A stretch of 62,929 bases of DNA, taken from IMG/VR virus record IMGVR_UViG_3300034392_000002; one strand, written 5' to 3'. The stretch comes from a virus. Numbering within the stretch: position 1 is the first letter of the stretch; each line of letters begins with the position of its first letter. A program made the translations under genes and the position numbers. The notes below the pieces were generated by a model that was not told the DNA's origin, made no database searches, and worked only from the letters and a program-made list of their open reading frames with translations. This document shows positions 1-62,929 of the stretch, piece by piece.

Positions 1-127
1 TCAACATTCCAACCTTCAAGAAAGAGAGACACCGACCATGACGCAGACCCTACAGCCTACTTTCGTACCGCTCGACCAGCTCGGCAAACATATCGTTAGT
101 CAATCAACCGCCGACGTGCTTGAGCGC
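1..127. repeat. Terminal direct repeat copy 1, identical to 62803..62929 (circular-assembly overlap)
   Basis: Read directly: tcaacattccaaccttcaag...cttgagcgc occurs at both ends, and gene 38..238 restarts at 62840. Confidence 0.95.
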
Positions 128-238
128 GCCCGCGCGTTGTACGAAGCAGAGCCAACCAGAGCGCACCTTGAGAATCTGCAAGAGGCGGAATACGAACACA
201 AGCTGGCGACCGGCGAGCGTCGGGGTCGGCGCAAGTAA
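38..238 (+). CDS. hypothetical protein, first gene of the rightward block
   Basis: ATG preceded by a purine-rich RBS (aagaaagagaga); followed by a hairpin plus T-run at 251..286. Confidence 0.6.
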   Translation: MTQTLQPTFVPLDQLGKHIVSQSTADVLERARALYEAEPTRAHLENLQEAEYEHKLATGERRGRRK

Positions 239-250
239 TCTTCTACTGAC

Positions 251-286
251 GCGGGCCGGGCCGCTACCTCGGCCCGCGTTTTTGTT
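251..286 (+). terminator. Rho-independent terminator-like hairpin with loop GGCCGCTACCT
   Basis: Stem gcgggccg/cggcccgc, 11-nt loop, then gtttttgttt. Confidence 0.7.
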
Positions 287-312
287 TCAACCACTAGAGA
301 AGGGAACTGACC

Positions 313-630
313 ATGATGGACCTGACAGATATTGAATCGAAGGCCGCGCGTGCCTTCGCGAAGGCGGCAGTCGAAAAGCCGTGGGTTACTAAAACAGCTT
401 TCCGTACTTACCGCGTCATCCCGCGCAACACCGAGCACGGCAAATATGTCGTCACCTTCGATGTCATTGACCGTCGCCGCATGGCGACCTGCGAGAGCGT
501 TGATGGCACTCCCTGTCCAGCCCACGCACAGGGCCTGATGTGCTACCACATCGCGGCTGCATATCGCCGTCACCTCAGCAACGCTGCGAAGGTTTACCAG
601 CAGCGCCAACAGCCAGCCGTCGCCGCTTAA
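313..630 (+). CDS. small SWIM-like zinc-finger protein
   Basis: RBS agagaaggga; C...CPAH...CYH cysteine/histidine pattern resembling a SWIM finger. Confidence 0.5.
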   Translation: MMDLTDIESKAARAFAKAAVEKPWVTKTAFRTYRVIPRNTEHGKYVVTFDVIDRRRMATCESVDGTPCPAHAQGLMCYHIAAAYRRHLSNAAKVYQQRQQPAVAA

Positions 631-650
631 TCAACTAACAGAGGTTAACC

Positions 651-1415
651 ATGAGTAAGCAGATTCAGGGCGAGCCACAAAAAGCTCGCCCAGTGCTTCC
701 TATCATCACCTGCAAAGAAATCATCAGCGGCCTTGAGCGCCTCGGCTACGAAGCCCGATGTATCGCTGCCGGGAAGAACGGTAAGCGCATGTGGGCCGTT
801 CATCGCCCCGACCCTTCGACCGGCACGCACTATCAGCCACGCAGTTATTTTACTGGCGAGGAATTGTTTGCTCTCTCGTCACTGACGACCAAGCAGGAAC
901 TTCGAGACGCCATCGCGGCGGCTCATCACGCAACTTCCAAAAACAAGTACATCAAAATTCGAGGAGAAGAAAACATGAAGAAGAAAAACGGAACGAAGAA
1001 AACCACCGCCGCGGCCGAGAAGGCTGCTCGCGAATCACGCTCCACCAGGAAAGCGACAACCACCAAAGTTGCTACAGCCGGCAAAAAGGATGCGGCTCAA
1101 GCACCTGCAACAAAGGCGACAAAGAAAGCTGCTGCCAACAAGAACGGCAATGGCAAGATCACAATCAAATCGAACGACCCCGACGTTATCTTGCTCGCCA
1201 GCTTTCAGGATAAAACGACGACCGAGCGCATGACCGCGAACAATATGGTCAGCCTCTTTAAGCGCATCAACGCTGCAAGCTACGACCACCCCGTCGTTAA
1301 TAAGGATTTGAATCTATACGATAAGCGGCAGGCGCGCGAGCTGGCGCGGCTCGGCATTGTGGCGAAAGACCGCATCCCTGATGTCGGCCTCGCCTACTTT
1401 GCCGCCGGCAAGTAA
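651..1415 (+). CDS. hypothetical protein with a Lys/Ala/Thr-rich histone-H1-like central tract
   Basis: 254-aa ORF with RBS gaggt; low-complexity KKTTAAAEKAA...ATKATKKAAANK segment. Confidence 0.6.
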   Translation: MSKQIQGEPQKARPVLPIITCKEIISGLERLGYEARCIAAGKNGKRMWAVHRPDPSTGTHYQPRSYFTGEELFALSSLTTKQELRDAIAAAHHATSKNKYIKIRGEENMKKKNGTKKTTAAAEKAARESRSTRKATTTKVATAGKKDAAQAPATKATKKAAANKNGNGKITIKSNDPDVILLASFQDKTTTERMTANNMVSLFKRINAASYDHPVVNKDLNLYDKRQARELARLGIVAKDRIPDVGLAYFAAGK

Positions 1416-1505
1416 TTGACAGGAATAGAAAAAGCGACGGCGGGGTGCTACCAACACCCCGCCGCGTACAGCACTCGAACCCTCCATCCAAGAAAGGTTG
1501 CAAGT

Positions 1506-1709
1506 ATGGACGATACTAACACATCGTTACCGTCAAAATCTAACACTTCGTTACCGCACAAGCATCTCTGCCCGGAGCACAACGGCGTCTTCGAATGCAC
1601 GGACGAGACGGACGCCGACCTAGAGGTCGCTGTCTGTCCTGATTGCCGCGACAGGAAGGAAAAACCAGCCAAGCGAGCAAAAAAGCGGAAGGGGCGGAAA
1701 GGCAGATGA
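1506..1709 (+). CDS. small Cys/His zinc-ribbon-like protein with a basic tail
   Basis: Start refined to ATG 1506 (RBS agaaagg); CPEH...C...CPDC pattern; KRAKKRKGRKGR tail. Confidence 0.5.
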   Translation: MDDTNTSLPSKSNTSLPHKHLCPEHNGVFECTDETDADLEVAVCPDCRDRKEKPAKRAKKRKGRKGR

Positions 1710-1918
1710 ACGCACCCGCCACCTCATTGCGCGGTCGGCCCTTCGTCAAAGGCTTTGACCCGCGCCGTCACAAACTCACACGAGAGGAATGCCAGAAAGG
1801 TTTTTGGGCTGCCATCGAATCTATCGTTGCGCGGCATCCTGACGCCGTCAACAAGCTCGGCGTTCACATAGCCAGAAACGCGCTGCCTGCACTCATCAAG
1901 AAACGCAACTTCCGATAA
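1706..1918 (+). CDS. hypothetical protein
   Basis: ATG at 1706 overlaps the previous stop (ATGA coupling); 70 aa. Confidence 0.5.
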   Translation: MNAPATSLRGRPFVKGFDPRRHKLTREECQKGFWAAIESIVARHPDAVNKLGVHIARNALPALIKKRNFR

Positions 1919-1929
1919 TAACGAAAAAC

Positions 1930-1956
1930 GAGCAGAGGGCCGCTACCTCTCTGCTC
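1930..1956 (+). promoter_or_regulatory. Hairpin with the same 11-nt loop GGCCGCTACCT as 251..277 but a different, fully compensated stem
   Basis: Stem gagcagag/ctctgctc; no T-run follows; the downstream 38 nt are homologous to the spacer before gene 313. Confidence 0.7.
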
Positions 1957-1991
1957 GCTACTTGAATCCACAACAGAGAAGGGAACTACCC

Positions 1992-4229
1992 ATGTCAACT
2001 GAGAAGGAAGTCAGCCGGGAGGAACCGGCTGATGAAGCTATCGAAACCGTGACGCTCGATGCGTGGCGGCGGTATTTCACTGAGCAACTGCTCAAGCCTG
2101 AGACGACCATCGCGGAACACAAGGCGATGTTCCTCCGCGCCGTCGCGTCGGTTGGGAGCATCGAGGCGGAACTAAAGAAACTGAAGAAGGCGGAACTGGC
2201 GCGCATCGCTCGCACCAGCAGCCGCGACTCGAAGCATGATGAGTTGGTGCGCTACGCGCTCAATCGTATCACCGAACGCTTTACGCTCGGCCTGCATGAA
2301 CGCGGCGGCCTCGGCATGGAGTTCTTTATGAACGCCGAGAAGCGGCGCGCAGTCATCGCCGGGACAGTCGAAGCGATGACCGACGCTGACCTTGCAGACC
2401 ATCGGCGCTGCATCGAAGAGAGCAAACGAGAGCGCGCCGAGGCACAGCAAGAACAGCAGAAAGCAATTACCAATCCTGAGACCGGGGACGAGTTTAATAC
2501 CTTCATCCAACATCATGGGATGCTGGCGCTGGCGGCTCTCGCCCGCGACAAGAAGCTGCCGCGCAAACATGATGAGCAACGCGCCATCATCTATCGCGAA
2601 GGCATTAAGGCGATGAACGATGAGCAGCTTGCCCGCTACGACGAGTTAGTTGCGGGTCAGGCCCAGAAGCGGCGCGCCGAAGAGATGGTCAAGCGCGCAA
2701 CCATCAAGCGCATCGAGATTGGCGAAGGCAATTACATGGAGGTCGTCAGGCATTGGCACGGCCGGCGCGAGGAATGGCAATGGATAGTCGTTCTGGCCGA
2801 GCGCGAAGACCGCTCGACCTTTGATGAGTTGTGCATCGCTGCCCACAAGCTCGGCGGCTACTACCAGCGGGCCTATGCTCCGGCGAATAGTCCTGGCGGG
2901 TTCGCCTTTGACAGCGAAGAGCAGGCCGAGAAGTTCGTCATGCTTCAAAGCAAAGACATCTTCGAGATGTCTTGCCTTGAGCGCATCGTCACCCGCCGCG
3001 AGGCCGTCAGGCAAAACGCCATCACTCACTTCACTGGTCTCTCCGGCCGGATGGAGGAACGCGCCACCGACGAGCTACATCGCGAGCGTAAGGAAAACAC
3101 CGAGCGGCGCATCATGCAGGCCGAGAACGCGAGAGACAAGGCGCACGACCAGCTTGCGATGGCCGGCACGCTCAGGTCTTACGCCGTCGCCCTTCAAGAG
3201 CGCATCACGCGTCACACCGACCGTATTCGCTGGCGCACGCACGCCGAAGCCTTCGAGCGGCTGCTGGCGCGTGCTGGCTATCGCATGTCACAGGTTGAAT
3301 ACCCGTGGCCCGTCGTCGGCAAGCATACGCTCTCTGAAGTAGCGAAGCAGATAGGCGAGCGCGACGGCTCTATCCTCATCACGAACCGCATCAAGAAATT
3401 GTGTCGCGAGACTGAGGGCGAAAGCGTGGTCTTCGTCGGCAGCTACGCCGACACGCTCAGAGACTTCTATCGTCGAGCGCGCGTGCATCGCGTCAAAGGA
3501 TGGGCGCTTGATTCTATCCGTGAAGCGCTCGGTGATTTCAAGCGCTGCCGGCTGAACAATCTTGACACGCTGCCGGAGCTGCGCGCAGCGCTCAGGGAGC
3601 ATCAGGGCATCCGGGTCGCACGCACCGAACTGACGAAAGCGGAGAAGGTCATGCAAGACCTCTACGCTGGTCAGTTTCCCCCCGACTACTTCCCCACTCC
3701 CCCGGACGTGGCCGCCATCATGCTTGACTACGCAGACATCCAGCCGGGCATGACGTGGCTCGAACCTGAGTGCGGCGCGGCGCATCTCGCCAACGCTATC
3801 CACGAGAGACACCCTGACACCGATGGTCGCCTTATCGAGTTGTCCGGCCTGCTGGTGAACGCGTGCAGGGCGCAGGACTGGTCGCCGCTGCACACAGACT
3901 TTCTCAGCTTCGGCGATTGGCAGGAGGCGTTTGATAGGGTCATCGCTAATCCACCGTTCGGCTCAGACGGCCTCGGCACGGACATTGACCACGTGCGCCA
4001 GATGTACACGAAGCTCAAACCGCTGGGCCGCATCGTGACGGCGATGTCGGATGGCGTCTTCTATCGCGGCGACGCGAAGGCTCAGGAGTTTCGCGCGTGG
4101 CTCGATGAGGAAATCGCGGAGGATACACCGCGCGGCTTCTCCGTCGAACTGCCCGAAGGCGCATTTCTCAATTCGGATAGACCGACGAGCTGGGCGGCGC
4201 GCGTCGTCGTCATCGAAAGGGGGGCGTGA
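1992..4229 (+). CDS. N6-adenine DNA methyltransferase domain fused to a ~550-aa N-terminal region of unknown function
   Basis: Start refined to ATG 1992 (RBS agagaaggga); C-terminal motif I LEPECGAAH followed by motif IV VIANPPFG. Confidence 0.75.
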   Translation: MSTEKEVSREEPADEAIETVTLDAWRRYFTEQLLKPETTIAEHKAMFLRAVASVGSIEAELKKLKKAELARIARTSSRDSKHDELVRYALNRITERFTLGLHERGGLGMEFFMNAEKRRAVIAGTVEAMTDADLADHRRCIEESKRERAEAQQEQQKAITNPETGDEFNTFIQHHGMLALAALARDKKLPRKHDEQRAIIYREGIKAMNDEQLARYDELVAGQAQKRRAEEMVKRATIKRIEIGEGNYMEVVRHWHGRREEWQWIVVLAEREDRSTFDELCIAAHKLGGYYQRAYAPANSPGGFAFDSEEQAEKFVMLQSKDIFEMSCLERIVTRREAVRQNAITHFTGLSGRMEERATDELHRERKENTERRIMQAENARDKAHDQLAMAGTLRSYAVALQERITRHTDRIRWRTHAEAFERLLARAGYRMSQVEYPWPVVGKHTLSEVAKQIGERDGSILITNRIKKLCRETEGESVVFVGSYADTLRDFYRRARVHRVKGWALDSIREALGDFKRCRLNNLDTLPELRAALREHQGIRVARTELTKAEKVMQDLYAGQFPPDYFPTPPDVAAIMLDYADIQPGMTWLEPECGAAHLANAIHERHPDTDGRLIELSGLLVNACRAQDWSPLHTDFLSFGDWQEAFDRVIANPPFGSDGLGTDIDHVRQMYTKLKPLGRIVTAMSDGVFYRGDAKAQEFRAWLDEEIAEDTPRGFSVELPEGAFLNSDRPTSWAARVVVIERGA

Positions 4230-4274
4230 CGGTGGAATCCAGAAAGCGACCTGAAAGGAGGTTGTGTCAAAGTT

Positions 4275-4538
4275 GTGAAGACCAACAGCACCCACGCCTA
4301 TCAGAAGGCATATAACAAAGGAATGCGGCTGCATGTCTTCTGGAATAAAGAAAAGCGCGCCGTTGCCGCTCTTGGTCGCGCCGCTTATCAAATGTATACA
4401 CCGCGCAACGTCGAATTGATGAATCAAGTCTTAGGACCTGACTGCAACTGGGAGTGGATAACTGATGACGAGCGGCAGCGCAGACAGGAGGCCATGCGGA
4501 AGGAAGAAAAAGATGCTGGCTCAAAAAAAAGAGTTTGA
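4275..4538 (+). CDS. hypothetical protein
   Basis: GTG start downstream of aggagg; 87 aa. Confidence 0.45.
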   Translation: MKTNSTHAYQKAYNKGMRLHVFWNKEKRAVAALGRAAYQMYTPRNVELMNQVLGPDCNWEWITDDERQRRQEAMRKEEKDAGSKKRV

Positions 4539-4749
4539 AATCAACCCTGACGCTTCAGTGCGCCACTTGTCTGAACAACTGCGGATGTGCCGCGACGCTT
4601 ACGAATTTCACAACCGCTCGGCTCGCCAGTCCCGACAATGCCAAAATGAATATCTGCGTGACCAGTACGCAAACGACAACGCTGAACTAGCAGCTTACTA
4701 CCTTAAAGAGATGGGTCGCTATGAAGCGGCCCTAGCGAAGAAGAAGTAA
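4513..4749 (+). CDS. hypothetical protein
   Basis: ATG 4513 after ggaaggaag; the longer track ORF starts upstream in the overlap. Confidence 0.45.
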   Translation: MLAQKKEFEINPDASVRHLSEQLRMCRDAYEFHNRSARQSRQCQNEYLRDQYANDNAELAAYYLKEMGRYEAALAKKK

Positions 4750-4777
4750 ATGCTTAGCTCACTCACACTAAACATAC

Positions 4778-4804
4778 GGGCTGTCAGTAATGGCAGCCCT
4801 TTTC
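4778..4804 (+). terminator. Rho-independent terminator-like hairpin
   Basis: gggctgtca/tggcagccc stem (one mismatch), loop gtaa, then ttttc. Confidence 0.6.
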
Positions 4805-4823
4805 AATTCAGAAAGGAACCATA

Positions 4824-5594
4824 ATGCAAAAAGTTGATGACATTTTGAAGCAGAACATGACGACCGCAGAGCTGCTCGAACAACTCAAACCTATTGACCC
4901 CGATAAACTTCAACACACGGGAGACGGCATCTACGAAGCCCAGTGGTCGCCACACAACACCGACCGCGATTCAGACCTCGAAGTCCTCGGCATCACGCCA
5001 GCCGTCAGGATTATCGGGACAGTTTACGAGCCTGAAGATCTACCCGGATGGCGGGCCGTGCGCTTCAGCTACACGCCACCGAACGATGAGACGAGCAACG
5101 TGGTCGCCAGTAATGTGATGAGTCTCGAAGAGAGATACACACTGCCACCGCTGCCAACGTCGGCCAGCCAATACGGCGAACAGATCGAACTCGTTAAGCT
5201 CACCATCCATGAATTGAACAGGCAGCTCTCACAGGCGAAAGAGATGGTCACCATCCGCAAGGAAGCAATCACCCGCGAGGCCGCTGATAACCCGGCCAAT
5301 ACGAACGACGCCAAGCGCAAAGCTGCGGCGGCGCAGCAACTGGCAACGGATGAGGTCTACCAACAATTTTCTCAAATCATCCTCTGGCTCAACGACCTCA
5401 TTGTTCTGTGGGACGCACGCCGCTCCCGTCTCTACCGCGACTTTGAAGTTGCTCGCATCCATGAGCTGTACAACCACTTGGAGCGGGCATCGAGTGACGA
5501 TTACCAGCGCCGCTTGCAAGCCAACGCCGACACCTATCACAAGGCCAAGCAAGCTGCCGACTACGCCGCCAACCGCGCACGACAAAGCACTTAA
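4824..5594 (+). CDS. hypothetical coiled-coil protein
   Basis: 256-aa ORF with RBS gaaaggaa. Confidence 0.6.
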   Translation: MQKVDDILKQNMTTAELLEQLKPIDPDKLQHTGDGIYEAQWSPHNTDRDSDLEVLGITPAVRIIGTVYEPEDLPGWRAVRFSYTPPNDETSNVVASNVMSLEERYTLPPLPTSASQYGEQIELVKLTIHELNRQLSQAKEMVTIRKEAITREAADNPANTNDAKRKAAAAQQLATDEVYQQFSQIILWLNDLIVLWDARRSRLYRDFEVARIHELYNHLERASSDDYQRRLQANADTYHKAKQAADYAANRARQST

Positions 5595-5610
5595 GCAGGA
5601 GGCTCGCATC

Positions 5611-5817
5611 ATGGCCTTCAACAACTGGTGGCACTGCCCGTTTTGCAGCGCCACTATTTATTACCACGGGCCGAGCGGCGAGACGCAGGGGCGTGTAGTG
5701 CGGCTGCACTTCAAGTATTGCCGCGTTATCGCCCCGCTCGTCTCGCGGGCCGCGCTCGTACACAAACAACACTATGAAAGGAAGAAACATGAAAGGAACC
5801 GCAAAGGCCGCAGATAA
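5611..5817 (+). CDS. small Cys-containing protein with a basic tail
   Basis: ATG 5611 after aggagg; WHCPFC...HFKYC pattern. Confidence 0.5.
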   Translation: MAFNNWWHCPFCSATIYYHGPSGETQGRVVRLHFKYCRVIAPLVSRAALVHKQHYERKKHERNRKGRR

Positions 5818-7852
5818 CGGCCACTCTAACAATTATGTCCCGGAGGCGGCGCTGGTAGATATTGCCGAAATCAAAGTAGCTCAACAGGCGCGTACTGATT
5901 TCGGCAACATCGAGGAGTTAGCTGCCAGCGTGCGCTCACAAGGAATCCTTCAACCGCTCTTGCTGAGGCCCAACCCAACAGGCTTTCACGCTAAACCAGC
6001 GGGCAATGGATTTCATTTTTATGAGGTGCACAACCGATATGGGAGTGTTATCAGCTCTCCCTTCTACTTTGGTAAAGATTTCCCCGGCAAGAAAACAGAA
6101 GCTCAAGCTAAGGCTGCGGCTGAGGCCGAAGCAGCACGTCTCAACGGAGGTAAATATCTACTCGTCGCTGGCGAACGGCGATTGAAGGCGGCACAGATGG
6201 CGAAGCTCAAGAAAGTGCCTGCCATCATTCGAGAGATGACAGACGAAGAGGCCAGCGCTGCACAGGTCACAGAGAACCTGCAACGCAAAGACCTCAAGCC
6301 GATGGAGGAGGCGCGCGGCTACAAGCAACTCGCAGAATTCAAGGGCCTCAAGACTCTGAAAGAGATTGCCGAGCGTGTGGGCAAGTCGGTCGAGCACGTC
6401 GCGTCCCGCTGGCCGCTTCTCAACCTGGTTGAGCCTGCGCAGCAGCTCGTAGATGAAGGACGGCTGCCACTAAAGCACGCCGCTTATCTCGCCACGCTCG
6501 GCGCAGAGACACAGCCGGCCGCGTTGACTAAGGCTTTCCAGACCCACTGGACACAAAAGGGTCAAGTCCCCAATTATGACAATCCACATAGCTTCGACAC
6601 TTTCAAGCGCGTCATCGAAATGGATGTGTTGCGCGACCTCTCAAATGCTCCGTGGCCGCTCAAACAAGTGTTTGAGCCTGCGCCGAAGGGCTGCGCTCCC
6701 AGTTGCGCTGTCTGCCCGTACAACACCGCTAACGAAGGCGCTCTTTTCGATGCCGGAAAGCAGACGCTCTGCGCCAATGCCGTCGGCTATAACAACAAGA
6801 TGGTGGCGTGGTGGACTATTCAGGCCGAAACGCTGAAGCGCTCGACTGGCCGCGAGGCCGTCTTTGTCGCCAACTCTCACAATCTGACCAAGACGGAGCG
6901 CAAACGCGGTGGATTGCCTGCAACCACTATCGGGCGCGACGAGTGCATGGTCATTCCAAGCAATGAAACCAAATGCGCCTCCTGGGAGCCGGCCGTCGTC
7001 GTGCAGGGCTACATAGACAACAAAACGCCCGGCCATGCCATTACCATCTGCCGCGACCGCAAGTGCAAAGACCACTTCGACCGCGCCGGGGCCTCGATGA
7101 GTAGCACCGTTACTGCCACCTCATCGTCGGCGTCAGACCTGCCGAACAAAGACCAATCGAAGAAGAACCGCGAGCGCAAGCAGGAGCTTTACGACTTGAA
7201 GGTTAATGAGCCGGTGCGCCGCAAGTCACTGGCCGAGGCCATTGCGACGGTCAAGTGGAAGAAGTTAGGACGCTCAGAGTGGAACACAATCGCTATTGCT
7301 CATTACTGCCGCGTGCGGTCGCACACTCAGCGGATTATCCGCGAAGTCTTCAAAGCGGCGACGCAGACAGATTTGCCGGACGCGCATATCGGTGAGACTG
7401 ATTTACTCGGCCATCAGAAACGCATCGGAGAGATTGTGGCCTCTCTGAGCGATGACCAACTCGCACAGTTCATGCTGCTCTGTGCCGTCGGTCACTTTGG
7501 CGAAAATGAGCACATGCACAAGCGTCAGAATCAGGGAGCGCTGAGAGCGTTCGTCGAACACTGGGGCGTCAACTATGCACTTCTCGACGCGACCGAGCGG
7601 GTCGCGCAGTCGTCAAAGAAATACATGGCTAAGCACACTGAGCATCTGCGGAAGGTCAGGGAAGGGAAGGCTGACGTGAAAGATGCTCCACACGTTTATG
7701 ATGAGCCGCCGCCTGAATCTGCGCAGCCCGCGCCAGCAGAACAACCTCAGCCAGTCTCAAAACAGCCAGCCGCTAAAAAGCCAACTACGAAGAAGGCCGG
7801 AGCCAAAAAGCCAGCGAAGGCAGCGGCGAAGAAAGGCGCGCGGAAGAAATGA
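5789..7852 (+). CDS. large ParB/Spo0J N-terminal-domain protein with a Cys-rich middle region and a Lys/Ala/Pro-rich tail
   Basis: ILQPLLLRP ... LLVAGERRLKAAQMA ... TENLQRKDL ParB boxes; ATG 5789 after gaaaggaag (5774 is an alternative start). Confidence 0.75.
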   Translation: MKGTAKAADNGHSNNYVPEAALVDIAEIKVAQQARTDFGNIEELAASVRSQGILQPLLLRPNPTGFHAKPAGNGFHFYEVHNRYGSVISSPFYFGKDFPGKKTEAQAKAAAEAEAARLNGGKYLLVAGERRLKAAQMAKLKKVPAIIREMTDEEASAAQVTENLQRKDLKPMEEARGYKQLAEFKGLKTLKEIAERVGKSVEHVASRWPLLNLVEPAQQLVDEGRLPLKHAAYLATLGAETQPAALTKAFQTHWTQKGQVPNYDNPHSFDTFKRVIEMDVLRDLSNAPWPLKQVFEPAPKGCAPSCAVCPYNTANEGALFDAGKQTLCANAVGYNNKMVAWWTIQAETLKRSTGREAVFVANSHNLTKTERKRGGLPATTIGRDECMVIPSNETKCASWEPAVVVQGYIDNKTPGHAITICRDRKCKDHFDRAGASMSSTVTATSSSASDLPNKDQSKKNRERKQELYDLKVNEPVRRKSLAEAIATVKWKKLGRSEWNTIAIAHYCRVRSHTQRIIREVFKAATQTDLPDAHIGETDLLGHQKRIGEIVASLSDDQLAQFMLLCAVGHFGENEHMHKRQNQGALRAFVEHWGVNYALLDATERVAQSSKKYMAKHTEHLRKVREGKADVKDAPHVYDEPPPESAQPAPAEQPQPVSKQPAAKKPTTKKAGAKKPAKAAAKKGARKK

Positions 7853-7949
7853 GCGATAGCGGGTGACTGGTAGCTAGTTACTCATCACTCATCACCTTGC
7901 GCAATTCTCCACCTCATCCGAGGTTAAAAATCACGCAACATACTCAACC

Positions 7950-7983
7950 GAGGGCCGTGCCACCAGCGCGGCCCTCTTCACTT
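7950..7983 (+). terminator. Terminator-like hairpin
   Basis: gagggccg/cggccctc stem followed by ttcacttt. Confidence 0.5.
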
Positions 7984-7999
7984 TGAAGGAGGTTCATCA

Positions 8000-8278
8000 A
8001 TGTCAGGAAGCGCTCGTTGTCGCCGGTGTCACGCGCCGATCATCTTTGCTAGACACAAGGACACCGGCAATAGCAACCCACTCGACCCACAGCCCTCACC
8101 TATCGGCAACCTGCTGGTCGCTCTCAGCAGTGACAGCATCCTCGAATATGAACAACTGACCAAGAGCGACTTAGAGCAGGCCAAACAACAAAACATTCCG
8201 CTCTACCTCACGCACATGGCGACCTGCCCGGAGAGACCGGCAAACAAGGCAAAAAAGCGCTCTCTGGTAGGGGTATAG
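8000..8278 (+). CDS. small zinc-binding phage protein (CxxC ... H..TC)
   Basis: RBS ggagg; CRRCHAPIIF ... LTHMATCPE pattern. Confidence 0.55.
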   Translation: MSGSARCRRCHAPIIFARHKDTGNSNPLDPQPSPIGNLLVALSSDSILEYEQLTKSDLEQAKQQNIPLYLTHMATCPERPANKAKKRSLVGV

Positions 8279-8360
8279 CTCCCCCACAGCGAACAATCGG
8301 CCTGAGCAGGCCGTATCAAGCGCCTTTTGGCCTCTGAGCAGCCATCCAGACCTGCTGAAA

Positions 8361-8405
8361 AGCCCTGTCACGGCTCGTTTTGAGCCGTGACAGGGCTTTT
8401 TTTTG
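8361..8405 (+). terminator. Strong rho-independent terminator
   Basis: agccctgtcacggctc / gagccgtgacagggct stem followed by T8. Confidence 0.85.
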
Positions 8406-8470
8406 CCTACAACGCTATGTTAGCATTGCTGGCCGTACAACTGACCTGACTCTCGAAAGGAAAGTTAATT

Positions 8471-8986
8471 ATGCGCTCACACTTATTTATTAATTCTCTG
8501 CTGCTATGCTGCCTGCTATCTCTGACGACGTTCGCCCAAGGCCGCAATCCGACCCGCAAGCCTGCTCCTAGTGAGCCGCCGGCGCAGCCTGCCACGGTGG
8601 CTACACCCGAACTGGCACAGGACAGCCAGACTCAGCCAGCGTTGGAAAAGCTCAGCCCAGAAGAAGTTCAGTTGCTCGTGCAAATCATGCTGGCGGAACA
8701 ACAGGCGAGGTTGGCAGGCTTGACTCAGAAGAAAGATAAAGACCAGCCTGATCCGATGGAGAATCTAGCGCGCCTGTACGCATTAGCCATTACAAAACAT
8801 CCGAAACTGCTTCCACGGCTGATCGGGCAAGCACTTACTCCATTTTACGAAGGCAAGGAGTCAGCGCGCGGTGCAGCGCAGGTCTCACAGGTGGCGGATG
8901 AAGCTGGCATTAAGTTTCAACTCATCATCATGGCGCAGAATCAGCGCATCATTGAACTTCTCGAATTGATTGCGAGGAAAAGGTGA
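8471..8986 (+). CDS. secreted protein of unknown function (moron-like)
   Basis: N-terminal signal peptide MRSHLFINSLLLCCLLSLTTFAQG; lies just downstream of a strong terminator. Confidence 0.6.
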   Translation: MRSHLFINSLLLCCLLSLTTFAQGRNPTRKPAPSEPPAQPATVATPELAQDSQTQPALEKLSPEEVQLLVQIMLAEQQARLAGLTQKKDKDQPDPMENLARLYALAITKHPKLLPRLIGQALTPFYEGKESARGAAQVSQVADEAGIKFQLIIMAQNQRIIELLELIARKR

Positions 8987-9026
8987 TCTTCAGTAAGAAA
9001 ACGGTTGAGTTGATAGGAACGGGAAT

Positions 9027-9383
9027 TTGAGCACGACCGTTTGTCCAAGGTGCGGTAGACAGGAAATATATCGCTCACGACGGCGCAACCTCTTAGAGCG
9101 CCTTCTTTCCTTTGTCGGCGTTGTCCCTTTTCGCTGCGGCGGCTGTACTCACAGGTTTTTCCGGCGCAACCTCAACGGGGGAGATATGAGATTCCCAAAA
9201 ACTAAGCCGATGCGATGGTGTGACTTCTGCAAGTGGATAACCGATGTCTCATCTAAAGATAAAACCCTCTGCGCTTTTTGCGGCAAGCCCTACGCTACTG
9301 GCTGGAAGCGATTTGCAAGCTTCGTGCAGAGAAAATATAGAGATTGGAAGATGGGCTACAAAGAGAAGAAGGGGGCGGATTGA
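9027..9383 (+). CDS. zinc-ribbon protein
   Basis: TTG start; CPRCG...RCGGC and CDFC...CAFCG pairs. Confidence 0.4.
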   Translation: MSTTVCPRCGRQEIYRSRRRNLLERLLSFVGVVPFRCGGCTHRFFRRNLNGGDMRFPKTKPMRWCDFCKWITDVSSKDKTLCAFCGKPYATGWKRFASFVQRKYRDWKMGYKEKKGAD

Positions 9384-9485
9384 AGACACCCTTGCCCCTT
9401 TTCTGTGCAGAATTTCCAGTTTAGAAAGAATCTAGCGCGCCTCTTTTTTATTTTACGGCACGAATCAACGGGTGCTCCAGCGACT

Positions 9486-10997
9486 TTACTGGCCCCGGTA
9501 TACCGCCTCACAGGCTGGACTATTCTCATAGGATGAACCAAAGCTTGCATTTAGGTTCACGACGTCAAGCGCGCCTCCACTGCTCTGATATGCAAGCAAC
9601 TCGACATAATCGCCACCTGTAAAGTTGCGCGTCACGTGGACGCGCTGTGTAAAACGGTTTGCGCCCGGCACGTTCGTCTCCTGCATGTCAACAAAGATGC
9701 CTCCTGCCCCATTCCTCCGAAGATAGAGCACGCGGTCACCAGCCCCATTCCCGGCCCATGTCACCATGCATTGGACAGTGTAATAGCCGGTGCGCGGAAA
9801 AGTGATACGCGTGTTATTGGTGGCAGTATCATGGTAGGTGGCCGTGTCATAGCCACCATTGCCCTCTGAATTAAAGGCGATAGCTGTTGCTGCGATATTG
9901 GGGATAGATTGGTTAGCAGTGGAAGTAATCTTGACGCCATCGAAGCCGACCACACCGACAGGCACTCTGCCCGTTGCCAGATTGCTCGCGTTCAGGTTTG
10001 TCAGGTTCGCCCCGCTAGCAGACGGAAGCGTAGCCGGGAAGCGACCATCCGGCACAGTACCGGAGCTAAGGTCTGAAGCCGAGCGCGTGGTTAAATCTGC
10101 CAAGCTGCTCGTGGTCTTGTTGATCTGGGCCCACGTGTAATCATTAGTAGCTGCCACAACAGCACCAGTGCGACCGAAGACGGAAGTGACTGGATAACTG
10201 ATGCGCGCATCAACGGCGCTATTGAAATCTGAGACTTGCGAAGCCGTATGAGTGTGCGCAGTCGGCGTACGTGAATCAGAAAGCCGTCCATCGTTTCCAA
10301 GTACAACCTCAGCGCTGCCGGCGTTGCCCGAAGCAGGAACATTCCGCGTCGCTGCCGTGCCGAGAGTCGGGCCGCTGGCAACGACGGTCACCCGCCCCTT
10401 TGCGTCGTAAGTCAGGCTGCACACCGTACAACTCCCGGCCGTCAGCAGATTCGGAAGGATGTCAGAGGTCAGCCCGGCCACATCCACGCTCACATTTGTT
10501 TGCCCTGCCGGACTGTCCGTGGCAATGAGGCCCGTTGTGAAGTTGAGGTCCTGCGCCGGGTTCGCCAGCGCAACCCCGTCGTCCTTCGTAATCACTCCTT
10601 CGGGAGGGATGGTGGAGGTGGGAATGAGCACACCGAGGTCAGCGGTCGGCGCGTCAGGTATCCTGAGCCTCTTGCCCACGGTTACATCAAGGCCGACGAC
10701 GGGGCCGCGCACGTAAGTGTCGGAATTACGAATCGCTACAAACGTGACGACTCCGGCGAAGTTGCTTGTCACCTTGACGGGCTCACTGGAAATGAGCGCA
10801 TCATCTTTGACGACCCGGACGATGAAGATTGAAGTGTAAGCAGCGGGCACGCTCCCGCCTCCGCCCCCGGTCGGCTTATAGATAGTGCCTGAGACGGTGC
10901 AGGTCGGGAGCTGTGCTGACGCCGAAGTGAACGGGATAGAAATGAGTGTCAACAGTGCTAGAATTCTGAGCGTCTTGCAGACGAGATTTGTTTTCAT
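9486..10997 (-). CDS. tail-fibre-like protein with an N-terminal Sec-type signal peptide
   Basis: Start refined to ATG 10997 (RBS aaggtgagagg); MKTNLVCKTLRILALLTLISIPFTSASA|Q; fibre-type repeats (SDLSSGTVPDGRFPATLPSASGANLTNLNASNLATGRVP). Confidence 0.6.
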   Translation of the reverse strand: MKTNLVCKTLRILALLTLISIPFTSASAQLPTCTVSGTIYKPTGGGGGSVPAAYTSIFIVRVVKDDALISSEPVKVTSNFAGVVTFVAIRNSDTYVRGPVVGLDVTVGKRLRIPDAPTADLGVLIPTSTIPPEGVITKDDGVALANPAQDLNFTTGLIATDSPAGQTNVSVDVAGLTSDILPNLLTAGSCTVCSLTYDAKGRVTVVASGPTLGTAATRNVPASGNAGSAEVVLGNDGRLSDSRTPTAHTHTASQVSDFNSAVDARISYPVTSVFGRTGAVVAATNDYTWAQINKTTSSLADLTTRSASDLSSGTVPDGRFPATLPSASGANLTNLNASNLATGRVPVGVVGFDGVKITSTANQSIPNIAATAIAFNSEGNGGYDTATYHDTATNNTRITFPRTGYYTVQCMVTWAGNGAGDRVLYLRRNGAGGIFVDMQETNVPGANRFTQRVHVTRNFTGGDYVELLAYQSSGGALDVVNLNASFGSSYENSPACEAVYRGQ

Positions 10998-11007
10998 GCC
11001 TCTCACC

Positions 11008-13338
11008 TTATTTTGCTGCCCACGTACTTGATTCGCACACATAAAACGTAGAACCCGCGCCGCCATTTGTTCTGTGATAGGTACTGCCTGTAATGCACGC
11101 GCCGGATGGTGCGCCCGCGCCCTTCGAAATGGTCACGCCGCCGCCAAGATCAACGACCAAAGTCTGCACCTTTGTCGAGGCGCTGATGATTTGCAGGGTG
11201 TCAGAGATGCTCGCTCCCGTACCCGTTTCGGTTGATAGTGTAAAAGCGCCAGTTCGGTCATATACACGGATTTCCGCAAAGAATGGTGTAGCTACACTAT
11301 TGAGAGTAGCGCGGCGGACTCTCAACTTCACAGAGTTGTCCGTACTGTCGGTCTTAACATCAAGCGCGAGACCAGTGTCTGCGCCAAGACCTGTCGCAGC
11401 CGTAATCGGTAATACTTCTTTCCAAACATTCTGCGTCCCGAATGTTGGCGTCAGAACATGAAACACCTTGCCGCCACCTGATGTACCTAGAGCGTGCTCA
11501 GAAATTACAACGGTAAAAGTTAGAGGTCTTTCGCTCGCGAAGTTCGGGCCAATACTACCCAGCGTCGTATAAGAGCCGGCAGCGGCGGCCAAGTTGTACC
11601 ATTGCCGGTAAAGGCCCTTTGTGCCTTCCGAGAATTTGATGTAGCTGCCATCGCCGTTACTGAATTCCCAATTCCCACTGCCGGAAACATTAAACCTCAA
11701 CTCCGGCGGCGTAGAGTCCGAGCTTGGCCCCAGCACGAATCTGTAATTAGCAGCAGGGTCTATCGTTTCATGGCCTGACATGAAGCGTACAAGTTGAGTA
11801 TCACGAGAGATTTCGGTTTCGCTTGAACTGTTGATAAAGGGATAAGCTTGCTCTCCCCTGAAGATGAGAGGCGAGCCGGAATCGGTTTCAATGCGCGGGT
11901 TGGGTGAGATTGCCGTCGTTACTAAACTTATCTTGCCTGGAGTGAAAGTCATCCACGGAGTGCGGGTTGCCCAATCCTCAAAATGAATGGCGTTGAGCGA
12001 CCATTCGAGGTGGGTTAGTTCTGGGTTATTCAACGGCGAGTAGTAAAACATGGTGCGCTGCCCGACGCCATTGTCGCCGGTGATTAAAGTCCAGCGCTCC
12101 TGCACCGGCGCATTCGGATTTCCAGAGTCCCAGTTGATTTCCCAACCGTCGAGAATCTGGCCTTTTGTCGGATACTCACGCCCCGACAGTCCGGCATTTG
12201 TGCCCATGTAATATCCCTGCATCCGTCGAGAGCCGACAGTGTTTGCAACTGACTTCTCATAGATGGAGAAATTCACAGGCGTCGGAGTAACCTCGGTGCT
12301 CCAAATCTTGAGGCCGCCGATATTCTCGTCTCCTCGGCCTTTGAGGTTCAATATCGCTTGATTGTAAAGAGTGCCCGTATCGCCGGGCATCCCAAAGCCG
12401 ATGAGTCCAGTGTTGCCGACGTTGACGCGCGAGATGTTTCTGGTTTGCATATCAACGACGCCCCCGTTCGCATCAGTGTCGGCGGCAATGGTAGTGCTCC
12501 CCGTATTACTGACGCCGCCCGTCGCGCCCGTGATGCCCGTGCAGCCTGAGCAGTTGCCGACGAAGGCATTAGCAGTAATCGTCCCTGGTGTAGTGATGTT
12601 TCCACTAAAGCTAGAGTTCCCACTGATAGAAGGCGACATTAGCGCGGAGGATACCAACGTCTTATTACTCAATTCCTGAGTGTCAGACGTGCCGACAATC
12701 GCCCCGGATGGTGCAGCCACTATCGACCAGGCATTAACACCAGTCCGTTTCGCTAATCCAACAGTCGAAAGCCCGGCGAGCGCAGTCAAATCTCCATCAG
12801 AAGCCTGTGGGGTGAAGCCGAGCGCCGTGCTGATTTGATTGGCTGTAATCGGAAGCCATGCACTGCTTCCCGCTCCTGTCCCCTGAAGAAAGATGTTCGT
12901 GCCAGTAGGCTTTGAATCGCTCGTGCCCAGCTTCTCCTGCACCCGGATGAGTTGCCCAGCCTGAGTATTAGGAATCATCGCCACAACAGCCCCTCGTACT
13001 GGCACGCCTACAGCGTGCGGTGCCGCCGCCGAGCCATCCTGCCCGTGCAGGAGTTGGTCGAACGAAGTCAGCGTCTTGGAGCGATAAACGAGCACCTCCG
13101 AGCCGATGACGATAGCGCCAGTAGAAGGACAGCTTGATGTATTACCGACCTGCGCCGACGTGTCGCTCGTCGAGAGCGTTGCCGTGAGCGTAGTCGAACA
13201 GAAATTGGACGCACGCACGAGTTCGTCGCGCGTGTCAATGCTGTTGGGAAAGCCTGGCTGGCCCGGAGTCCCTTGCCCGTAAGCGAGGCTGTAGCAAGTT
13301 AAAGTAAGCAGTAGAAACCAAAGTAAGCGCCTCATCAT
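11008..13338 (-). CDS. tail-fibre/tailspike-like protein with an N-terminal Sec-type signal peptide
   Basis: MMRRLLWFLLLTLTCYSLAYG|Q; ITANQISTALGFTPQASDGDLTALAGL fibre motif; C-terminal ACITGSTYHRTNGGAGSTFYVCESSTWAAK. Confidence 0.6.
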   Translation of the reverse strand: MMRRLLWFLLLTLTCYSLAYGQGTPGQPGFPNSIDTRDELVRASNFCSTTLTATLSTSDTSAQVGNTSSCPSTGAIVIGSEVLVYRSKTLTSFDQLLHGQDGSAAAPHAVGVPVRGAVVAMIPNTQAGQLIRVQEKLGTSDSKPTGTNIFLQGTGAGSSAWLPITANQISTALGFTPQASDGDLTALAGLSTVGLAKRTGVNAWSIVAAPSGAIVGTSDTQELSNKTLVSSALMSPSISGNSSFSGNITTPGTITANAFVGNCSGCTGITGATGGVSNTGSTTIAADTDANGGVVDMQTRNISRVNVGNTGLIGFGMPGDTGTLYNQAILNLKGRGDENIGGLKIWSTEVTPTPVNFSIYEKSVANTVGSRRMQGYYMGTNAGLSGREYPTKGQILDGWEINWDSGNPNAPVQERWTLITGDNGVGQRTMFYYSPLNNPELTHLEWSLNAIHFEDWATRTPWMTFTPGKISLVTTAISPNPRIETDSGSPLIFRGEQAYPFINSSSETEISRDTQLVRFMSGHETIDPAANYRFVLGPSSDSTPPELRFNVSGSGNWEFSNGDGSYIKFSEGTKGLYRQWYNLAAAAGSYTTLGSIGPNFASERPLTFTVVISEHALGTSGGGKVFHVLTPTFGTQNVWKEVLPITAATGLGADTGLALDVKTDSTDNSVKLRVRRATLNSVATPFFAEIRVYDRTGAFTLSTETGTGASISDTLQIISASTKVQTLVVDLGGGVTISKGAGAPSGACITGSTYHRTNGGAGSTFYVCESSTWAAK

Positions 13339-13353
13339 CTTGTCCTTTCAAAG

Positions 13354-14034
13354 TTAGAGTCCAAAGCCACCTTCACCGAAGATCGGTGGCCCATCCGGGG
13401 CGTCTGGAGCCTGCGCAGGTAGCGCCGCCGCCAGTTCCCATTTCGGCGCAAAGAGACCAAAGCTGTAGCTGACACCGTCTGAGCGGAGCGGGCTTTCGTT
13501 TAGGGGAGTGTTGAAGCGCACGCGCTGCATCTCGTAGAGGCCGGTGTCTCCGTAGTAGAAATAGCGCGACTGGTCGTGCCAAGCGTAAAAGGCCAGCACG
13601 AGGAGCGACTCGTCATACTCGCGATTAACGGAGCTGCCGCGCCATGTAGCAGTGAACGGGCCGACAAGCTGGAAGCGCTCGGAGCCATCCTCCGCTGTAG
13701 AAACGTCCACCTCGCGAGTGACTGCCCGCTCATAGCCAACGTCGAGAGGGAAGGGAAACGTGGCATACACGTTGAGCGCAAAGCTCACCTCGGCGTTATC
13801 GTCCTGTGCCGTGACCATGACAGCGTCCTCGGCATAGCGACTCTGCATTGCACCGGGGAGGAAGAGCCGCTTGAGATTATTTTCGGGATCATCGGGCAGC
13901 GGGATAAGCTGTCCCCAAGACGCGGCCCACTCAACCACGCCGACGCTATCAACGGCCTCAAACACAGGCTTGGCCTCACCGATGCGGTAGAAGGATCGGC
14001 CCGGCTCAAAGCTGGCTGTGATTCTGAATGCCAT
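13354..14034 (-). CDS. tail-tip-associated hypothetical protein
   Basis: 226-aa ORF in the tail operon between the J-like gene and the fibre genes. Confidence 0.5.
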   Translation of the reverse strand: MAFRITASFEPGRSFYRIGEAKPVFEAVDSVGVVEWAASWGQLIPLPDDPENNLKRLFLPGAMQSRYAEDAVMVTAQDDNAEVSFALNVYATFPFPLDVGYERAVTREVDVSTAEDGSERFQLVGPFTATWRGSSVNREYDESLLVLAFYAWHDQSRYFYYGDTGLYEMQRVRFNTPLNESPLRSDGVSYSFGLFAPKWELAAALPAQAPDAPDGPPIFGEGGFGL

Positions 14035-14045
14035 GCCTCATCCTC

Positions 14046-15380
14046 CTACGGCGCGACGGGCGCGTCCGGGTTCTGTTTCGGCCCATGGTACGAGTCCTTG
14101 TAATAATCGCGAGCCGGGTTCATCACGCCGACCGTGTAGCTCTTCTCGCCGCGCCGGGGTTCGAAGATTTCCCGATTGACGCGGACGAGCAGTTGGTCGT
14201 CGAGCGTAGCGTTAGCCAGCGGGTGCGAGAGCCACACGTAACTCGCTTTGCCCACGGGGTAGCTGTCGGCCTGTCCTTTCAGGTCGAACTGCGTGGTGTA
14301 GGGAGGGTCGCAGGCTAAGGTCACCATCGTCTCGCCGATGCGCTGCGCAAGACTCTCGTACATGAGGCCCAGCGGAAACGGCCCGGCCTGTATCCACTGG
14401 CCGCCAGCCGCCTTGCGTAAAGACTCGCGCTCGATGGCGATGGTCTTCTTAGCCCACGCATCGTCCTCGTAGTCGTTGTAATCAAAAAACCAGATGTTAG
14501 GCAGCAGTGAGGGATCGCGCGGCGTGCCGGAGAAGCTGCCCTTGACGATATTCGACATGACTTCAAACTGCGACGGGTCGAACACGAAGCGATGAATGCT
14601 CTCGCGGTCAGGCGTCGGGTAGATGCGGATAGCGCCCTGAAGGTCGGCGAAGCTGGCGCCAGGACAGCGCATCATCAAAGCAGAGAAGGCGGTCGTTACG
14701 TCAATCAACTCGCCGAACGGCACGTGGATGTCATAACGCGGAACCATGATCACGTTCGGTGTGCCGTCCGCGTTCTTCTTGTCCCATGCCAAGGGCTCTG
14801 CTGCCACAAGGTCGAGATCTATCCAGCTTCCGGCCCAACGGTTGATGCGCAGCTTCGAGTAGTTGCCCACCTCGAAGCAGAGGTCGAGACCAGCCCACGC
14901 CGGACTACGGTTGAATGTCGGCTCGATCTCCTTGAGATTGCCCCGGCTGTCCGTCTCGTAAGTCATCGTTCGCAGGCCGCGCATGAAGAACTCAAGCTTG
15001 CCGGGGTCCTCCTTGCCCGGAGGCAGTAGACCCTCCCAATAGGAATAACCGCTCAGCGGATAGCCAATCTCCGGGAAGTAATCTGGAAGTCCCTGCACCG
15101 GGTCACCGGGGCCGGTACTCAAAGTGCCTGGATGGAAAGTCCATTGACGCACGCCTCCAACGAACTCCGGCATCTCTCCGCCCTCGTAGAGCACCTTGTT
15201 CAGCCCGTCACAGCCCCAGCGACCGCCGAGGGCCAGCAAGCTGAGTGCCTTCTTCCGCCCGGCTACCTCACTGTCGCCCATGAGATACGGCTTGCCCCGC
15301 GTGCTGCCTTCTCCGTAGAGGCGAGCCATCGCTGGGTTCGTTGTGTCGCCAGGGCGACGGAAGAGGAACTCAAGAGCCAT
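14046..15380 (-). CDS. tail-tip / host-specificity (J-like N-terminal) protein
   Basis: Second gene after the tape measure; NRSPAWAGLDLCFE-type segment. Confidence 0.45.
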   Translation of the reverse strand: MALEFLFRRPGDTTNPAMARLYGEGSTRGKPYLMGDSEVAGRKKALSLLALGGRWGCDGLNKVLYEGGEMPEFVGGVRQWTFHPGTLSTGPGDPVQGLPDYFPEIGYPLSGYSYWEGLLPPGKEDPGKLEFFMRGLRTMTYETDSRGNLKEIEPTFNRSPAWAGLDLCFEVGNYSKLRINRWAGSWIDLDLVAAEPLAWDKKNADGTPNVIMVPRYDIHVPFGELIDVTTAFSALMMRCPGASFADLQGAIRIYPTPDRESIHRFVFDPSQFEVMSNIVKGSFSGTPRDPSLLPNIWFFDYNDYEDDAWAKKTIAIERESLRKAAGGQWIQAGPFPLGLMYESLAQRIGETMVTLACDPPYTTQFDLKGQADSYPVGKASYVWLSHPLANATLDDQLLVRVNREIFEPRRGEKSYTVGVMNPARDYYKDSYHGPKQNPDAPVAP

Positions 15381-15383
15381 AAG

Positions 15384-16535
15384 CTAAAGCGCCTGAAACG
15401 CCGCGCCCTCCTGCGCGCGGTTGACGTGCTCCCAGAGCCTCTGCCTGCGAGGGTCAATGAACACGCCATCGAAATCGGTCTCCCGGCCATCACCAGTCAG
15501 AGGCCGGGTCGAAGGAACCGCCACGTCGGGCGTGACGGCATAGAAGCGCCAGACGTTGTTCACAGCTCCAACGAGCGTTGGGTCAGGTAGCTTGGACTTG
15601 CAGCCGTTCACCTCATCGTTGAGCCGCAGCGAACACGTCGGGCTGGGGTCTGGACTATTGCAGCCCGGCCCCTTGTAGAGCCTCCCGCAGCGTTGTGGGA
15701 CCAACTCGGCCACGGTAGCTCCGCGGAGGCTCATGTCGGACGTCACGAGGAATGGGGCCTCGGTCTTGGTCACGGTGCCGAACTTAACCGTACCGATCAC
15801 GATGTCGTCGCCTCGCCAGATGCCGTCACGACAGAGGAAGGCCCGGCCCATCACGGCGCGGCTGGGGTAGATGAGCCGGTCGCTGGCCGTGAGTATCTTG
15901 CCGTAACGGTTGTTGAGGTTGTGCAGCACGCCCTCGACATTGTCGATGGCTCGCCCCTCGGAGAAAGCGACCTGCCCGAAGCTCTTGATGTCGGGGTCAA
16001 ACGCCACCGGCTGCGCGACGCCGGCAACGCGCGCGGAGAACTCCTCTGTGCCAGCGAACTCGGCGCGGACTGCCTCACGCGTGGTCCCGAGTGAGAGTTG
16101 GCCCACCCAAAAATCGTAGCCGCCAACGTCAGGGTCGCGACCCATGTAGGCCGCATAGAGGTCGCGCACATATTCCGGGTTCGTTCGTCCTCGCGCAGCG
16201 TAAGCGGCCCCGGCGAACAAAGCCTCCAGCCTGTCCTTCACCTCCTGTAGGTACGGAGCAAAGTCGCCCTGCGAGAGCGCTTCAAGCGTTTCCAACCAGT
16301 CGTCCGTCTCCTCAGGGAGAGGGAGCCGGTCCAGGACGCCGAGATAAACAAGAGCGGCAAAGACGACGAAGCTCTCACGGCTCTCCATGACGAAAGCCTG
16401 CTTGGCTGCGCGAATAACGATGGGGGCTGTCTCGCCTGCCCGTAGCGGCAGCGTGAAGATGACCCAATCGGCGTATTCGAAGCGCCGAGCGTCAACTACC
16501 TGCTGCACCAAAACTGGAAGCTCTCTCTTGCCCAT
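15384..16535 (-). CDS. distal-tail/minor-tail protein with an embedded DUF4214-like domain and a Cys-cluster C-terminus
   Basis: EYVRDLYAAYMGRDPDVGGYDFWVGQLSLGTTREAVRAEFAGTEEF matches the DUF4214 consensus; C-terminal CGRLYKGPGCNSPDPSPTCSLRLNDEVNGC. Confidence 0.5.
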   Translation of the reverse strand: MGKRELPVLVQQVVDARRFEYADWVIFTLPLRAGETAPIVIRAAKQAFVMESRESFVVFAALVYLGVLDRLPLPEETDDWLETLEALSQGDFAPYLQEVKDRLEALFAGAAYAARGRTNPEYVRDLYAAYMGRDPDVGGYDFWVGQLSLGTTREAVRAEFAGTEEFSARVAGVAQPVAFDPDIKSFGQVAFSEGRAIDNVEGVLHNLNNRYGKILTASDRLIYPSRAVMGRAFLCRDGIWRGDDIVIGTVKFGTVTKTEAPFLVTSDMSLRGATVAELVPQRCGRLYKGPGCNSPDPSPTCSLRLNDEVNGCKSKLPDPTLVGAVNNVWRFYAVTPDVAVPSTRPLTGDGRETDFDGVFIDPRRQRLWEHVNRAQEGAAFQAL

Positions 16536-16537
16536 TT

Positions 16538-19500
16538 TTATGCTTGTCGCTTGACATCCTCATGCGCCCGCATGATGCGGCTATCCTCGCGCTTGATGCG
16601 GATGTCCTTCTCAACAATCTCAAGCACGGCCTCTCTGCCTTGTTCGTCACGCAGCATGGCTGACAACACAAGCTCGGCGCGCTCTTCGCTCTCATAGACG
16701 GTGTAGCTGACATTCACCTTCTCTGCCCGAATCTTGGCCGGGCCGCTGCTTCCGCCACGGCCTCCACCACCGTCGGTCCAGGTAGCACCTCCCTCGACGA
16801 AGCCACGGCGCGGGAAACCCGGCACGCGGTGCTCGATGAGGTGATGCTCGATTGGCTCCCAGACCTCAGGACGCAAGACGACCTCGTTGCCCGTCACCCG
16901 GATGTAGCGGTCATCCTTAGCGTCGAACGCGCCCGGTACGCGACCGTGGAATGCATTGTTGCCGACTCCTAGGTAGGAGCTGTGCATGAGGCCACCATCG
17001 GCCATCTTCGTCCACGTGCCGCCGCCCGTCGCGAAGGTCGGGCTGAATTTCGCCTCAAAAGCCTTCTTCTTTGCACCGTCCCGCGCACCTTCGATAATCT
17101 TGGGCAGATAGAACGGCTTGAAGTCCTTGTAGAACCAATCGCGAGCATGGCGTTTTGTTTTGGAATCCTTGAAGGTGGCGACCTGCGCCATATAGTCGCT
17201 CTCGACCTGCGCGAATGCGGCCACAGCCTGTGTTTCAGTCATCTGGCCGTCACGCGCCGCGTTGAGTATCTGAATCGTCTTGTTATAAACATCACCACCC
17301 AGCTCAGTGCGTTTCTCCTCTTCAATGCGTCGCTGCTTATTGCGTCCGATGAAGTAAGCACCTGCCAGAAGGATTGCAGCCGGAATGGCAGTTATCGGGT
17401 TGAGCAGCCCGGCGATACCGCCTCCCATAAGCACGCCCAGCCCGGCGATACCGCCGCCAGCCATGCCGAACATTTGCCCCAGCCCGGACTGACCGCCGAG
17501 CATCGCGCCGAGACTGGCACCGATCAGCGGAGCGGCCATCAAAGCCGATCCGCCGAGGCCGGAGAGTAGTTGTCCAATCCCGCCGGTTGAGGCGGGGCCT
17601 GTCCCGGCAGCGTTAGCCAGTGTTCCTCCACCGTTGGCTAACACGTTCTTGAGATTCGACCACAAGCCGCCTCCACCACCTGTGGTAGCCGCAGGGATGG
17701 AGATATTGCTGGCCGCATCCTTCCCAAAGAGCTTTCCAATGAAGCCCGTGATGATTGAGCCGATACCGCCACCACCACCGCTCCCCCCGATGCTCCCTCC
17801 GAATATGCCTCCGCCGTTACCAGCCGTGCCTCCACCTGTAATTCCAGCGATGACGTTATCGAGCAGTCCCGAAAGAGCGCGATGGATGCCGGAACGAATA
17901 AGGTCGGAGATGATGGTCTGCCAGAGATTCCTAAAGCCTTCTTTGAGCGTGTCCCACGCACCACGGATGTCGCCCGTCAGCGCCTGCACCAGCGAATCCG
18001 AGATGGCATCGCCAGCAGCTTCGGCGTAGCCCTTGATGGTGTCGATGAGCTGCTTTGTCGCCTCCTGCTGAGCAAGCAGGGCATCTACTTCTGAGGCTCG
18101 CTGGAGCAGCGCGTCTTTCTGAACGCGCGTGAGGTCTTTGTAGCTATCTGTTTCCAACTCTCGGGCCAGCCGCGCCCGTTCCGTCTGGCTGGCATTGTCC
18201 TCCAGCTTCCCGTTGAGGTCTGCCAGCACCCGGTTATATTCAGTCGTGGACTTCGTCGCATGGTCGAGCGCGTCCTTTCTTCCGGCCGCGTCAATGGCTT
18301 TCGTGAAATTTTTATAGAATTCAATCCAACGCGGGTCGGCAGCGGGGAAAGCTCCTCCCCCCGACGTGGCTTGGACGATCTGTTGAATAGCCTGCGATAT
18401 GGCGTACAGGCGCTCCGGCTCCGGCAGGTCTCTGATTGACGCAGACAGCCCGCGCAGCGGGTCTAGCTGCTGCAAGGTCAGGCCGAGTTCCTTCACGTCT
18501 GACAAGCGCTTGAGCGTGCGCTCTAAGTGTGTGTCGTTTTCGGTGCTGACATTGCGCAGAGCAGCGCTGGTCTCATCTGCAATGTCAGCTACGCTTCGGT
18601 ATAGCTTATTGACATCTTCGAGCGCTTGCTTGGCTGCTTTATCAGCGGCGTCCTTAGACTTTCGCTGCGCCTCAGCCGCATCGACCTCTGACCAGGCTTT
18701 GCGCACGCGCTCGATCATGGTGGCGTGGCGGTCGAGAGCTGCTGAAGCTTCCGGGCTCTCGGCGCGGAGTTGTTGCAACCAGAGTGTAAACTTCTCCGTT
18801 TCGGACGCGCCTTCCTTCGCTGCGTACTTATATTCAAGGAGCTTCTTGGCAGTGGTGTTCAGTTGGTCGGTGAGAGCCGACTCGATGTCGATGTTCGCCT
18901 TCTCGGCGTCGTAATAGCGCGCCGCATCGAACAGAGCATCACGGATGGCCTGTGCGGTCTCCGCGTACTTCGTCTTGGCGAGTTCAGCGGCGACGGCCAG
19001 AGAGCGAGTCTTCTGTTCCGCTGGCGCGAGAGCGTCAATATCCCTATAAAGGTTTTCCAGCAGGTCGTAAGCCGCGCGGTTCTTCGCGTCCACCTTACGA
19101 CGGGCAGCATTCACTTTGGACGCGCCCTTGCCTGTGGCAGTCTCCGGCTTGGGCGGGATGACGAGACGGCGCAGCTCATCCTGCGCCGTCGCTTGCAGTG
19201 AAGCCACGCCGAGGACGAAGCCGAGAGCCACGTTTCGTCCAACCTCGAAGTAAAGCTTAGATGGGCTAGAGATGCCGAGCAGACTCTTGACGAGGTTGTA
19301 AGGCGACATAACGACGCCTACAATGGCATCCTTCACCAAGCTGGCCCCGGCTTTGATTCCGTCAACGAGACCTTGAATCATCCAGCCTGCCAGTTCTTTC
19401 GCTTTACTCAGCAGCCAGCCTGCTATGTCCCAGACGACGGCGAACGCTCCCTTTAATGCATTGACCAGCGCTCCACCGATTCCCTTGAGGAAGCCAACCA

Positions 19501-21433
19501 GGCCCCAGAACGCGTCGTAGACAATCTGTTTGACTGTCTCCCATGCGCCACTCCAGTCGCCCTGCAAAATCTGCATGCCGAGCTTAATCACGCCGAGGAA
19601 GACTTTGATAAAAGTCTGTACGCTGGACTTGATAGCATCGAAGATGCTACTGAGGAACGACAGCAAGTAGCCGCCATAGTTTTCCCACAGGTGAAGCAGC
19701 ACCTTAAAATAGCTGCCGACGATGGACGTGATAGTGCTGAGCGTCGCTTGGATTAGAGGTAGGTTTTCCTGTACCCATTTCCCGATGATGCCGAAGGTCT
19801 CGGTGCTGTACTGAACAATCTTCGACACTAGGAAGGCAACCACGCTGTAGACAGCGTTCCAGACTCTCTGCGCTGTGGAGACGATGAGGGCACCGCTCTT
19901 GTTCCAGTAGGCAGAGATAGCCGTCCCGGCTTGCTCTACAATTCCGCGCGCATCGAGCATGGCGTTGCCGATGGCTTCCTTAATGCCCAGCCAGACGGCA
20001 GCCGTCTTCTCCTGTATGCCACCGAGGTTCTCAGACCATGCGACGCCGATGGCGACGGCGGCTGCTGCCACCACAGCGATGACAGCCGTGGCCGTCGCGC
20101 CGATTGCGCCAACGGCTGCGACGACCGCTCCGGCCACAATCAACACCGGGCCCAGTGCCGCGACGAACATCACCGTGCCGACGATAGCGGTCTGCCACGC
20201 CGGAGAGAGACCCTGTAACCAGGTCGTCAAATTATTGACGGCATCGGATGCGCCGAAGAGGATGCGGTTGACAGCGGGGATGTCTGTCATCGCCTTGCCG
20301 ACTGAGATGAGAAAGACATCCCATGAATCAGTCAGGTTCTCCAGATTATTTTTGAGAGAGCCAGTGAGCGGTGGCAATTCTTTGAACCGCACCAAAAGAG
20401 CATCAATGAGCTTGTCCGGCGTGACGCCGCGGCTTCTGAGAGCATCGCCGTCAATCGTTCCGTAGATTTTCTTAATGGCCTCTCCGACCATCGGAGCAGC
20501 TTCAAGGATGGGGCGCAGGTCAGCCATTGTGACCTTGCCCTTCGATTGCATCTGAGCGAGTTGGACGGTGATGCGATCCAGTTCATTCTTGCCGCCTCCC
20601 GTAGTCGCAACGGCTCGACCGAACCCCGCCAATATTCTCGTCGCCCTGTCGGCTTCGTTCCCGACCGCCTGCAATCTGACTTGGCCTTCAATAGCCTCTC
20701 TGAAGCCCAAGCCGGGCAGCTTAGCCACTTCGCGCAGTTCGGCGAGTTTCTTTCTCGTCGCCTCTGCTGCGTCGGTAACTTTTCCTTGTTGCTGGTAGAG
20801 CGCTTCGAGACCTTTGACCTGCGCATCGTAGGACGCAAAACGAGAGACCGCCTCTTCAGCGAATCCGACGATGGGCCTCGTCACTGCGGCGGTTAAGACT
20901 GCGCCACCGACGCCGATGTTGCGCCCCGTACGCCGGAGTTGCTGGCTAGAGCGGCTGCGCTGCCTCTCCATTTCGCTTTCGGCCCGCTCGGCCGCGCGCA
21001 CTCTCTCTCGCTCAGCCCTCTCGAACGCTTTGACGTTCTGCTCGTAAAGGCGAAGTTGCTCGCGGTTGGCGCGCTCCTGCCACCGTACCAACTCGCGTGA
21101 TGACTGTTGCGCCGAGCGCTCTTTGTCGCGGGCAGCCTGTTGAGCGTAGCGTGCTTGGTCGCGAGCCGAGGCTTGCGCATAGCGAGTCTCGGCCATCGCC
21201 ACCCGCTGCGCATATTGTTCTTTGTCACGCGCAAGTTGCATGGCGTGGCGGCGCTCAGCTTCGGCCATGCGTTGCATTGAGTTTTGAGAGGAGAGCGCGC
21301 GTTGGTCGGCAGCTCGTGCCGCCTGAAGGGCGTAGCGGTCTATGGTCGAGACAGAACTCCGCGCACCCTTCGCCGTATCGTCTTTGGCGACGAGAGTGAT
21401 CACTACCTCGTAGTCTTTGAGGTTGCCTATCAT
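16538..21433 (-). CDS. tape measure protein (1631 aa)
   Basis: Size and position; hydrophobic and Gly-rich tracts (GGSIGGSGGGGGIGSIITGFIGKLFG); coiled-coil repeats. Confidence 0.85.
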   Translation of the reverse strand: MIGNLKDYEVVITLVAKDDTAKGARSSVSTIDRYALQAARAADQRALSSQNSMQRMAEAERRHAMQLARDKEQYAQRVAMAETRYAQASARDQARYAQQAARDKERSAQQSSRELVRWQERANREQLRLYEQNVKAFERAERERVRAAERAESEMERQRSRSSQQLRRTGRNIGVGGAVLTAAVTRPIVGFAEEAVSRFASYDAQVKGLEALYQQQGKVTDAAEATRKKLAELREVAKLPGLGFREAIEGQVRLQAVGNEADRATRILAGFGRAVATTGGGKNELDRITVQLAQMQSKGKVTMADLRPILEAAPMVGEAIKKIYGTIDGDALRSRGVTPDKLIDALLVRFKELPPLTGSLKNNLENLTDSWDVFLISVGKAMTDIPAVNRILFGASDAVNNLTTWLQGLSPAWQTAIVGTVMFVAALGPVLIVAGAVVAAVGAIGATATAVIAVVAAAAVAIGVAWSENLGGIQEKTAAVWLGIKEAIGNAMLDARGIVEQAGTAISAYWNKSGALIVSTAQRVWNAVYSVVAFLVSKIVQYSTETFGIIGKWVQENLPLIQATLSTITSIVGSYFKVLLHLWENYGGYLLSFLSSIFDAIKSSVQTFIKVFLGVIKLGMQILQGDWSGAWETVKQIVYDAFWGLVGFLKGIGGALVNALKGAFAVVWDIAGWLLSKAKELAGWMIQGLVDGIKAGASLVKDAIVGVVMSPYNLVKSLLGISSPSKLYFEVGRNVALGFVLGVASLQATAQDELRRLVIPPKPETATGKGASKVNAARRKVDAKNRAAYDLLENLYRDIDALAPAEQKTRSLAVAAELAKTKYAETAQAIRDALFDAARYYDAEKANIDIESALTDQLNTTAKKLLEYKYAAKEGASETEKFTLWLQQLRAESPEASAALDRHATMIERVRKAWSEVDAAEAQRKSKDAADKAAKQALEDVNKLYRSVADIADETSAALRNVSTENDTHLERTLKRLSDVKELGLTLQQLDPLRGLSASIRDLPEPERLYAISQAIQQIVQATSGGGAFPAADPRWIEFYKNFTKAIDAAGRKDALDHATKSTTEYNRVLADLNGKLEDNASQTERARLARELETDSYKDLTRVQKDALLQRASEVDALLAQQEATKQLIDTIKGYAEAAGDAISDSLVQALTGDIRGAWDTLKEGFRNLWQTIISDLIRSGIHRALSGLLDNVIAGITGGGTAGNGGGIFGGSIGGSGGGGGIGSIITGFIGKLFGKDAASNISIPAATTGGGGGLWSNLKNVLANGGGTLANAAGTGPASTGGIGQLLSGLGGSALMAAPLIGASLGAMLGGQSGLGQMFGMAGGGIAGLGVLMGGGIAGLLNPITAIPAAILLAGAYFIGRNKQRRIEEEKRTELGGDVYNKTIQILNAARDGQMTETQAVAAFAQVESDYMAQVATFKDSKTKRHARDWFYKDFKPFYLPKIIEGARDGAKKKAFEAKFSPTFATGGGTWTKMADGGLMHSSYLGVGNNAFHGRVPGAFDAKDDRYIRVTGNEVVLRPEVWEPIEHHLIEHRVPGFPRRGFVEGGATWTDGGGGRGGSSGPAKIRAEKVNVSYTVYESEERAELVLSAMLRDEQGREAVLEIVEKDIRIKREDSRIMRAHEDVKRQA

Positions 21434-21436
21434 CCC

Positions 21437-21724
21437 CTATCTTGCACCACCGCGTCGCTCTGCCTCTCTCCGTTCTCTCTCCGCGGCCTCTTTCGCTTCC
21501 TCGGCTAACTCGTTTTCGGCCCAGTTAAGACCCATCGAGTAGGCGTCGAGCGCCGCCAGCAAAGCTGGTGACGGCACATGGCCGAGGTCAACAAACGAGA
21601 TACCCCGCTGCTGCTTGAGCGTCCAATAAAAGACCTCATCAACCAGCGGAAGGAGGTGGGGTGGCGGAGGATCTACCTCTTCGCCTTTACCGGCGCGACG
21701 CCATCGGTAGAAGAACTCCGTCAA
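21437..21724 (-). CDS. putative tail assembly chaperone
   Basis: 95-aa ORF immediately upstream of the tape measure; assigned by position only. Confidence 0.35.
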   Translation of the reverse strand: MTEFFYRWRRAGKGEEVDPPPPHLLPLVDEVFYWTLKQQRGISFVDLGHVPSPALLAALDAYSMGLNWAENELAEEAKEAAERERREAERRGGAR

Positions 21725-21732
21725 CCCCTCAG

Positions 21733-22815
21733 TTATTCCCGGTTTGCACTCTGGAAGGACGCGACGGCTGTAGCTGCCATCTCAACCTTAAACATTGGGT
21801 GAAGAGCGTCAAGGAACCGCTGCCGCAAGCTGTCGTCGTAATCCAGCAGGTGGATGACCTCATCTTGCTCAGTGGTCCCGTCGTGACCAGTCTTGCCGTC
21901 TTCGGCTACATCATCCACTTCCACCGCACTTGTCGGACGAGGCTGCTCTCCGGCCTCTATGCGTTCTTCAACTGTGCGGGTGTCTGTAAGGACGACCTTG
22001 CTGTACTCGATGAGCTTGCCGTGCTTGTCTGTGTCGGGCTCCGTGCTGATGCCGATAAAGTGCTCGTTCGTGAAGGCGATGCCCTGCTCAAGATTGATAA
22101 CCGTCTCGATTTTTCCCTGCTCGCCTACCGTATGATCAATGTTGTAGGCAAACTCTTGCTTGAAGTCGAAGCGCTTATGTTGCTCCGGCTTACGGAAATG
22201 GGCCTTGATTCGATATGCAGGGTTTTCGGGGTCGCCGATGTTGAGGCGCACTTTGATGATGCCGCCTTTGGCTTGCATGAAGCGGATATCTTTGAGTCCT
22301 CGCCCAGAAGACACGACCTCGCCGTTGCACTTGAACCAGCGGTCGATAGCTCGCTCCATACGCTCAACGTCGAACTCCTTCATCTCCTCGACGGTAAGCG
22401 GGAAGAACCCGGCGCGGTAAATGTCGCCACTCTTCGTGTATATCTCGTGGGCCTCAGCCGGCACAGTGCCGAGGTCAATCACGCTGGGCGGAAGCTCCAT
22501 CGGTCGGAAGCCTCCGCCTCGAATTAAGGCGCGATAGAAGGTTTTGTTGGCCTCGTCCTCTTTCGGCAGGCGCGGGCGGAATCGCCCCTTGGTCATCTTG
22601 AGTACCGCTCGCTCCGTGGCAGCTTCGCGGTCGTGAAGTAGGCGCTCGTTTCCTGCATTTAGGGCAGCGAAGTGGTGCACAAACTTAACCTCGCGGTCAC
22701 CATCTTTTTCGAGCGTTTCTACTTTGTGGATAGGTTGGTCAACCCAGAACGGTCTGGGGTGGTTAGTAACGACCACTATTTCGCCGTCTCTCTTCTCTAA
22801 TGATGCTGTTGCCAT
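21733..22815 (-). CDS. tail-module hypothetical protein
   Basis: 360-aa ORF with RBS ggagat; assigned by position. Confidence 0.5.
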   Translation of the reverse strand: MATASLEKRDGEIVVVTNHPRPFWVDQPIHKVETLEKDGDREVKFVHHFAALNAGNERLLHDREAATERAVLKMTKGRFRPRLPKEDEANKTFYRALIRGGGFRPMELPPSVIDLGTVPAEAHEIYTKSGDIYRAGFFPLTVEEMKEFDVERMERAIDRWFKCNGEVVSSGRGLKDIRFMQAKGGIIKVRLNIGDPENPAYRIKAHFRKPEQHKRFDFKQEFAYNIDHTVGEQGKIETVINLEQGIAFTNEHFIGISTEPDTDKHGKLIEYSKVVLTDTRTVEERIEAGEQPRPTSAVEVDDVAEDGKTGHDGTTEQDEVIHLLDYDDSLRQRFLDALHPMFKVEMAATAVASFQSANRE

Positions 22816-22844
22816 CGTTCATATCTCCAAAGGTGAAGGCTCAT

Positions 22845-22895
22845 CCCGAAAACGCACGTAGCCCGCAAAGAACAAAAAGTCCTCATGCGGGCTAC
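22845..22895 (-). terminator. Terminator-like hairpin on the minus strand
   Basis: gtagcccgca/tgcgggctac 10-bp stem; the minus strand continues gtgcgttttc. Confidence 0.6.
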
Positions 22896-22940
22896 CTACT
22901 CGGCAGAGCCGTGATGTAAATAAGTGAAGTGTTGCGTCTC

Positions 22941-23522
22941 CTAATTATTCTGGTCAGCCGTCGTCTTCGGTGTGGCCGTGCTTGCCAGCGCGTCCATCTG
23001 CGCTTTCTGCGCGGCCCCAACCGGCATTACGTTCGGAGTGCTGCCCGCGGTTGTGGTTGGGGTGCCAGTCGTAGTCGTGCTTGTCTGCGTTCCGCCTCCA
23101 CCACTACCCTGCTGCTGATCGCTCTGACTCTCAGGCTCTCCGGGCGGTGCGTGCTCTTCGACAAGACGGAGGCTGGCACTACCCTTATCGGCCAGAACGG
23201 CTACGCCGGTCTTCTGTGTCGCCGTGGTCTCGTTCATCCCGTACTGCTCACGGACACGATTCCAGACTGCATCCTCGGTCACCCTGCGCTCCTTCTCGTC
23301 CTTCTCGCGGAGCGCGCGGCGCGCTTCCTCAACCGTCTCCCCGGAGGGCAGCTTGGTGCCTGCCGGGTCAGTAATCGCGCCGAGCTGTATCTCGCGCTCG
23401 ATCCTGTTGGCCGTCTCCAACCCCGTCTCCGTTTCCGGCGACTCTATCTTGGTCGGCTCCGGCGCGGCTGTCGCTTTTTCTTTCGTCTCCGGCGTGCCGC
23501 CGGGCTTGTCATCTTGTCCCAT
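22941..23522 (-). CDS. low-complexity acidic/Thr-rich hypothetical protein
   Basis: Start refined to ATG 23522 after gaggagg. Confidence 0.5.
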   Translation of the reverse strand: MGQDDKPGGTPETKEKATAAPEPTKIESPETETGLETANRIEREIQLGAITDPAGTKLPSGETVEEARRALREKDEKERRVTEDAVWNRVREQYGMNETTATQKTGVAVLADKGSASLRLVEEHAPPGEPESQSDQQQGSGGGGTQTSTTTTGTPTTTAGSTPNVMPVGAAQKAQMDALASTATPKTTADQNN

Positions 23523-23548
23523 GTGTGGCCTCCTCAAAACGTTTTGGG

Positions 23549-24676
23549 CTACTGGAGCGTGTTGTCGTGGGTGCGGATGCGCTGCTCCCAATAAGCGCCC
23601 GTCACGGCCTCCGGGTTCGGGTAGAAGTTAATGGTGGCCGCAGCCTTCTTACCCTTCGGGTTGCTCTTGACTGACATGATCTGAGAGACTGCGCACTTCC
23701 ATGAGAACTCGTACCAGTAGTTCGAATTGCCGATGTGGTCGTCACTCTGGAAAAGGTATTCAAGGCTGGTGATCTCCTTGCCGTTCATGCCGAGCGAGAA
23801 CGCGTGCAAGTCAGATTGCCAGTTCACGTCAAGGCTAGCCGAGGGTTCTCGATCACCCCGGTGCAGAACACGGGCATAGCAGCCGAGCTTACGGTTGTTC
23901 GGGACGAAGAACACGTCGCCCGCTCCCTGCTCGATGTCTATCTCCTGCGTCATACCGCATTGCCCTCCGAGCAGATCGGCCTCGGCTGCGTAATCAACCG
24001 TGCCGGTCGAGTCGGCAAAGGTCACACGGACTGCTGCCGGGTGCATCGTGTGGTGAACTGGGGCCACAGGCGGCACAATGACAGGCTCGATAGCTATGGC
24101 CGCAGCGAACGCCGCATCAAAGCCGAGCGCCTCCAACTCTTCTGCCGTCGCGTTGTAGAGCCAGTAGCCGGTGTTCCGCATGTTGGCCGTGAACTTGGGC
24201 TTCTCTTTCCCGGCCCAGCTAATGTTGAACGCCTGCACCGCGAGGCTGGGATAGACGTACTTAAAGCTGCCGAAGTCGAAGCCAATCGTGCTCATCTTCG
24301 GCGTACGCCCCTGCCCTTTGCGCTGCTGCTTAGTGGTGATGTCGTAGGCACCAGCACCAACGGCCAGCTCTGCCGAGACGGTGCGGTCACCGCCGAGGTG
24401 GCGACCTCCTAGACTTGCTCCTGTCTCAGTGTTCAGGTCGCCGCTAATCGGGAACTCAATCAGCTCGCTCCAGCCGCGACCGAGCCTCTGCGGGCGTTCG
24501 GAGCCTGCGCCGACCATTTGACTCACAATGGTTTCGACGCCCGGCATTGGCGGCATGAACTCGTCGTACAGGATGCCCTTGAGGTTCGCCACGGCCACGA
24601 TGCCCGTGTTCACACCCGGGTCTGCCGTCTTGCCCATGAACGCCTCGGCGTCTTTCAGAAGAATCCGCTCACTCAT
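23549..24676 (-). CDS. putative major tail protein
   Basis: 375-aa ORF between the neck genes and the tape-measure region; assigned by position only. Confidence 0.4.
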   Translation of the reverse strand: MSERILLKDAEAFMGKTADPGVNTGIVAVANLKGILYDEFMPPMPGVETIVSQMVGAGSERPQRLGRGWSELIEFPISGDLNTETGASLGGRHLGGDRTVSAELAVGAGAYDITTKQQRKGQGRTPKMSTIGFDFGSFKYVYPSLAVQAFNISWAGKEKPKFTANMRNTGYWLYNATAEELEALGFDAAFAAAIAIEPVIVPPVAPVHHTMHPAAVRVTFADSTGTVDYAAEADLLGGQCGMTQEIDIEQGAGDVFFVPNNRKLGCYARVLHRGDREPSASLDVNWQSDLHAFSLGMNGKEITSLEYLFQSDDHIGNSNYWYEFSWKCAVSQIMSVKSNPKGKKAAATINFYPNPEAVTGAYWEQRIRTHDNTLQ

Positions 24677-24688
24677 CGTGTTAGCTCC

Positions 24689-25273
24689 TTATGGTGCCGG
24701 TGTCCGTTTCAACGTGACCGGCTGCAAATCTACCCAGACTTCACCGAGCGACTGTCTTACCCTTCGCTCTCCCATCCTGCGCACCCCGCGCCGCTCGCGA
24801 AACGCATATACCTGAAGAACGATGCCCGGCTTTCCGAGTGTGCGACTGGAGAGGAGCGACCACGCCAGCATCGCTATCTCCCGCGCCTGCCATTTCTCCG
24901 GGTTATCGGCGTTCGTACCGATCTCGTCTTCGTAGTACGCATCAAGGACAAAGCGGAGACGGAACCCTGCTTGGTTCGTGGATGGCTCGTCATAAGTCTC
25001 AAGACCACCCCACCCAACCATCAGGGCGTGTACCTTCTGCACCGGCTCACCGCCACCGGGTGGAACCTCGACGTGGCGTTCGGATGTCAGGGCTGCTGCC
25101 CACAAGTCCCCATCGGGGTCAACGATGAGGCGGTCAAAAACTTCCGGCAACTTCTCGCCCTCTACAGGCTCGCCCGGCGGGATGACAGTGTCTTTGATGA
25201 CCTTAACGAGTCCTTGCCGCGCTTCTTCGCAAAGATCAGCAAATCCTTCTGGAGTCTGCGTCCCACCCGGCAT
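24689..25273 (-). CDS. neck/tail-terminator-region hypothetical protein
   Basis: 194-aa ORF in the head-tail joining block. Confidence 0.45.
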   Translation of the reverse strand: MPGGTQTPEGFADLCEEARQGLVKVIKDTVIPPGEPVEGEKLPEVFDRLIVDPDGDLWAAALTSERHVEVPPGGGEPVQKVHALMVGWGGLETYDEPSTNQAGFRLRFVLDAYYEDEIGTNADNPEKWQAREIAMLAWSLLSSRTLGKPGIVLQVYAFRERRGVRRMGERRVRQSLGEVWVDLQPVTLKRTPAP

Positions 25274-25274
25274 C

Positions 25275-25670
25275 TCAGAACCTCGCTAATACTTGAGAGA
25301 AGGCATCCTCTATCTCCGGCTCAATGCGCCCGATGGCGCGCGCCGCGGGGAAGCGGCCGGGATAACTCTCCTGTCCTCTGGCCCGGTACACCCATCCCTG
25401 CTCAACGACGCCGCTGTAGGCCGCTGCGCTCTTCACGATGCGCTCGTGTGGGCGATGAGGCTCCTGCACCGCCACGGTGTCGAGGAAAAAGCGAGTGTCG
25501 ATGGCATCCACGGCTGTGATCTCCTCTTTGTAGAGCCGCACCATCTGTCCGCCGAGGATGTCAAGAGCTTTCTCCATGGCCTGAGCGAGATCGAAGCCGA
25601 GGCTCTTCAGACCCTCACCATACGTTGGCGGGTAGAGCACTTCGAGAATGCCGGAATAAGCTGTTGACAT
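25275..25670 (-). CDS. HK97 gp10-like neck protein
   Basis: AIDTRFFLDTVAVQ ... AAYSGVVEQG pattern typical of the gp10 family; position. Confidence 0.4.
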   Translation of the reverse strand: MSTAYSGILEVLYPPTYGEGLKSLGFDLAQAMEKALDILGGQMVRLYKEEITAVDAIDTRFFLDTVAVQEPHRPHERIVKSAAAYSGVVEQGWVYRARGQESYPGRFPAARAIGRIEPEIEDAFSQVLARF

Positions 25671-26066
25671 CTAGACCTCTTGCTGCTCAGCAGGGAAGTA
25701 CTGTTCCTTCCGACTTGTCGCCGTGTAGCTCCAGTAAGGATTCTCACCCAGTGGCGGTTGTGCCTTCCCATCGCCTTCAAAGACAACGTTGTTGAGGGCA
25801 GGTAATTTTGATGAGTCTATGACCATCACGTGTGACGCGTTCCGAATCTTGCTTGCCGTTGGTGCCGTGATGTCGGCGATTTGGAACACCGAGACGCTGA
25901 AGAACTCCTTAAACTTTGCAGTCCATCCTGTGGTGATAGTCTCCACGATGTCGAAGGGTCGGGTTTTACCGTTGACCTTCAGCAACACTAATTTCGCAGC
26001 AGCCCCTAAATACACTCGGCGCTCAGCGTCAAATCCTCGCCCATAAGCTTTTGACAAATCTGCCAC
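25671..26066 (-). CDS. head-tail joining hypothetical protein
   Basis: GTG start after gaggg; 131 aa. Confidence 0.45.
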   Translation of the reverse strand: MADLSKAYGRGFDAERRVYLGAAAKLVLLKVNGKTRPFDIVETITTGWTAKFKEFFSVSVFQIADITAPTASKIRNASHVMVIDSSKLPALNNVVFEGDGKAQPPLGENPYWSYTATSRKEQYFPAEQQEV

Positions 26067-26068
26067 GC

Positions 26069-26446
26069 CTAACCCTCAACGACTGTAAATGGCGGCACCG
26101 AACTACTTATCACTACCGAGTCGTACAACACTGCCAAGCCATAGCCAATCAGTTCATTGCGGTCACGTACTTGGTCATAATCAAGGCCTTTGCTTCCACC
26201 ACTCAAACGAACGGTGCCGTCTCCGATAGCCTCAATCTTTCGCAGGGCTGCCAGCAACTGTTGGGCAGTAACACCCGCGGCAGATGCCAACTGCTGGACG
26301 AGGTTCGGATATGTTTCGGCGGCATAACTAGGGTGACTGCGGAAGAGGGTAAGCCAGAGAGCTCGCTCTTGCGTCGACAGAACGTTGTTCTCGGCGGCAA
26401 TCTCTGCGCGGGTAATCATTCGCTCTATCGCTCGGTAAGAATTCAA
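26069..26446 (-). CDS. head-tail connector-region hypothetical protein
   Basis: The track start is TTG right after a hairpin; ATG 26419 is an alternative start. Confidence 0.4.
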   Translation of the reverse strand: MNSYRAIERMITRAEIAAENNVLSTQERALWLTLFRSHPSYAAETYPNLVQQLASAAGVTAQQLLAALRKIEAIGDGTVRLSGGSKGLDYDQVRDRNELIGYGLAVLYDSVVISSSVPPFTVVEG

Positions 26447-26448
26447 TC

Positions 26449-26504
26449 GGGCGGGGATCTACTTACGCTGCTCGATAAACTGGCTTCGTAGCAGATCCCC
26501 GCCC
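26449..26504 (-). terminator. Long hairpin downstream of gene 26522..26902
   Basis: gggcggggatct / agatccccgccc 12-bp stem with a 32-nt loop. Confidence 0.45.
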
Positions 26505-26521
26505 CGCTATCATTTTCAACG

Positions 26522-26902
26522 CTATGCCTTCAGCGCTTCGCGGATTTTCTCTGCTGTCGCTTTGCCAACAACACTCTGCAACTGGTCGTCTGTGAGAGCC
26601 CTAATAGAGGCGCGAGTCTTATGACCGGCAGCTTCGAGCTTTAACTTTCCGGGCAAGTCAGCGGGCAATGCATCTTCATTCTCAGAATCTGCCTTGCCTG
26701 CGCCGGTTGGAGGCTGCGGCTCGCCTGTGACCTCGATAAGACCACCCTTCGCAATCATCTGCGTGGTCTTCTTGCCTGCGCCGGGGCCGATTTCCACCCT
26801 CTGGTCGCGCGTGATTTCTAGCCGCGTCTCATCATCGAAAAAGCTGGTGTTCTTGTCCTTCAGTTCGTACGTCTTTTTTCCCTCAGCCATCGCTTCCTCC
26901 AC
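26522..26902 (-). CDS. hypothetical protein downstream of the major capsid gene
   Basis: 126-aa ORF with RBS ggaggaagc. Confidence 0.5.
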   Translation of the reverse strand: MEEAMAEGKKTYELKDKNTSFFDDETRLEITRDQRVEIGPGAGKKTTQMIAKGGLIEVTGEPQPPTGAGKADSENEDALPADLPGKLKLEAAGHKTRASIRALTDDQLQSVVGKATAEKIREALKA

Positions 26903-26970
26903 AGTGATTCAAGTATGAAAAGAGCGCGTCCGCGCATTGCTACGCGCCACCTCAGTCGGCGCTACGTCCT

Positions 26971-28209
26971 TTAAGCCGCGTAAGCCTGCATCCACGTCGG
27001 GAATCCGGCGGCGGAGAACAGCACCGCGCCGTCAACGACCACGCGCGCATTACGCTGCACGTTGGCAAACCCGGTGATGATTGAGGCAAACGTGCCGCTG
27101 ATCTGCTTGGAGACGATGCGTTCCGACTCAACGAGGAGCGGTCGGGCCGTGAGCTGCACGAGCGCAGAAGATGGGTCTGCAAACACCATCTTCTGGCCGG
27201 GCACTTTCAAGCTGAGATACAAGTCCTGCATCGTCGGCAGCGGCGACCGCAGGCGTGTCGGGGCGAGCGCGGCCGCGCCGGGGAACTGCGTCCTCAACAC
27301 TTCGGGGAGCATCAGGTAATCGAGCGCGGTTGTGGCGTTGCCGATAATCGCCGTCGAACTGCGACCGAGCAATCCCATTTGAATCCAGACGCGCACCACA
27401 TCTCGGTATGTGATGCCATCGTCCGTGTCTTCGACGCCGATGACTGCCGCCGCCTCGCTGCCGTCGGCCTGGTCGCCGTTGATGAGCGCGAGCACCGCGT
27501 CGCCGTTGAGGATATGACCAAGGATTCTCCCAAAGTCTTCGAAGAAGAGAGCGACCATGTCGAGGCTGTTGAATTCAATGGCCTCGTAGGTAATCTCGAT
27601 TCCCTTAGCGCGCTTCCTGACGGCGACTTCTTTGGAGCCGTACTTGACGGTGCCGACTTCGATGGTCGCGCCCTCTTCACTCTCGGCCAGCGCGGCCTCG
27701 GACAAATCGAGGTGCGGCATCGTGACGGTCATGTTGCCGACCGTGATTTCACGAATGACTAGGTCAGGATAGAAGACCGACTGCACAGCGCCGCGCATAA
27801 TCGGGTCCATGATGACTTCCGGCGAGATCCAGCGCGTGCCGCCAGCGCCGCCTTCGCTCGTGACCGTAAAGGAACTGACGGACTGCTGCATCTTCTTGAA
27901 AGCAGCTTGCATCTGCTCGCGCTGCGCGATGCCCATCCCGCGCAGGATGGCCTCGCGCATAATCTCCGGCAGCAGCCACGCCGTATCATCGTCGCTCATT
28001 AGGGAGCGGACGGTCGTAAAGCTCGGATTGATGCCAAGCTCCGCGAACAACATCTCCGGCGTCGCGCCCGGATGGCTCTCCGCGAGGTATTCGCGCAGGC
28101 CGATGTTGCGTGGCTCATTCACGTTCTGGCGCATTGCTTCCATCGCCTTGACAATCGAGCGGACTTTTCCCTTCAGTCCATGAGTCGCAGTCTTCTTCTG
28201 GACGGTCAT
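26971..28209 (-). CDS. major capsid protein
   Basis: 412 aa; lies after the protease/scaffold and decoration genes; N-terminal LFAELGINPSFTTVRSLM...LLPEIMREAILRG resembles capsid families. Confidence 0.7.
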   Translation of the reverse strand: MTVQKKTATHGLKGKVRSIVKAMEAMRQNVNEPRNIGLREYLAESHPGATPEMLFAELGINPSFTTVRSLMSDDDTAWLLPEIMREAILRGMGIAQREQMQAAFKKMQQSVSSFTVTSEGGAGGTRWISPEVIMDPIMRGAVQSVFYPDLVIREITVGNMTVTMPHLDLSEAALAESEEGATIEVGTVKYGSKEVAVRKRAKGIEITYEAIEFNSLDMVALFFEDFGRILGHILNGDAVLALINGDQADGSEAAAVIGVEDTDDGITYRDVVRVWIQMGLLGRSSTAIIGNATTALDYLMLPEVLRTQFPGAAALAPTRLRSPLPTMQDLYLSLKVPGQKMVFADPSSALVQLTARPLLVESERIVSKQISGTFASIITGFANVQRNARVVVDGAVLFSAAGFPTWMQAYAA

Positions 28210-28278
28210 CTTCTTATACTCCTTTGCGGTGTGTAGTCCTCCCAGCCGGGTCAGGCCCTCTGGACTGAAAAATAGAAA

Positions 28279-28686
28279 TTAGTATTCCAACACTTCGAGA
28301 GTTGCCCCGTCAGCGCCGCCCTTCCAGCAGATGCCGTAGCGCGTTTCCGGCTTATCGCCGGCGACGGCATCGGTCTGCCCTGTCCATTTCGCGGCCCGGT
28401 TTTCTCCCGTGCCAGGATCAACAGCGGCCAACTTGACAATCTCACCGGCGGCGACCGCACCGCTCGCCTTAATTTCGACCAAAGCGTTGAAGCGCGTCTC
28501 AAGTGTGCCGCTGCCGTTTGCCGCACGCGCTGTCTTGAAGACACGCCCAACAGGGATAGCATTGGCTCCGGCCTTATCCACCGTCTTATCGCCGGTGATA
28601 GACACGATGGTGTCTATCGGCAAGTTGGCGGTCACGATTGTCGCGGGAATGTTCAGGGTCGAACGGTGCGCTCTGAGTTTAGTCAT
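28279..28686 (-). CDS. head decoration protein (DUF2190-like)
   Basis: 135 aa, Gly/Ala/Val-rich beta protein (AVAAGEIVKLAAVDPGTG) directly upstream of the capsid gene. Confidence 0.55.
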   Translation of the reverse strand: MTKLRAHRSTLNIPATIVTANLPIDTIVSITGDKTVDKAGANAIPVGRVFKTARAANGSGTLETRFNALVEIKASGAVAAGEIVKLAAVDPGTGENRAAKWTGQTDAVAGDKPETRYGICWKGGADGATLEVLEY

Positions 28687-28733
28687 GTGCTTCTTCTCCT
28701 ACACTGATGAGCAGAGAAAACTGCCCGGGGAAA

Positions 28734-30026
28734 TTAGTTAAAGAGCGATTTGCCGGCAGGCGCAGCAGGCGCGCGGTTTTCCAACGTCTCGTCCGAAGGA
28801 GTCTCAACAGACGAGCGGCCACTCACGTTGGTCGAGCCGCAATCCTGACAGGTAGACTTGAACTTCGCCGCTGCCTTCTCGGTGTACAACTTGGTCAGGT
28901 CTACGAGCTGCGACGCCGATGCTTTGTTGATGATGTCAGCAAGAGCAACCGGCAGAGTGCCTTCGGCGTCCGCTTCGGCCAGAGTGGCGACGCGCAGGCA
29001 TTCGGCGCGTGCTTCACCCATCAGCGTTTCGCCGGCTTCGGCCGCGGCTGCAAGTTCCTCGAGCTTGGACAGCACGATTGAATCCGGCACGTCCTCGCCC
29101 TCATGGGCTTCAAGGCCCAACTTCTTTTTCTGTTCGGCACTAAGTTTCACGGTCGGATTCTCCTTTACAGTTTGGGCAGCGGCGCTGGCCTCAGATGGTT
29201 GAGTCGGGCTGGAAGCTGGCGGAGCGGGCGGCGCTGAATTTTGAGATGTGGCGGAAGCTGCAAAGTCGTCATCGTCTCTCTCTCTGTCTGAGCCGCGCTT
29301 GGCCAGCCTGTCCGCTCCCTGCGTGACGAGAGAAATTTCGTGATAAGCCTCAATCTTGGTGGCTATCAGGCGAACGATTGAGCCTTCTACTTCCTCGCCG
29401 AGCAGGTCACGGAATTTGCCGTCCTTCTCAAGCTCAGGGTGTGAATACTCGTAAGTGAAGACAACAGTGACGGAGACGCTGTGAATCGCAGGCGGCTTCA
29501 TCAAGAGGCCGCGCGCTATCCTGGGGCTAATCTTCCAGTCAATCTTTAGTTCGGCGTTGATGCCCGGAGTGCCTTCCGAGAATTGCCCGGCCTGATCCCA
29601 CAGCGATTGATTAACAGCGCCGAGCCATCCCTCGACTTTCTTGTTGTCGTGGTTCGGATACACCGTCTGTCCGGCCAGCAAAGGCACGCTGGCATTGAGC
29701 ACGTCAACAGGGAACTCGACCCAGTGGCCGGGAATGATGACAGCGGAAAGAGCGCGAAAGAGCGGATAGATATAATCCGTATCCTTCGGCATGATGTCTT
29801 CGACGGTCTCGAACTTCGGCCCGCGCTCTGGCTCGATATTGATATTCGTGTCGAAGAAAAAGGAACGGCGCGCAGTCTCGTCGGCGAAACTCTCAGCGGC
29901 CGCCGCCGTCATAATGTCGGGAGCAACCGGCGAAGCGTTGACGCCGAAAGTCCCGCCGAACGGCAACAAAAGGTCAACGCTCGCGAGACGTTTCTTCAGA
30001 TTGAGAATGCGGATGTTTGTGTCCAT
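28734..30026 (-). CDS. prohead protease / scaffold fusion
   Basis: QTVYPNHDNKKVEGWLGAV (HK97-type protease His region), Ala/Glu-rich coiled C-terminal half; lies between the portal and capsid genes. Confidence 0.55.
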   Translation of the reverse strand: MDTNIRILNLKKRLASVDLLLPFGGTFGVNASPVAPDIMTAAAAESFADETARRSFFFDTNINIEPERGPKFETVEDIMPKDTDYIYPLFRALSAVIIPGHWVEFPVDVLNASVPLLAGQTVYPNHDNKKVEGWLGAVNQSLWDQAGQFSEGTPGINAELKIDWKISPRIARGLLMKPPAIHSVSVTVVFTYEYSHPELEKDGKFRDLLGEEVEGSIVRLIATKIEAYHEISLVTQGADRLAKRGSDRERDDDDFAASATSQNSAPPAPPASSPTQPSEASAAAQTVKENPTVKLSAEQKKKLGLEAHEGEDVPDSIVLSKLEELAAAAEAGETLMGEARAECLRVATLAEADAEGTLPVALADIINKASASQLVDLTKLYTEKAAAKFKSTCQDCGSTNVSGRSSVETPSDETLENRAPAAPAGKSLFN

Positions 30027-30274
30027 TAAGCTGATGCGTCATCGGGCTTCGCCGCAAGGCAACCAGGGCAGGTCACATCCTGCCAGCGTTGCGAATAACT
30101 GTTGCCGCGCGGCCAAGTGGTCGGCGCTCCGTAATCCTTCGACATCGGGCAGTCCGTCTGGCCAAATTTCAGATGATGGACAACAATTGTCTCCGGCTGT
30201 TTCAAATCTGAGAGGTCGTCTTTCGTGCTACTCATGTTTCCCCTTATGTGAGCTGTAGTCTCTTCACATCTCAT
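30026..30274 (-). CDS. small hypothetical protein
   Basis: ATGA overlap with the upstream gene; an alternative duplicated start with its own RBS at 30235. Confidence 0.45.
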   Translation of the reverse strand: MRCEETTAHIRGNMSSTKDDLSDLKQPETIVVHHLKFGQTDCPMSKDYGAPTTWPRGNSYSQRWQDVTCPGCLAAKPDDASA

Positions 30275-30310
30275 GTTTCCTCTTGTGTGCGCTGTGCTGT
30301 CTTAACATCT
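30233..30310 (-). repeat. Tandem 39-bp duplication (2 units, 32/39 identical) containing RBS plus ATG
   Basis: catgtttccccttatgtgagctgtagtctcttcacatct / catgtttcctcttgtgtgcgctgtgctgtcttaacatct. Confidence 0.85.
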
Positions 30311-30474
30311 AGTAAGTTGCCGGTCGTCTCCATGCTGAGAGTGCGCGGAGCAGTCGCAGCCTGTTCAAAACTCTTGCCACATTGAGGACAGACGCGCCGC
30401 TCGACAGCGGGTTTATCCAGCGGCGCGCTGCACTGCGGGCAGAAGTTTTGGCTGGCTTGACCGAATTGACTCAT
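30271..30474 (-). CDS. small zinc-ribbon protein
   Basis: CPQC ... CPQCG pairs; 67 aa. Confidence 0.5.
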   Translation of the reverse strand: MSQFGQASQNFCPQCSAPLDKPAVERRVCPQCGKSFEQAATAPRTLSMETTGNLLDVKTAQRTQEET

Positions 30475-30510
30475 GTGGGTCGAAGTTAAGGTTAAGAATT
30501 AAGCAGGGTG

Positions 30511-30569
30511 AAAATAAATCCGCCCCGCTAAAGTTTGAAGGCGCGATGCCTTCTTCGTTCAACGGGGCG
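30511..30569 (-). terminator. Compound hairpin followed by a U-rich tract (minus strand)
   Basis: Outer stem cgccccg/cggggcg, inner stem gaaggc/gccttc; the minus strand continues gatttatttt. Confidence 0.5.
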
Positions 30570-30570
30570 T

Positions 30571-30625
30571 ATTATGCGTGCAGAAAGGTTGTTTTCGGTG
30601 TGAGTAACACCGTGAGTAACACCGC
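30571..30625 (-). promoter_or_regulatory. Candidate late promoter module B: 2 x GGTGTTACTCAC - 23 nt - CATAAT (minus-strand reading)
   Basis: 27-bp string tgtgagtaacaccgtgagtaacaccgc is identical to 39213..39239; spacing to the attatg hexamer is identical. Confidence 0.55.
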
Positions 30626-30634
30626 GACGGCTCA

Positions 30635-32257
30635 TTAGGCCGCTACTTCCAGCACCTCCGGCAAAGCGCGATAGCTCTGCGAATCTTTGTCAAATCTCAG
30701 CGTGATAAGAGACGATGCGCTGCCTTTGCGCATTGCGGAAAGCGCACGCAATGCCTTCGCCGCCTCCGGGTCTTTGACCATCAAAGCAGGATCGTAGGCT
30801 GATTCATAACCACATTCCTGAGCGGCCTTATCAGGTGAAATCATGCCTTTCTGAGCTTTGAAGACAGCAGTCTCTGTTCTGACCTGTTCAGCGGTAGCTT
30901 CATTAACGGCATTGCTGGCAGGTGGGCGATTAAACCCGATGGAGATACCGTCAACCTCGATTCCCCCGAGACGCAAATCCAGCATGTATGTTCTCTCCTG
31001 CCTGCGCTTGGGTAAGCGCTGCATATTGCCGGACTGAGCCTTCATAAAGTTGTACACCACGCCGGCGTACGTTTCGGTTGTAGAATCCGTGCGGCCATGA
31101 AAAGCAGGAAAGGTACCCATCCCGGAAAAGACTTGCTGTTCTGACTTCTCATACCATTCGACTCCACCATGAGAATCTGCCGTGAGATTGTCGTGTTTAA
31201 CTGTCTGGTCCTCGTATGTCACAATGATGCCCTTGTTGCTGAGCTTCTCGGCGGCAGCGCCGACTTGGGATTGATAAACCCTCAGGCGAGTTCGATAGGC
31301 AGTTTCTGTTTCATCAGCCTCTTTATCCGGCTTCTTAATCTGAATCGAAATCACACCCAGCAGGCCAAACTTCTTAGCGATAAATTTAATGTTATCCAAC
31401 ATGTCCTTCTGCGATCCTGTAATCGGCTCGATGGCAGCTGTCGCAGGCGGCTTGGCGTAAGGGCTGTTTTCGACTGTTTCCAGAGCGTAGTAACGATATG
31501 TCTCATCGCTTAAGCGGATCAGACCAAGAGGCGAGCGGGCCAGACCTGCTGCCACTCCAGGTTGCTGGTGCGGTATATACTCGCCTTCGATGTGGCGAAA
31601 GCGAATCTGCTCAACAGGGACAATGACTACCTTCTCGACCCGTCGCTTGCTGAAATTCACCACATCTTCGGAAGAGAGAGCGCCCGACCATGCTATCTGC
31701 CGTAAATAAGCATTGATGAGTCCGTCAATGCCTGCACCATTTTTGTAGAGCCTTGCCGCTGACTCATTGAGGCGCTTAATAGCCTGCTGCGTGCGTCGCG
31801 CAGACGAGGCCTCGACGACGATGTTATGACCCGTGTTGCCGAGGTTGACGACGTTGGCGACATACTGGCTCATATCAGGATTGAAAATCATCAGATGCTT
31901 TAGTAGAGCCAGCATCTCAAAATCAATCACAGGGCTTACGCTGCCGTAGAAGGCGAGTGAAGAACCGAAGCGGTCGGCCAGCGTACCTTCCACCGACGAG
32001 CGGCCTGATTCGGGCAACTCCATGCCATTGACGCGCCTCGTGGCGCGCTCTCTAAGAACAGGTGCGAGGAAGCGGAGCTGCTCTGGTGTAGCGTTATTGA
32101 TGAGCGATGTCAGCGGTTCAGCAAGTGAGCCGTGAGCGGTGGAGTCGGCAAGCGTGGCCAGATATAAACATTCCGCCCTGACAGCGAGAGCAGCGTCTCT
32201 CCTATCTAAGCCAAACGCAGAGCGGAACCATTTCTTAAGGTCATTCCAGTAGTCCAT
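30635..32257 (-). CDS. portal protein
   Basis: 540 aa immediately after TerL (TAATG overlap); size and position. Confidence 0.7.
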   Translation of the reverse strand: MDYWNDLKKWFRSAFGLDRRDAALAVRAECLYLATLADSTAHGSLAEPLTSLINNATPEQLRFLAPVLRERATRRVNGMELPESGRSSVEGTLADRFGSSLAFYGSVSPVIDFEMLALLKHLMIFNPDMSQYVANVVNLGNTGHNIVVEASSARRTQQAIKRLNESAARLYKNGAGIDGLINAYLRQIAWSGALSSEDVVNFSKRRVEKVVIVPVEQIRFRHIEGEYIPHQQPGVAAGLARSPLGLIRLSDETYRYYALETVENSPYAKPPATAAIEPITGSQKDMLDNIKFIAKKFGLLGVISIQIKKPDKEADETETAYRTRLRVYQSQVGAAAEKLSNKGIIVTYEDQTVKHDNLTADSHGGVEWYEKSEQQVFSGMGTFPAFHGRTDSTTETYAGVVYNFMKAQSGNMQRLPKRRQERTYMLDLRLGGIEVDGISIGFNRPPASNAVNEATAEQVRTETAVFKAQKGMISPDKAAQECGYESAYDPALMVKDPEAAKALRALSAMRKGSASSLITLRFDKDSQSYRALPEVLEVAA

Positions 32258-34080
32258 TAGTCATCGTCTCCTGTCCACGGCAACGTGCCAGTGTAGGTTG
32301 AGCGCGGTAAAGTCACCCGCGCAATATGATCGTAAACGCAGGCATGGAAGTAATCGTCCGGCTTGCTGTGTACCCACTTAGGCAGGTCTTTGCCCTCTTT
32401 GTTTTTAACAATCACCCGGATGGGAGCTTTCATCTGCGCGGAAATCTCAGCATCGTTGTGTATAGGAGATGGCCATCGCTCTTTCGCCATCGCAATCTGA
32501 TTAAAGACAGCATCCATCGCCATCGTCCGATTGACGTTGATAATGTCCTCTACCTTCTGCGGGTCAACCTCCTTGACTTCGACGCCGTGCATCTTCTTTT
32601 CTTCTTTCGCTGGCAGCCGGAACAATTCGCCATTGAAATCAGTGTTCGGGTAAAACGCGCGTCTGACTCTGCCCTTATGCGCGTTAGCGAACTCTTTTAT
32701 CGCAGTCGGGTCGTACGCGCCGTCTACTACTGCTTGCCGGACGCGGTAGGTCGTCATCAATTCGGCGAGCTGCTGGTTTATGGAGCGGCCTGGTTCAGGA
32801 ACGAGGAAACCCATCTTGCGCACGTACACCACGTTATCCGGCCCAACTGAAGTGATGCGGTAGTAATAGCGAGCGCCTCCGTCTACACCCATCGTCGTAT
32901 CGCGCCATGGGCCAGTGTCCATCAGCCCGGGCGGGATTTCGACGCTCAACTGCTTGAGCATCTCGTCTGTGATGCCGCTGTCTTTCGGCGTGTAGGCGCG
33001 GCCCAAGAACGAGCGATGCAGCTCGGCGATGACTTCAGGGTCGGTGCTGACGGCCATCACGGCCAGCTTGTTGAGATTGAGCTTGCCGCAGGAAAGTGCA
33101 GGTACATCATAGCCGCTGTAAATCTTATTCTCGGGGTGGCGCGCAGTCCATCGCCCCGGCCCGAAAGTATCTATGGGCTGCTGGCACGAAGGGCAGGCAA
33201 CGTACATCTTCGCGGCTGCTACCTGCTCCTTGTCCCATTTCTTCCAGACTTCGTACCCTTCGCCGTCTGCCCGCGCGTCGCGAAAGAAATCAAGCTCATT
33301 CCACTCTTTGCACGAGCCGCACTCGACCTCCCAGACTTTCTGGTCTGATTCCAGATAGAGGGCATCAATACCCATGTTCGGATAGGTAGGCGTGGAGAGC
33401 GTGAATTTATATTCGAGGTCTGAGTTGGCTAGTCGCGCTTCAGCGAGCGCGACAATGTTTGGCTGGATGCGGTCGAATTCATCGAGCACCAGCAAGTCGG
33501 CGTCAAAGGAAAGCATGTCAGGAATTGACTTGCCTCCCGCCAGATGCATGCTGCTCGGGCCGGCCTTCTTAAAAAATACGGAATCGTATTCTGTGAACAG
33601 GTCTCTGAGGTGTTCAGATTCCGCAATCAGGTTAGAGAAGCGCTGCTTGGAAAAGGAACTCAGCGCCTTGCTGGTGGAGAAGAGATAGCCGACGTTCAGG
33701 CCCTCCTTATCGGTATCAAAATACTTGGCACCGACATCGAGCATGTGACACGACCGGGTGACAGCTAAGGTTGACAAACCTTTCTGTGAAGGTTTTTTGA
33801 CGACGATATTAGGATGAGGGTCGTTATAGATTTGGATGAGTGGGATGAAGCTTCGACGGCGCTTCGGGTCATACTCTAGCGAAAATGGCTTGTTATCAAA
33901 GCGGCGGTAGAGGTACGCCCACTCGAGCTGAGATGGCGGGGGCAACTCTTCATCGTCTTGCCCCGCGGCCGGTGCAGGCTCAGCCGTCTGTTCGTCGGGC
34001 AGAAATGTCAATAACATTTCCGCCAGCAAGGCGACGGAGATCGGTTTTGACTCGCTGCTTTGATTCCGGGTCTGTGACAT
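32257..34080 (-). CDS. terL: terminase large subunit
   Basis: Walker-B-like LLVLDEFD; ~600 aa upstream of the portal; start uncertain (34113, 34080 or 34017) because it overlaps the upstream gene. Confidence 0.75.
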   Translation of the reverse strand: MSQTRNQSSESKPISVALLAEMLLTFLPDEQTAEPAPAAGQDDEELPPPSQLEWAYLYRRFDNKPFSLEYDPKRRRSFIPLIQIYNDPHPNIVVKKPSQKGLSTLAVTRSCHMLDVGAKYFDTDKEGLNVGYLFSTSKALSSFSKQRFSNLIAESEHLRDLFTEYDSVFFKKAGPSSMHLAGGKSIPDMLSFDADLLVLDEFDRIQPNIVALAEARLANSDLEYKFTLSTPTYPNMGIDALYLESDQKVWEVECGSCKEWNELDFFRDARADGEGYEVWKKWDKEQVAAAKMYVACPSCQQPIDTFGPGRWTARHPENKIYSGYDVPALSCGKLNLNKLAVMAVSTDPEVIAELHRSFLGRAYTPKDSGITDEMLKQLSVEIPPGLMDTGPWRDTTMGVDGGARYYYRITSVGPDNVVYVRKMGFLVPEPGRSINQQLAELMTTYRVRQAVVDGAYDPTAIKEFANAHKGRVRRAFYPNTDFNGELFRLPAKEEKKMHGVEVKEVDPQKVEDIINVNRTMAMDAVFNQIAMAKERWPSPIHNDAEISAQMKAPIRVIVKNKEGKDLPKWVHSKPDDYFHACVYDHIARVTLPRSTYTGTLPWTGDDD

Positions 34081-34735
34081 TACGTTCGATTGAAGCGGCC
34101 AGCAGTTGAACAAACCGCATCACCTGCTCCTGCAAATCCACCTTTGATTGAGCGACAAGCCGTTTGGATTCTGCCTCGACGAGGCGTGCGCGCTTTGTCC
34201 ACGCCAGTTCTTCGATCTTCTCCCAGTCCTTATCTTCGCTGACACCTTTGCGCAGGATGCTGAGAAGGCGCTGCAAGGCTTCTATGGCTTTGTCGCGATC
34301 CTTGGCTGCCTGTGCGGCGATGAATTCCTCGCAGGCTTCGAGCGCCGAGGCGACTGTGGCAATGCCAGCTCCTATCTTGCTGCGTGCGTGGAGTATTTCG
34401 ACGCGCATGTCCAGCAGCGAGATGTCGGGTCGCAGGGAGAGCAACTCCGTATCTTCTTTGCGTTGCTGAAAGATGGCCAGCAAGTCGGGATCGAGCACAC
34501 CCTCGTAACGTCGTGCGTGCGTACCATCCTTGAATTTGTGGTGCTCGAGACCTTTGACAGAGTTGCCACCGTGTTTGTGGCAGCGCAGGCCGTCTTTCTT
34601 GTGATGGCGCTTGCAGGGCCCGCGCTCGGTCTTGGCGCGACAGTGGACGGTGCAATATAGCCCTTTCCGCCCTTTGATTTTGACCAGCTCCTGCGCGCAT
34701 TCCGGCTTGCCTTTCTCCTTGATTCCGCATTGCAT
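33980..34735 (-). CDS. putative terminase small subunit
   Basis: Cys/His-rich basic N-terminus (HKHGGNSVKGLEHHKFKDG), then LLSLRPDISLLDMRVEIL; lies upstream of TerL. Confidence 0.45.
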   Translation of the reverse strand: MQCGIKEKGKPECAQELVKIKGRKGLYCTVHCRAKTERGPCKRHHKKDGLRCHKHGGNSVKGLEHHKFKDGTHARRYEGVLDPDLLAIFQQRKEDTELLSLRPDISLLDMRVEILHARSKIGAGIATVASALEACEEFIAAQAAKDRDKAIEALQRLLSILRKGVSEDKDWEKIEELAWTKRARLVEAESKRLVAQSKVDLQEQVMRFVQLLAASIERNVTDPESKQRVKTDLRRLAGGNVIDISARRTDG

Positions 34736-34753
34736 GACGATTCCTGACCGCGT

Positions 34754-35014
34754 TCATTTCGCTTTCAAATTAGCATCGCCGCGTTCGTTTTCTTTTCTCT
34801 TTTTTTCATTGGTGACTACTAATTGGGTTAACAGCGCGAGATAGATAGCTTCCAAGCTCACCCAAGTGGTCAATATCAAGAGCACACGATTGACATCCAT
34901 CACCAGCATCAAGAGCAGGTTAAGAATAAAAAAAATGGTATGAATCAATATCGAAAGCGGCGAGCCGACCTTATCAGCTATCCACTCGGCTAATTTGTTG
35001 AAGTTTTCGCCCAT
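34754..35014 (-). CDS. small two-TM membrane protein
   Basis: 86 aa; hydrophobic SILIHTIFFILNLLLMLVM and LLILTTWVSLEAIYLALL; basic tail. Confidence 0.55.
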   Translation of the reverse strand: MGENFNKLAEWIADKVGSPLSILIHTIFFILNLLLMLVMDVNRVLLILTTWVSLEAIYLALLTQLVVTNEKKRKENERGDANLKAK

Positions 35015-35066
35015 CAGGAACGTTCCTCAGATTTTGCGTTCATGGGGTTACTCAGCGTTCATGGGG

Positions 35067-35486
35067 TTACTTTTTGTCCGTAACGAGGCTCATAAATTCT
35101 GCCCGCATCGCGATGTCGAACTTAAACTGACCGTGAATGGCCGAGCAGATCATCTCGCCCTCGCTCTTGATACCTCGCATCGTCATGCAGGAATGCTCTC
35201 CGATGGCGACGACCGCCACGTCAGACGAGCCGGTCTGCTTCAGCACTTCGGAGGCTATCTGGTCAACGAGTTGCTCCTGAATCTGGAGCTGGTGCGCGTA
35301 GAGATGCGCGACGGCCAGATTCGCCGCGACGATAGCGCCGAGGTAGAGCGCGATGAGCAATACTTCAAGCTTCCACGATTGCGCCGTTCTCTCCGTCCTC
35401 TGAGACTTCGCATTTTGAGAGGCCACAGATTTCGATAAGATGGATGGCCCACTGCTCGCATGACCATGTCTCGACATCAACATCAT
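35067..35486 (-). pseudogene. GTP cyclohydrolase I (FolE)-like C-terminal fragment lacking the CEHH zinc motif
   Basis: LQIQEQLVDQIASEVL...VAVVAIGEHSCMTMRGIKSEG...RAEFMSLV aligns with the FolE C-terminal half; the first ~38 aa are unrelated. Confidence 0.55.
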
Positions 35487-35781
35487 TCGCCTTTCGGTAC
35501 ACCTCCGATTGCGTAAGTGAGATAACCTGTGCGACCTCGCGCTTAAAGAGGATGAATTCGATGTATTCAGAGAGAGAGATTTCCGCTCCGGCGTTCATGG
35601 CAGTGAACGCGCCGCAATCGAGCAGCAATTCGATGAGCGGGTTTGTCAGGATGCGCTCAATAGTCTCCGGCTTCTCCTCGCGCAGGTAAGCGTAAGAAAT
35701 CAGGAGCGGCAGTTTGGCAGTCACTGACAGACGATCGGATCGCGGTGTGACAGGTTTTTGGTTAATAGGCGCGCGCCTCAT
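35365..35781 (-). pseudogene. DpdA/TGT-like transglycosylase N-terminal fragment
   Basis: LLISYAYL ... LLLDCGAFTAMNAGAEISLSEYIEFI resembles the D-S-G-[AG]-F-[ST] region of the TGT/DpdA family. The ORF is only 138 aa and ends where FolE similarity begins in another frame. Confidence 0.4.
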
Positions 35782-36394
35782 AACTGGTTCCTTTGAGCGC
35801 GCGGCTTAAGCGCTGGAGGACAGAATCTTTGTCAGCCGCGAGGACGTTTTCTATTTTAATAAGGAAGGTTTCCTGCTCCGGGTCGTAGTCACCGATGGCT
35901 GTGGGGTCTACAGACCTGCCCTTCCAGTTGTGGCCGTCAAGGATGGCTTGCCACTCGGCCGGCTCGAGGCCCAGCCAGGAGGGCTCGAACTCTTTGCCCA
36001 TCTGTTTTGAAATCTGGCGGGCATTCTTTTCGAGCAGTCGAGGGTCGAAGTGCGAGAGTCGAGCGAGCTGGTTAGCGGCGATGCGGTAGGCCGCACGCTT
36101 TGCGCCTTTCAAATCAGAGTACTTGCAGGAAATCGTCTTGCAGCCTTCAAGCTGCATGGCGCGCTTGATACCGTGCCCGGCGATGCAGACGTTATTACGG
36201 TCAATCAAAATATCTTCTTCCTGACCGTAGAGGCGAATGCTGGCGCGCAGGAGCACTATCTGCTCGTCGGTGTGGACGTTCTCATTTCGGGGATCGTCCT
36301 TGACCTCATCAATCGGGAGTTCGATGTATCTTTGGCCGCGCTCAGTATGCGCTCCGGCCGCACTCCTTTTTTTCTTTGACGTTCTAGTTGTCAT
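35762..36394 (-). CDS. ParB-like nuclease-domain (ParB/Srx fold) protein
   Basis: IELPIDEVKDDPRNENVHTDEQIVLLRASIRLYGQEEDILIDRNNVCIAGHGIKRAM. Confidence 0.65.
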   Translation of the reverse strand: MTTRTSKKKRSAAGAHTERGQRYIELPIDEVKDDPRNENVHTDEQIVLLRASIRLYGQEEDILIDRNNVCIAGHGIKRAMQLEGCKTISCKYSDLKGAKRAAYRIAANQLARLSHFDPRLLEKNARQISKQMGKEFEPSWLGLEPAEWQAILDGHNWKGRSVDPTAIGDYDPEQETFLIKIENVLAADKDSVLQRLSRALKGTSYEARAY

Positions 36395-36471
36395 TGCTAC
36401 TAACTGAGCTTAAAAGCTACATAGATGAAGTAAGCGAACCCGGCTGCCAATGTGTCCAGAGCGCAGTTTCA

Positions 36472-36954
36472 TCAGAAGAAAACGCTGCTGGTAATCTTTC
36501 TCAAAACCTCCGGCATGGAAACAGGGCTTTTCGAAAAGCCGTTCGACGATTTAAGCTCGTTGCAATCCGTCTTTCGATGGCTGAGCAGGCAATAGATAGA
36601 GCTGATGAGTTGCGGCATGGTGATGGGCTTGGTTAAGACTTCCATCCCGAACTCTTCAGCGTTCTCATGCGTCACGCTGCGGTCATAGGCTGTCAGGAAC
36701 GCTTTGACGATGTGCGGGTAATGTTCGTGGAGCACCGCTGCGACCGTCGCCCCTGATTCTCCCAGCAGATTGACATCGAGGATGGCGGCGGCAACCGGCT
36801 GGCTGGCGATGATGTTCAGCGCTTCATCCGCCGTCTCCGCGAAAACGGTGCGGAACGCAGGTTGGTAAACCTTCATGCCATGCTCGACCATGGCGCGGAT
36901 GTCATCCACATCGTCAACGAATAAGACCAGAGGCAGAGATGTTGTCTCGCTCAT
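36472..36954 (-). CDS. stand-alone response-regulator receiver (CheY-like REC) domain protein
   Basis: LFVDDVDD, phospho-acceptor-like ILDVNL, FLTAY and LTKPI in canonical order. Confidence 0.7.
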   Translation of the reverse strand: MSETTSLPLVLFVDDVDDIRAMVEHGMKVYQPAFRTVFAETADEALNIIASQPVAAAILDVNLLGESGATVAAVLHEHYPHIVKAFLTAYDRSVTHENAEEFGMEVLTKPITMPQLISSIYCLLSHRKTDCNELKSSNGFSKSPVSMPEVLRKITSSVFF

Positions 36955-36958
36955 AGTT

Positions 36959-37345
36959 TTAAGTTAAATCGAAATCATCCATTTCCGTCGTGGCCGAAGA
37001 TTGATGAATGCCGTGCTGCGCTGCCAGCCGCCGCGCTTTCATCTCCTGTTCGGCCTCGACTGAGAGGGTCAGCAAAATATCCACCTCAGGCAAATTAAGT
37101 TGCTTTCGTAAATGGCCGACCATCAGGCCCAATTGCCTGATGGTGTACCGATCCTGAAAGTTAAACTCCAGCACCTGCGTGTAATCGCGCTGAAGCATTT
37201 TGTTGCGCGCGGTCAGCTTGCGGCAGTTTTCACGACACTCCTTAAGCTGGCGGTCGCGTCGCCGGTTGACTCCAATCCAACCGCCGGCAAAAGCGGTACA
37301 GATGGCGAAGATTAATTCCCAATGGGAAGCCAGCCATGCTTGCAT
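36959..37345 (-). CDS. i-spanin-like protein (N-terminal TM plus coiled coil)
   Basis: WELIFAICTAFAGGWIGV TM followed by a charged helical region; lies in the lysis cassette. Confidence 0.45.
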   Translation of the reverse strand: MQAWLASHWELIFAICTAFAGGWIGVNRRRDRQLKECRENCRKLTARNKMLQRDYTQVLEFNFQDRYTIRQLGLMVGHLRKQLNLPEVDILLTLSVEAEQEMKARRLAAQHGIHQSSATTEMDDFDLT

Positions 37346-37477
37346 GTTCCAGTTGCAACTTTCACCAGCGAGGAAACCCGACTCTAATCTCGCATCGCCC
37401 CATTAGCGACCGAAGGGATTAGTGAGAGCACCAAGAGTGAAGCCGAAGCCGACGCCCTTGATGAAAAGCAGCGCTCC

Positions 37478-37966
37478 TTAGTCGCGCTGCCTGGTGCGAC
37501 GTTCGAGTTCGCGGAGGTTCTCCTCCAGCTCTCTGCGGGCCGCTTTGCCATCCTCAGAATTGGCGCTCATCTCGGCCAGCGTGGCCGGGGCAAAGGCAGC
37601 ATAGACCGTGCGAGCCAGTTGAATTGCTTGTCGGGCCAACAAGGGCAGCTTGATGACTCCGCTATTCAACAAAGCATCGAACGCGCCCAGCGCCTTGTTG
37701 AACAATTCCTCGCTTGGCGAGTCCCGATAGGCATATATGGCCGCAACGATGCCCTCGACTTTAGCTTTCGCCTCGCCAGTCAGGTTGAAGGTGGTCGGGA
37801 CTGACTGCAAAGCCTTTGCGGCCCGCGACAGACCTTTATTAAAAGTGACCTTTTGCTCTTCCGTGCAGCCCAGCGGGCTAGCCGGACCAAAGGCGAGGCA
37901 ACTCAGGAGTACCGAAAGGGCTAACAGTGTGCTGAGGGCAATATTGCCCCGTTGAGCGTATACCAT
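37478..37966 (-). CDS. signal-anchored or lipoprotein-like lysis-cassette protein (spanin candidate)
   Basis: ALSTLLALSVLLSC possible lipobox; lies after the endolysin. Confidence 0.4.
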   Translation of the reverse strand: MVYAQRGNIALSTLLALSVLLSCLAFGPASPLGCTEEQKVTFNKGLSRAAKALQSVPTTFNLTGEAKAKVEGIVAAIYAYRDSPSEELFNKALGAFDALLNSGVIKLPLLARQAIQLARTVYAAFAPATLAEMSANSEDGKAARRELEENLRELERRTRQRD

Positions 37967-37989
37967 GATGACTCCTCAAAAGCGCCGGG

Positions 37990-38643
37990 CTAGGGCGCAG
38001 GAAGCAGCTTTTGGGCTGCCGCAACTACTTCTGCGAAGCGCATTGCTCCGCAGTCATAGTGCGAATTTGCAGGGACTTCGAGATGGGAGAACCATCCGTC
38101 GTTTCGGTTATAAGCTCCGCTACGCCTACGCGAGTTGTTCTGCGTGGCCCAGACCTGCCCCTTCATATCCGAGCAGTCGTCGGGCCACGGGTAGCCGCGC
38201 TTGAGCGGAATAAGGCCGAGCATTGCGAGATGGGCCATGAGGGCGGCCAGAGGGCAGAGAGTGCTTTCGACAGGCAGCCAGCTCGCCCGCGCCTGGTCTT
38301 CAACCTTGAGGTCAGGCATGCCGCCGGTAAAGCCGACCATCTCGATTTGAACGAAGGCCCGGCGGTTGCCGGGGTCAACGAGAGCAGCTCCCTGCACGCC
38401 GAGCGGACGACAAGCAATAATCTTGTTCTCGCCGACGATGAAGTGAGGAGCAGAATACCTGGCCGAGAGAGCAGCGAAGGCCGAGGCTACAGTTTGCCCC
38501 TCGGTCGTATGCAGCACACCTACGCCGGTCATCTCCATCGGGATATATGACTTGCCAGCCGGTCGCCGTATCTCGTTCTTGATGATGGGTACGCCGAAGA
38601 GCGGGGCAAGCAGCCATTCGCTGTGACCGTTAGCCCATGCCAT
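37990..38643 (-). CDS. endolysin, N-acetylmuramoyl-L-alanine amidase (Amidase_2/PGRP-like)
   Basis: GVLHTTEG ... APHFIVGENKII ... RAFVQIEMVGF ... SHYDCG. Confidence 0.65.
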   Translation of the reverse strand: MAWANGHSEWLLAPLFGVPIIKNEIRRPAGKSYIPMEMTGVGVLHTTEGQTVASAFAALSARYSAPHFIVGENKIIACRPLGVQGAALVDPGNRRAFVQIEMVGFTGGMPDLKVEDQARASWLPVESTLCPLAALMAHLAMLGLIPLKRGYPWPDDCSDMKGQVWATQNNSRRRSGAYNRNDGWFSHLEVPANSHYDCGAMRFAEVVAAAQKLLPAP

Positions 38644-39074
38644 TATGTGCCCCCCGTGGTTGGACTGTTGCCTGCCCCTTGATTCGGCGGTTTGGTGAAG
38701 CTGGAGACGGCTTCAGGGGCCGCGCGGGTGAAGCCGTAGACGCCGGCCGCGCCAAGCAGGATGTTTGCAAAGACAGCCGCATAGTCAAGCACCGTCTGGC
38801 GTCCGAAGTTGCCCTGCGACCAAGCGAGGAGCGCCGTGAAAATAAGCGAAATGGCGAACACCGCTATCGGCCCGCGCCTGTCCGGGAGGCCCGTCCATTT
38901 CACGAACTGCGTCAGGAAGACGGTGATGGTGCTGGCCGTCACTACGGCAGCCTGCGGCACACCTGAAGGCTCGCCAAGGCCGATGGCAGATTGAATCATC
39001 ATCAACAGCACGTATGCCGAGAAAATCTCCAGTCTGGTTCGACCCATGATGAATGCTCTAAATTGCAGCAGCAT
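38643..39074 (-). CDS. holin-like membrane protein
   Basis: Three hydrophobic segments; TAATG overlap with the endolysin; RBS agaaagga. Confidence 0.6.
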   Translation of the reverse strand: MLLQFRAFIMGRTRLEIFSAYVLLMMIQSAIGLGEPSGVPQAAVVTASTITVFLTQFVKWTGLPDRRGPIAVFAISLIFTALLAWSQGNFGRQTVLDYAAVFANILLGAAGVYGFTRAAPEAVSSFTKPPNQGAGNSPTTGGT

Positions 39075-39104
39075 TTGCTTGTCCTTTCTCTTGACTCAAG
39101 TGTT

Positions 39105-39147
39105 GAATCCACCGGCACGTAAAGTTGAAAAGCGTGCCGGTGGATTC
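39105..39147 (-). promoter_or_regulatory. Perfect 15-bp-stem hairpin in the lysis-operon leader
   Basis: gaatccaccggcacg (13-nt loop) cgtgccggtggattc; a second 7-bp hairpin lies at 39157..39175. Confidence 0.8.
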
Positions 39148-39184
39148 ATGGGTGGTGTTCAGAAATGCTCTGAACTGGGATGGC

Positions 39185-39239
39185 ATTATGACGGCAGCAG
39201 TGGCGGTCAGGCTGTGAGTAACACCGTGAGTAACACCGC
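39185..39239 (-). promoter_or_regulatory. Candidate late promoter module A: 2 x GGTGTTACTCAC - 23 nt - CATAAT (minus-strand reading)
   Basis: 27-bp identity with 30599..30625 and identical 23-nt spacing to attatg (39185..39190). Confidence 0.6.
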
Positions 39240-39249
39240 AGAAACATCC

Positions 39250-39555
39250 TTATGTAGTGAATCCAGAGCGCCGTTCGATGATGCGCCTATCCCTTTCTTC
39301 CTCTCTTCGCATTTTCAGGCAGTTGTCGCACCGTCGCTTTTTTTTTCCGCGTTTCTTCTCTACTGGTCTTCCGCAGTCCCAGCACAGCCCTCGTTTTTTC
39401 AGACGCCTACGATAAGCAGCCATACCTTTTTTCGCTCTTGCGTTCTTTTCATCGGCGTGCGTTCGACAGAAGCTCGATGTGCCGTCAGTCCCGCGCGGAC
39501 ATCCACATTTGCCGCACAGTCCCTGAGCTATTCGCTGGTCGAAGAGTCGAGCCAC
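39250..39555 (-). CDS. basic zinc-finger protein in the Q/Ogr position (candidate late regulator)
   Basis: CGKCGC...CRTH and CWDCG...CDNC; last gene before the late promoter candidate. Confidence 0.4.
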   Translation of the reverse strand: MARLFDQRIAQGLCGKCGCPRGTDGTSSFCRTHADEKNARAKKGMAAYRRRLKKRGLCWDCGRPVEKKRGKKKRRCDNCLKMRREEERDRRIIERRSGFTT

Positions 39556-39574
39556 TGATTAGTCTTTGCCTCTT

Positions 39575-39901
39575 TCAGTTAATCGAATTGCTCGGTCGTT
39601 GTTCGGCTTGTTCGGCCGGAGCATCGCCGCGGGTGAAGCACAGGGTTTTGCCGTACAGTTCACCTTTAAGTACCAGCACGCGCCAGCCTACCTGCCGGTA
39701 ACGGCGCAGCAACTCTCGCTGTGCGCAGAGGCGCAAATCATCTCCCAGTGTATAAGTGGCGTATGAATCAGGTACGTCCTCGTGATAGTTGTCTTGAAGA
39801 TGCTGGTCAATCTTGGCTTCAAGCTCAGTTAACAATTTTTCTTCGTCGTCATTGAGCGGCATGTCTCCCAGGGCGAGAAGATTTGTTGGTGAGATGGCCA
39901 T
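39575..39901 (-). CDS. hypothetical protein
   Basis: 108-aa ORF. Confidence 0.5.
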   Translation of the reverse strand: MAISPTNLLALGDMPLNDDEEKLLTELEAKIDQHLQDNYHEDVPDSYATYTLGDDLRLCAQRELLRRYRQVGWRVLVLKGELYGKTLCFTRGDAPAEQAEQRPSNSIN

Positions 39902-39990
39902 ATCAGATAGTTAGCTATCAGGAGTCAGCAGGTCGTTATCATGTACCGATATATCAGACGAGTCCGATAAAGAACGATATATCGGTACAA

Positions 39991-40779
39991 TTACGTCTCA
40001 TTAAATTGCAATGTGCGCTGTGCCGGTGCACAGATTTGTCCCGATGCTTCTGCACACAGACCAAGCACTTCGAGTTCTACTTTGAGTCCTTCACCATAGC
40101 CGGCGAAATATCCATCAGGGACAGGCGGCGGGACTGAAAGAGATCGCGCCTGCTTCATCTGTGCGCGGCTCAAAAATTCATTGAGCGCGACTTCCTTACC
40201 GGGCAGTGCCAACGCGTCTACGGGCACCTCAACAGCGCGGTTGTCCTTCTGTTTCGCGCGCTGCTGATAGCGAAACCCGATTGCAGCAGAGAAGCCGATA
40301 TAAAAGGAAAAGAGAAAAGCCTTATCGCCGGGCCATTCAGGATAGACAAGTTGCTCATAAAACTTCTTCGCACGGCGCGTGTTGTCCTTCGCTCTCTCCT
40401 GCGCAAGGCGGGCCAAACGGCAAAAGGCAAAGATGGATAGTTCCACCTCCTCACGTCGGCCGAAGAACAAGAGCACATTCGATGCGGGCTGAATGCCTGT
40501 GCGGCAGTCGTGGGCACAGGCGATCACCTGCGCCAACTGCTCGGCCCAAGCGACACGTCGCTTGCTCTTAGATTGTCCCCATGCGGCAGGGTTAAGAGCG
40601 TAACCTCCGATTTCCGACGGCGTGACTTCCGAGGCATCAATATCTTCCTGCGTCAGGTTGTTTTCAGCCATCAACCGGCGGGCGCGCTCGCTGAAAGCAT
40701 CTGCCTCCGCAGTATTGCCGAGGCCCGCGGCGCTCTTTGCATGGCGCTGTAACTTCCGAATGGTATCAATAATCTTCAT
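39991..40779 (-). CDS. DUF2786-like protein
   Basis: Start refined to ATG 40779 after ggagg; IRKLQRHAKSAAGLGNTAEADAFSERARRLMAENNL. Confidence 0.5.
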   Translation of the reverse strand: MKIIDTIRKLQRHAKSAAGLGNTAEADAFSERARRLMAENNLTQEDIDASEVTPSEIGGYALNPAAWGQSKSKRRVAWAEQLAQVIACAHDCRTGIQPASNVLLFFGRREEVELSIFAFCRLARLAQERAKDNTRRAKKFYEQLVYPEWPGDKAFLFSFYIGFSAAIGFRYQQRAKQKDNRAVEVPVDALALPGKEVALNEFLSRAQMKQARSLSVPPPVPDGYFAGYGEGLKVELEVLGLCAEASGQICAPAQRTLQFNET

Positions 40780-40849
40780 CGTTTCCACAACCTCCAGAGC
40801 ACGCCACAGACAATCACAATCAGCACTATGCAGAGAGGAATCAGAGGGT

Positions 40850-41041
40850 TCACGAGCCGGTCTCCGCCTGCACATCCCCGGCATGCTGCGCTTCATACAC
40901 AGGCTTGCAGGCGCAGAGCAATTCATCTGTATAGCCAAGCTGCTCTGCGTCTTTGACGATTTCGAGCAGCTCCTTCAGTCGAGCGTCTGTGGCCAACTGA
41001 GTCAAGCTGCCGATGATGTTAGTCACGGCTGCATCAGCCAT
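40850..41041 (-). CDS. small hypothetical protein
   Basis: ATG 41041 after gggagg; the longer track ORF overlaps the upstream gene. Confidence 0.45.
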   Translation of the reverse strand: MADAAVTNIIGSLTQLATDARLKELLEIVKDAEQLGYTDELLCACKPVYEAQHAGDVQAETGS

Positions 41042-41079
41042 CTTGTGTGATACCTCCCAATAGAAACCATCTTTGCACC

Positions 41080-41634
41080 TCAACTCTCTGCGCGTGGCAG
41101 AATAATGAAAGGCTCTCGCACGCCTCCGCTCCAGCGCTGGGCGGTACGCAGCGCATCCTCTAAAACCTCCTCTGGCGAGAGAGTTGTTCGTCGCGTCAAA
41201 GCATCCAGCGAGCCAAGCGCCACTTGAGCACCGCAACCGAGGGCGTTAAAGTCAATGGCGACTCTCTCGACCTGAAAATCGCCATACACCGAAAAGAGTT
41301 CGCCGCGATAGCCGACCATGAACGCGCCGCCTGAATCTTCGCGTCCATGTTCTTTGGTGGCCCAGCCACTTTGTTTGAGACAATCGCGGACAGCATCAAC
41401 GAAAGTTGTCACCATGAATTTTTCCGTGGAACATTCCTCGGGATGCTGCGGCGGCGAGAAAGAGTATCGGAGGAGTTGCCCCATGCGGTATGAAGCGGAG
41501 AACCCCATCACGAAAGGGCCATTGATGAAGACCTTTTCGTCGGCGCGTACAGTGAGTTCAAGGCCGCTCATGGCAGCGCTATCGCCACCGATCCAAACTC
41601 TTCCTTGAGATTTGATTCCGACGATGCAGGTCAC
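41080..41634 (-). CDS. HslV/proteasome beta-type Ntn-hydrolase (threonine peptidase-like)
   Basis: M-TCIVGI start; counting from Thr as residue 1 gives D17 (GGDS) and K33 (EKVF); GCGAQVALGSL corresponds to the GSG region. Confidence 0.6.
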   Translation of the reverse strand: MTCIVGIKSQGRVWIGGDSAAMSGLELTVRADEKVFINGPFVMGFSASYRMGQLLRYSFSPPQHPEECSTEKFMVTTFVDAVRDCLKQSGWATKEHGREDSGGAFMVGYRGELFSVYGDFQVERVAIDFNALGCGAQVALGSLDALTRRTTLSPEEVLEDALRTAQRWSGGVREPFIILPRAES

Positions 41635-41638
41635 TATC

Positions 41639-41878
41639 TCAACCTCCGTGCTGACAGTTGTGCATTGGACACGGCATCAAGGTGAAGGTGATCGACTTGT
41701 CATCGTTCATAACCTTTTGAGCCATTTGAGGGCCACTGAGAGCAAAGAATGATTCGACCTGTTCAGCCGTGACAGTCAATTCACCACCCAGCGAATGCAA
41801 AATCAGACATAGTGCAGCGAACGCCAGGTTCGGATCGCCCTGGTTCGGTTCATGTTGTTCAACTTCAGCTTCAGCCAT
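41639..41878 (-). CDS. hypothetical protein
   Basis: 79-aa ORF. Confidence 0.45.
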   Translation of the reverse strand: MAEAEVEQHEPNQGDPNLAFAALCLILHSLGGELTVTAEQVESFFALSGPQMAQKVMNDDKSITFTLMPCPMHNCQHGG

Positions 41879-41937
41879 GATGAAACCCTTTCACACATAA
41901 CAATGATTATCAGACCCCAACTATTTGCTTCGCCTGA

Positions 41938-42342
41938 CTATCCGATAAAGACGATTTCTTCGATCTCTTCGACCTCATAGTCGCCTGTCCCTTCGGCGGT
42001 CGAGACGGTCACGAAGTCGCCTTCACCCGTAAACTCTATCTTGCGCGGGATACCTTTCTCGCCGCTCTTGAGCCTCACGCAGCCCTGCTCATGCACAGTT
42101 TCAATGAGTCTGTTAATCGTGACAGCGCGCTTCATCTCTTCGCCTTCAGGGTTCTCGGCATCTGTATCTTCAAAGCGAAACGGATACCGCCCTTCGCGCA
42201 GAGCGACCAGCCAGCGCTCGAATAACGAGATCAGTTCCAGACGGCATCGCTCAAGCGTGACGGCATGCTTGACAGGGATGCTGAAGTCGAGGCCCTGCTC
42301 GCGCGTCGAATAAACGATTTCGATTAGTTTAGTTTCACTCAT
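41938..42342 (-). CDS. hypothetical protein
   Basis: 134-aa ORF. Confidence 0.5.
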   Translation of the reverse strand: MSETKLIEIVYSTREQGLDFSIPVKHAVTLERCRLELISLFERWLVALREGRYPFRFEDTDAENPEGEEMKRAVTINRLIETVHEQGCVRLKSGEKGIPRKIEFTGEGDFVTVSTAEGTGDYEVEEIEEIVFIG

Positions 42343-42363
42343 TCATCAAAACTCACTGGTGGA

Positions 42364-44007
42364 TTATTCAATAACATTGACCTTCATGCTCGGAATGGAT
42401 TTGAACCCTGCGCGCGGCTCAATGGTGAGAAAGCCCATCTCAGCCAGCGCTTTGAGGGCTTTATCCACATTACGAGAGTCGTGCCGCCAGTGACGTTTCG
42501 CCATCTCGGTAGCCACTGCGTTTGCCGACTTAGGTTGGTCGAAGAATCCTTCTGCGATGAACAGCGCGCACCGCCCGCGTAAGCTGCTCGTATCACATTT
42601 GACTGTCTCACGCGGATGTCTGACTTCCATCTCAGCGATGGGCTGTGTAAGCACCATCTTGATGCCCTCTTCGCCGCCGAGACGCGCCAAGACCTCCTGC
42701 GTTAACTGCTTGAGATTGACTGAACCGTCGTTGCCACCAGCAGGCATGGACGCCTTGACCTCTTCAATCACCTGCGGCAACACCAGCTCGGCAACTTGTC
42801 GCGGGTCGATCTCTGCACCGGCGCTCGTCACTACTGCGCCCGGCTGGTTTCTAATCGCATCTGCTAGATTATTGATGGCAGCAGTCAGTGCTGTTGCGTC
42901 GAACATCTCCTCATCATCCTCTCTGCGCGTCAGGGCCACCGGCTTCGGCCGCGCGCTCTGTGCCGGGCGGGGCACGTCCGCGATTGCACGTTCGCCTGTT
43001 GCAATCATTCTGGCGTCCTCAACTTTCATCCACGCTGGCTGCACGTAGACCTGCTTGACAGCTTTCCCGTAACAGGCGAAGAACTCCCCGCGGCCCAATG
43101 TCATTACGTCCGAGGCTTTAGGCTTCTGTGTTCCCGCGGGGATGTTGTCAAGCGTGCGTCGCACCTCGTTAGCTTCGCGCTGCACGCCGACAATCCAGAC
43201 GGTCGCGGCGCGCAACATCAGTTTCCAGATGCCTGCGATGTCCTGACTATCCATCCAGACATAATTCCCTAACCCTGCGCCTTCGCGAATCAGCTTTTCG
43301 GCAGACGGCTTAACGACCGTCATGCGCGCTTCAGGGATAAACTTCCACGCTTCAGGCATGATGATGATGACATTGCGCTCGCGCTGGTGAACCCACTCGA
43401 CGACAGAGCGCACGACGAGCATCTGCATCTCTTCGGTGTAGGCGCTTAAATCCATGACGTTGAGGCCCGGAGAGAGCGTGACGCGAGATGCCGCAGGCAG
43501 GCGCTTAATCTGCGGCAGCACGATGTCGAGATATTCGCCGAGCAGCATGAAGAGGTCTTTATCCATCTGCCGGCGTGCCTCGCGCTGAAGCTCCGTGATG
43601 TTGGCGCGCACGTCTGTGAGCGAGTGTGCACCCTGTGCGGCCTTCACAATCCATGCCCGCTCGAACTTCATCTTGTGCTTCATTACTGACGCCATTAAGG
43701 ATTCCACCAGCTCCCAGTAGGGTCGCCCCTCGGACGCCGCTTCGTGAAAGTAGGGCGGGCACTCACGCGCCGCGGCGAAACTCGTCTCGCCGCGCTTGGT
43801 CTTAAAGGCAATGGCGCGCACGTCCGCGCCAGCGCGCGAGATTAAGGCTTCGAGCGTCGTCGTCTTCCCGGACTCCTGCGTCTGGCCGGTCACGGCCAAG
43901 TGGCGCAGTGGGACGGATACAGGCGCACCCGTTTGTATCTCAAAGCCCAGCAGAATTGTTTTCTCTGTTCGATTCATCATCAGGGTTGGGTCGGAGCTAA
44001 AGACCAT
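42364..44007 (-). CDS. HerA/FtsK-like P-loop ATPase with a winged-helix-like C-terminus
   Basis: RHLAVTGQTQESGKTT Walker A; VIIIMPEAWKFIP Walker-B-like; start uncertain. Confidence 0.55.
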   Translation of the reverse strand: MVFSSDPTLMMNRTEKTILLGFEIQTGAPVSVPLRHLAVTGQTQESGKTTTLEALISRAGADVRAIAFKTKRGETSFAAARECPPYFHEAASEGRPYWELVESLMASVMKHKMKFERAWIVKAAQGAHSLTDVRANITELQREARRQMDKDLFMLLGEYLDIVLPQIKRLPAASRVTLSPGLNVMDLSAYTEEMQMLVVRSVVEWVHQRERNVIIIMPEAWKFIPEARMTVVKPSAEKLIREGAGLGNYVWMDSQDIAGIWKLMLRAATVWIVGVQREANEVRRTLDNIPAGTQKPKASDVMTLGRGEFFACYGKAVKQVYVQPAWMKVEDARMIATGERAIADVPRPAQSARPKPVALTRREDDEEMFDATALTAAINNLADAIRNQPGAVVTSAGAEIDPRQVAELVLPQVIEEVKASMPAGGNDGSVNLKQLTQEVLARLGGEEGIKMVLTQPIAEMEVRHPRETVKCDTSSLRGRCALFIAEGFFDQPKSANAVATEMAKRHWRHDSRNVDKALKALAEMGFLTIEPRAGFKSIPSMKVNVIE

Positions 44008-44180
44008 CTGTCAGCCGAGCTGATAGGTCATCCGTTTGGAGCGCATGTCATCGGGAGGCCGCATGGTTTAGACCTCACTCGCAGAGAATCCCCTCGCAGA
44101 ATTCCCTCTCTTGAACGACTCGATGCGTTACGGTCCCAGCGAAGGCCGCTCGGCTTCGGATGCTCCCTTGACCCATAAAT

Positions 44181-44384
44181 TCATTTCCTCTTCGGAGATT
44201 CGCCAATCACTTCATCAGGCTGCCGCCGGTAAATACGCACCTCGTAATAGTCTGGCTCTTTCCTTGAGTAGCTGCTCTCGTGCAGGTCTACACTGAGACC
44301 CGCAGCGTGAGCATGTTTCAACTGCTGGTTAAGCACCTGTGTAAGTTGAACGATGTTGTCGGCAATCTCTTTATCGGTTGGCAT
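44181..44384 (-). CDS. hypothetical protein
   Basis: 67-aa ORF. Confidence 0.4.
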   Translation of the reverse strand: MPTDKEIADNIVQLTQVLNQQLKHAHAAGLSVDLHESSYSRKEPDYYEVRIYRRQPDEVIGESPKRK

Positions 44385-44847
44385 AAGCCCTCTCCAGTTT
44401 CAATAATTGAGTAATGGCCGCTTCCAGCTTGCCCAGCGTCGAATGTTGTTTGCCGTCCCACGGCTTCGTGTAATCAGGCATGTCTTCCGAATCAAGCTCG
44501 GTATGAAAGCTAATCTGCTCACAGCCCGGAATCTCGAAGTAGACGATGAAGCGCGGATAGCCGCCCTCGCTTCCCTGCTTCCCGTAGGTCCAGCCCTGCT
44601 CCTTGAAATGGCCGATGAGCTGGTAAATCAAATCCTGCTTCTTCTGGTAGTAGGTGTAGCGCCATTCGCCGCCGTACTTTTTAGCGACGCTTGAAGCGTC
44701 TTCGATTTCCAGCGCGAGGCGAAAAGCCCGGGCGACGGCGCATGAACGTGCGTGCGTGTTTAAGAGCAGCTTGACCTTGCGCGTGCCGAGGCCGCAGAAC
44801 CTCTCGCGCGCGGTGGTTAATTGTCTGACGGCTTCAGATCTGCCCAT
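44371..44847 (-). CDS. hypothetical phage protein (YFEIPGCEQISFH family-like)
   Basis: 158-aa ORF. Confidence 0.5.
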   Translation of the reverse strand: MGRSEAVRQLTTARERFCGLGTRKVKLLLNTHARSCAVARAFRLALEIEDASSVAKKYGGEWRYTYYQKKQDLIYQLIGHFKEQGWTYGKQGSEGGYPRFIVYFEIPGCEQISFHTELDSEDMPDYTKPWDGKQHSTLGKLEAAITQLLKLERAYANR

Positions 44848-44851
44848 AACG

Positions 44852-45232
44852 TTAGGTACTGCTTGGAAGCGGAGTTGTAATCAAGCCCGGCTCAACTAGC
44901 CCGCTGGTCACATCTTCCATGTCGTATAATTCGCGGTTCTGTAGCGCAAGTTGTCCAGCCGCTGTTAGCTTGAGCGGCGCAGCGTATCTACCATCGTCCC
45001 ACTCGCCCATCTCAAACCAATCAGGATGCGCGTTAATCCATTCCAGTTTTTCCATTCCATCCAACAACCCGCAACGCATTTCGTCCGTCCCTTCTTCGCG
45101 CCCGATTTTGTTCCAGACGCAAAACCACAATGTTCCATGTTCTTGTATTCGTTCCATCATGCGCCATTGGGAATTTCGAATGTTGCGTGCAATTTGGCGG
45201 TCATGCGTTGATGTCAAGCGCTTAGGCTTCAT
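44852..45232 (-). CDS. hypothetical protein
   Basis: 126-aa ORF. Confidence 0.5.
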   Translation of the reverse strand: MKPKRLTSTHDRQIARNIRNSQWRMMERIQEHGTLWFCVWNKIGREEGTDEMRCGLLDGMEKLEWINAHPDWFEMGEWDDGRYAAPLKLTAAGQLALQNRELYDMEDVTSGLVEPGLITTPLPSST

Positions 45233-45253
45233 ATCTTCCTCACGTCGTAATAG

Positions 45254-45595
45254 CTAGATGTATTCCCACTCGATGCGAGTCACAATGGTGTCAGGCGTAC
45301 AGCCCTTGTGGGTCCGGCAAAACATCTTGATGAACCACTGCGGGCTTTTATCCGGGAAACCTTCGCGGCGCACCTCGTCTTTCGTAATTGCTGACAAAGG
45401 CTCAGGCCGCACGCTCAGGACACGGACCGTTTTGTATTTCACCGGATGCTCGCCCTTCTTGAATCCCATCGTCTTATTGACGAGATTCAAAATGTCGCCG
45501 GGCTTGAGAAAGAGCCAGCCGAGCCGACGAGTGACATCTTTCAACTCGGCCAGTACTTGCTCGGACGTTAAGGCACAGCTCATGTTTCGAGGCAC
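45254..45595 (-). CDS. ASCH-like domain protein
   Basis: KDVTRR...LKPGDIL...VRVLSVRPEPLSAITKDEVRREGF. Confidence 0.4.
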   Translation of the reverse strand: MPRNMSCALTSEQVLAELKDVTRRLGWLFLKPGDILNLVNKTMGFKKGEHPVKYKTVRVLSVRPEPLSAITKDEVRREGFPDKSPQWFIKMFCRTHKGCTPDTIVTRIEWEYI

Positions 45596-46050
45596 GACTG
45601 GTTGACACTCTCCTTCCCTGCCGTCTCATCTGCGAGAGGCACATAACCTCGTTCTTTGTAGAGCGCCAGCAGGATGTCTTCCAGAGTTTCGGCCGCCCAC
45701 TCTTTCCGCTCTCCGTCTTCAGTCGTCGTGAAGATTTGCAGAGCGCCTAAGCCCAGCTCCGCGTACACGCGCTTGGACTTCGCAGACCGGGCGTAATAGC
45801 CTGACCTGGCTAATGAGTTGACCTCGCGCCGCCAGCCCTGGCAGATGACCATGAAGCCGGTTTGCACGGCCACGCGCTGCTCGGCCCGCGTCACGCTCCC
45901 CAAATCGCGGAGAGTGCCGTCGGCCCCGTGGTGGCAATAGAACGGGATTGCGCCGAGCAGACAGAGTTGCGCGCGGATAAAATTGTGCGGCTCAAGATTG
46001 GCTTCAGCGCCGGTAGTGAAAGCGCAGCTGGCGCATGCTGGTTTAGCCAT
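45580..46050 (-). CDS. Cys-rich hypothetical protein
   Basis: ATG 46050 after ggagag. Confidence 0.45.
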   Translation of the reverse strand: MAKPACASCAFTTGAEANLEPHNFIRAQLCLLGAIPFYCHHGADGTLRDLGSVTRAEQRVAVQTGFMVICQGWRREVNSLARSGYYARSAKSKRVYAELGLGALQIFTTTEDGERKEWAAETLEDILLALYKERGYVPLADETAGKESVNQSCLET

Positions 46051-47047
46051 CGTTCTGTTCTCTCCCGTATTGCCTGATGGCGTCGATTTCAGCGTTGTGT
46101 TCTTCACACATCTTTGCAAAGCAGTCCTGGCTACAGATGATGTCTCCACCTGCACCTTCACACCAGCAGTCAATAAGTCCTGCCCCCTGACATAACTCAC
46201 AATCAATCCACATCGCCGGCGCGCCGCAATCAGGGCACGTCACTGGGGGCCCACTCTCGCCGCCGACGATGACCCAATCAATAAACGCACGCTCGCCACT
46301 CCGGGCGATGAGTTTGCCATTGATCTTCATGCCGGCAGCGCACAAGTCCAGCGGCCCAAGCAGCGGCTCGGCAGAAACAAAACGCACGGCAGCGGGAAGT
46401 TGTAAAAGGAAGGGCAAGCGCTTGTCGGCCTCCGGCTGGTTCTCCGCCGACGTGCCGATCCAGACGTTGGGCAGCGGCCAGATTTGATGCGAGTCAATCA
46501 AGCCGACACGTGCCATCCATTCATCATATTCAGGACGCAAGTCCTTGTGCGGGCTGTAACAGTAATCAGCGATGATGTTGGCTTGCTCACAAGAGATGTC
46601 GTTCCAGACTCCCGGCCCGATGCCAAGCCGCGATGCCTTGGTCAGGTAAGCGAGCGCGCGGTCAGGATGTTTGGTGAGTATTTGAAAGACATGCCAGTGG
46701 CAAATCGCCATCACGCCGAAGATTTTATCGAGCCATTCATCTTTGACGTTCGGGTGGAAGAGATCGGACTCGGAGTTGACGAAGATTTTAAGCGGCCGGC
46801 GCAGGTTGAGAACCGATAATAAGACCTCTTCATCGAAGTTGATCCGGCCAGTCCAGTTCAGATTACCCTTGCTGTCTTTAGTGACCGTGCCCTCATAGCG
46901 CTTAGCGATCTTCGGATTCGGGTTGTGCATAAGCCGCCAAGCGACGCGAATCGCATAGCAGTTCATACAGCCCAAAGATTTCTTCGAGCAGCCGATCAAG
47001 CAATTCAGCGTCATGCCCGTCCACTCGATAATTGAGTTGAGAGACAT
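46043..47047 (-). CDS. phage Gp37/Gp68 (DUF5131) family protein with a Cys-rich C-terminal extension
   Basis: IIEWTGMTLNCLIGCSKKSLGCMNCYA signature. Confidence 0.7.
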   Translation of the reverse strand: MSLNSIIEWTGMTLNCLIGCSKKSLGCMNCYAIRVAWRLMHNPNPKIAKRYEGTVTKDSKGNLNWTGRINFDEEVLLSVLNLRRPLKIFVNSESDLFHPNVKDEWLDKIFGVMAICHWHVFQILTKHPDRALAYLTKASRLGIGPGVWNDISCEQANIIADYCYSPHKDLRPEYDEWMARVGLIDSHQIWPLPNVWIGTSAENQPEADKRLPFLLQLPAAVRFVSAEPLLGPLDLCAAGMKINGKLIARSGERAFIDWVIVGGESGPPVTCPDCGAPAMWIDCELCQGAGLIDCWCEGAGGDIICSQDCFAKMCEEHNAEIDAIRQYGREQNDG

Positions 47048-47431
47048 CTACTCGACCTCTTTCATCTTCTTAGTCTTGATCTTGTAGAGCTTTTCCAGCT
47101 CCACCGTTTTGCCCTGCACGATGCACTTCCGGCAGTTGTGTTTCTTCATCATCTCGATCAAGTAATCCCGTTTGTCAGGCTCAAGCTGCTGTAAAGCGAT
47201 GCGCTGGTCGAGCGTTTCGACGTAGTCTTCGGCGGCGGCCTGCACCGCCGGATGCACTTCCGGCGCTACATCAATCAACGGCTCTTGTTTCGGACGGCGA
47301 ATGTTCGGATTGACCGAACCAGCGGTGAAGCCCGGATCATCTGGCCCAGTGGAGTCTTTAGGCGCGCGAGTGGCACGAGACTTGCCCCCCCCCGAACGCT
47401 TGCGCGGTTTGTCTGTGGATGGTGATGACAT
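47048..47431 (-). CDS. hypothetical basic protein
   Basis: ATG 47431 after aaggaaggga. Confidence 0.5.
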   Translation of the reverse strand: MSSPSTDKPRKRSGGGKSRATRAPKDSTGPDDPGFTAGSVNPNIRRPKQEPLIDVAPEVHPAVQAAAEDYVETLDQRIALQQLEPDKRDYLIEMMKKHNCRKCIVQGKTVELEKLYKIKTKKMKEVE

Positions 47432-47597
47432 CGTTCCCTTCCTTTCGTTAGCGTGAATATTGTCAACTTGTGGCGAGCCGGGCGGTGTGCCGTTCAACAA
47501 CGCTAGTCCGCCGAACAAGCGTCCCCGCAAAGCCTTGCGCCCCCCGCACGGCTTTGGTTGATGTGTCCGGCTGTTGAAACCGCCCGGCCCATAAAAC

Positions 47598-48080
47598 TCA
47601 CCTCGCAGAGTGGGCCAGTGCCCTCACATCCAAATCTGCTTTTGTCAACTGCGCAATCCATCTCCAGTTTGGAGATTCGTTGCGACTCTGCCAGCGCTCG
47701 AGATAAGCGCGGATGACTTTCTCCGGCAGCTCGCTCAGCCACTCGGCGACCGCAAACGGGTGCAGGTCAGAGATGTCAATGTTCAGGCGAGGGCCGGCGT
47801 CTACATGCCTGGCGACGTGCGCCATGAAGCCCCAGAACTCTTCAGCGCCACCCGCGTACCAGGTCTTATCCTTTTCCTTGCGGTAGACCCATACCTCGCG
47901 CTGGTGCTCGCCCCACTCATCCGACCATTCGAGAGAAACGGTCTCGCCGCCGCGGCCGAAGGCTTTGGCGTAGACGAAGACAGCCTCACCTGTAGTGTGC
48001 CCGCACGGCAGATTCGTCTTGCAGGCGTGCCTGACATATTTCACGCGGCACTCGTCGCACCAGTAACCGATGGTTTGCAT
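47598..48080 (-). CDS. hypothetical protein
   Basis: 160-aa ORF. Confidence 0.5.
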   Translation of the reverse strand: MQTIGYWCDECRVKYVRHACKTNLPCGHTTGEAVFVYAKAFGRGGETVSLEWSDEWGEHQREVWVYRKEKDKTWYAGGAEEFWGFMAHVARHVDAGPRLNIDISDLHPFAVAEWLSELPEKVIRAYLERWQSRNESPNWRWIAQLTKADLDVRALAHSAR

Positions 48081-48116
48081 ATAACGCCCTCTTCCGCATC
48101 ACAGGATGAATGCTTA

Positions 48117-49268
48117 CTACTCTTTTCTTCTCCGGCGTCGGCCTCTGCGCTTCGCTTTGCGCGGTCGCAGTTTGCGCCGGCGCTTAAAGGGCAACACCAC
48201 GAGGCGCATCGCGCGGCGCTGGCCCTTCTCTTTTCGGTGGTCGTAAATCTGTGTGGTCTCGACGCGCGCGTGGCCGAGGAGCTGCTGCACGTCCGTAATC
48301 TCTGCGCCCTGGTCCAACAGGTGTGTAGCGAAGGTGTGGCGCAGGCCGTGCGGCGTGCAGGTGCTCTCGAGGCGCGCCTCGCAGGAACGCCGGAGCACGA
48401 TCTTGTAGGGAGCATCCTGACTTAACGGTTTGAGCGAGACTTCTCCCTGCCGCGTGATAGAGCAAAGGAAGGGACCGGGCTTTCCGCCTCGCAGCACAAT
48501 CCAATCGGTAAGTGCGCGCAAGGTTCCTTTGTCTTCGAGGAAGATGCGCCGCTCCTTATTGCCCTTACCAATGACCGTCAGTGTGCGCTCGCGGTGATTG
48601 AAGTTTGAGAGTTGTAATTCGATAGCCTCGGACTTTCGCAGGCCTGCGCCGGCGAGTAATGCAAGGAGCGCCGCGTCCCGCGCGGCGACCAGACTTCGGC
48701 CACGCCCTTGCGCGCACGCTGTAAAGAGAGCCGCCAACTCTTCGAGAGAAAGAGCGCGGGCGCGTTGGAGCCGCACGCCTTCGGCTGGCTTGACTTCGAG
48801 AATGCGGTCGAGTTGTTCCTGACTGATGAGTTTGCTTCTTCTGGCCTGCCGCATCACGCCCCTGATGGCCGAGAGCGTGGCGTTGACGGTCGCGGGTGCA
48901 AGCCCGTCGAAGAGCATCCGGGAGCGCAGGCGCTCGACCTCGACAAAGGTGATTTGCTTCCAGTTGATTTCTCCGACCGTGGTGCGCAAGTACCTGGCGA
49001 CGCGCCGGAGGTTTCTGAACATGGACTCGCGCGAACACTGGCTTGAGAGCGTGATGATGTAGTGGACGGCCGGGCTGATTTCCGCGACGGCGCTCTCTGT
49101 GAGAGCGCGTCGTTCCTCCTGCTCGATGAAGGCCGCGAGCGAGAGCCGGAGCGAGCGCTGGCGTAGCGTGGCAGCCTCCGGGCCGCCCTCGATCACGCGC
49201 AGGGGCCGAGGCTGTGCGGCCGCGCTCTCGCTCTCTGTGGAGTGATTCGTGATAATAGGCGTTTTCAC
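48117..49268 (-). CDS. int: tyrosine recombinase (integrase/XerC-D-like) with an Arg/Lys-rich tail
   Basis: HGLRHTFATHLLDQGAEITDVQQLLGHARVETTQIYDH. Confidence 0.85.
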   Translation of the reverse strand: MKTPIITNHSTESESAAAQPRPLRVIEGGPEAATLRQRSLRLSLAAFIEQEERRALTESAVAEISPAVHYIITLSSQCSRESMFRNLRRVARYLRTTVGEINWKQITFVEVERLRSRMLFDGLAPATVNATLSAIRGVMRQARRSKLISQEQLDRILEVKPAEGVRLQRARALSLEELAALFTACAQGRGRSLVAARDAALLALLAGAGLRKSEAIELQLSNFNHRERTLTVIGKGNKERRIFLEDKGTLRALTDWIVLRGGKPGPFLCSITRQGEVSLKPLSQDAPYKIVLRRSCEARLESTCTPHGLRHTFATHLLDQGAEITDVQQLLGHARVETTQIYDHRKEKGQRRAMRLVVLPFKRRRKLRPRKAKRRGRRRRRKE

Positions 49269-49355
49269 TACCTACTCGCTTCCCTCAAAAGAAAACTAAA
49301 GATTGCTGGCTCTTTAACTTGCATCGCTTTTCCAGCGTCATAAAGTTGCGCGTTT

Positions 49356-49949
49356 TCAAGCGTGCGCCTCAACTATCGCAATAGCCGTATCCCAACTACA
49401 CCCTCGCTCACTGACTACCCGCTTAGCGACTTCGATAACTGCTTCATTTTGGATAAGCCTTTCGAGCGGATTCACCGCAGAATTGTCAGCAATACAGTCA
49501 ATCAAAGTGCCCTTGCTGCCATAAGGTGCGTCCAGAGAGACCAAGCCGGTAAAGATGGCGTCTGGATGCCGGGCCAGCCACTTGAGCCTCGCTCGTTGGC
49601 ATGAGGTTCTACCTTTCTCAGTCTGAACCCACCGCCTTCTGTATTGCCGCACTTTTTCAAGATTTCTCTCTCGATAGTGTCTGTAGCTGGCTCGGTTAGA
49701 GGCTTTACCTCTCTCCGTTTGCAGCCAACATCTTTTGTTTTCGCGCGCCCGTTCAAGATTCCTCTTGTTCCATGCTCTGGTGTTCGCTGCATAACAGGAC
49801 TTGCACCAAGAGCGCGGCTTGCCGTGATTGCTCACGCTAAAAGACGTTAGTGGTTTTACCTCACCACATTTTGTGCAACGCTTATGACTCACTTTTTCAG
49901 GTGCGCGAAAGTGATTCGTTTTCCGCTGCTGGCGCATTAACTTCATCAA
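49356..49949 (-). CDS. zinc-ribbon protein with repeated W-x3-N/E-x-E-K/R motifs
   Basis: CTKCGEVK...CKSCY; RAWNKRNLERAREN / RRWVQTEKGR repeats. Confidence 0.5.
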   Translation of the reverse strand: MMKLMRQQRKTNHFRAPEKVSHKRCTKCGEVKPLTSFSVSNHGKPRSWCKSCYAANTRAWNKRNLERARENKRCWLQTERGKASNRASYRHYRERNLEKVRQYRRRWVQTEKGRTSCQRARLKWLARHPDAIFTGLVSLDAPYGSKGTLIDCIADNSAVNPLERLIQNEAVIEVAKRVVSERGCSWDTAIAIVEAHA

Positions 49950-50355
49950 GTATTTCTTCAGGCCGGTGTGCAGCCTTATCCTTGCCCGGTATCCAGCCTT
50001 CTTCTGTCAACACCATGTGCTCGCCTGTGAGCGCAAAGTATTCTTGAAACCACTTCTCATCCGGCGCTGGCATTTCCGTTGCGATGGCGCGCTCCAACAG
50101 CCTCATGGCTGTGCCGAATCGGTTACAACCTTGATGCAGAACCTCCAAGCCAGCCGTGCGCACAACGATTTGCCCGTCGCGCTTTAACTCTATCCAGCCC
50201 TGCTCGGTCATTTCCTTCAGTTCGCTGTGGTAGAGTTTGATGGAGCCGTTCAGATGCGCTGTGGCCGTGTCGCCATAGCTGTCACACTCGACATAGATTC
50301 GCGTCGTGTCATGGGCGATAAGGATTTGGAGTAATGCGAATTGAGTCCAGTTCAT
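49897..50355 (-). CDS. hypothetical protein
   Basis: 152-aa ORF. Confidence 0.5.
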   Translation of the reverse strand: MNWTQFALLQILIAHDTTRIYVECDSYGDTATAHLNGSIKLYHSELKEMTEQGWIELKRDGQIVVRTAGLEVLHQGCNRFGTAMRLLERAIATEMPAPDEKWFQEYFALTGEHMVLTEEGWIPGKDKAAHRPEEILDEVNAPAAENESLSRT

Positions 50356-50546
50356 TTTGTGTTTTCCTTAATGCTCCACTCGTAATAGAGCGCTTCGAGC
50401 ACGCCCAGCGGGAGTGATTTAATCTCCCCGCGTGAGTAGCCCTGAGCAGCGATGTAGTTTGTAAATGCTTCCTCTTCCTCGATGTCGAGGCTGTTGTCAT
50501 TCACAACAGCTTCCCAACTGGACTCGCCGGTGAATATAGTTGTCAT
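50352..50546 (-). CDS. hypothetical protein
   Basis: 64-aa ORF, coupled to neighbouring genes. Confidence 0.4.
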   Translation of the reverse strand: MTTIFTGESSWEAVVNDNSLDIEEEEAFTNYIAAQGYSRGEIKSLPLGVLEALYYEWSIKENTK

Positions 50547-50562
50547 CTCTTACCTTCCTCTC

Positions 50563-50751
50563 TCAACGGATGTCGTAATCCATCTCCGCCTTGACCCGGT
50601 ACGGACAATCAGGAGCGTGCTCGTCCAGCCGCGCGCCGCTCCTGCCGGGCTGCGGGCCTGCGCAGTCGCAATGTCGTTGCCAGAGCAGAGATAAACGCGC
50701 GGCCATCTGCTCTGATTCCTGCTGGCTCACTGTTGACGGCGTGTCATTCAT
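50563..50751 (-). CDS. hypothetical protein
   Basis: 62-aa ORF. Confidence 0.4.
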   Translation of the reverse strand: MNDTPSTVSQQESEQMAARLSLLWQRHCDCAGPQPGRSGARLDEHAPDCPYRVKAEMDYDIR

Positions 50752-51008
50752 CTCTTTTCCCTTACTCTAATCCGCACGTCGCCCGTCATTCCTTTCGGCT
50801 TGTCTTCAATACCGCCGGAAAGAAATTCGATAAACGACGCGTCGGCTGTATCGCCTATAACCACGTCGCAAAACGCCCAGCAATCCCGGTATTGAGGTTC
50901 GTCGGCCTCACGCATCATCTTCAAATACTCACGCGCCAGAGCCTCTAAGGCGAGCACAAAGCCGGTCGTGGCTTCAAACTGTCTGTCTTGGTCATAGGTA
51001 AGTTTCAT
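50748..51008 (-). CDS. hypothetical protein
   Basis: 86-aa ORF. Confidence 0.45.
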   Translation of the reverse strand: MKLTYDQDRQFEATTGFVLALEALAREYLKMMREADEPQYRDCWAFCDVVIGDTADASFIEFLSGGIEDKPKGMTGDVRIRVREKR

Positions 51009-51034
51009 CAGAACCTCGTTGGAGACTGCGTGCT

Positions 51035-51370
51035 TTAAGCCGCAGAGGAAAACGCAGCCTTGTCAGGCGCGCTTTCAAGCGCCGTCTCAGGCTCGGCAAA
51101 TTGAGTAAGATAGATTGAATAAGCCTGCTCGGTTGTCTGCGCCGCAGTGGGGAAGCAAACGTCAGGTAATAACTGATGCGTATAGAAGAACTCTCCGGGA
51201 GCGTGGCGCTGGCGATGCCCTAAACGGTGCGATGCTGCGCGGTCTGCTCTAGACAAATGGTCATAAGCCTGATAGTGCCTCACTGCCGGAAACAGTTTGC
51301 GAAACTGTTTGTAGCTCAGCGGGCCACCGTATAATGCTTTCAAATCTACGTCGTCCATAGCACCTCTCAA
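51035..51370 (-). CDS. hypothetical protein
   Basis: 111-aa ORF. Confidence 0.45.
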   Translation of the reverse strand: MRGAMDDVDLKALYGGPLSYKQFRKLFPAVRHYQAYDHLSRADRAASHRLGHRQRHAPGEFFYTHQLLPDVCFPTAAQTTEQAYSIYLTQFAEPETALESAPDKAAFSSAA

Positions 51371-51555
51371 GATTCGGTTAATTCTGTAGAAGCCCCGCTG
51401 CTTTTTGAGAAGGCGGGGAGCGGTTCACGTGAAAGTTCCCCTCACGTTCGTGCCCCGGTCTTTCTCTTCAGCCCTTACGAACAGCAACACGACGATGCAG
51501 ACGAAAACTGTGTAAGCGACCCAACCGAGCAGAGATAAACTTGATTTCAAACGCT

Positions 51556-51744
51556 TCATTTTTCTTTTGTTGCTGTTCTGGCCATTTGATTCAGCCGACG
51601 CTGCCGCACGTAATAAGTTTCAGGGTCGCGCTCCGCCTGCCTGCGTTGCTGCTGCATAAAAGGAGTTTGCGAAGGATCTTTCTGTTTGGCTTTAGCAACT
51701 GCACCTCTATCCAGTTGCCTGCGTAGTGAACTCAGTGAACTCAT
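51556..51744 (-). CDS. small basic hypothetical protein
   Basis: 62-aa ORF. Confidence 0.35.
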   Translation of the reverse strand: MSSLSSLRRQLDRGAVAKAKQKDPSQTPFMQQQRRQAERDPETYYVRQRRLNQMARTATKEK

Positions 51745-51757
51745 GTGTTAATTCCTT

Positions 51758-52051
51758 TCATTTCGACTTCTCTCTCTTCTCGCGAGCTTTGCTCACGGCC
51801 TGCACCGCCTCCACCAGCTTGACCTGAAGCTCCATCACCTGCGGCTCATTGACGATTCGCTCGAACACGTCCTCGCGGCATTGCAACTCGTCGCTGCCAG
51901 TCAGGTTGTATTCATGGCCAGCCGCAAGGTAGAGGCATTGATGCTCCGGGATGAGCGGGTTGATGACGATAGGTACGCCTTTCACCTGCACGTCGGTCAG
52001 CAGACGCTCGGCCAGCTTCGCTGCCCTCCATGCTGCACAGAAAGCGCTCAT
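51758..52051 (-). CDS. hypothetical protein
   Basis: ATGA overlap with the upstream gene at 52048..52051. Confidence 0.45.
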   Translation of the reverse strand: MSAFCAAWRAAKLAERLLTDVQVKGVPIVINPLIPEHQCLYLAAGHEYNLTGSDELQCREDVFERIVNEPQVMELQVKLVEAVQAVSKAREKREKSK

Positions 52052-52371
52052 GCGGCTTTCCTCACTCCGAACTGACGGCATACTGAAATGAAGTAGGAAT
52101 CCTTCATCCGATACAGCGTGTCTAAGGCTTCGTTGAACGACAGGCCTCGGTCGTGCGCGTAGCAGCCAACGACTGTGATGACCGTCTGCTCTGTGACAAT
52201 CGGCATCCACGCTTTGAGCATCGCGACGAACTTGGCGCAATCACGAGCGACAACGTCCATGCGCGCCTCATAAGCCTGATGCCAGTGGTCGCGTTTCTCT
52301 TTACTGCCGTGAATGGCCCGCGAGCGCACCATCTCGCCGGTCTGCTCATTTCTGACGATTGCCGACATCAA
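52048..52371 (-). CDS. hypothetical protein
   Basis: 107-aa ORF. Confidence 0.45.
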   Translation of the reverse strand: MMSAIVRNEQTGEMVRSRAIHGSKEKRDHWHQAYEARMDVVARDCAKFVAMLKAWMPIVTEQTVITVVGCYAHDRGLSFNEALDTLYRMKDSYFISVCRQFGVRKAA

Positions 52372-52784
52372 TCCGACTCCTTCTCGGCCTGCCTTACTTT
52401 CAAAGCCCGCTCGATGAGCTGTAACGCTTCACCAGACCTGACCATGTCTGCCGTAATCAAAATCAACATCCAGCCTCTAATCGCCGCTTCGGAGAATTTC
52501 AAACAATCGCGGCTGAAGCCGCGCACGGTCGTATGCCCTGACTTCCCTTCGTCATAGACGCCGCCCTGATATTCCACGGCGACCGACTCGCCAACCCATG
52601 CGAAGTCCAGCCGCCATTGCCGTTGCGGTCTGGCGAAACGAAACTCCGTGCGCGGGGCTGGCAGGCCCGCGAGTTGAAGCTGTTGGATAAAATCTGCTTT
52701 GTAATCATGCTTCGCCTTTCGAGACCGCGCGGGCTGTTGGTTGAGCGCCCGGAATTCAGCGCTTGACATCCTTTCCTGTGGCAT
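52368..52784 (-). CDS. Vsr/DUF559-like PD-(D/E)XK endonuclease
   Basis: TEFRFARPQRQWRLDFAWVGESVAVEYQGG ... GWMLILIT. Confidence 0.5.
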   Translation of the reverse strand: MPQERMSSAEFRALNQQPARSRKAKHDYKADFIQQLQLAGLPAPRTEFRFARPQRQWRLDFAWVGESVAVEYQGGVYDEGKSGHTTVRGFSRDCLKFSEAAIRGWMLILITADMVRSGEALQLIERALKVRQAEKESD

Positions 52785-52787
52785 CGC

Positions 52788-53096
52788 TCAGGCATTTCCT
52801 CGGGACAATCCGAAGACACGCTCGACCGCCTCCTCTAACTCGCCTTTGTGCGTCGTGCAGACGCCGGGCCGCAGCCACGCGCAACCGCGCAAGCACGCAC
52901 GATTCATCGTGCAGCCGCAGATGAAACAAATCAGGACGAAGCAGTGAGGGCAGCGATAGTGAGAGATGACAATCTCTTCGGCGGTAGACAATGCACAGCA
53001 GTCGGCGCATTGCACCTTCCCGAAGACTAGGGAGCGCTCGTCCACCACAAACGTCTGTTGTGTTTTATCTATCTGCATTGGCTTTAACTGTTGCAC
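52788..53096 (-). CDS. Cys-rich small protein
   Basis: CADCC...CPHC...CFICGC...C..C. Confidence 0.4.
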   Translation of the reverse strand: MQQLKPMQIDKTQQTFVVDERSLVFGKVQCADCCALSTAEEIVISHYRCPHCFVLICFICGCTMNRACLRGCAWLRPGVCTTHKGELEEAVERVFGLSRGNA

Positions 53097-53910
53097 TGAG
53101 CAATGCTTCGTTCAGTAGATTGCGTACACTTGAGAAATGCGGACTCGGCTCGCCCCAGCACTGTTGATAAGCGAACTCTACGTGCGCTGCTTCGAGTGCT
53201 ATGACTATCTCTCGCGGCACAGCGGGTGCAGGGGGGGGGCTGGAATTTTGTTGAAGAGTGGCAGCGGCCTGCTGGCCTTTGTTGTCTTCGGCGACACCCC
53301 TGTGCGCTACCCGCTTTTTGCCAGCGCCCTTTTTGCTGGCTGCTTTCTTCGACGTAGATAGCGCGCGGGCTCTCTTCTTCACTGCGGCTGTCTTCTTTGT
53401 TGAGCGACGCGTGGCCTTAGCTGGCGACGGTGCAGGGATATGGTCATCTGCCGGAGCTGGCGGCGATGGAACATCAACTACTTCAGGCAGAGGCTTAAGG
53501 GCCTCCTTGAACTCGGGGCGCAGGTCAAGATGCTCAACGCCCATGGGATCCTCGTTCGCGTTGAGGATGCGCGTCTCGTTGACCAGGTCATATAGCTCGC
53601 GCTCCAACTGCACGCTAGTGAGGCCGGTTTCTTTCAGCAGTCTGCCGCGCGTATCAACGCCGCGCATGACGGCTTCGATGACAAGCGCTGTGGGAGATTT
53701 CTCTTGACCGTCGTTCGCGTTAATGATGCGGTTCAATCGCAGCCGCGTCTTGCCACGCTGAAAGGCTGCCTGAACGTCATTGTCCAACTTGATGCGATTG
53801 CTCAGAGTGACTTCGCTGATGCCTAATTCGTCCGCTGCCGCGCTCTTACTCTTGCCGTCGGCTATCAGGTTGGCTAGGAGGTTGAGATCGATTATGGCTT
53901 TTGTAGTCAC
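53065..53910 (-). CDS. HTH protein with a Lys/Ala-rich tract, in the lambda-P position
   Basis: KSKSAAADELGISEVTLSNRIK HTH; AKATRRSTKKTAAVKKRARALSTSKKAASKKGAGKK. Confidence 0.5.
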   Translation of the reverse strand: MTTKAIIDLNLLANLIADGKSKSAAADELGISEVTLSNRIKLDNDVQAAFQRGKTRLRLNRIINANDGQEKSPTALVIEAVMRGVDTRGRLLKETGLTSVQLERELYDLVNETRILNANEDPMGVEHLDLRPEFKEALKPLPEVVDVPSPPAPADDHIPAPSPAKATRRSTKKTAAVKKRARALSTSKKAASKKGAGKKRVAHRGVAEDNKGQQAAATLQQNSSPPPAPAVPREIVIALEAAHVEFAYQQCWGEPSPHFSSVRNLLNEALLSATVKANADR

Positions 53911-53928
53911 GGTTAGTTCCTTTCGTTA

Positions 53929-54819
53929 TCAAACAGCTTTCGCTGTGCTAGTGACTGGCAGGCGGCAGAAGCAGTCGCGCTTCCCTTCTCCATGTGGCAC
54001 TTCGCCGGAGCCGCCGCACTCAGCGCAGTGTGGATCGGGCGGACTCAGTAAAACTGTCGGTTGTTTGTGATGGCCGTTATTTGATTGAGAGAGAAAGGCC
54101 GCAATAGACTCGTCGGCCTCGCCTGAACGGAAAATGGTGGTCGCGTAGCCACCCGGGTTAGAGATGCCGTCAGACTTCAGATGTTCGGCGTAGGCCCGGC
54201 ATTCGGTTAAAGAAAATCTTGACCCTACACACACGGCGGGCTGTTTTTTGCCCGCCTGCTTTGTGTGTGTTTTTTTTCTATTTCTTTTAAGATTTTCTTT
54301 ATCCTTATATGGTACTAAAGATTCTTTAGTGTTTTTTGTGTTTAACTCTAAAGAATCTTTAGTAGTTAATCCTAAAGAATCTTTAGTAGTTAAAGACTTG
54401 TCAGCTACTAAAGAATCTTTAGTAGCTGAATCGAGCATCATGCGCACATGCGGGCCGCTCTTATTTACTTTCAACGCGGTGATTTGAGCTTCAAGAGTGG
54501 CCTCATCTTCATCCTCGATGCTGATGCGATAACCGTACGTCGAGCCACGACGAACCCGGTAGATATAACCGTGCTCGGTCGCGCGCTTAATGCCTTCGGT
54601 GACACTGGGCATCGAGAGACCGCTGAGGCTGACAATGTCCGTGAGACTCAAGAGTACTTCCTTTACGTGGTAGCCGAAGGTGTAGCGGATGGACAGCTCA
54701 ACGACCTTCAGTTCTGCGAGAGAGGTAATCTCTGGCAACCACTCGTCGTAAAAGACATTCGGACTCTGCGTGTATTTCAGAGCCGGTGCCTGTCGCATTC
54801 TGGATGGCTGTTTTGCCAC
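53929..54819 (-). CDS. replication initiator, lambda O-like winged-helix N-terminus, C-terminal CxxCGGSG zinc knuckle
   Basis: NVFYDEWLPEITSLAELKVVELSIRYTFGYH...LSLTDIVSLSGLSMPSVTEGIKRATEHGYI; internal iterons. Confidence 0.65.
   Translation of the reverse strand: MAKQPSRMRQAPALKYTQSPNVFYDEWLPEITSLAELKVVELSIRYTFGYHVKEVLLSLTDIVSLSGLSMPSVTEGIKRATEHGYIYRVRRGSTYGYRISIEDEDEATLEAQITALKVNKSGPHVRMMLDSATKDSLVADKSLTTKDSLGLTTKDSLELNTKNTKESLVPYKDKENLKRNRKKTHTKQAGKKQPAVCVGSRFSLTECRAYAEHLKSDGISNPGGYATTIFRSGEADESIAAFLSQSNNGHHKQPTVLLSPPDPHCAECGGSGEVPHGEGKRDCFCRLPVTSTAKAV
54268..54312. promoter_or_regulatory. AT-rich tract adjacent to the iterons (candidate DNA-unwinding element)
   Basis: gtgttttttttctatttcttttaagattttctttatccttatatgg in an otherwise GC-rich genome. 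Confidence 0.6.
54314..54425. repeat. Four palindromic iterons CTAAAGA(A/T)TCTTTAG (candidate origin)
   Basis: Copies at 54314..54330, 54348..54362, 54372..54386 and 54405..54425. Confidence 0.8.
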
Positions 54820-54843
54820 GATACTCTTCTCAACTCCTGCTCT

Positions 54844-56157
54844 CTAGGAAGCGGTAGCCGTCGCTGCTTCGGCCTTCTGTTGACAGAGCCGGGTCAGATG
54901 TTCTGTGAAAAGCGTGGCCGAGTGCTTAGAGAGTTCGTCAACCTTGCATTTCGTCAGGCGCATGCATTCAGCATCCGCGTCAACACCTGCGTCCTGGGCC
55001 AACTGCTTGATGATGTTCTCCTGCGCTCGCGTAATGAGGTCGCTTTTCGTCTTCGCCTGCGGGTTGGCAGGAAATTTAACGTGCGATGTGAGTTGGGAGG
55101 TCGAGATTGAACCTGCTGGCGCTACTGGCGTCTGGCCTGCGCTCACGGTCGCTTGTGACGGTTGCTGAGCTTCAAGCCAGAACTTTACGATGAGGATATG
55201 CTCACAGCGGTACTGTGGATTCTCTTTGACTAGCTCAACAAACTCGGCGCAGGTGCAATGCACCTTTTTCTTCTCGTCTTTCCATATCTCGTATCTCTCC
55301 GTCGGCGTCGTCAGGCTCGGCATTGTGACGGCGTAACGGTCTTCATCACGTTCGACCGTTCCCGGCATTGCGGCGATGGCCCGCGCTCGCCTCTCCATCT
55401 GGCTTGTGTCATCACTGTGCGCGTCAATTTGCGCTGTGGCAGCGGGGATGTAAGTGGTCCGTTCAGGTGCGGGTGCGCCAGCGGCAAGCCACCCCATGAT
55501 TTCTCTCGCGAGAGAACCGTCGGGCTTGGCAATAATTCTGCCTGAGAGAGAAACCATGCGCGTCTTCTCAATGGTCAGGGTGTTATCAATTGAGAGCTGA
55601 CCGATGATGTCAAATTCATATTCGACGCCGTCGCGCTGGATGGCGGCGAGTCCGATGCGTCGGGGTACAGACTTGTTGCGGTCATCTCGCTCGACGACGT
55701 AATCAGTCTTGACGCGCATTGTCGCAATGACGTGCATCGGAGCTTCGAGGATGGCGGCGATCAGCTTGTTCTGAAGCGGCGTGCCGACTCTGCCCCACTC
55801 AGCAAACGAGTTGCCGCCGCGTGAGTTGACTTGGTCGAGCACGCCGCCCTCTGCATTCCACGCGTGCGAAAGACTATCAATCACGATGACACTGTAGCCA
55901 GCTTCGGCCGCGGCGTTGATGGCGGCGATATAATGATTAGGGTTGAAATTGGATAGAGCGCAGGAGTCGAACTCGAAGATGTCGCTGTACAGCGAAGCCG
56001 AATTGCGCTCGGTGTCGAGCACGGCGATCCGACCCTCGGCAGCCAGTTCCTTTGCCAGCACCAGCGCCGTGTATGTTTTGCCGCTCCCTGATGGCCCCAT
56101 CAATGCCATGCGCAGTCTGCGTTGTACTTTTGTAGCCTTGATAAATTGAAAGGTCAT
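54844..56157 (-). CDS. AAA_24 (Sak4-like RecA-fold) ATPase with a C-terminal SWIM zinc finger
   Basis: LMGPSGSGKTYTA, VIVIDSLSHAW; CTC...(14)...CEH. Confidence 0.65.
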   Translation of the reverse strand: MTFQFIKATKVQRRLRMALMGPSGSGKTYTALVLAKELAAEGRIAVLDTERNSASLYSDIFEFDSCALSNFNPNHYIAAINAAAEAGYSVIVIDSLSHAWNAEGGVLDQVNSRGGNSFAEWGRVGTPLQNKLIAAILEAPMHVIATMRVKTDYVVERDDRNKSVPRRIGLAAIQRDGVEYEFDIIGQLSIDNTLTIEKTRMVSLSGRIIAKPDGSLAREIMGWLAAGAPAPERTTYIPAATAQIDAHSDDTSQMERRARAIAAMPGTVERDEDRYAVTMPSLTTPTERYEIWKDEKKKVHCTCAEFVELVKENPQYRCEHILIVKFWLEAQQPSQATVSAGQTPVAPAGSISTSQLTSHVKFPANPQAKTKSDLITRAQENIIKQLAQDAGVDADAECMRLTKCKVDELSKHSATLFTEHLTRLCQQKAEAATATAS

Positions 56158-56162
56158 GGCCG

Positions 56163-56513
56163 TTATTTCCTTTCGGTTGGAGGATGGAGTAACGGCGCGG
56201 GAGCCAGCGCTGGTGATTCGGCAGCGGTGGAGGCAACACGGGCATGACTCTTATCAATCGCGCGCTGATGGCGTTCGGCCTGCCGACGTGTGAGTCCGCT
56301 CTCCATCTCGCGACCGTTTTTTACAACCCGATAGCGAGTGTATGTATGGCCGCGCCCAGTCCCGCGACCGCGCGAGCAGGCGTCGTAAGTGATCTGATAC
56401 GGCTCAACCACGATGACATCTCCGGCCGGCGGTTGATGAAAATCTTGCTTTGCGTCTGAATTTGTGTTAGGTTCACTCATGTTCAATTTCCCTTCTCTAG
56501 TGAATGCGAACAA
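56163..56513 (-). CDS. hypothetical protein
   Basis: 116-aa ORF. Confidence 0.5.
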   Translation of the reverse strand: MFAFTREGKLNMSEPNTNSDAKQDFHQPPAGDVIVVEPYQITYDACSRGRGTGRGHTYTRYRVVKNGREMESGLTRRQAERHQRAIDKSHARVASTAAESPALAPAPLLHPPTERK

Positions 56514-56563
56514 ATGAAGTACTGAGTCGGCGGTCTCTTAGCGGAGAGCCGCCGATTCGCTTT

Positions 56564-56845
56564 TTAGGACGCTGGCATAACTCGCCGTCGTCCGCGCCTC
56601 GGAGTTCTCACATGATCAGACAGCAGCGGCAATTCATAATCGTTGTCTAGTAACGCTCTCTGCGGAAGATTTATGGCTTCCATGATTTCCAACAAGATTC
56701 CAATCGCTATGCCTAGTTCGCCTCGACACGCGCGCTGGATGGTATCTTTTGAGCGCCCAGTTTTATCCCGCAACATTTTGATGGTGATACCCTCGCGTTC
56801 CATCTGTGCAGTTATGAGATCGTGTCTGTATGTGTAATTGCTCAT
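56564..56845 (-). CDS. Cro-like HTH regulator
   Basis: Start refined to ATG 56845 (RBS gaggaa); ITIKMLRDKTGRSKDTIQRACRG HTH; divergent from the cI-like gene. Confidence 0.55.
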   Translation of the reverse strand: MSNYTYRHDLITAQMEREGITIKMLRDKTGRSKDTIQRACRGELGIAIGILLEIMEAINLPQRALLDNDYELPLLSDHVRTPRRGRRRVMPAS

Positions 56846-56848
56846 TTC

Positions 56849-56875
56849 GCGATTCCTCATTTTTGAGGAATTCGC
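56849..56875. promoter_or_regulatory. Operator-like inverted repeat between the divergent HTH genes
   Basis: ttcctca-tttt-tgaggaa (56853..56870), extended by gcga/ttcgc flanks. Confidence 0.55.
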
Positions 56876-56897
56876 ATCATAAATGAGGTCTAAAGAT

Positions 56898-57332
56898 ATG
56901 TCAACCGAAATTTCAGGACAAATTAAAGGCGCAAGTGTTATATTGCTGGCGATGCCTGCCAAGAGAGAAACCCTGGGTGCATACCTGACTCGGTATATGG
57001 ATGAGCGAGGTATTAAACCTATGGATATTCAACGGCTCAGCGCTGAGCGCGGAGAAAAAATCTGGAATGGCTACATTTACAAAGTGCTGAGGGATGAAGT
57101 TGATCCTGGCGTAAAGACACTTCAGAAATTATGTCGCTACATAGGTTGCCCTGAGGAGGAAGCGTTCGCCGCCGCCAGAGGGTTTGAGTTAGCGGCATCA
57201 GTGAAATACAGCAATAAGTTTTTCGCAGATATCGAAAAGGGATTTCGATCTTTGTCCCCTGAGGACCAACAGGCATTGGCAGGAACTATTGATTTGCTAC
57301 AACGAGACATCCTGCGGCGTTTACAGAAGTAG
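56898..57332 (+). CDS. CI-like XRE-family HTH repressor
   Basis: ATG 56898 after gagg; LGAYLTRYMDERGIKPMDIQRLSAERGEKIWNGYIYKV. Confidence 0.55.
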   Translation: MSTEISGQIKGASVILLAMPAKRETLGAYLTRYMDERGIKPMDIQRLSAERGEKIWNGYIYKVLRDEVDPGVKTLQKLCRYIGCPEEEAFAAARGFELAASVKYSNKFFADIEKGFRSLSPEDQQALAGTIDLLQRDILRRLQK

Positions 57333-57334
57333 GT

Positions 57335-57643
57335 TTAGTTGATGCTCTCTTCCTCTGTTTCCCCAGATGGCTGACCTACTTCATGGTCGGATTGCTCTTC
57401 TATCATCGGTGCTACGGTCTTGTTCAAATACTCTTCCAAATAAGGCTCGAAATCATCTGTCGCAATCGCTGCTTGACTAAGCGCCAACCGCGCTAATCCA
57501 TATCGTTCTTGATTGCCATTCGGGTCTGAGACAATCGAGACCAATTCAATTAATAATTTAGCTAAAGCACATGATTCATCATCTTTGTTGAGAATGAGGT
57601 CAATAATTTCCTTGACTCGTTTGGAAGCGCGCGGCATGGTCAT
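57335..57643 (-). CDS. acidic hypothetical protein
   Basis: 102-aa ORF with RBS ggagt. Confidence 0.45.
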   Translation of the reverse strand: MTMPRASKRVKEIIDLILNKDDESCALAKLLIELVSIVSDPNGNQERYGLARLALSQAAIATDDFEPYLEEYLNKTVAPMIEEQSDHEVGQPSGETEEESIN

Positions 57644-57774
57644 TTGGGTTGGGACTCCTTCGACCTATCTTCACCTTTTTGACAGTATAACCGCAACTTA
57701 TCTTACATTTTGCAATTAGCAACCGGGCTTTCTAATATAGCCATTTTCTTTATTCAAACAATTTAATAACATCA

Positions 57775-57809
57775 AGAAAGGGTGATGGATAATATCCATC
57801 ACCCTTTCT
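57775..57809 (-). terminator. Strong hairpin terminator after the TPR regulator gene
   Basis: gaaagggtgatggata / tatccatcaccctttc; the minus strand continues ttgatgttatt. Confidence 0.75.
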
Positions 57810-57833
57810 ACATCGAGCGTCTTGTTCAAATGC

Positions 57834-59363
57834 TTAACTAGGTGGTCGAAAGCACCTGCCCTTTGGCCCAGTGTCTTTGTTGATAATCGAGCGACGGCGT
57901 TGTCGCGGCGGCAGACGCTGCGTTAAGAGATTGCTATGCCGTCTCTGGATAATTTTAATCAGATGTTGGTGTTTGACACCTAAACTCCGTGCGGCACGAG
58001 TCACTTGCCCATCGGTTTCGCGGAGAGCTTGATTAATCAGGTAAGCTTCGTAACGCTGGATTTTTTGCTTTAACGTTATGCCGTTCCCATTTTCACTGAG
58101 ATCCATCTCAAGCCCAAATGTCGCTAACACCTTTTCTGCACAATTCAGCAGGCGTGGTGTGAGCGTCTGTTTCTCTGACGCACCGAGATTGTTGCTCGCT
58201 GCCGTATACAAAGCCAGAGACTCGGGAGCGCTGAACGTTTCTCCCAATTCTTCAATCAGCGTCAGCGCGATGGTCGCCGCTGTGGTGACATCGCCGATCT
58301 GCAAGGCCATCTCCCTCGCGTCTTCCAGAATTTCATGCGCTTGCTGCTTCTGCTCTTGTCTGGCGAGGGCAATGCCGTAGGTGGTCTGGATACGGACGTA
58401 TAACAACTGCTCGCCTCCGCTTTCAAGAGACTCAAGCGCGGCCCGCGCGACTTGCGCGGCGGCAGCGGGTTGTTGTTCGGCTAGATAGACGTGGGCCAGC
58501 GTGTCGTCAAACTCAGCTATGTTGTAATGGTCATTTAAGGTGATGGCTATCGCTCGCGCACGCATCAGGTGCCGTCGGGCATCTTCGTGGCGTCCTAATG
58601 CCAGGTACAGTTCGCCGAGATTATTTTGTACGGACGCAATGAAGCGTGGTGTGCCAGCCTGCTCAAAATGAAAACTTGCGGCCTCCATTTCGATCAATGC
58701 CCGGTCGAGATAGTCTGGCCGCTGTTCTGCGAATCCGACATTTCTCAGTGCCAGCGCTAGCTCGCTGCGAAATTTACCCCGCAAGACATCTCCACCTACA
58801 CTATCGAGCAACGTTTCGCCGCCCAACAGATACTGCAAAGCATCGTGATGCCGGCCCCGCCGACCTAAGACCATTGCGAGATTGTAGATGGCGCGTGCGC
58901 GTTGTAGGCTCTGACTCCGCTCTCCAAGCAACGACAACACGCTCTCCAATATGACGTGGGCTTCATCTAATTCCCCGCCCCGCCAATAACAGATCGCTAG
59001 CTCGATCATCGCGGCGGCCTGTTCCTCTCGTGCTCCGAGAGATTCACACAGCGACTGCGCTTCACTGAGCAGGTCTTTTGCCAGCGGCCCAGCTCCGGGA
59101 AATTGCTGCGCGCTTCCTAAGCGTTCGGTGAGCGTGCCGGCGCATAACAGCAGCTCGGCGCGCGCGATGTCACTCAGGCCTGCGATCCGCACTTCTACGC
59201 CAATACCATCCCAAAACGGTTCAAGCATCGCCAGAGCGCCGTCATATTGCCCTAACTCCATTAACTCACGGGCGGCCGTGCAGCACGATCTGACATGGTT
59301 TTCAATCCCATTATCAGAAGTGTTAATCCCTATTGTTCGCATGTTCTTTCTTGCCCGGCTCAT
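57834..59363 (-). CDS. TPR-repeat regulator with a C-terminal Fis-type HTH
   Basis: Repeated helical TPR-like units (ARAIYNLAMVLGRRGRHHDALQYL, NNLGELYLALGRHEDARRHL ...); C-terminal YEAYLINQALRETDGQVTRAARSLGVKHQHLIKII. Confidence 0.65.
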   Translation of the reverse strand: MSRARKNMRTIGINTSDNGIENHVRSCCTAARELMELGQYDGALAMLEPFWDGIGVEVRIAGLSDIARAELLLCAGTLTERLGSAQQFPGAGPLAKDLLSEAQSLCESLGAREEQAAAMIELAICYWRGGELDEAHVILESVLSLLGERSQSLQRARAIYNLAMVLGRRGRHHDALQYLLGGETLLDSVGGDVLRGKFRSELALALRNVGFAEQRPDYLDRALIEMEAASFHFEQAGTPRFIASVQNNLGELYLALGRHEDARRHLMRARAIAITLNDHYNIAEFDDTLAHVYLAEQQPAAAAQVARAALESLESGGEQLLYVRIQTTYGIALARQEQKQQAHEILEDAREMALQIGDVTTAATIALTLIEELGETFSAPESLALYTAASNNLGASEKQTLTPRLLNCAEKVLATFGLEMDLSENGNGITLKQKIQRYEAYLINQALRETDGQVTRAARSLGVKHQHLIKIIQRRHSNLLTQRLPPRQRRRSIINKDTGPKGRCFRPPS

Positions 59364-59518
59364 AATTCGGTCACTTCCTCTTTTAGAAATCCTTAACTCC
59401 GTTAGTCGCTGTGGTTGCTAATGGTGATATGATGTGCGCGTGCAACGACTTCCCGACGCTTTCTGCCACCAATTCCACGGCGGAGATTAATACCCCGCCA
59501 ACTATTAAGGAAAACCCA

Positions 59519-59725
59519 ATGCAAAAAATGAAAATGATGTGTGCGTCCTTGATTTTAGTTTTCACCCTGAGCATGTCCATCCAAGCACAATCACCGTTAC
59601 CAGAGTGTGACGGACAATCGCAAATGCCCGGCGTAGTGTGCCGAAACAATAGCGAAGTGCAGCCACCAGATGATGCGCTGACGGCTATCTATCTCGGTCT
59701 GATGGGACTCTTATCAGGCATCTAA
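59519..59725 (+). CDS. small secreted Cys-containing peptide with a hydrophobic C-terminus
   Basis: ATG 59519 after aaggaaaa; signal peptide MQKMKMMCASLILVFTLSMSIQA|QS; 68 aa. Confidence 0.45.
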   Translation: MQKMKMMCASLILVFTLSMSIQAQSPLPECDGQSQMPGVVCRNNSEVQPPDDALTAIYLGLMGLLSGI

Positions 59726-59822
59726 CTTACGGTCTTCAGACAATCTATCGCTAGAACTGACCTGGGCGAAAACAAGACAAACGCGCGGGGTAGGAGACGT
59801 CTGCTCACTGTTAAGTCCTGTG

Positions 59823-61031
59823 TTAGTTGGTCGTTAGTCGTTTATGGTTGCATCTAGCAACGCCCTTCTCATAGCCCTCAGGATAATACAGGCCACTCCC
59901 ACCGCAGTCAGGACATTTACGAACATCGCCCTGCGGGGTGGGAGTCGGCTCGCGGCTGGCCTCGGCCTTCCCTTCCTCAGTGAGTTGCCGCTGGTCTTTC
60001 TTCCAGAGCCGTCGCCGCAGGTGTTCGGCGAGGAACGAAGGCACAGATGAGATGGTAGTGCGAGCGGCAGCAATCTTCAACTCAGCGACGAGGACCTCGG
60101 CCAGCTCCGTCCAACGCTCTGCATCAGCGTGAGACGGAGCGACTCCCGTTAGCTCTGTGGTTGTCGTTTTCAGCCGTTCGACCATGCCAGCCAGCGCAGC
60201 GTCATCATCAATCGTTCGCTGGTCTTTAAGAAAAGTCTTAGCTTCGCCGGAAGCAGTTGATTCTGTAAGAGATGAACTCTGGTCACTCTGAGCAGATTCT
60301 GCACTGGGTGGTCTGAGCAGATTCGACTCTGTGTGGTCTGAGTGGTCTGTGCTGTTCACCTGCACAGGGTTGCCGTCCAAATCGAAAGGAAGGCGCGCTT
60401 CTTCCGGGAGATGAACAGAATAGAGATTGCCGTCCTGCTCGCCATGAATTGACTGCCATGAAACTAGCCCGACCGCGCGCAGGTGCAGCAGATTATCTCT
60501 GAGCGTATGAGTCGAACCGATGTCTGAGCCTTTCATCAATTCCATTCGGCGCAACCTGACAGTCACTACCGGGACTATCGCGCCGCGGGTTTTCGAATAC
60601 AGGTAATCGTAAAGCTGTTTTGATTTTCCTCTAAAGAGGCCGTGGCGGATGGCATCCCGAACGATGGAGTTTGCGGCCTTCATATAATCGCGAGCTGGCG
60701 CGATTGCGGTCTGTGCAGTTGTCCTGCTCAGAGTAGAACGACTGCCCTGTGCAGCCTTCCTGCTCTGAGTAGTTTGTCTGCTCGGAGTTGATGGCCTGCT
60801 CTGTGCAGGACTGATGATCTGAGTGGCCTGTGCTGAAGAGGTGCTCTGAGTAGGTGAACTGCTCTGAGCATCCGAAGTGCCTAGAGTACGCTCTGCTTCG
60901 GGTTGAGCTTCAGCTCTCCCCATGAGACGGTTCATTACACTTTTAACGGTCGCATTCTCGGCAGGGGTAATTGATACAGACTCAATACTATACTTCCTGC
61001 GCCTGCGCGACTGCGTTTGGTCTTTCGACAC
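59823..61031 (-). CDS. second O-like winged-helix initiator / partition-adaptor candidate with a Ser/Thr/Gln-rich N-terminus and a CxxCGGSG zinc knuckle
   Basis: GTG start after aggaga; LYDYLYSKTRGAIVPVVTVRLRRMELMKGSDIGSTHTLRDNLLHLRAVGLV; C-terminal KCPDCGGSGLYYPEG. Confidence 0.5.
   Translation of the reverse strand: MSKDQTQSRRRRKYSIESVSITPAENATVKSVMNRLMGRAEAQPEAERTLGTSDAQSSSPTQSTSSAQATQIISPAQSRPSTPSRQTTQSRKAAQGSRSTLSRTTAQTAIAPARDYMKAANSIVRDAIRHGLFRGKSKQLYDYLYSKTRGAIVPVVTVRLRRMELMKGSDIGSTHTLRDNLLHLRAVGLVSWQSIHGEQDGNLYSVHLPEEARLPFDLDGNPVQVNSTDHSDHTESNLLRPPSAESAQSDQSSSLTESTASGEAKTFLKDQRTIDDDAALAGMVERLKTTTTELTGVAPSHADAERWTELAEVLVAELKIAAARTTISSVPSFLAEHLRRRLWKKDQRQLTEEGKAEASREPTPTPQGDVRKCPDCGGSGLYYPEGYEKGVARCNHKRLTTN
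60285..60351. repeat. Dyad-containing repeats TCTGAGCAGATTC (2 exact copies plus degenerate copies) inside the initiator-like gene
   Basis: 60287..60299 and 60312..60324 are identical but read in different codon phases (SNLLR vs ESAQS). Confidence 0.8.
60722..60871. repeat. Degenerate ~18-bp periodic repeats with core CTGCTC(A/T)GAG
   Basis: cctgctcagagtag, cctgctctgagtag, cctgctctgtgcag, gtgctctgagtag, tgctctgagca; the core is the reverse complement of the 60285 motif. Confidence 0.65.
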
Positions 61032-61794
61032 GGCTGATAATCTCCTGAGTTAGTTGCTCGTAGTCTTGATGTGCACGGCTCCCGTGAGCGTAATCAACGA
61101 TCGGCATACGCGCGGCAGAGGATTCCACTAAAGTCGCCGTGTGCCTGATGATGGTATCTAGGGCCAAGCCCTCAAAATCCTCTTTAATCTTCTCCAGCAC
61201 GTCTTTATTGACATTCACGTTGCTGCGATGAATGGTCGCCAGCGCATAGATTTGCAGCGCCGGATTAGATTCTTCCATGACATCGTTAACGATGGCCATC
61301 AAGCGCTTTAACGCAGCGTAAGCAAACCAGTTCGTTTGAATCGCTACAATCAGGTGTGTGGCGGCACAGAAGGCGTTAACAGTAGAAATCCCAAGCGTCG
61401 GCGCACAATCAACGACCGTGTAATCGAAATCGCTCTCGAGCTGCGCCAGTGCACGCGCCAGCCGCATCTCGCGATTGATAACGGAAACGAGCTTCAGGTC
61501 AATCTCAGCCAGCGCCAGATGGCCGGGCGCAAGTTGGAGGTTAGGGCCGACGGGCTTGATGATCGCTTGCATGCCAGGAGTCTTTTCCGACATCAGAGCA
61601 TAGGAACTCAGCATCTCGTCTTGCGGTGTCTCCTGACCTAAGTGGTCAGTAGCATTAGCCTGTGGGTCCAAGTCCACCAGCAGCACGCGCCGGTTGGAAC
61701 GCGCCAGACAGGTTGCCAGATTAACCGCTGTCGTTGTCTTTCCGACGCCGCCCTTTTGATTTGCGATGACGATAGTTTTCATCTGACTGCTCAT
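60988..61794 (-). CDS. parA: ParA/Soj-type partition ATPase
   Basis: KTIVIANQKGGVGKTTTAVNLA deviant Walker A. Confidence 0.85.
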   Translation of the reverse strand: MSSQMKTIVIANQKGGVGKTTTAVNLATCLARSNRRVLLVDLDPQANATDHLGQETPQDEMLSSYALMSEKTPGMQAIIKPVGPNLQLAPGHLALAEIDLKLVSVINREMRLARALAQLESDFDYTVVDCAPTLGISTVNAFCAATHLIVAIQTNWFAYAALKRLMAIVNDVMEESNPALQIYALATIHRSNVNVNKDVLEKIKEDFEGLALDTIIRHTATLVESSAARMPIVDYAHGSRAHQDYEQLTQEIISRVERPNAVAQAQEV

Positions 61795-61820
61795 CTTCCT
61801 CGCACAGTCACATGCGCGGA

Positions 61821-62072
61821 TTACTTTGAATAGTCCGACTCAGAGGAACTGTTCTGACAGATAATGTTACCAGCTACTTCAATGCGAAACTCTTTACTAT
61901 CAAACTCGCCGCCTATCAAAACAGGCTCGCGGCTAGGTGCGCCGATTGGGTTGCGCCATAATCGCCAGCCCGCAACCCGCACACAAGTCAACTCTAATTC
62001 ATAGTCGTCGGCTATGCGGAATCTCTGACCATCTACAATGACCACAACCGCGTGGTAGCTAGGGTTGCTCAT
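61821..62072 (-). CDS. hypothetical protein
   Basis: 83-aa ORF. Confidence 0.45.
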   Translation of the reverse strand: MSNPSYHAVVVIVDGQRFRIADDYELELTCVRVAGWRLWRNPIGAPSREPVLIGGEFDSKEFRIEVAGNIICQNSSSESDYSK

Positions 62073-62140
62073 CTATATGCTCTCGTTGCTTTCAAGGCTT
62101 TACCTGTTCATCTCAGCAGGGAAGGGAAGTGGTCACAGTG

Positions 62141-62389
62141 TTACTTGCGCTTCTTCGTCGCCGATGTCTTCGATGGTTGTTTCTTGCTGTTGCCATTTTC
62201 GGCGTGAACAGCCGGAGGCTTACCGCGCGGCTTGTGCTCGAAGTTGTCCACATCAGCCGCTCGAATCATATAGAGAGGCCCGAACTTCTGTGCTGGCAGC
62301 CGGTCTGCTGTAATCAGATAGCGGACCCACTTCACACTCCGACCCATCCTTTTCGCAGCTTCTTGCGTTGTTAATAGTTCGTCGCTCAT
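62141..62389 (-). CDS. excisionase/MerR-type HTH protein with a basic tail, probably leaderless
   Basis: LLTTQEAAKRMGRSVKWVRYLITADRLPAQKFG; no SD; the ATG lies ~10 nt from a -10-like hexamer. Confidence 0.6.
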   Translation of the reverse strand: MSDELLTTQEAAKRMGRSVKWVRYLITADRLPAQKFGPLYMIRAADVDNFEHKPRGKPPAVHAENGNSKKQPSKTSATKKRK

Positions 62390-62397
62390 GGCGAACG

Positions 62398-62427
62398 ATA
62401 ATATAGCCTCGCGGCTAGTTTTTGCAA
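62398..62427 (-). promoter_or_regulatory. Leftward promoter candidate (TTGCAA - 16 nt - TATATT) overlapping operator copy 1
   Basis: Read on the minus strand; operator TATAGCC-TCGC-GGCTA at 62402..62417. Confidence 0.5.
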
Positions 62428-62519
62428 TATTTATTTTTCGTGTTGAAGAAAACCATACAAAAACCCAGCAAATTCACACCTTTTTATTCCTCAAATAAAA
62501 AGACATTTCCTTAAATATG

Positions 62520-62548
62520 TTGACTAATTATAGCCGCGAGGCTATAAT
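62520..62548 (+). promoter_or_regulatory. Near-consensus sigma70-type rightward promoter TTGACT - 17 nt - TATAAT overlapping operator copy 2
   Basis: ttgact (62520..62525), tataat (62543..62548); palindrome TATAGCC-GCGA-GGCTATA at 62529..62546. Confidence 0.7.
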
Positions 62549-62802
62549 TCTCAGTGTTAGGACGGTTGTTTGACAAGAGGACGGCGAGAGGCGCTGAAGG
62601 CGAACGAGGAAAAGGGCGTGAGAGTCACCCGCAGCCACAGCACAAACCGTTATGGGGTCGCACCCCACCGAACAGCGCAGGCCGCAAGGCTTGGAAGTCG
62701 TCGCAGAGTAAGCCTCGTCTAATTCACGAGCATTGATCTGACCACAGATTAAGACGCGGATAAGTCCAACCATCAGGTTCCACACTAACAACTCGCACTC
62801 AT

Positions 62803-62929
62803 TCAACATTCCAACCTTCAAGAAAGAGAGACACCGACCATGACGCAGACCCTACAGCCTACTTTCGTACCGCTCGACCAGCTCGGCAAACATATCGTTA
62901 GTCAATCAACCGCCGACGTGCTTGAGCGC
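62803..62929. repeat. Terminal direct repeat copy 2, identical to 1..127
   Basis: Exact 127-bp identity with the window start. Confidence 0.95.

Follow-up and report, generated by a model that had tools for sequence, protein, structure and literature searches.

A ParA-linked putative initiator of the lambda O superfamily with a candidate replication origin inside its own gene

The RepA_N replicons of Firmicutes (pSK41, pAD1, pLS32) encode initiators with an N-terminal winged helix, a variable centre and a C-terminal host-interaction domain, and their origin iterons are found in the middle of the rep gene and are translated along with it. Plasmids of the pAD1 type are partitioned by a separate ParA (RepB) and DNA-binding protein (RepC). 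Among tailed phages, P1 and N15 carry plasmid-type replication and a ParA module apart from, or added to, their lytic functions. The N15 origin is inside repA, and P1 resolves multimers by means of the tyrosine recombinase Cre.

The origin of phage lambda lies wholly within O, between the parts that encode the DNA-binding and the C-terminal domains, and consists of 18-bp dyad iterons, one of which is removed by a 24-bp deletion, followed by a 39-bp region of high AT content (PMC6022878). The repABC plasmids of Alphaproteobacteria combine a ParA-type ATPase and an initiator in one operon, with the origin inside repC (PMC3155836). ParB proteins bind ParA through an N-terminal motif that is unstructured and basic (PMC12462528). 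I compare with these systems a locus from a tailed phage, IMG/VR record IMGVR_UViG_3300034392_000002; the whole of that stretch of DNA, 62,929 nt, will be referred to as the window.

The last 127 nt of the window (62803..62929) are the same as its first 127 (1..127), giving a unit length of 62,802 bp for the circular assembly. It has a complete set of tailed-phage genes (major head protein, protease, portal, large terminase and tail proteins) and, besides these, plasmid-type replication and partition genes in the form of a ParA-X cassette. An earlier note on this DNA had described a parA gene with the motif KGGVGKTT, followed at a 44-nt overlap by an open reading frame of 402 codons, and both were found, on the minus strand. 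The parA gene (60988..61794) encodes a 268-aa Walker-type partition ATPase without an N-terminal HTH, its deviant Walker A box being IANQKGGVGKTT, with matches to Pfam AAA_31 (6.5e-51) and to phrog_164, ParA-like (1.3e-64). Its 3' end overlaps the start of the second gene, which I will call X (59823..61031, minus strand; 402 aa, GTG start). Two small genes on the same strand (61821..62389), for an HTH_17 protein (62141..62389) and an 83-aa product (61821..62072), are probably the start of the operon, and the order HTH_17-ParA-X is seen again in loci L003 and L178. Next to them lies a divergent promoter region (62400..62548) with inverted copies of a 14-bp palindrome (62404..62417 and 62531..62544) that overlie promoter-like hexamers and are probably operators. 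As sites for X they were rejected, their word being different from that of X, and no X sites were found as an operator in the operon promoter. Downstream of X come a small ORF on the opposite strand and then a TPR/HTH_8 regulator.

The X protein is laid out as an N-terminal peptide, a first linker, a winged helix, a second linker, a three-helix domain and a zinc knuckle. The gene call in the public collection is only 286 aa long and starts at M117 (P0001), but the 402-aa form is supported by an N-terminal peptide that relatives have in common, RRRKY(S/Q)IESVxITPAENATVKSVM, and by the lengths of the homologues, nearly all of which are 350-450 aa. In the window, this basic peptide is RRRRKYSIESVSITPAENATVKSVMNRLMGR (60918..61010, minus strand; codons ~8-38), with a helix predicted at residues 23-36 (pLDDT ~80 in the AF2 model). 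The models of the winged-helix DNA-binding domain (60396..60698, minus strand; codons ~112-212), whose recognition helix falls at about residues 174-187 (GSTHTLRDNLLHL), and of the conserved three-helix C-terminal domain (59958..60200, minus strand; codons ~278-358; …ELKIAAARTTVSSVPAFLAEHLRRRLWK) both have pLDDT >90. The knuckle, CPDCGGSG-x17-C-x-H (59844..59915, minus strand; codons 373-396), is common to the family of O-like initiators. X has no match in Pfam, PHROGs, NCBIfam or a PDB sequence profile search, and a separate AF2 model of its C-terminal 140 residues, though confident, gave no informative structural match.

X had been proposed to be a paralogue of the O-like initiator encoded elsewhere in the window (53929..54819, minus strand; 296 aa). 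The gene of the latter, which holds four 17-bp palindromic iterons (54314, 54347, 54371, 54407) and then an A-rich run, serves within the window as the reference example of the layout that X also has. BLASTP of the one protein against the other aligns only eight residues of the knuckle (E 0.032), so the pairwise comparison alone would wrongly dismiss paralogy. Alignment of the two family profiles, however, covers 270 columns (hhalign 99.5%, E 1.8e-22) and spans both the winged helix and the C-terminal CPDCGGSG knuckle, and members of the O-like family carry PF04492/PF13730. The best viral matches to X in a Foldseek search of BFVD are lambda-O N-terminal, replisome-organizer and initiator proteins, those to O N-terminal proteins reaching E 3e-5. 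Against the PDB, the full X model found generic winged-helix matches only, among them the RepA_N N-terminal domains 5kbj, 4pql and 4pt7, and that search therefore does not separate an initiator from a centromere binder. The likeness to RepA_N is one of generic winged-helix structure: X has no RepA_N Pfam match and belongs to a different phylum. Both proteins do end in a knuckle of the form C(P/A)(D/E)CGGSG...C, as had been observed. The proposed paralogy is thus supported by the profile alignment and the BFVD matches, and judged by such comparisons X is a diverged, distant member of the lambda-O-like initiator superfamily.

The earlier note had also pointed to a DNA motif inside the gene. The 13-mer TCTGAGCAGATTC occurs exactly at 60287..60299 and at 60312..60324 and nowhere else in the window, just after the winged-helix region, where the paralogue and lambda O likewise carry iterons. 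In a gene of 1.2 kb, a pair like this, no more than 30 nt apart, is expected by chance with a probability of about 5e-4. The 13-mers are part of two 25-bp units, the iteron pair (60287..60336), which TRF reports as a 25-bp tandem repeat at 60287..60342 and which have the sense-strand core GAAT-CTGCTC-A-GA. The two copies are indeed translated in different phases (S-N-L-L-R and E-S-A-Q-S), and the core is indeed a dyad, G(A/T)G(T/C)(C/A)G-AAT-CTGCTC, of imperfect symmetry. Counted over the window with at most one mismatch, the 10-mer CTGCTCAGAG occurs 18 times as against 6.9 expected, a number reached in 0 of 100 shuffles, and 10 of the 18 occurrences fall in 60286..60871. That interval includes a second set of repeats, the linker-1 array (60704..60871), where the ~18-bp periodicity claimed for the reverse complement of the motif proved real at about 60704..60868, both by TRF (period 18) and as a repeat family. 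It has about nine units with a period of 18 bp (6 codons), and the half-site GAGCAG occurs exactly five times on its sense strand, oriented opposite to the sites in linker 2. The array is in frame and encodes a disordered, low-complexity linker of the type xxAQSxx. As an in-frame coding repeat, it is by itself no argument for selection at the level of DNA; the argument rests on the 25-nt pair and on the comparison with relatives.

About 175 loci related to X make up the comparison set. In the DNA of linker 2, the members of the best 16-nt pair lie at a distance of 25 nt in 46 of the 69 loci that gave a score (p 5.7e-17 for the excess) and of 24 nt in nine. The 25-nt pair is present in 46-50 of 84 loci, and two copies at that distance are necessarily read in different frames. 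Each iteron unit has an A-rich centre flanked by inverted arms that are specific to the lineage. These dyad words, found in the DNA of both disordered linkers, differ between lineages and are identical within a locus: the linker-2 word recurs in linker 1 (95 occurrences in 13.4 kb, 7.1 per kb), while the linker words are essentially absent from 418 kb of flanking DNA (about 0.02 per kb) and likewise from the DNA that encodes the domains. Four close relatives have GAATCTGCTCAGA twice, GAAACCGCTCAGA twice and GAAACTGCTCAGA twice, with one pair differing by 1 nt in sequence; between close relatives (L001, L177, L178) a change in one copy is matched in the other, and no part of the X gene is better conserved among the four than the DNA of linker 2. 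The signature of the recognition helix tracks the iteron word, a correlation that is confounded by shared ancestry.

After the iteron pair comes an AT-rich element (60201..60242; GCTAAGACTTTTCTTAAAGACC...ATTGATGATGAC on the sense strand), which is conserved throughout the family, in the form of a direct repeat TAAGAC-N-TAAGAC, and encodes KTFLKD...DDD. It is 76% AT, compared to a background of 40%, and the four-fold-degenerate sites are A or T in 93% of cases within it as against 29% elsewhere in the gene. Its DNA consensus, CCTAAGACTTCTTTTAAGACTAATAC, is found in 71 of 97 loci, and the element is a candidate DNA-unwinding region. Only two well-formed sites, with imperfect dyads, stand ahead of it in the window. 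Exact occurrences of the 18-mer TAAGACTTCTTTTAAGAC in IMG/VR were limited to three known X loci, three phages that are AT-rich and where the match is likely due to chance, and L181, whose protein has no detectable relation to X. The claim that the repeats are under selection at the DNA level is strongly supported by the family-wide out-of-frame pair, the copies that change together, the confinement of the words to the linkers and the fixed synonymous sites.

Like lambda O, X has a winged-helix DNA-binding domain, then a flexible linker, then an interaction domain at the C-terminus, and as in lambda the origin, in X a candidate origin, is placed inside the initiator gene. In both, A-rich-centred dyads recur every ~24-25 bp ahead of some 40 bp of AT-rich DNA, and the whole is translated as linker (PMC6022878). 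The iteron sequence varies by lineage among lambdoid initiators as it does in the X family. Lambda O belongs to PF04492 (Phage_rep_O), a family that does not itself recognise X. Other differences are that X usually has two well-formed iterons and lambda O four, that X is extended at the N-terminus by a tail of some 110 residues with another array of sites, and that it ends in a zinc knuckle. The translation of X is, furthermore, coupled to that of ParA or of an AAA_22 ATPase, and its occurrence extends beyond phages to plasmid-like contigs and large MAG contigs. Lambda O has a gene for a P-like loader downstream and X does not: no helicase-loader (P/DnaC-like) gene lies beside X in the window, L001, L003, L038 or L179. 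The lack of a loader counts against X as an initiator with its origin at this place, as do the finding of no cluster of DnaA boxes near X, the small number and imperfect symmetry of the well-formed sites, and a C-terminal domain with no structural kin that can be recognised.

In 69 of 88 loci the gene immediately before X encodes a ParA homologue, and in the other 19 the partner is an AAA_22 ATPase. The arrangement is that of type I partition, with the DNA-binding partner, here X, directly downstream of ParA, and the operon holds no other candidate for a ParB. The basic N-terminal peptide is conserved in a subset of the relatives of X. The N-termini vary with the type of ATPase upstream: those linked to ParA include KRKRGLQRGLSDIV and PKKKLGLSVPPAL, which are ParB-like, and those linked to AAA_22 have different peptides. 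[quoted passage not shown] I propose that the tail contacts ParA. The peptide of the window's own X, RRRRKYSIESV..., is a variant different from KRKRGLQRGLSDIV. X lacks the ParB/Srx CTPase domain of ParB, has no ParBc or RHH match in Pfam, and has the fold of an O-like winged helix. Plasmids of the pAD1 type have a separate partition partner in RepC, and the ParA-X locus encodes none. The repABC operon is like ParA-X in uniting ATPase and initiator and in its intragenic origin, a candidate one in X, but it has a dedicated ParB (RepB) and parS and a RepC of an unrelated family. ParA-X has two genes only, and it is the initiator itself that bears the ParB-like tail. P1 and N15 differ in their canonical ParB/SopB, separate centromeres, and initiators (P1 RepA and the primase-helicase RepA of N15) unrelated to X.

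The X family has at least 1,462 homologues, with 260 matches in species-representative genomes and 455 in metagenome contigs, annotated everywhere as "hypothetical"; tblastn found nothing in INPHARED phages or PLSDB plasmids. One contig, L038, bears indirectly on function. It is 10,653 nt long with a 141-nt end overlap, on which its circularity rests, and besides cargo it has genes for HigBA, ParA and X, the last being its sole candidate for replication. The 25-nt pair inside X, after which comes CCTAAGACTTCTTTTAAGACT, is the one short-range repeat on this contig. Among the loci examined whole, L034 (35 nt) is the only other with an end overlap, so the evidence from small circles amounts to one good case. 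HigBA-ParA-X also occurs on a contig of 165 kb. A contig of 110 kb with X encodes an RPA-type Rep as well, and X need not be the sole initiator there.

The account I favour, and hold with some confidence, is that X is an initiator with an origin inside its own coding sequence, which probably doubles as a centromere. The idea of an origin or centromere embedded in the gene, already put forward from this one sequence, is made credible by the ori-lambda-like layout and by the small circle that has no other replication gene. The winged-helix dimer would bind the dyad words in the DNA encoding both disordered linkers. The two sites spaced by 25 bp on the 3' side of the winged-helix coding part would nucleate a complex, which would open the adjoining AT-rich element, and the C-terminal helical domain and zinc knuckle would, as in the other O-like initiator, recruit host replication proteins. 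The basic tail, on its long disordered tether, may meanwhile contact ParA, the same array of sites, including the nine or so units of linker 1, probably also serving as centromere. An initiator role, a contact with ParA and a shared array would together make of ParA and X a two-gene cassette for replication and segregation, which could maintain the phage genome as a plasmid, separate from the O-like lytic module at 53.9-56.2 kb. That a single polypeptide is both initiator and ParA adaptor, an O-type initiator that acquired a ParB-like tail and whose array is both origin and centromere, is a more tentative proposition, which I rate as somewhat short of even.

A centromere, too, has the look of a dense multi-copy array beside ParA, and sequence by itself therefore does not tell it from an origin. 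X might then act in partition only, as a new kind of winged-helix centromere binder in the role of ParB, replication being left to the O-like module or to others. The canonical position behind parA in overlapping frames, the prevalence of ParA as the upstream neighbour, the ParB-like peptides (PMC12462528), the nine or so units of linker 1 and the want of any other ParB in the operon all fit this explanation, and winged-helix centromere binders do exist, pNOB8 AspA being among the Foldseek matches. I nonetheless consider it unlikely, since it does not account for the homology of X to O-type initiators over its whole length, knuckle included, nor for an element under DNA-level selection that adjoins the pair as in ori-lambda; it would leave L038 without any replication gene, and it sits poorly with the loci where X is paired with an AAA_22 ATPase. 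Initiators and centromere-binding proteins commonly regulate themselves, and the palindromes would fold into hairpins in mRNA, so the sites might instead serve expression, through autoregulation by X or through mRNA structure. With no X words in the promoter, autoregulation would have to work from inside the gene, and neither version explains the AT-rich element (its synonymous sites fixed and the same across lineages that differ in X specificity), the ori-lambda-like spacing or the small circle with no other Rep gene. I regard a purely regulatory function as improbable; a role in expression could coexist with that of initiator and origin.

Two further explanations seem to me very improbable. 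One would deny the repeats any function in DNA and see them as minisatellites, generated by replication slippage in the tolerant DNA of disordered linkers rich in S, T and Q. Tandem repeats are frequent in such linkers, those of X fall in regions predicted by AF2 to be disordered, and the linker-1 array is in frame, with periods of 9 and 18 nt. A 25-nt duplication, on the other hand, shifts the frame, and yet a pair at the same place, made of different words, persists in at least 46 diverged loci. The words, moreover, are dyads confined to both linkers, the copies change together, linker-2 DNA is better conserved than that encoding the domains, and synonymous sites are fixed in the adjoining element, all of which leaves slippage strongly disfavoured already. 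The other, given as little credence, would make the repeats a target of a tyrosine recombinase, as arm or core sites (attP, or dif-like); a gene for such an enzyme immediately follows X in 13 of 76 loci and is present elsewhere in the window. Most loci, the window included, have no recombinase beside X, and the conserved element is a direct repeat and not a spacer flanked by inverted arms. If a core inside X were used for integration, the gene would be split, yet it is intact in every context. The attP version was rejected on account of the intact gene and the usual absence of an adjoining recombinase; no tRNA was found by a scan for integration sites in the window or in 31 loci, and no att-like junctions were seen.

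To return to X as an initiator with an intragenic origin, a phage-plasmid lifestyle is plausible for the phage of the window. The circular genome assembly, ParA and the second initiator speak for it. The XerC/D-like tyrosine recombinase encoded at 48117..49268 (minus strand), possibly an integrase or a multimer resolvase, speaks against it. The circular assembly is compatible with extrachromosomal maintenance, yet equally expected of virion DNA, and the GC skew, being governed by the direction of transcription, has no usable turning point at 60 kb. For P1 and N15 the plasmid lifestyle has been demonstrated, whereas for this phage it is only suggested.

ParA-X looks like a compact cassette for plasmid maintenance, common in uncultured soil Acidobacteria, and would represent a replicon type that has gone unstudied. 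Phages, small circles and large plasmid-like contigs of the Pyrinomonadaceae and Blastocatellia appear to have in it one of their main modules for maintenance. The locus would extend the lambda principle, an origin within the initiator gene, to a new phylum, and it offers a natural example of a protein linker whose sequence is dictated by overlapping DNA sites in different frames. For annotation, out-of-frame repeats next to an AT-rich block whose synonymous sites are fixed can serve as a sign of an intragenic origin. The comparison also raises the testable idea that the initiator itself is the partner of ParA. If that is true, the amino acids of the linkers would be largely a by-product of the DNA sites they encode, the lineage-specific words, there being several cassettes per genome, would mark out incompatibility groups, and the sister version would have exchanged ParA for the AAA_22 ATPase with the tail changed to match. 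I know of no genetic tools for the Pyrinomonadaceae/Blastocatellia, abundant as these bacteria are in soil, and a two-gene replicon with a mapped candidate origin would be a direct starting point for shuttle vectors.

The parA gene of the window (60988..61794, minus strand) encodes a 268-aa protein with the sequence IANQKGGVGKTT, which matches Pfam AAA_31 (6.5e-51) and phrog_164 (1.3e-64) and is, judged by its sequence, a clear Walker-type partition ATPase. Its reading frame overlaps by 44 nt that of the gene after it, here called X, an ORF of 402 aa that begins with GTG (59823..61031, minus strand). Searches of Pfam, NCBIfam, PHROGs and the PDB sequences gave no match for X, and tblastn against INPHARED (phages) and PLSDB (plasmids) gave none either. 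In the public protein collection X stands (as P0001) at only 286 aa, starting at M117, a call that leaves out the conserved N-terminal peptide and the repeat array of the first linker. I take the 402-aa form to be right, since the peptide RRRKY(S/Q)IESVxITPAENATVKSVM is common to the N-termini of relatives and most homologues have 350-450 aa; automated gene callers probably shorten many members of the family. The AlphaFold2 model, built from an alignment of 120 sequences, has a short helix near the N-terminus (residues 23-36), disorder over residues 40-113 (linker 1), a confidently predicted winged helix (121-206, pLDDT >90), a second disordered linker (215-270, linker 2), a three-helix domain (278-358) and, after it, a small zinc knuckle.

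An earlier note had taken X for a paralogue of the O-like initiator of the same phage (53929..54819, minus strand, 296 aa; phrog_678), and this relationship is borne out by profiles and structure. BLASTP between the two proteins matched C(P/A)(D/E)CGGSG alone. Homologues of the O-like protein carry PF04492 (Phage_rep_O) and PF13730, and alignment of their profile with that of the X family gave a probability of 99.5% (E 1.8e-22) over 270 columns, spanning the winged helix and the CPDCxGxG...GVxxCKH knuckle. Foldseek comparison of X with viral models placed lambda-O N-terminal, replisome-organizer and replication-initiator proteins at the top (E 3e-5 to 1e-3), and comparison with the PDB returned generic winged helices, including the N-terminal domains of RepA_N initiators and the pNOB8 centromere binder AspA. 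The profile match and the viral models place X, as a distant relative, in the O-like initiator superfamily.

The homologues of X number more than 1,462, and scans for the family matched species-representative genomes 260 times and metagenome contigs 455 times. Where the record is named, the source is a MAG of Pyrinomonadaceae, Blastocatellia or other Acidobacteriota, and one MAG often has several copies. Thirteen IMG/VR viral contigs carry the family too. Among the 88 loci with enough upstream sequence, a ParA homologue stands directly upstream of X in 69, and its place is taken in the other 19 by an AAA_22 (TniB/ExeA-like) ATPase of about 280 aa; loci of the latter kind include L002, L018, L020, L033, L034, L041, L043, L045, L055, L070, L071 and others. 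The AAA_22 ATPase has a conserved N-terminus, PFSISPNPxxLYLTP. A tyrosine recombinase follows X on the 3' side in 13 of 76 loci, and HTH_17, PIN and HigBA genes recur as neighbours.

The repeats noticed earlier within the X gene of the window all held up on recounting. TCTGAGCAGATTC occurs exactly at 60287..60299 and 60312..60324 and nowhere else in the window (a pair expected by chance at about 5e-4), both copies being part of a 25-bp tandem repeat and translated, as had been claimed, in different frames (SNLLR and ESAQS). The reverse-complement word CTGCTCAGAG, allowing at most one mismatch, is found 18 times in the window, against 6.9 expected, and 10 of these fall in 60286..60871. The 18-bp array (60704..60868) is also real; it is in frame and encodes the xxAQSxx linker of the protein. 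The sense strand of X has five exact GAGCAG hexamers in linker 1 and two exact CTGCTC in linker 2, so that the arrays are oriented toward each other across the winged-helix DNA.

The same organization extends through the family. Linker-2 DNA was taken from related loci as the stretch between the codons for ...LPEE and KT..DDD, and the best 16-nt direct pair in it (scoring at least 13/16) has a spacing of 25 nt in 46 of 69 loci, 24 nt in 9, and 23, 26 or 27 nt in 14 together (p = 5.7e-17 compared with an even spread). The repeat unit consists of an A-rich centre (AGAAA or GAAT) and inverted arms that are lineage-specific and identical within one locus. Examples are AGAAA-CTAGTCAGACTAG and GAAAGTACTCAGAGTAC, each present twice, CTGGCAG-AAA-CTGCCAG, CCCTCTAG-TTT-CTAGAGGG, GGGCAG-AAT-CTGCCC and, in the window, GAAT-CTGCTC-A-GA, also twice. 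Four close relatives exhibit concerted change: two copies of GAATCTGCTCAGA in the window, two of GAAACCGCTCAGA in locus L001, two of GAAACTGCTCAGA in L178, and in L177 two variants with one copy each. Within the gene, conservation in these four is highest in linker-2 DNA (77-87% invariant columns, as compared to 60-70% for the winged helix).

The commonest repeated 8-mer of linker 2 was also sought elsewhere. It occurs 95 times in 13.4 kb of linker-1 DNA (Poisson p ~1e-204), not at all in 15.0 kb of winged-helix coding DNA, once in 22.0 kb of C-terminal coding DNA and 8 times in 418 kb of flanks; the sites are confined to the X gene. Across lineages the signature of the recognition helix (GSxxTxxxN..) goes along with the word: GSRVTFDxN with CTAGTC, GSTKTLFLN with GTACTC, GSERTMYKN with CCACTCAC/GTGGTG, and GSMxTVDxA with GGTAGTACC. 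This covariation is suggestive of specificity, with shared ancestry as a confounding factor. On the proposed reading, X binds the sites in its own linker DNA. A minisatellite grown by slippage does not account for out-of-frame copies that keep a fixed position and spacing across lineages with differing words.

A second element, conserved and AT-rich, follows the pair of sites. The 35 nt after the conserved KT of X average 76% AT, against a background of 40%, and four-fold-degenerate third positions in the 12 codons after KT are 93% A/T (n=301), against 29% across the remaining codons of the gene (n=10,021); the lysine codons of the element are mostly AAG. The DNA consensus CCTAAGACTTCTTTTAAGACTAATACTGAGAA...TGATGATGA is present in 71 of 97 loci, with a distance from TAAGAC to TAAGAC of 12 nt in 62, 13 nt in 7 (the window among them, at 60201..60242) and 14 nt in 2, where the second word lies in another reading frame. 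The element is identical across lineages, whereas the iterons are not. Both it and the linker sites are under constraint at the level of DNA. A scan of IMG/VR for exact matches to its 18-mer core led to a gene (606..1667, plus strand) in L181, a lower-GC viral contig (IMGVR_UViG_3300002026_000415), encoding a 353-aa protein with an N-terminal HTH and no relatedness to X detectable by hhalign (E 0.07). The gene has four repeats, each an A-tract with the palindromic GGATGTnCACATCC, at a period of about 24-25 nt, and some 50 nt past them TAAGACTTCTTTTAAGAC, an exact copy of the 18-mer, which is read as KTSFKT. A wider set of initiator genes may therefore have the AT-rich element in common.

The layout of the X gene agrees element by element with that of ori-lambda, which lies inside gene O, between the regions for the N-terminal DNA-binding and C-terminal domains that a flexible linker joins (PMC6022878). 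Ori-lambda has four iterons, 18-bp hyphenated inverted repeats joined by adenines, each bound by an O dimer; a deletion of 24 bp takes out one iteron, and an adjoining 39-bp region of high AT content unwinds (PMC6022878). The O-like gene of the window has four perfect or near-perfect 17-bp palindromes ACTAAAGATTCTTTAGT (54314..54330, 54347..54363, 54371..54387 and 54407..54423; 0.08 expected). They encode TKDSL repeats, and an A-rich run comes after them, to all appearances a textbook in-gene origin on the ori-lambda model. The gene immediately upstream encodes an AAA_24 ATPase (54844..56157), and the phage thus has two instances of an ATPase gene followed by an O-like initiator gene.

The linkage of ParA and X is tight, and no alternative candidate for a ParA partner was found in ParA-X operons. 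The N-termini of X proteins fall into classes that correspond to the type of upstream ATPase: those linked to ParA begin with basic peptides such as KRKRGLQRGLSDIV, PKKKLGLSVPPALR and PKKKTQGIFDNLRK (RRRRKYSIESV... in the window), and those linked to AAA_22 are unrelated to them. The part of ParB that contacts ParA is an unstructured motif at the N-terminus, which has a central Arg/Lys and becomes helical upon binding (PMC12462528). The likeness of the basic tail of X to this motif is offered as a lead. The window also encodes a protein of 692 aa whose N-terminal domain is ParB-like, of the nuclease type (5774..7852, plus strand), near a large DNA methyltransferase (1962..4229, plus strand), a pairing common in phages. 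It is an unlikely partner for the parA product, since it lies on the other strand, about 8.5 kb off across the circular junction.

The main rival explanation, that the X sites are a centromere and nothing else, I consider rather improbable. The X region is moderately likely to be an origin, and probably serves also as a centromere by way of the N-terminal tail of X. Homologues always found integrated would have spoken against the earlier note, and that is not the pattern here. L038 (DASYML010000196.1; the entire contig, 10,653 nt, of a k141 assembly) is probably circular, given its 141-nt end overlap. Besides HigBA, ParA and X it encodes a cyclase, a dehydrogenase, a response regulator and four Crp-like regulators; no second replication gene besides X was found in its 10,653 nt. 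Its sole short-range direct repeat is a 25-nt pair within X (5117..5166), followed by CCTAAGACTTCTTTTAAGACT. The cargo of this small plasmid-like element is unusual in its four paralogous Crp/cNMP-binding regulators. L034 (8.5 kb, 35-nt end overlap) has the order AAA_22, X, recombinase, contigs of 165-188 kb carry (HigBA-)ParA-X amid accessory genes, and one 110-kb contig with X has an RPA-type Rep as well.

Other features surround X in the window. The AT-rich stretch upstream of the HTH_17 gene has two divergent promoter-like sites, each with a copy of a 14-bp palindrome (TAGCCTCGCGGCTA / TAGCCGCGAGGCTA; 62404..62417 and 62531..62544); the copies are probably operators that serve a different regulator from X. 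The word recurs in part, as GGCTCGCGGCT, at 61924..61936 within an 83-aa ORF and at 59947..59957 within the 3' part of X. Downstream of X are a regulator, a TPR protein of 509 aa with an HTH_8 of Fis type at its C-terminus (57834..59363, minus strand), and a small ORF (59411..59725, plus strand) in which an internal start gives a signal-peptide-like MQKMKMMCASLILVFTLSMSIQA...; its product may be a secreted protein or lipoprotein expressed in lysogeny.

Lambda O, RepA_N and RepC are known cases of an origin that lies within the gene for its initiator. The version coupled to ParA, with a tail and two arrays, is undescribed, as is the entire acidobacterial family. Genes for the major head protein, protease, portal, large terminase and tail proteins mark the window as a tailed phage, and 1..127 is identical to 62803..62929, so that the assembly is a circle of 62,802 bp. 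An ORF starting at 62841 runs on into the window start. No tRNA genes were found anywhere in the window. Its XerC/D-like tyrosine recombinase (48117..49268, minus strand; Phage_integrase 1.6e-31) could be either an integrase for phage integration or a resolvase of plasmid multimers. A phage-plasmid lifestyle is plausible in view of the assembly as a circle, a second initiator and ParA.
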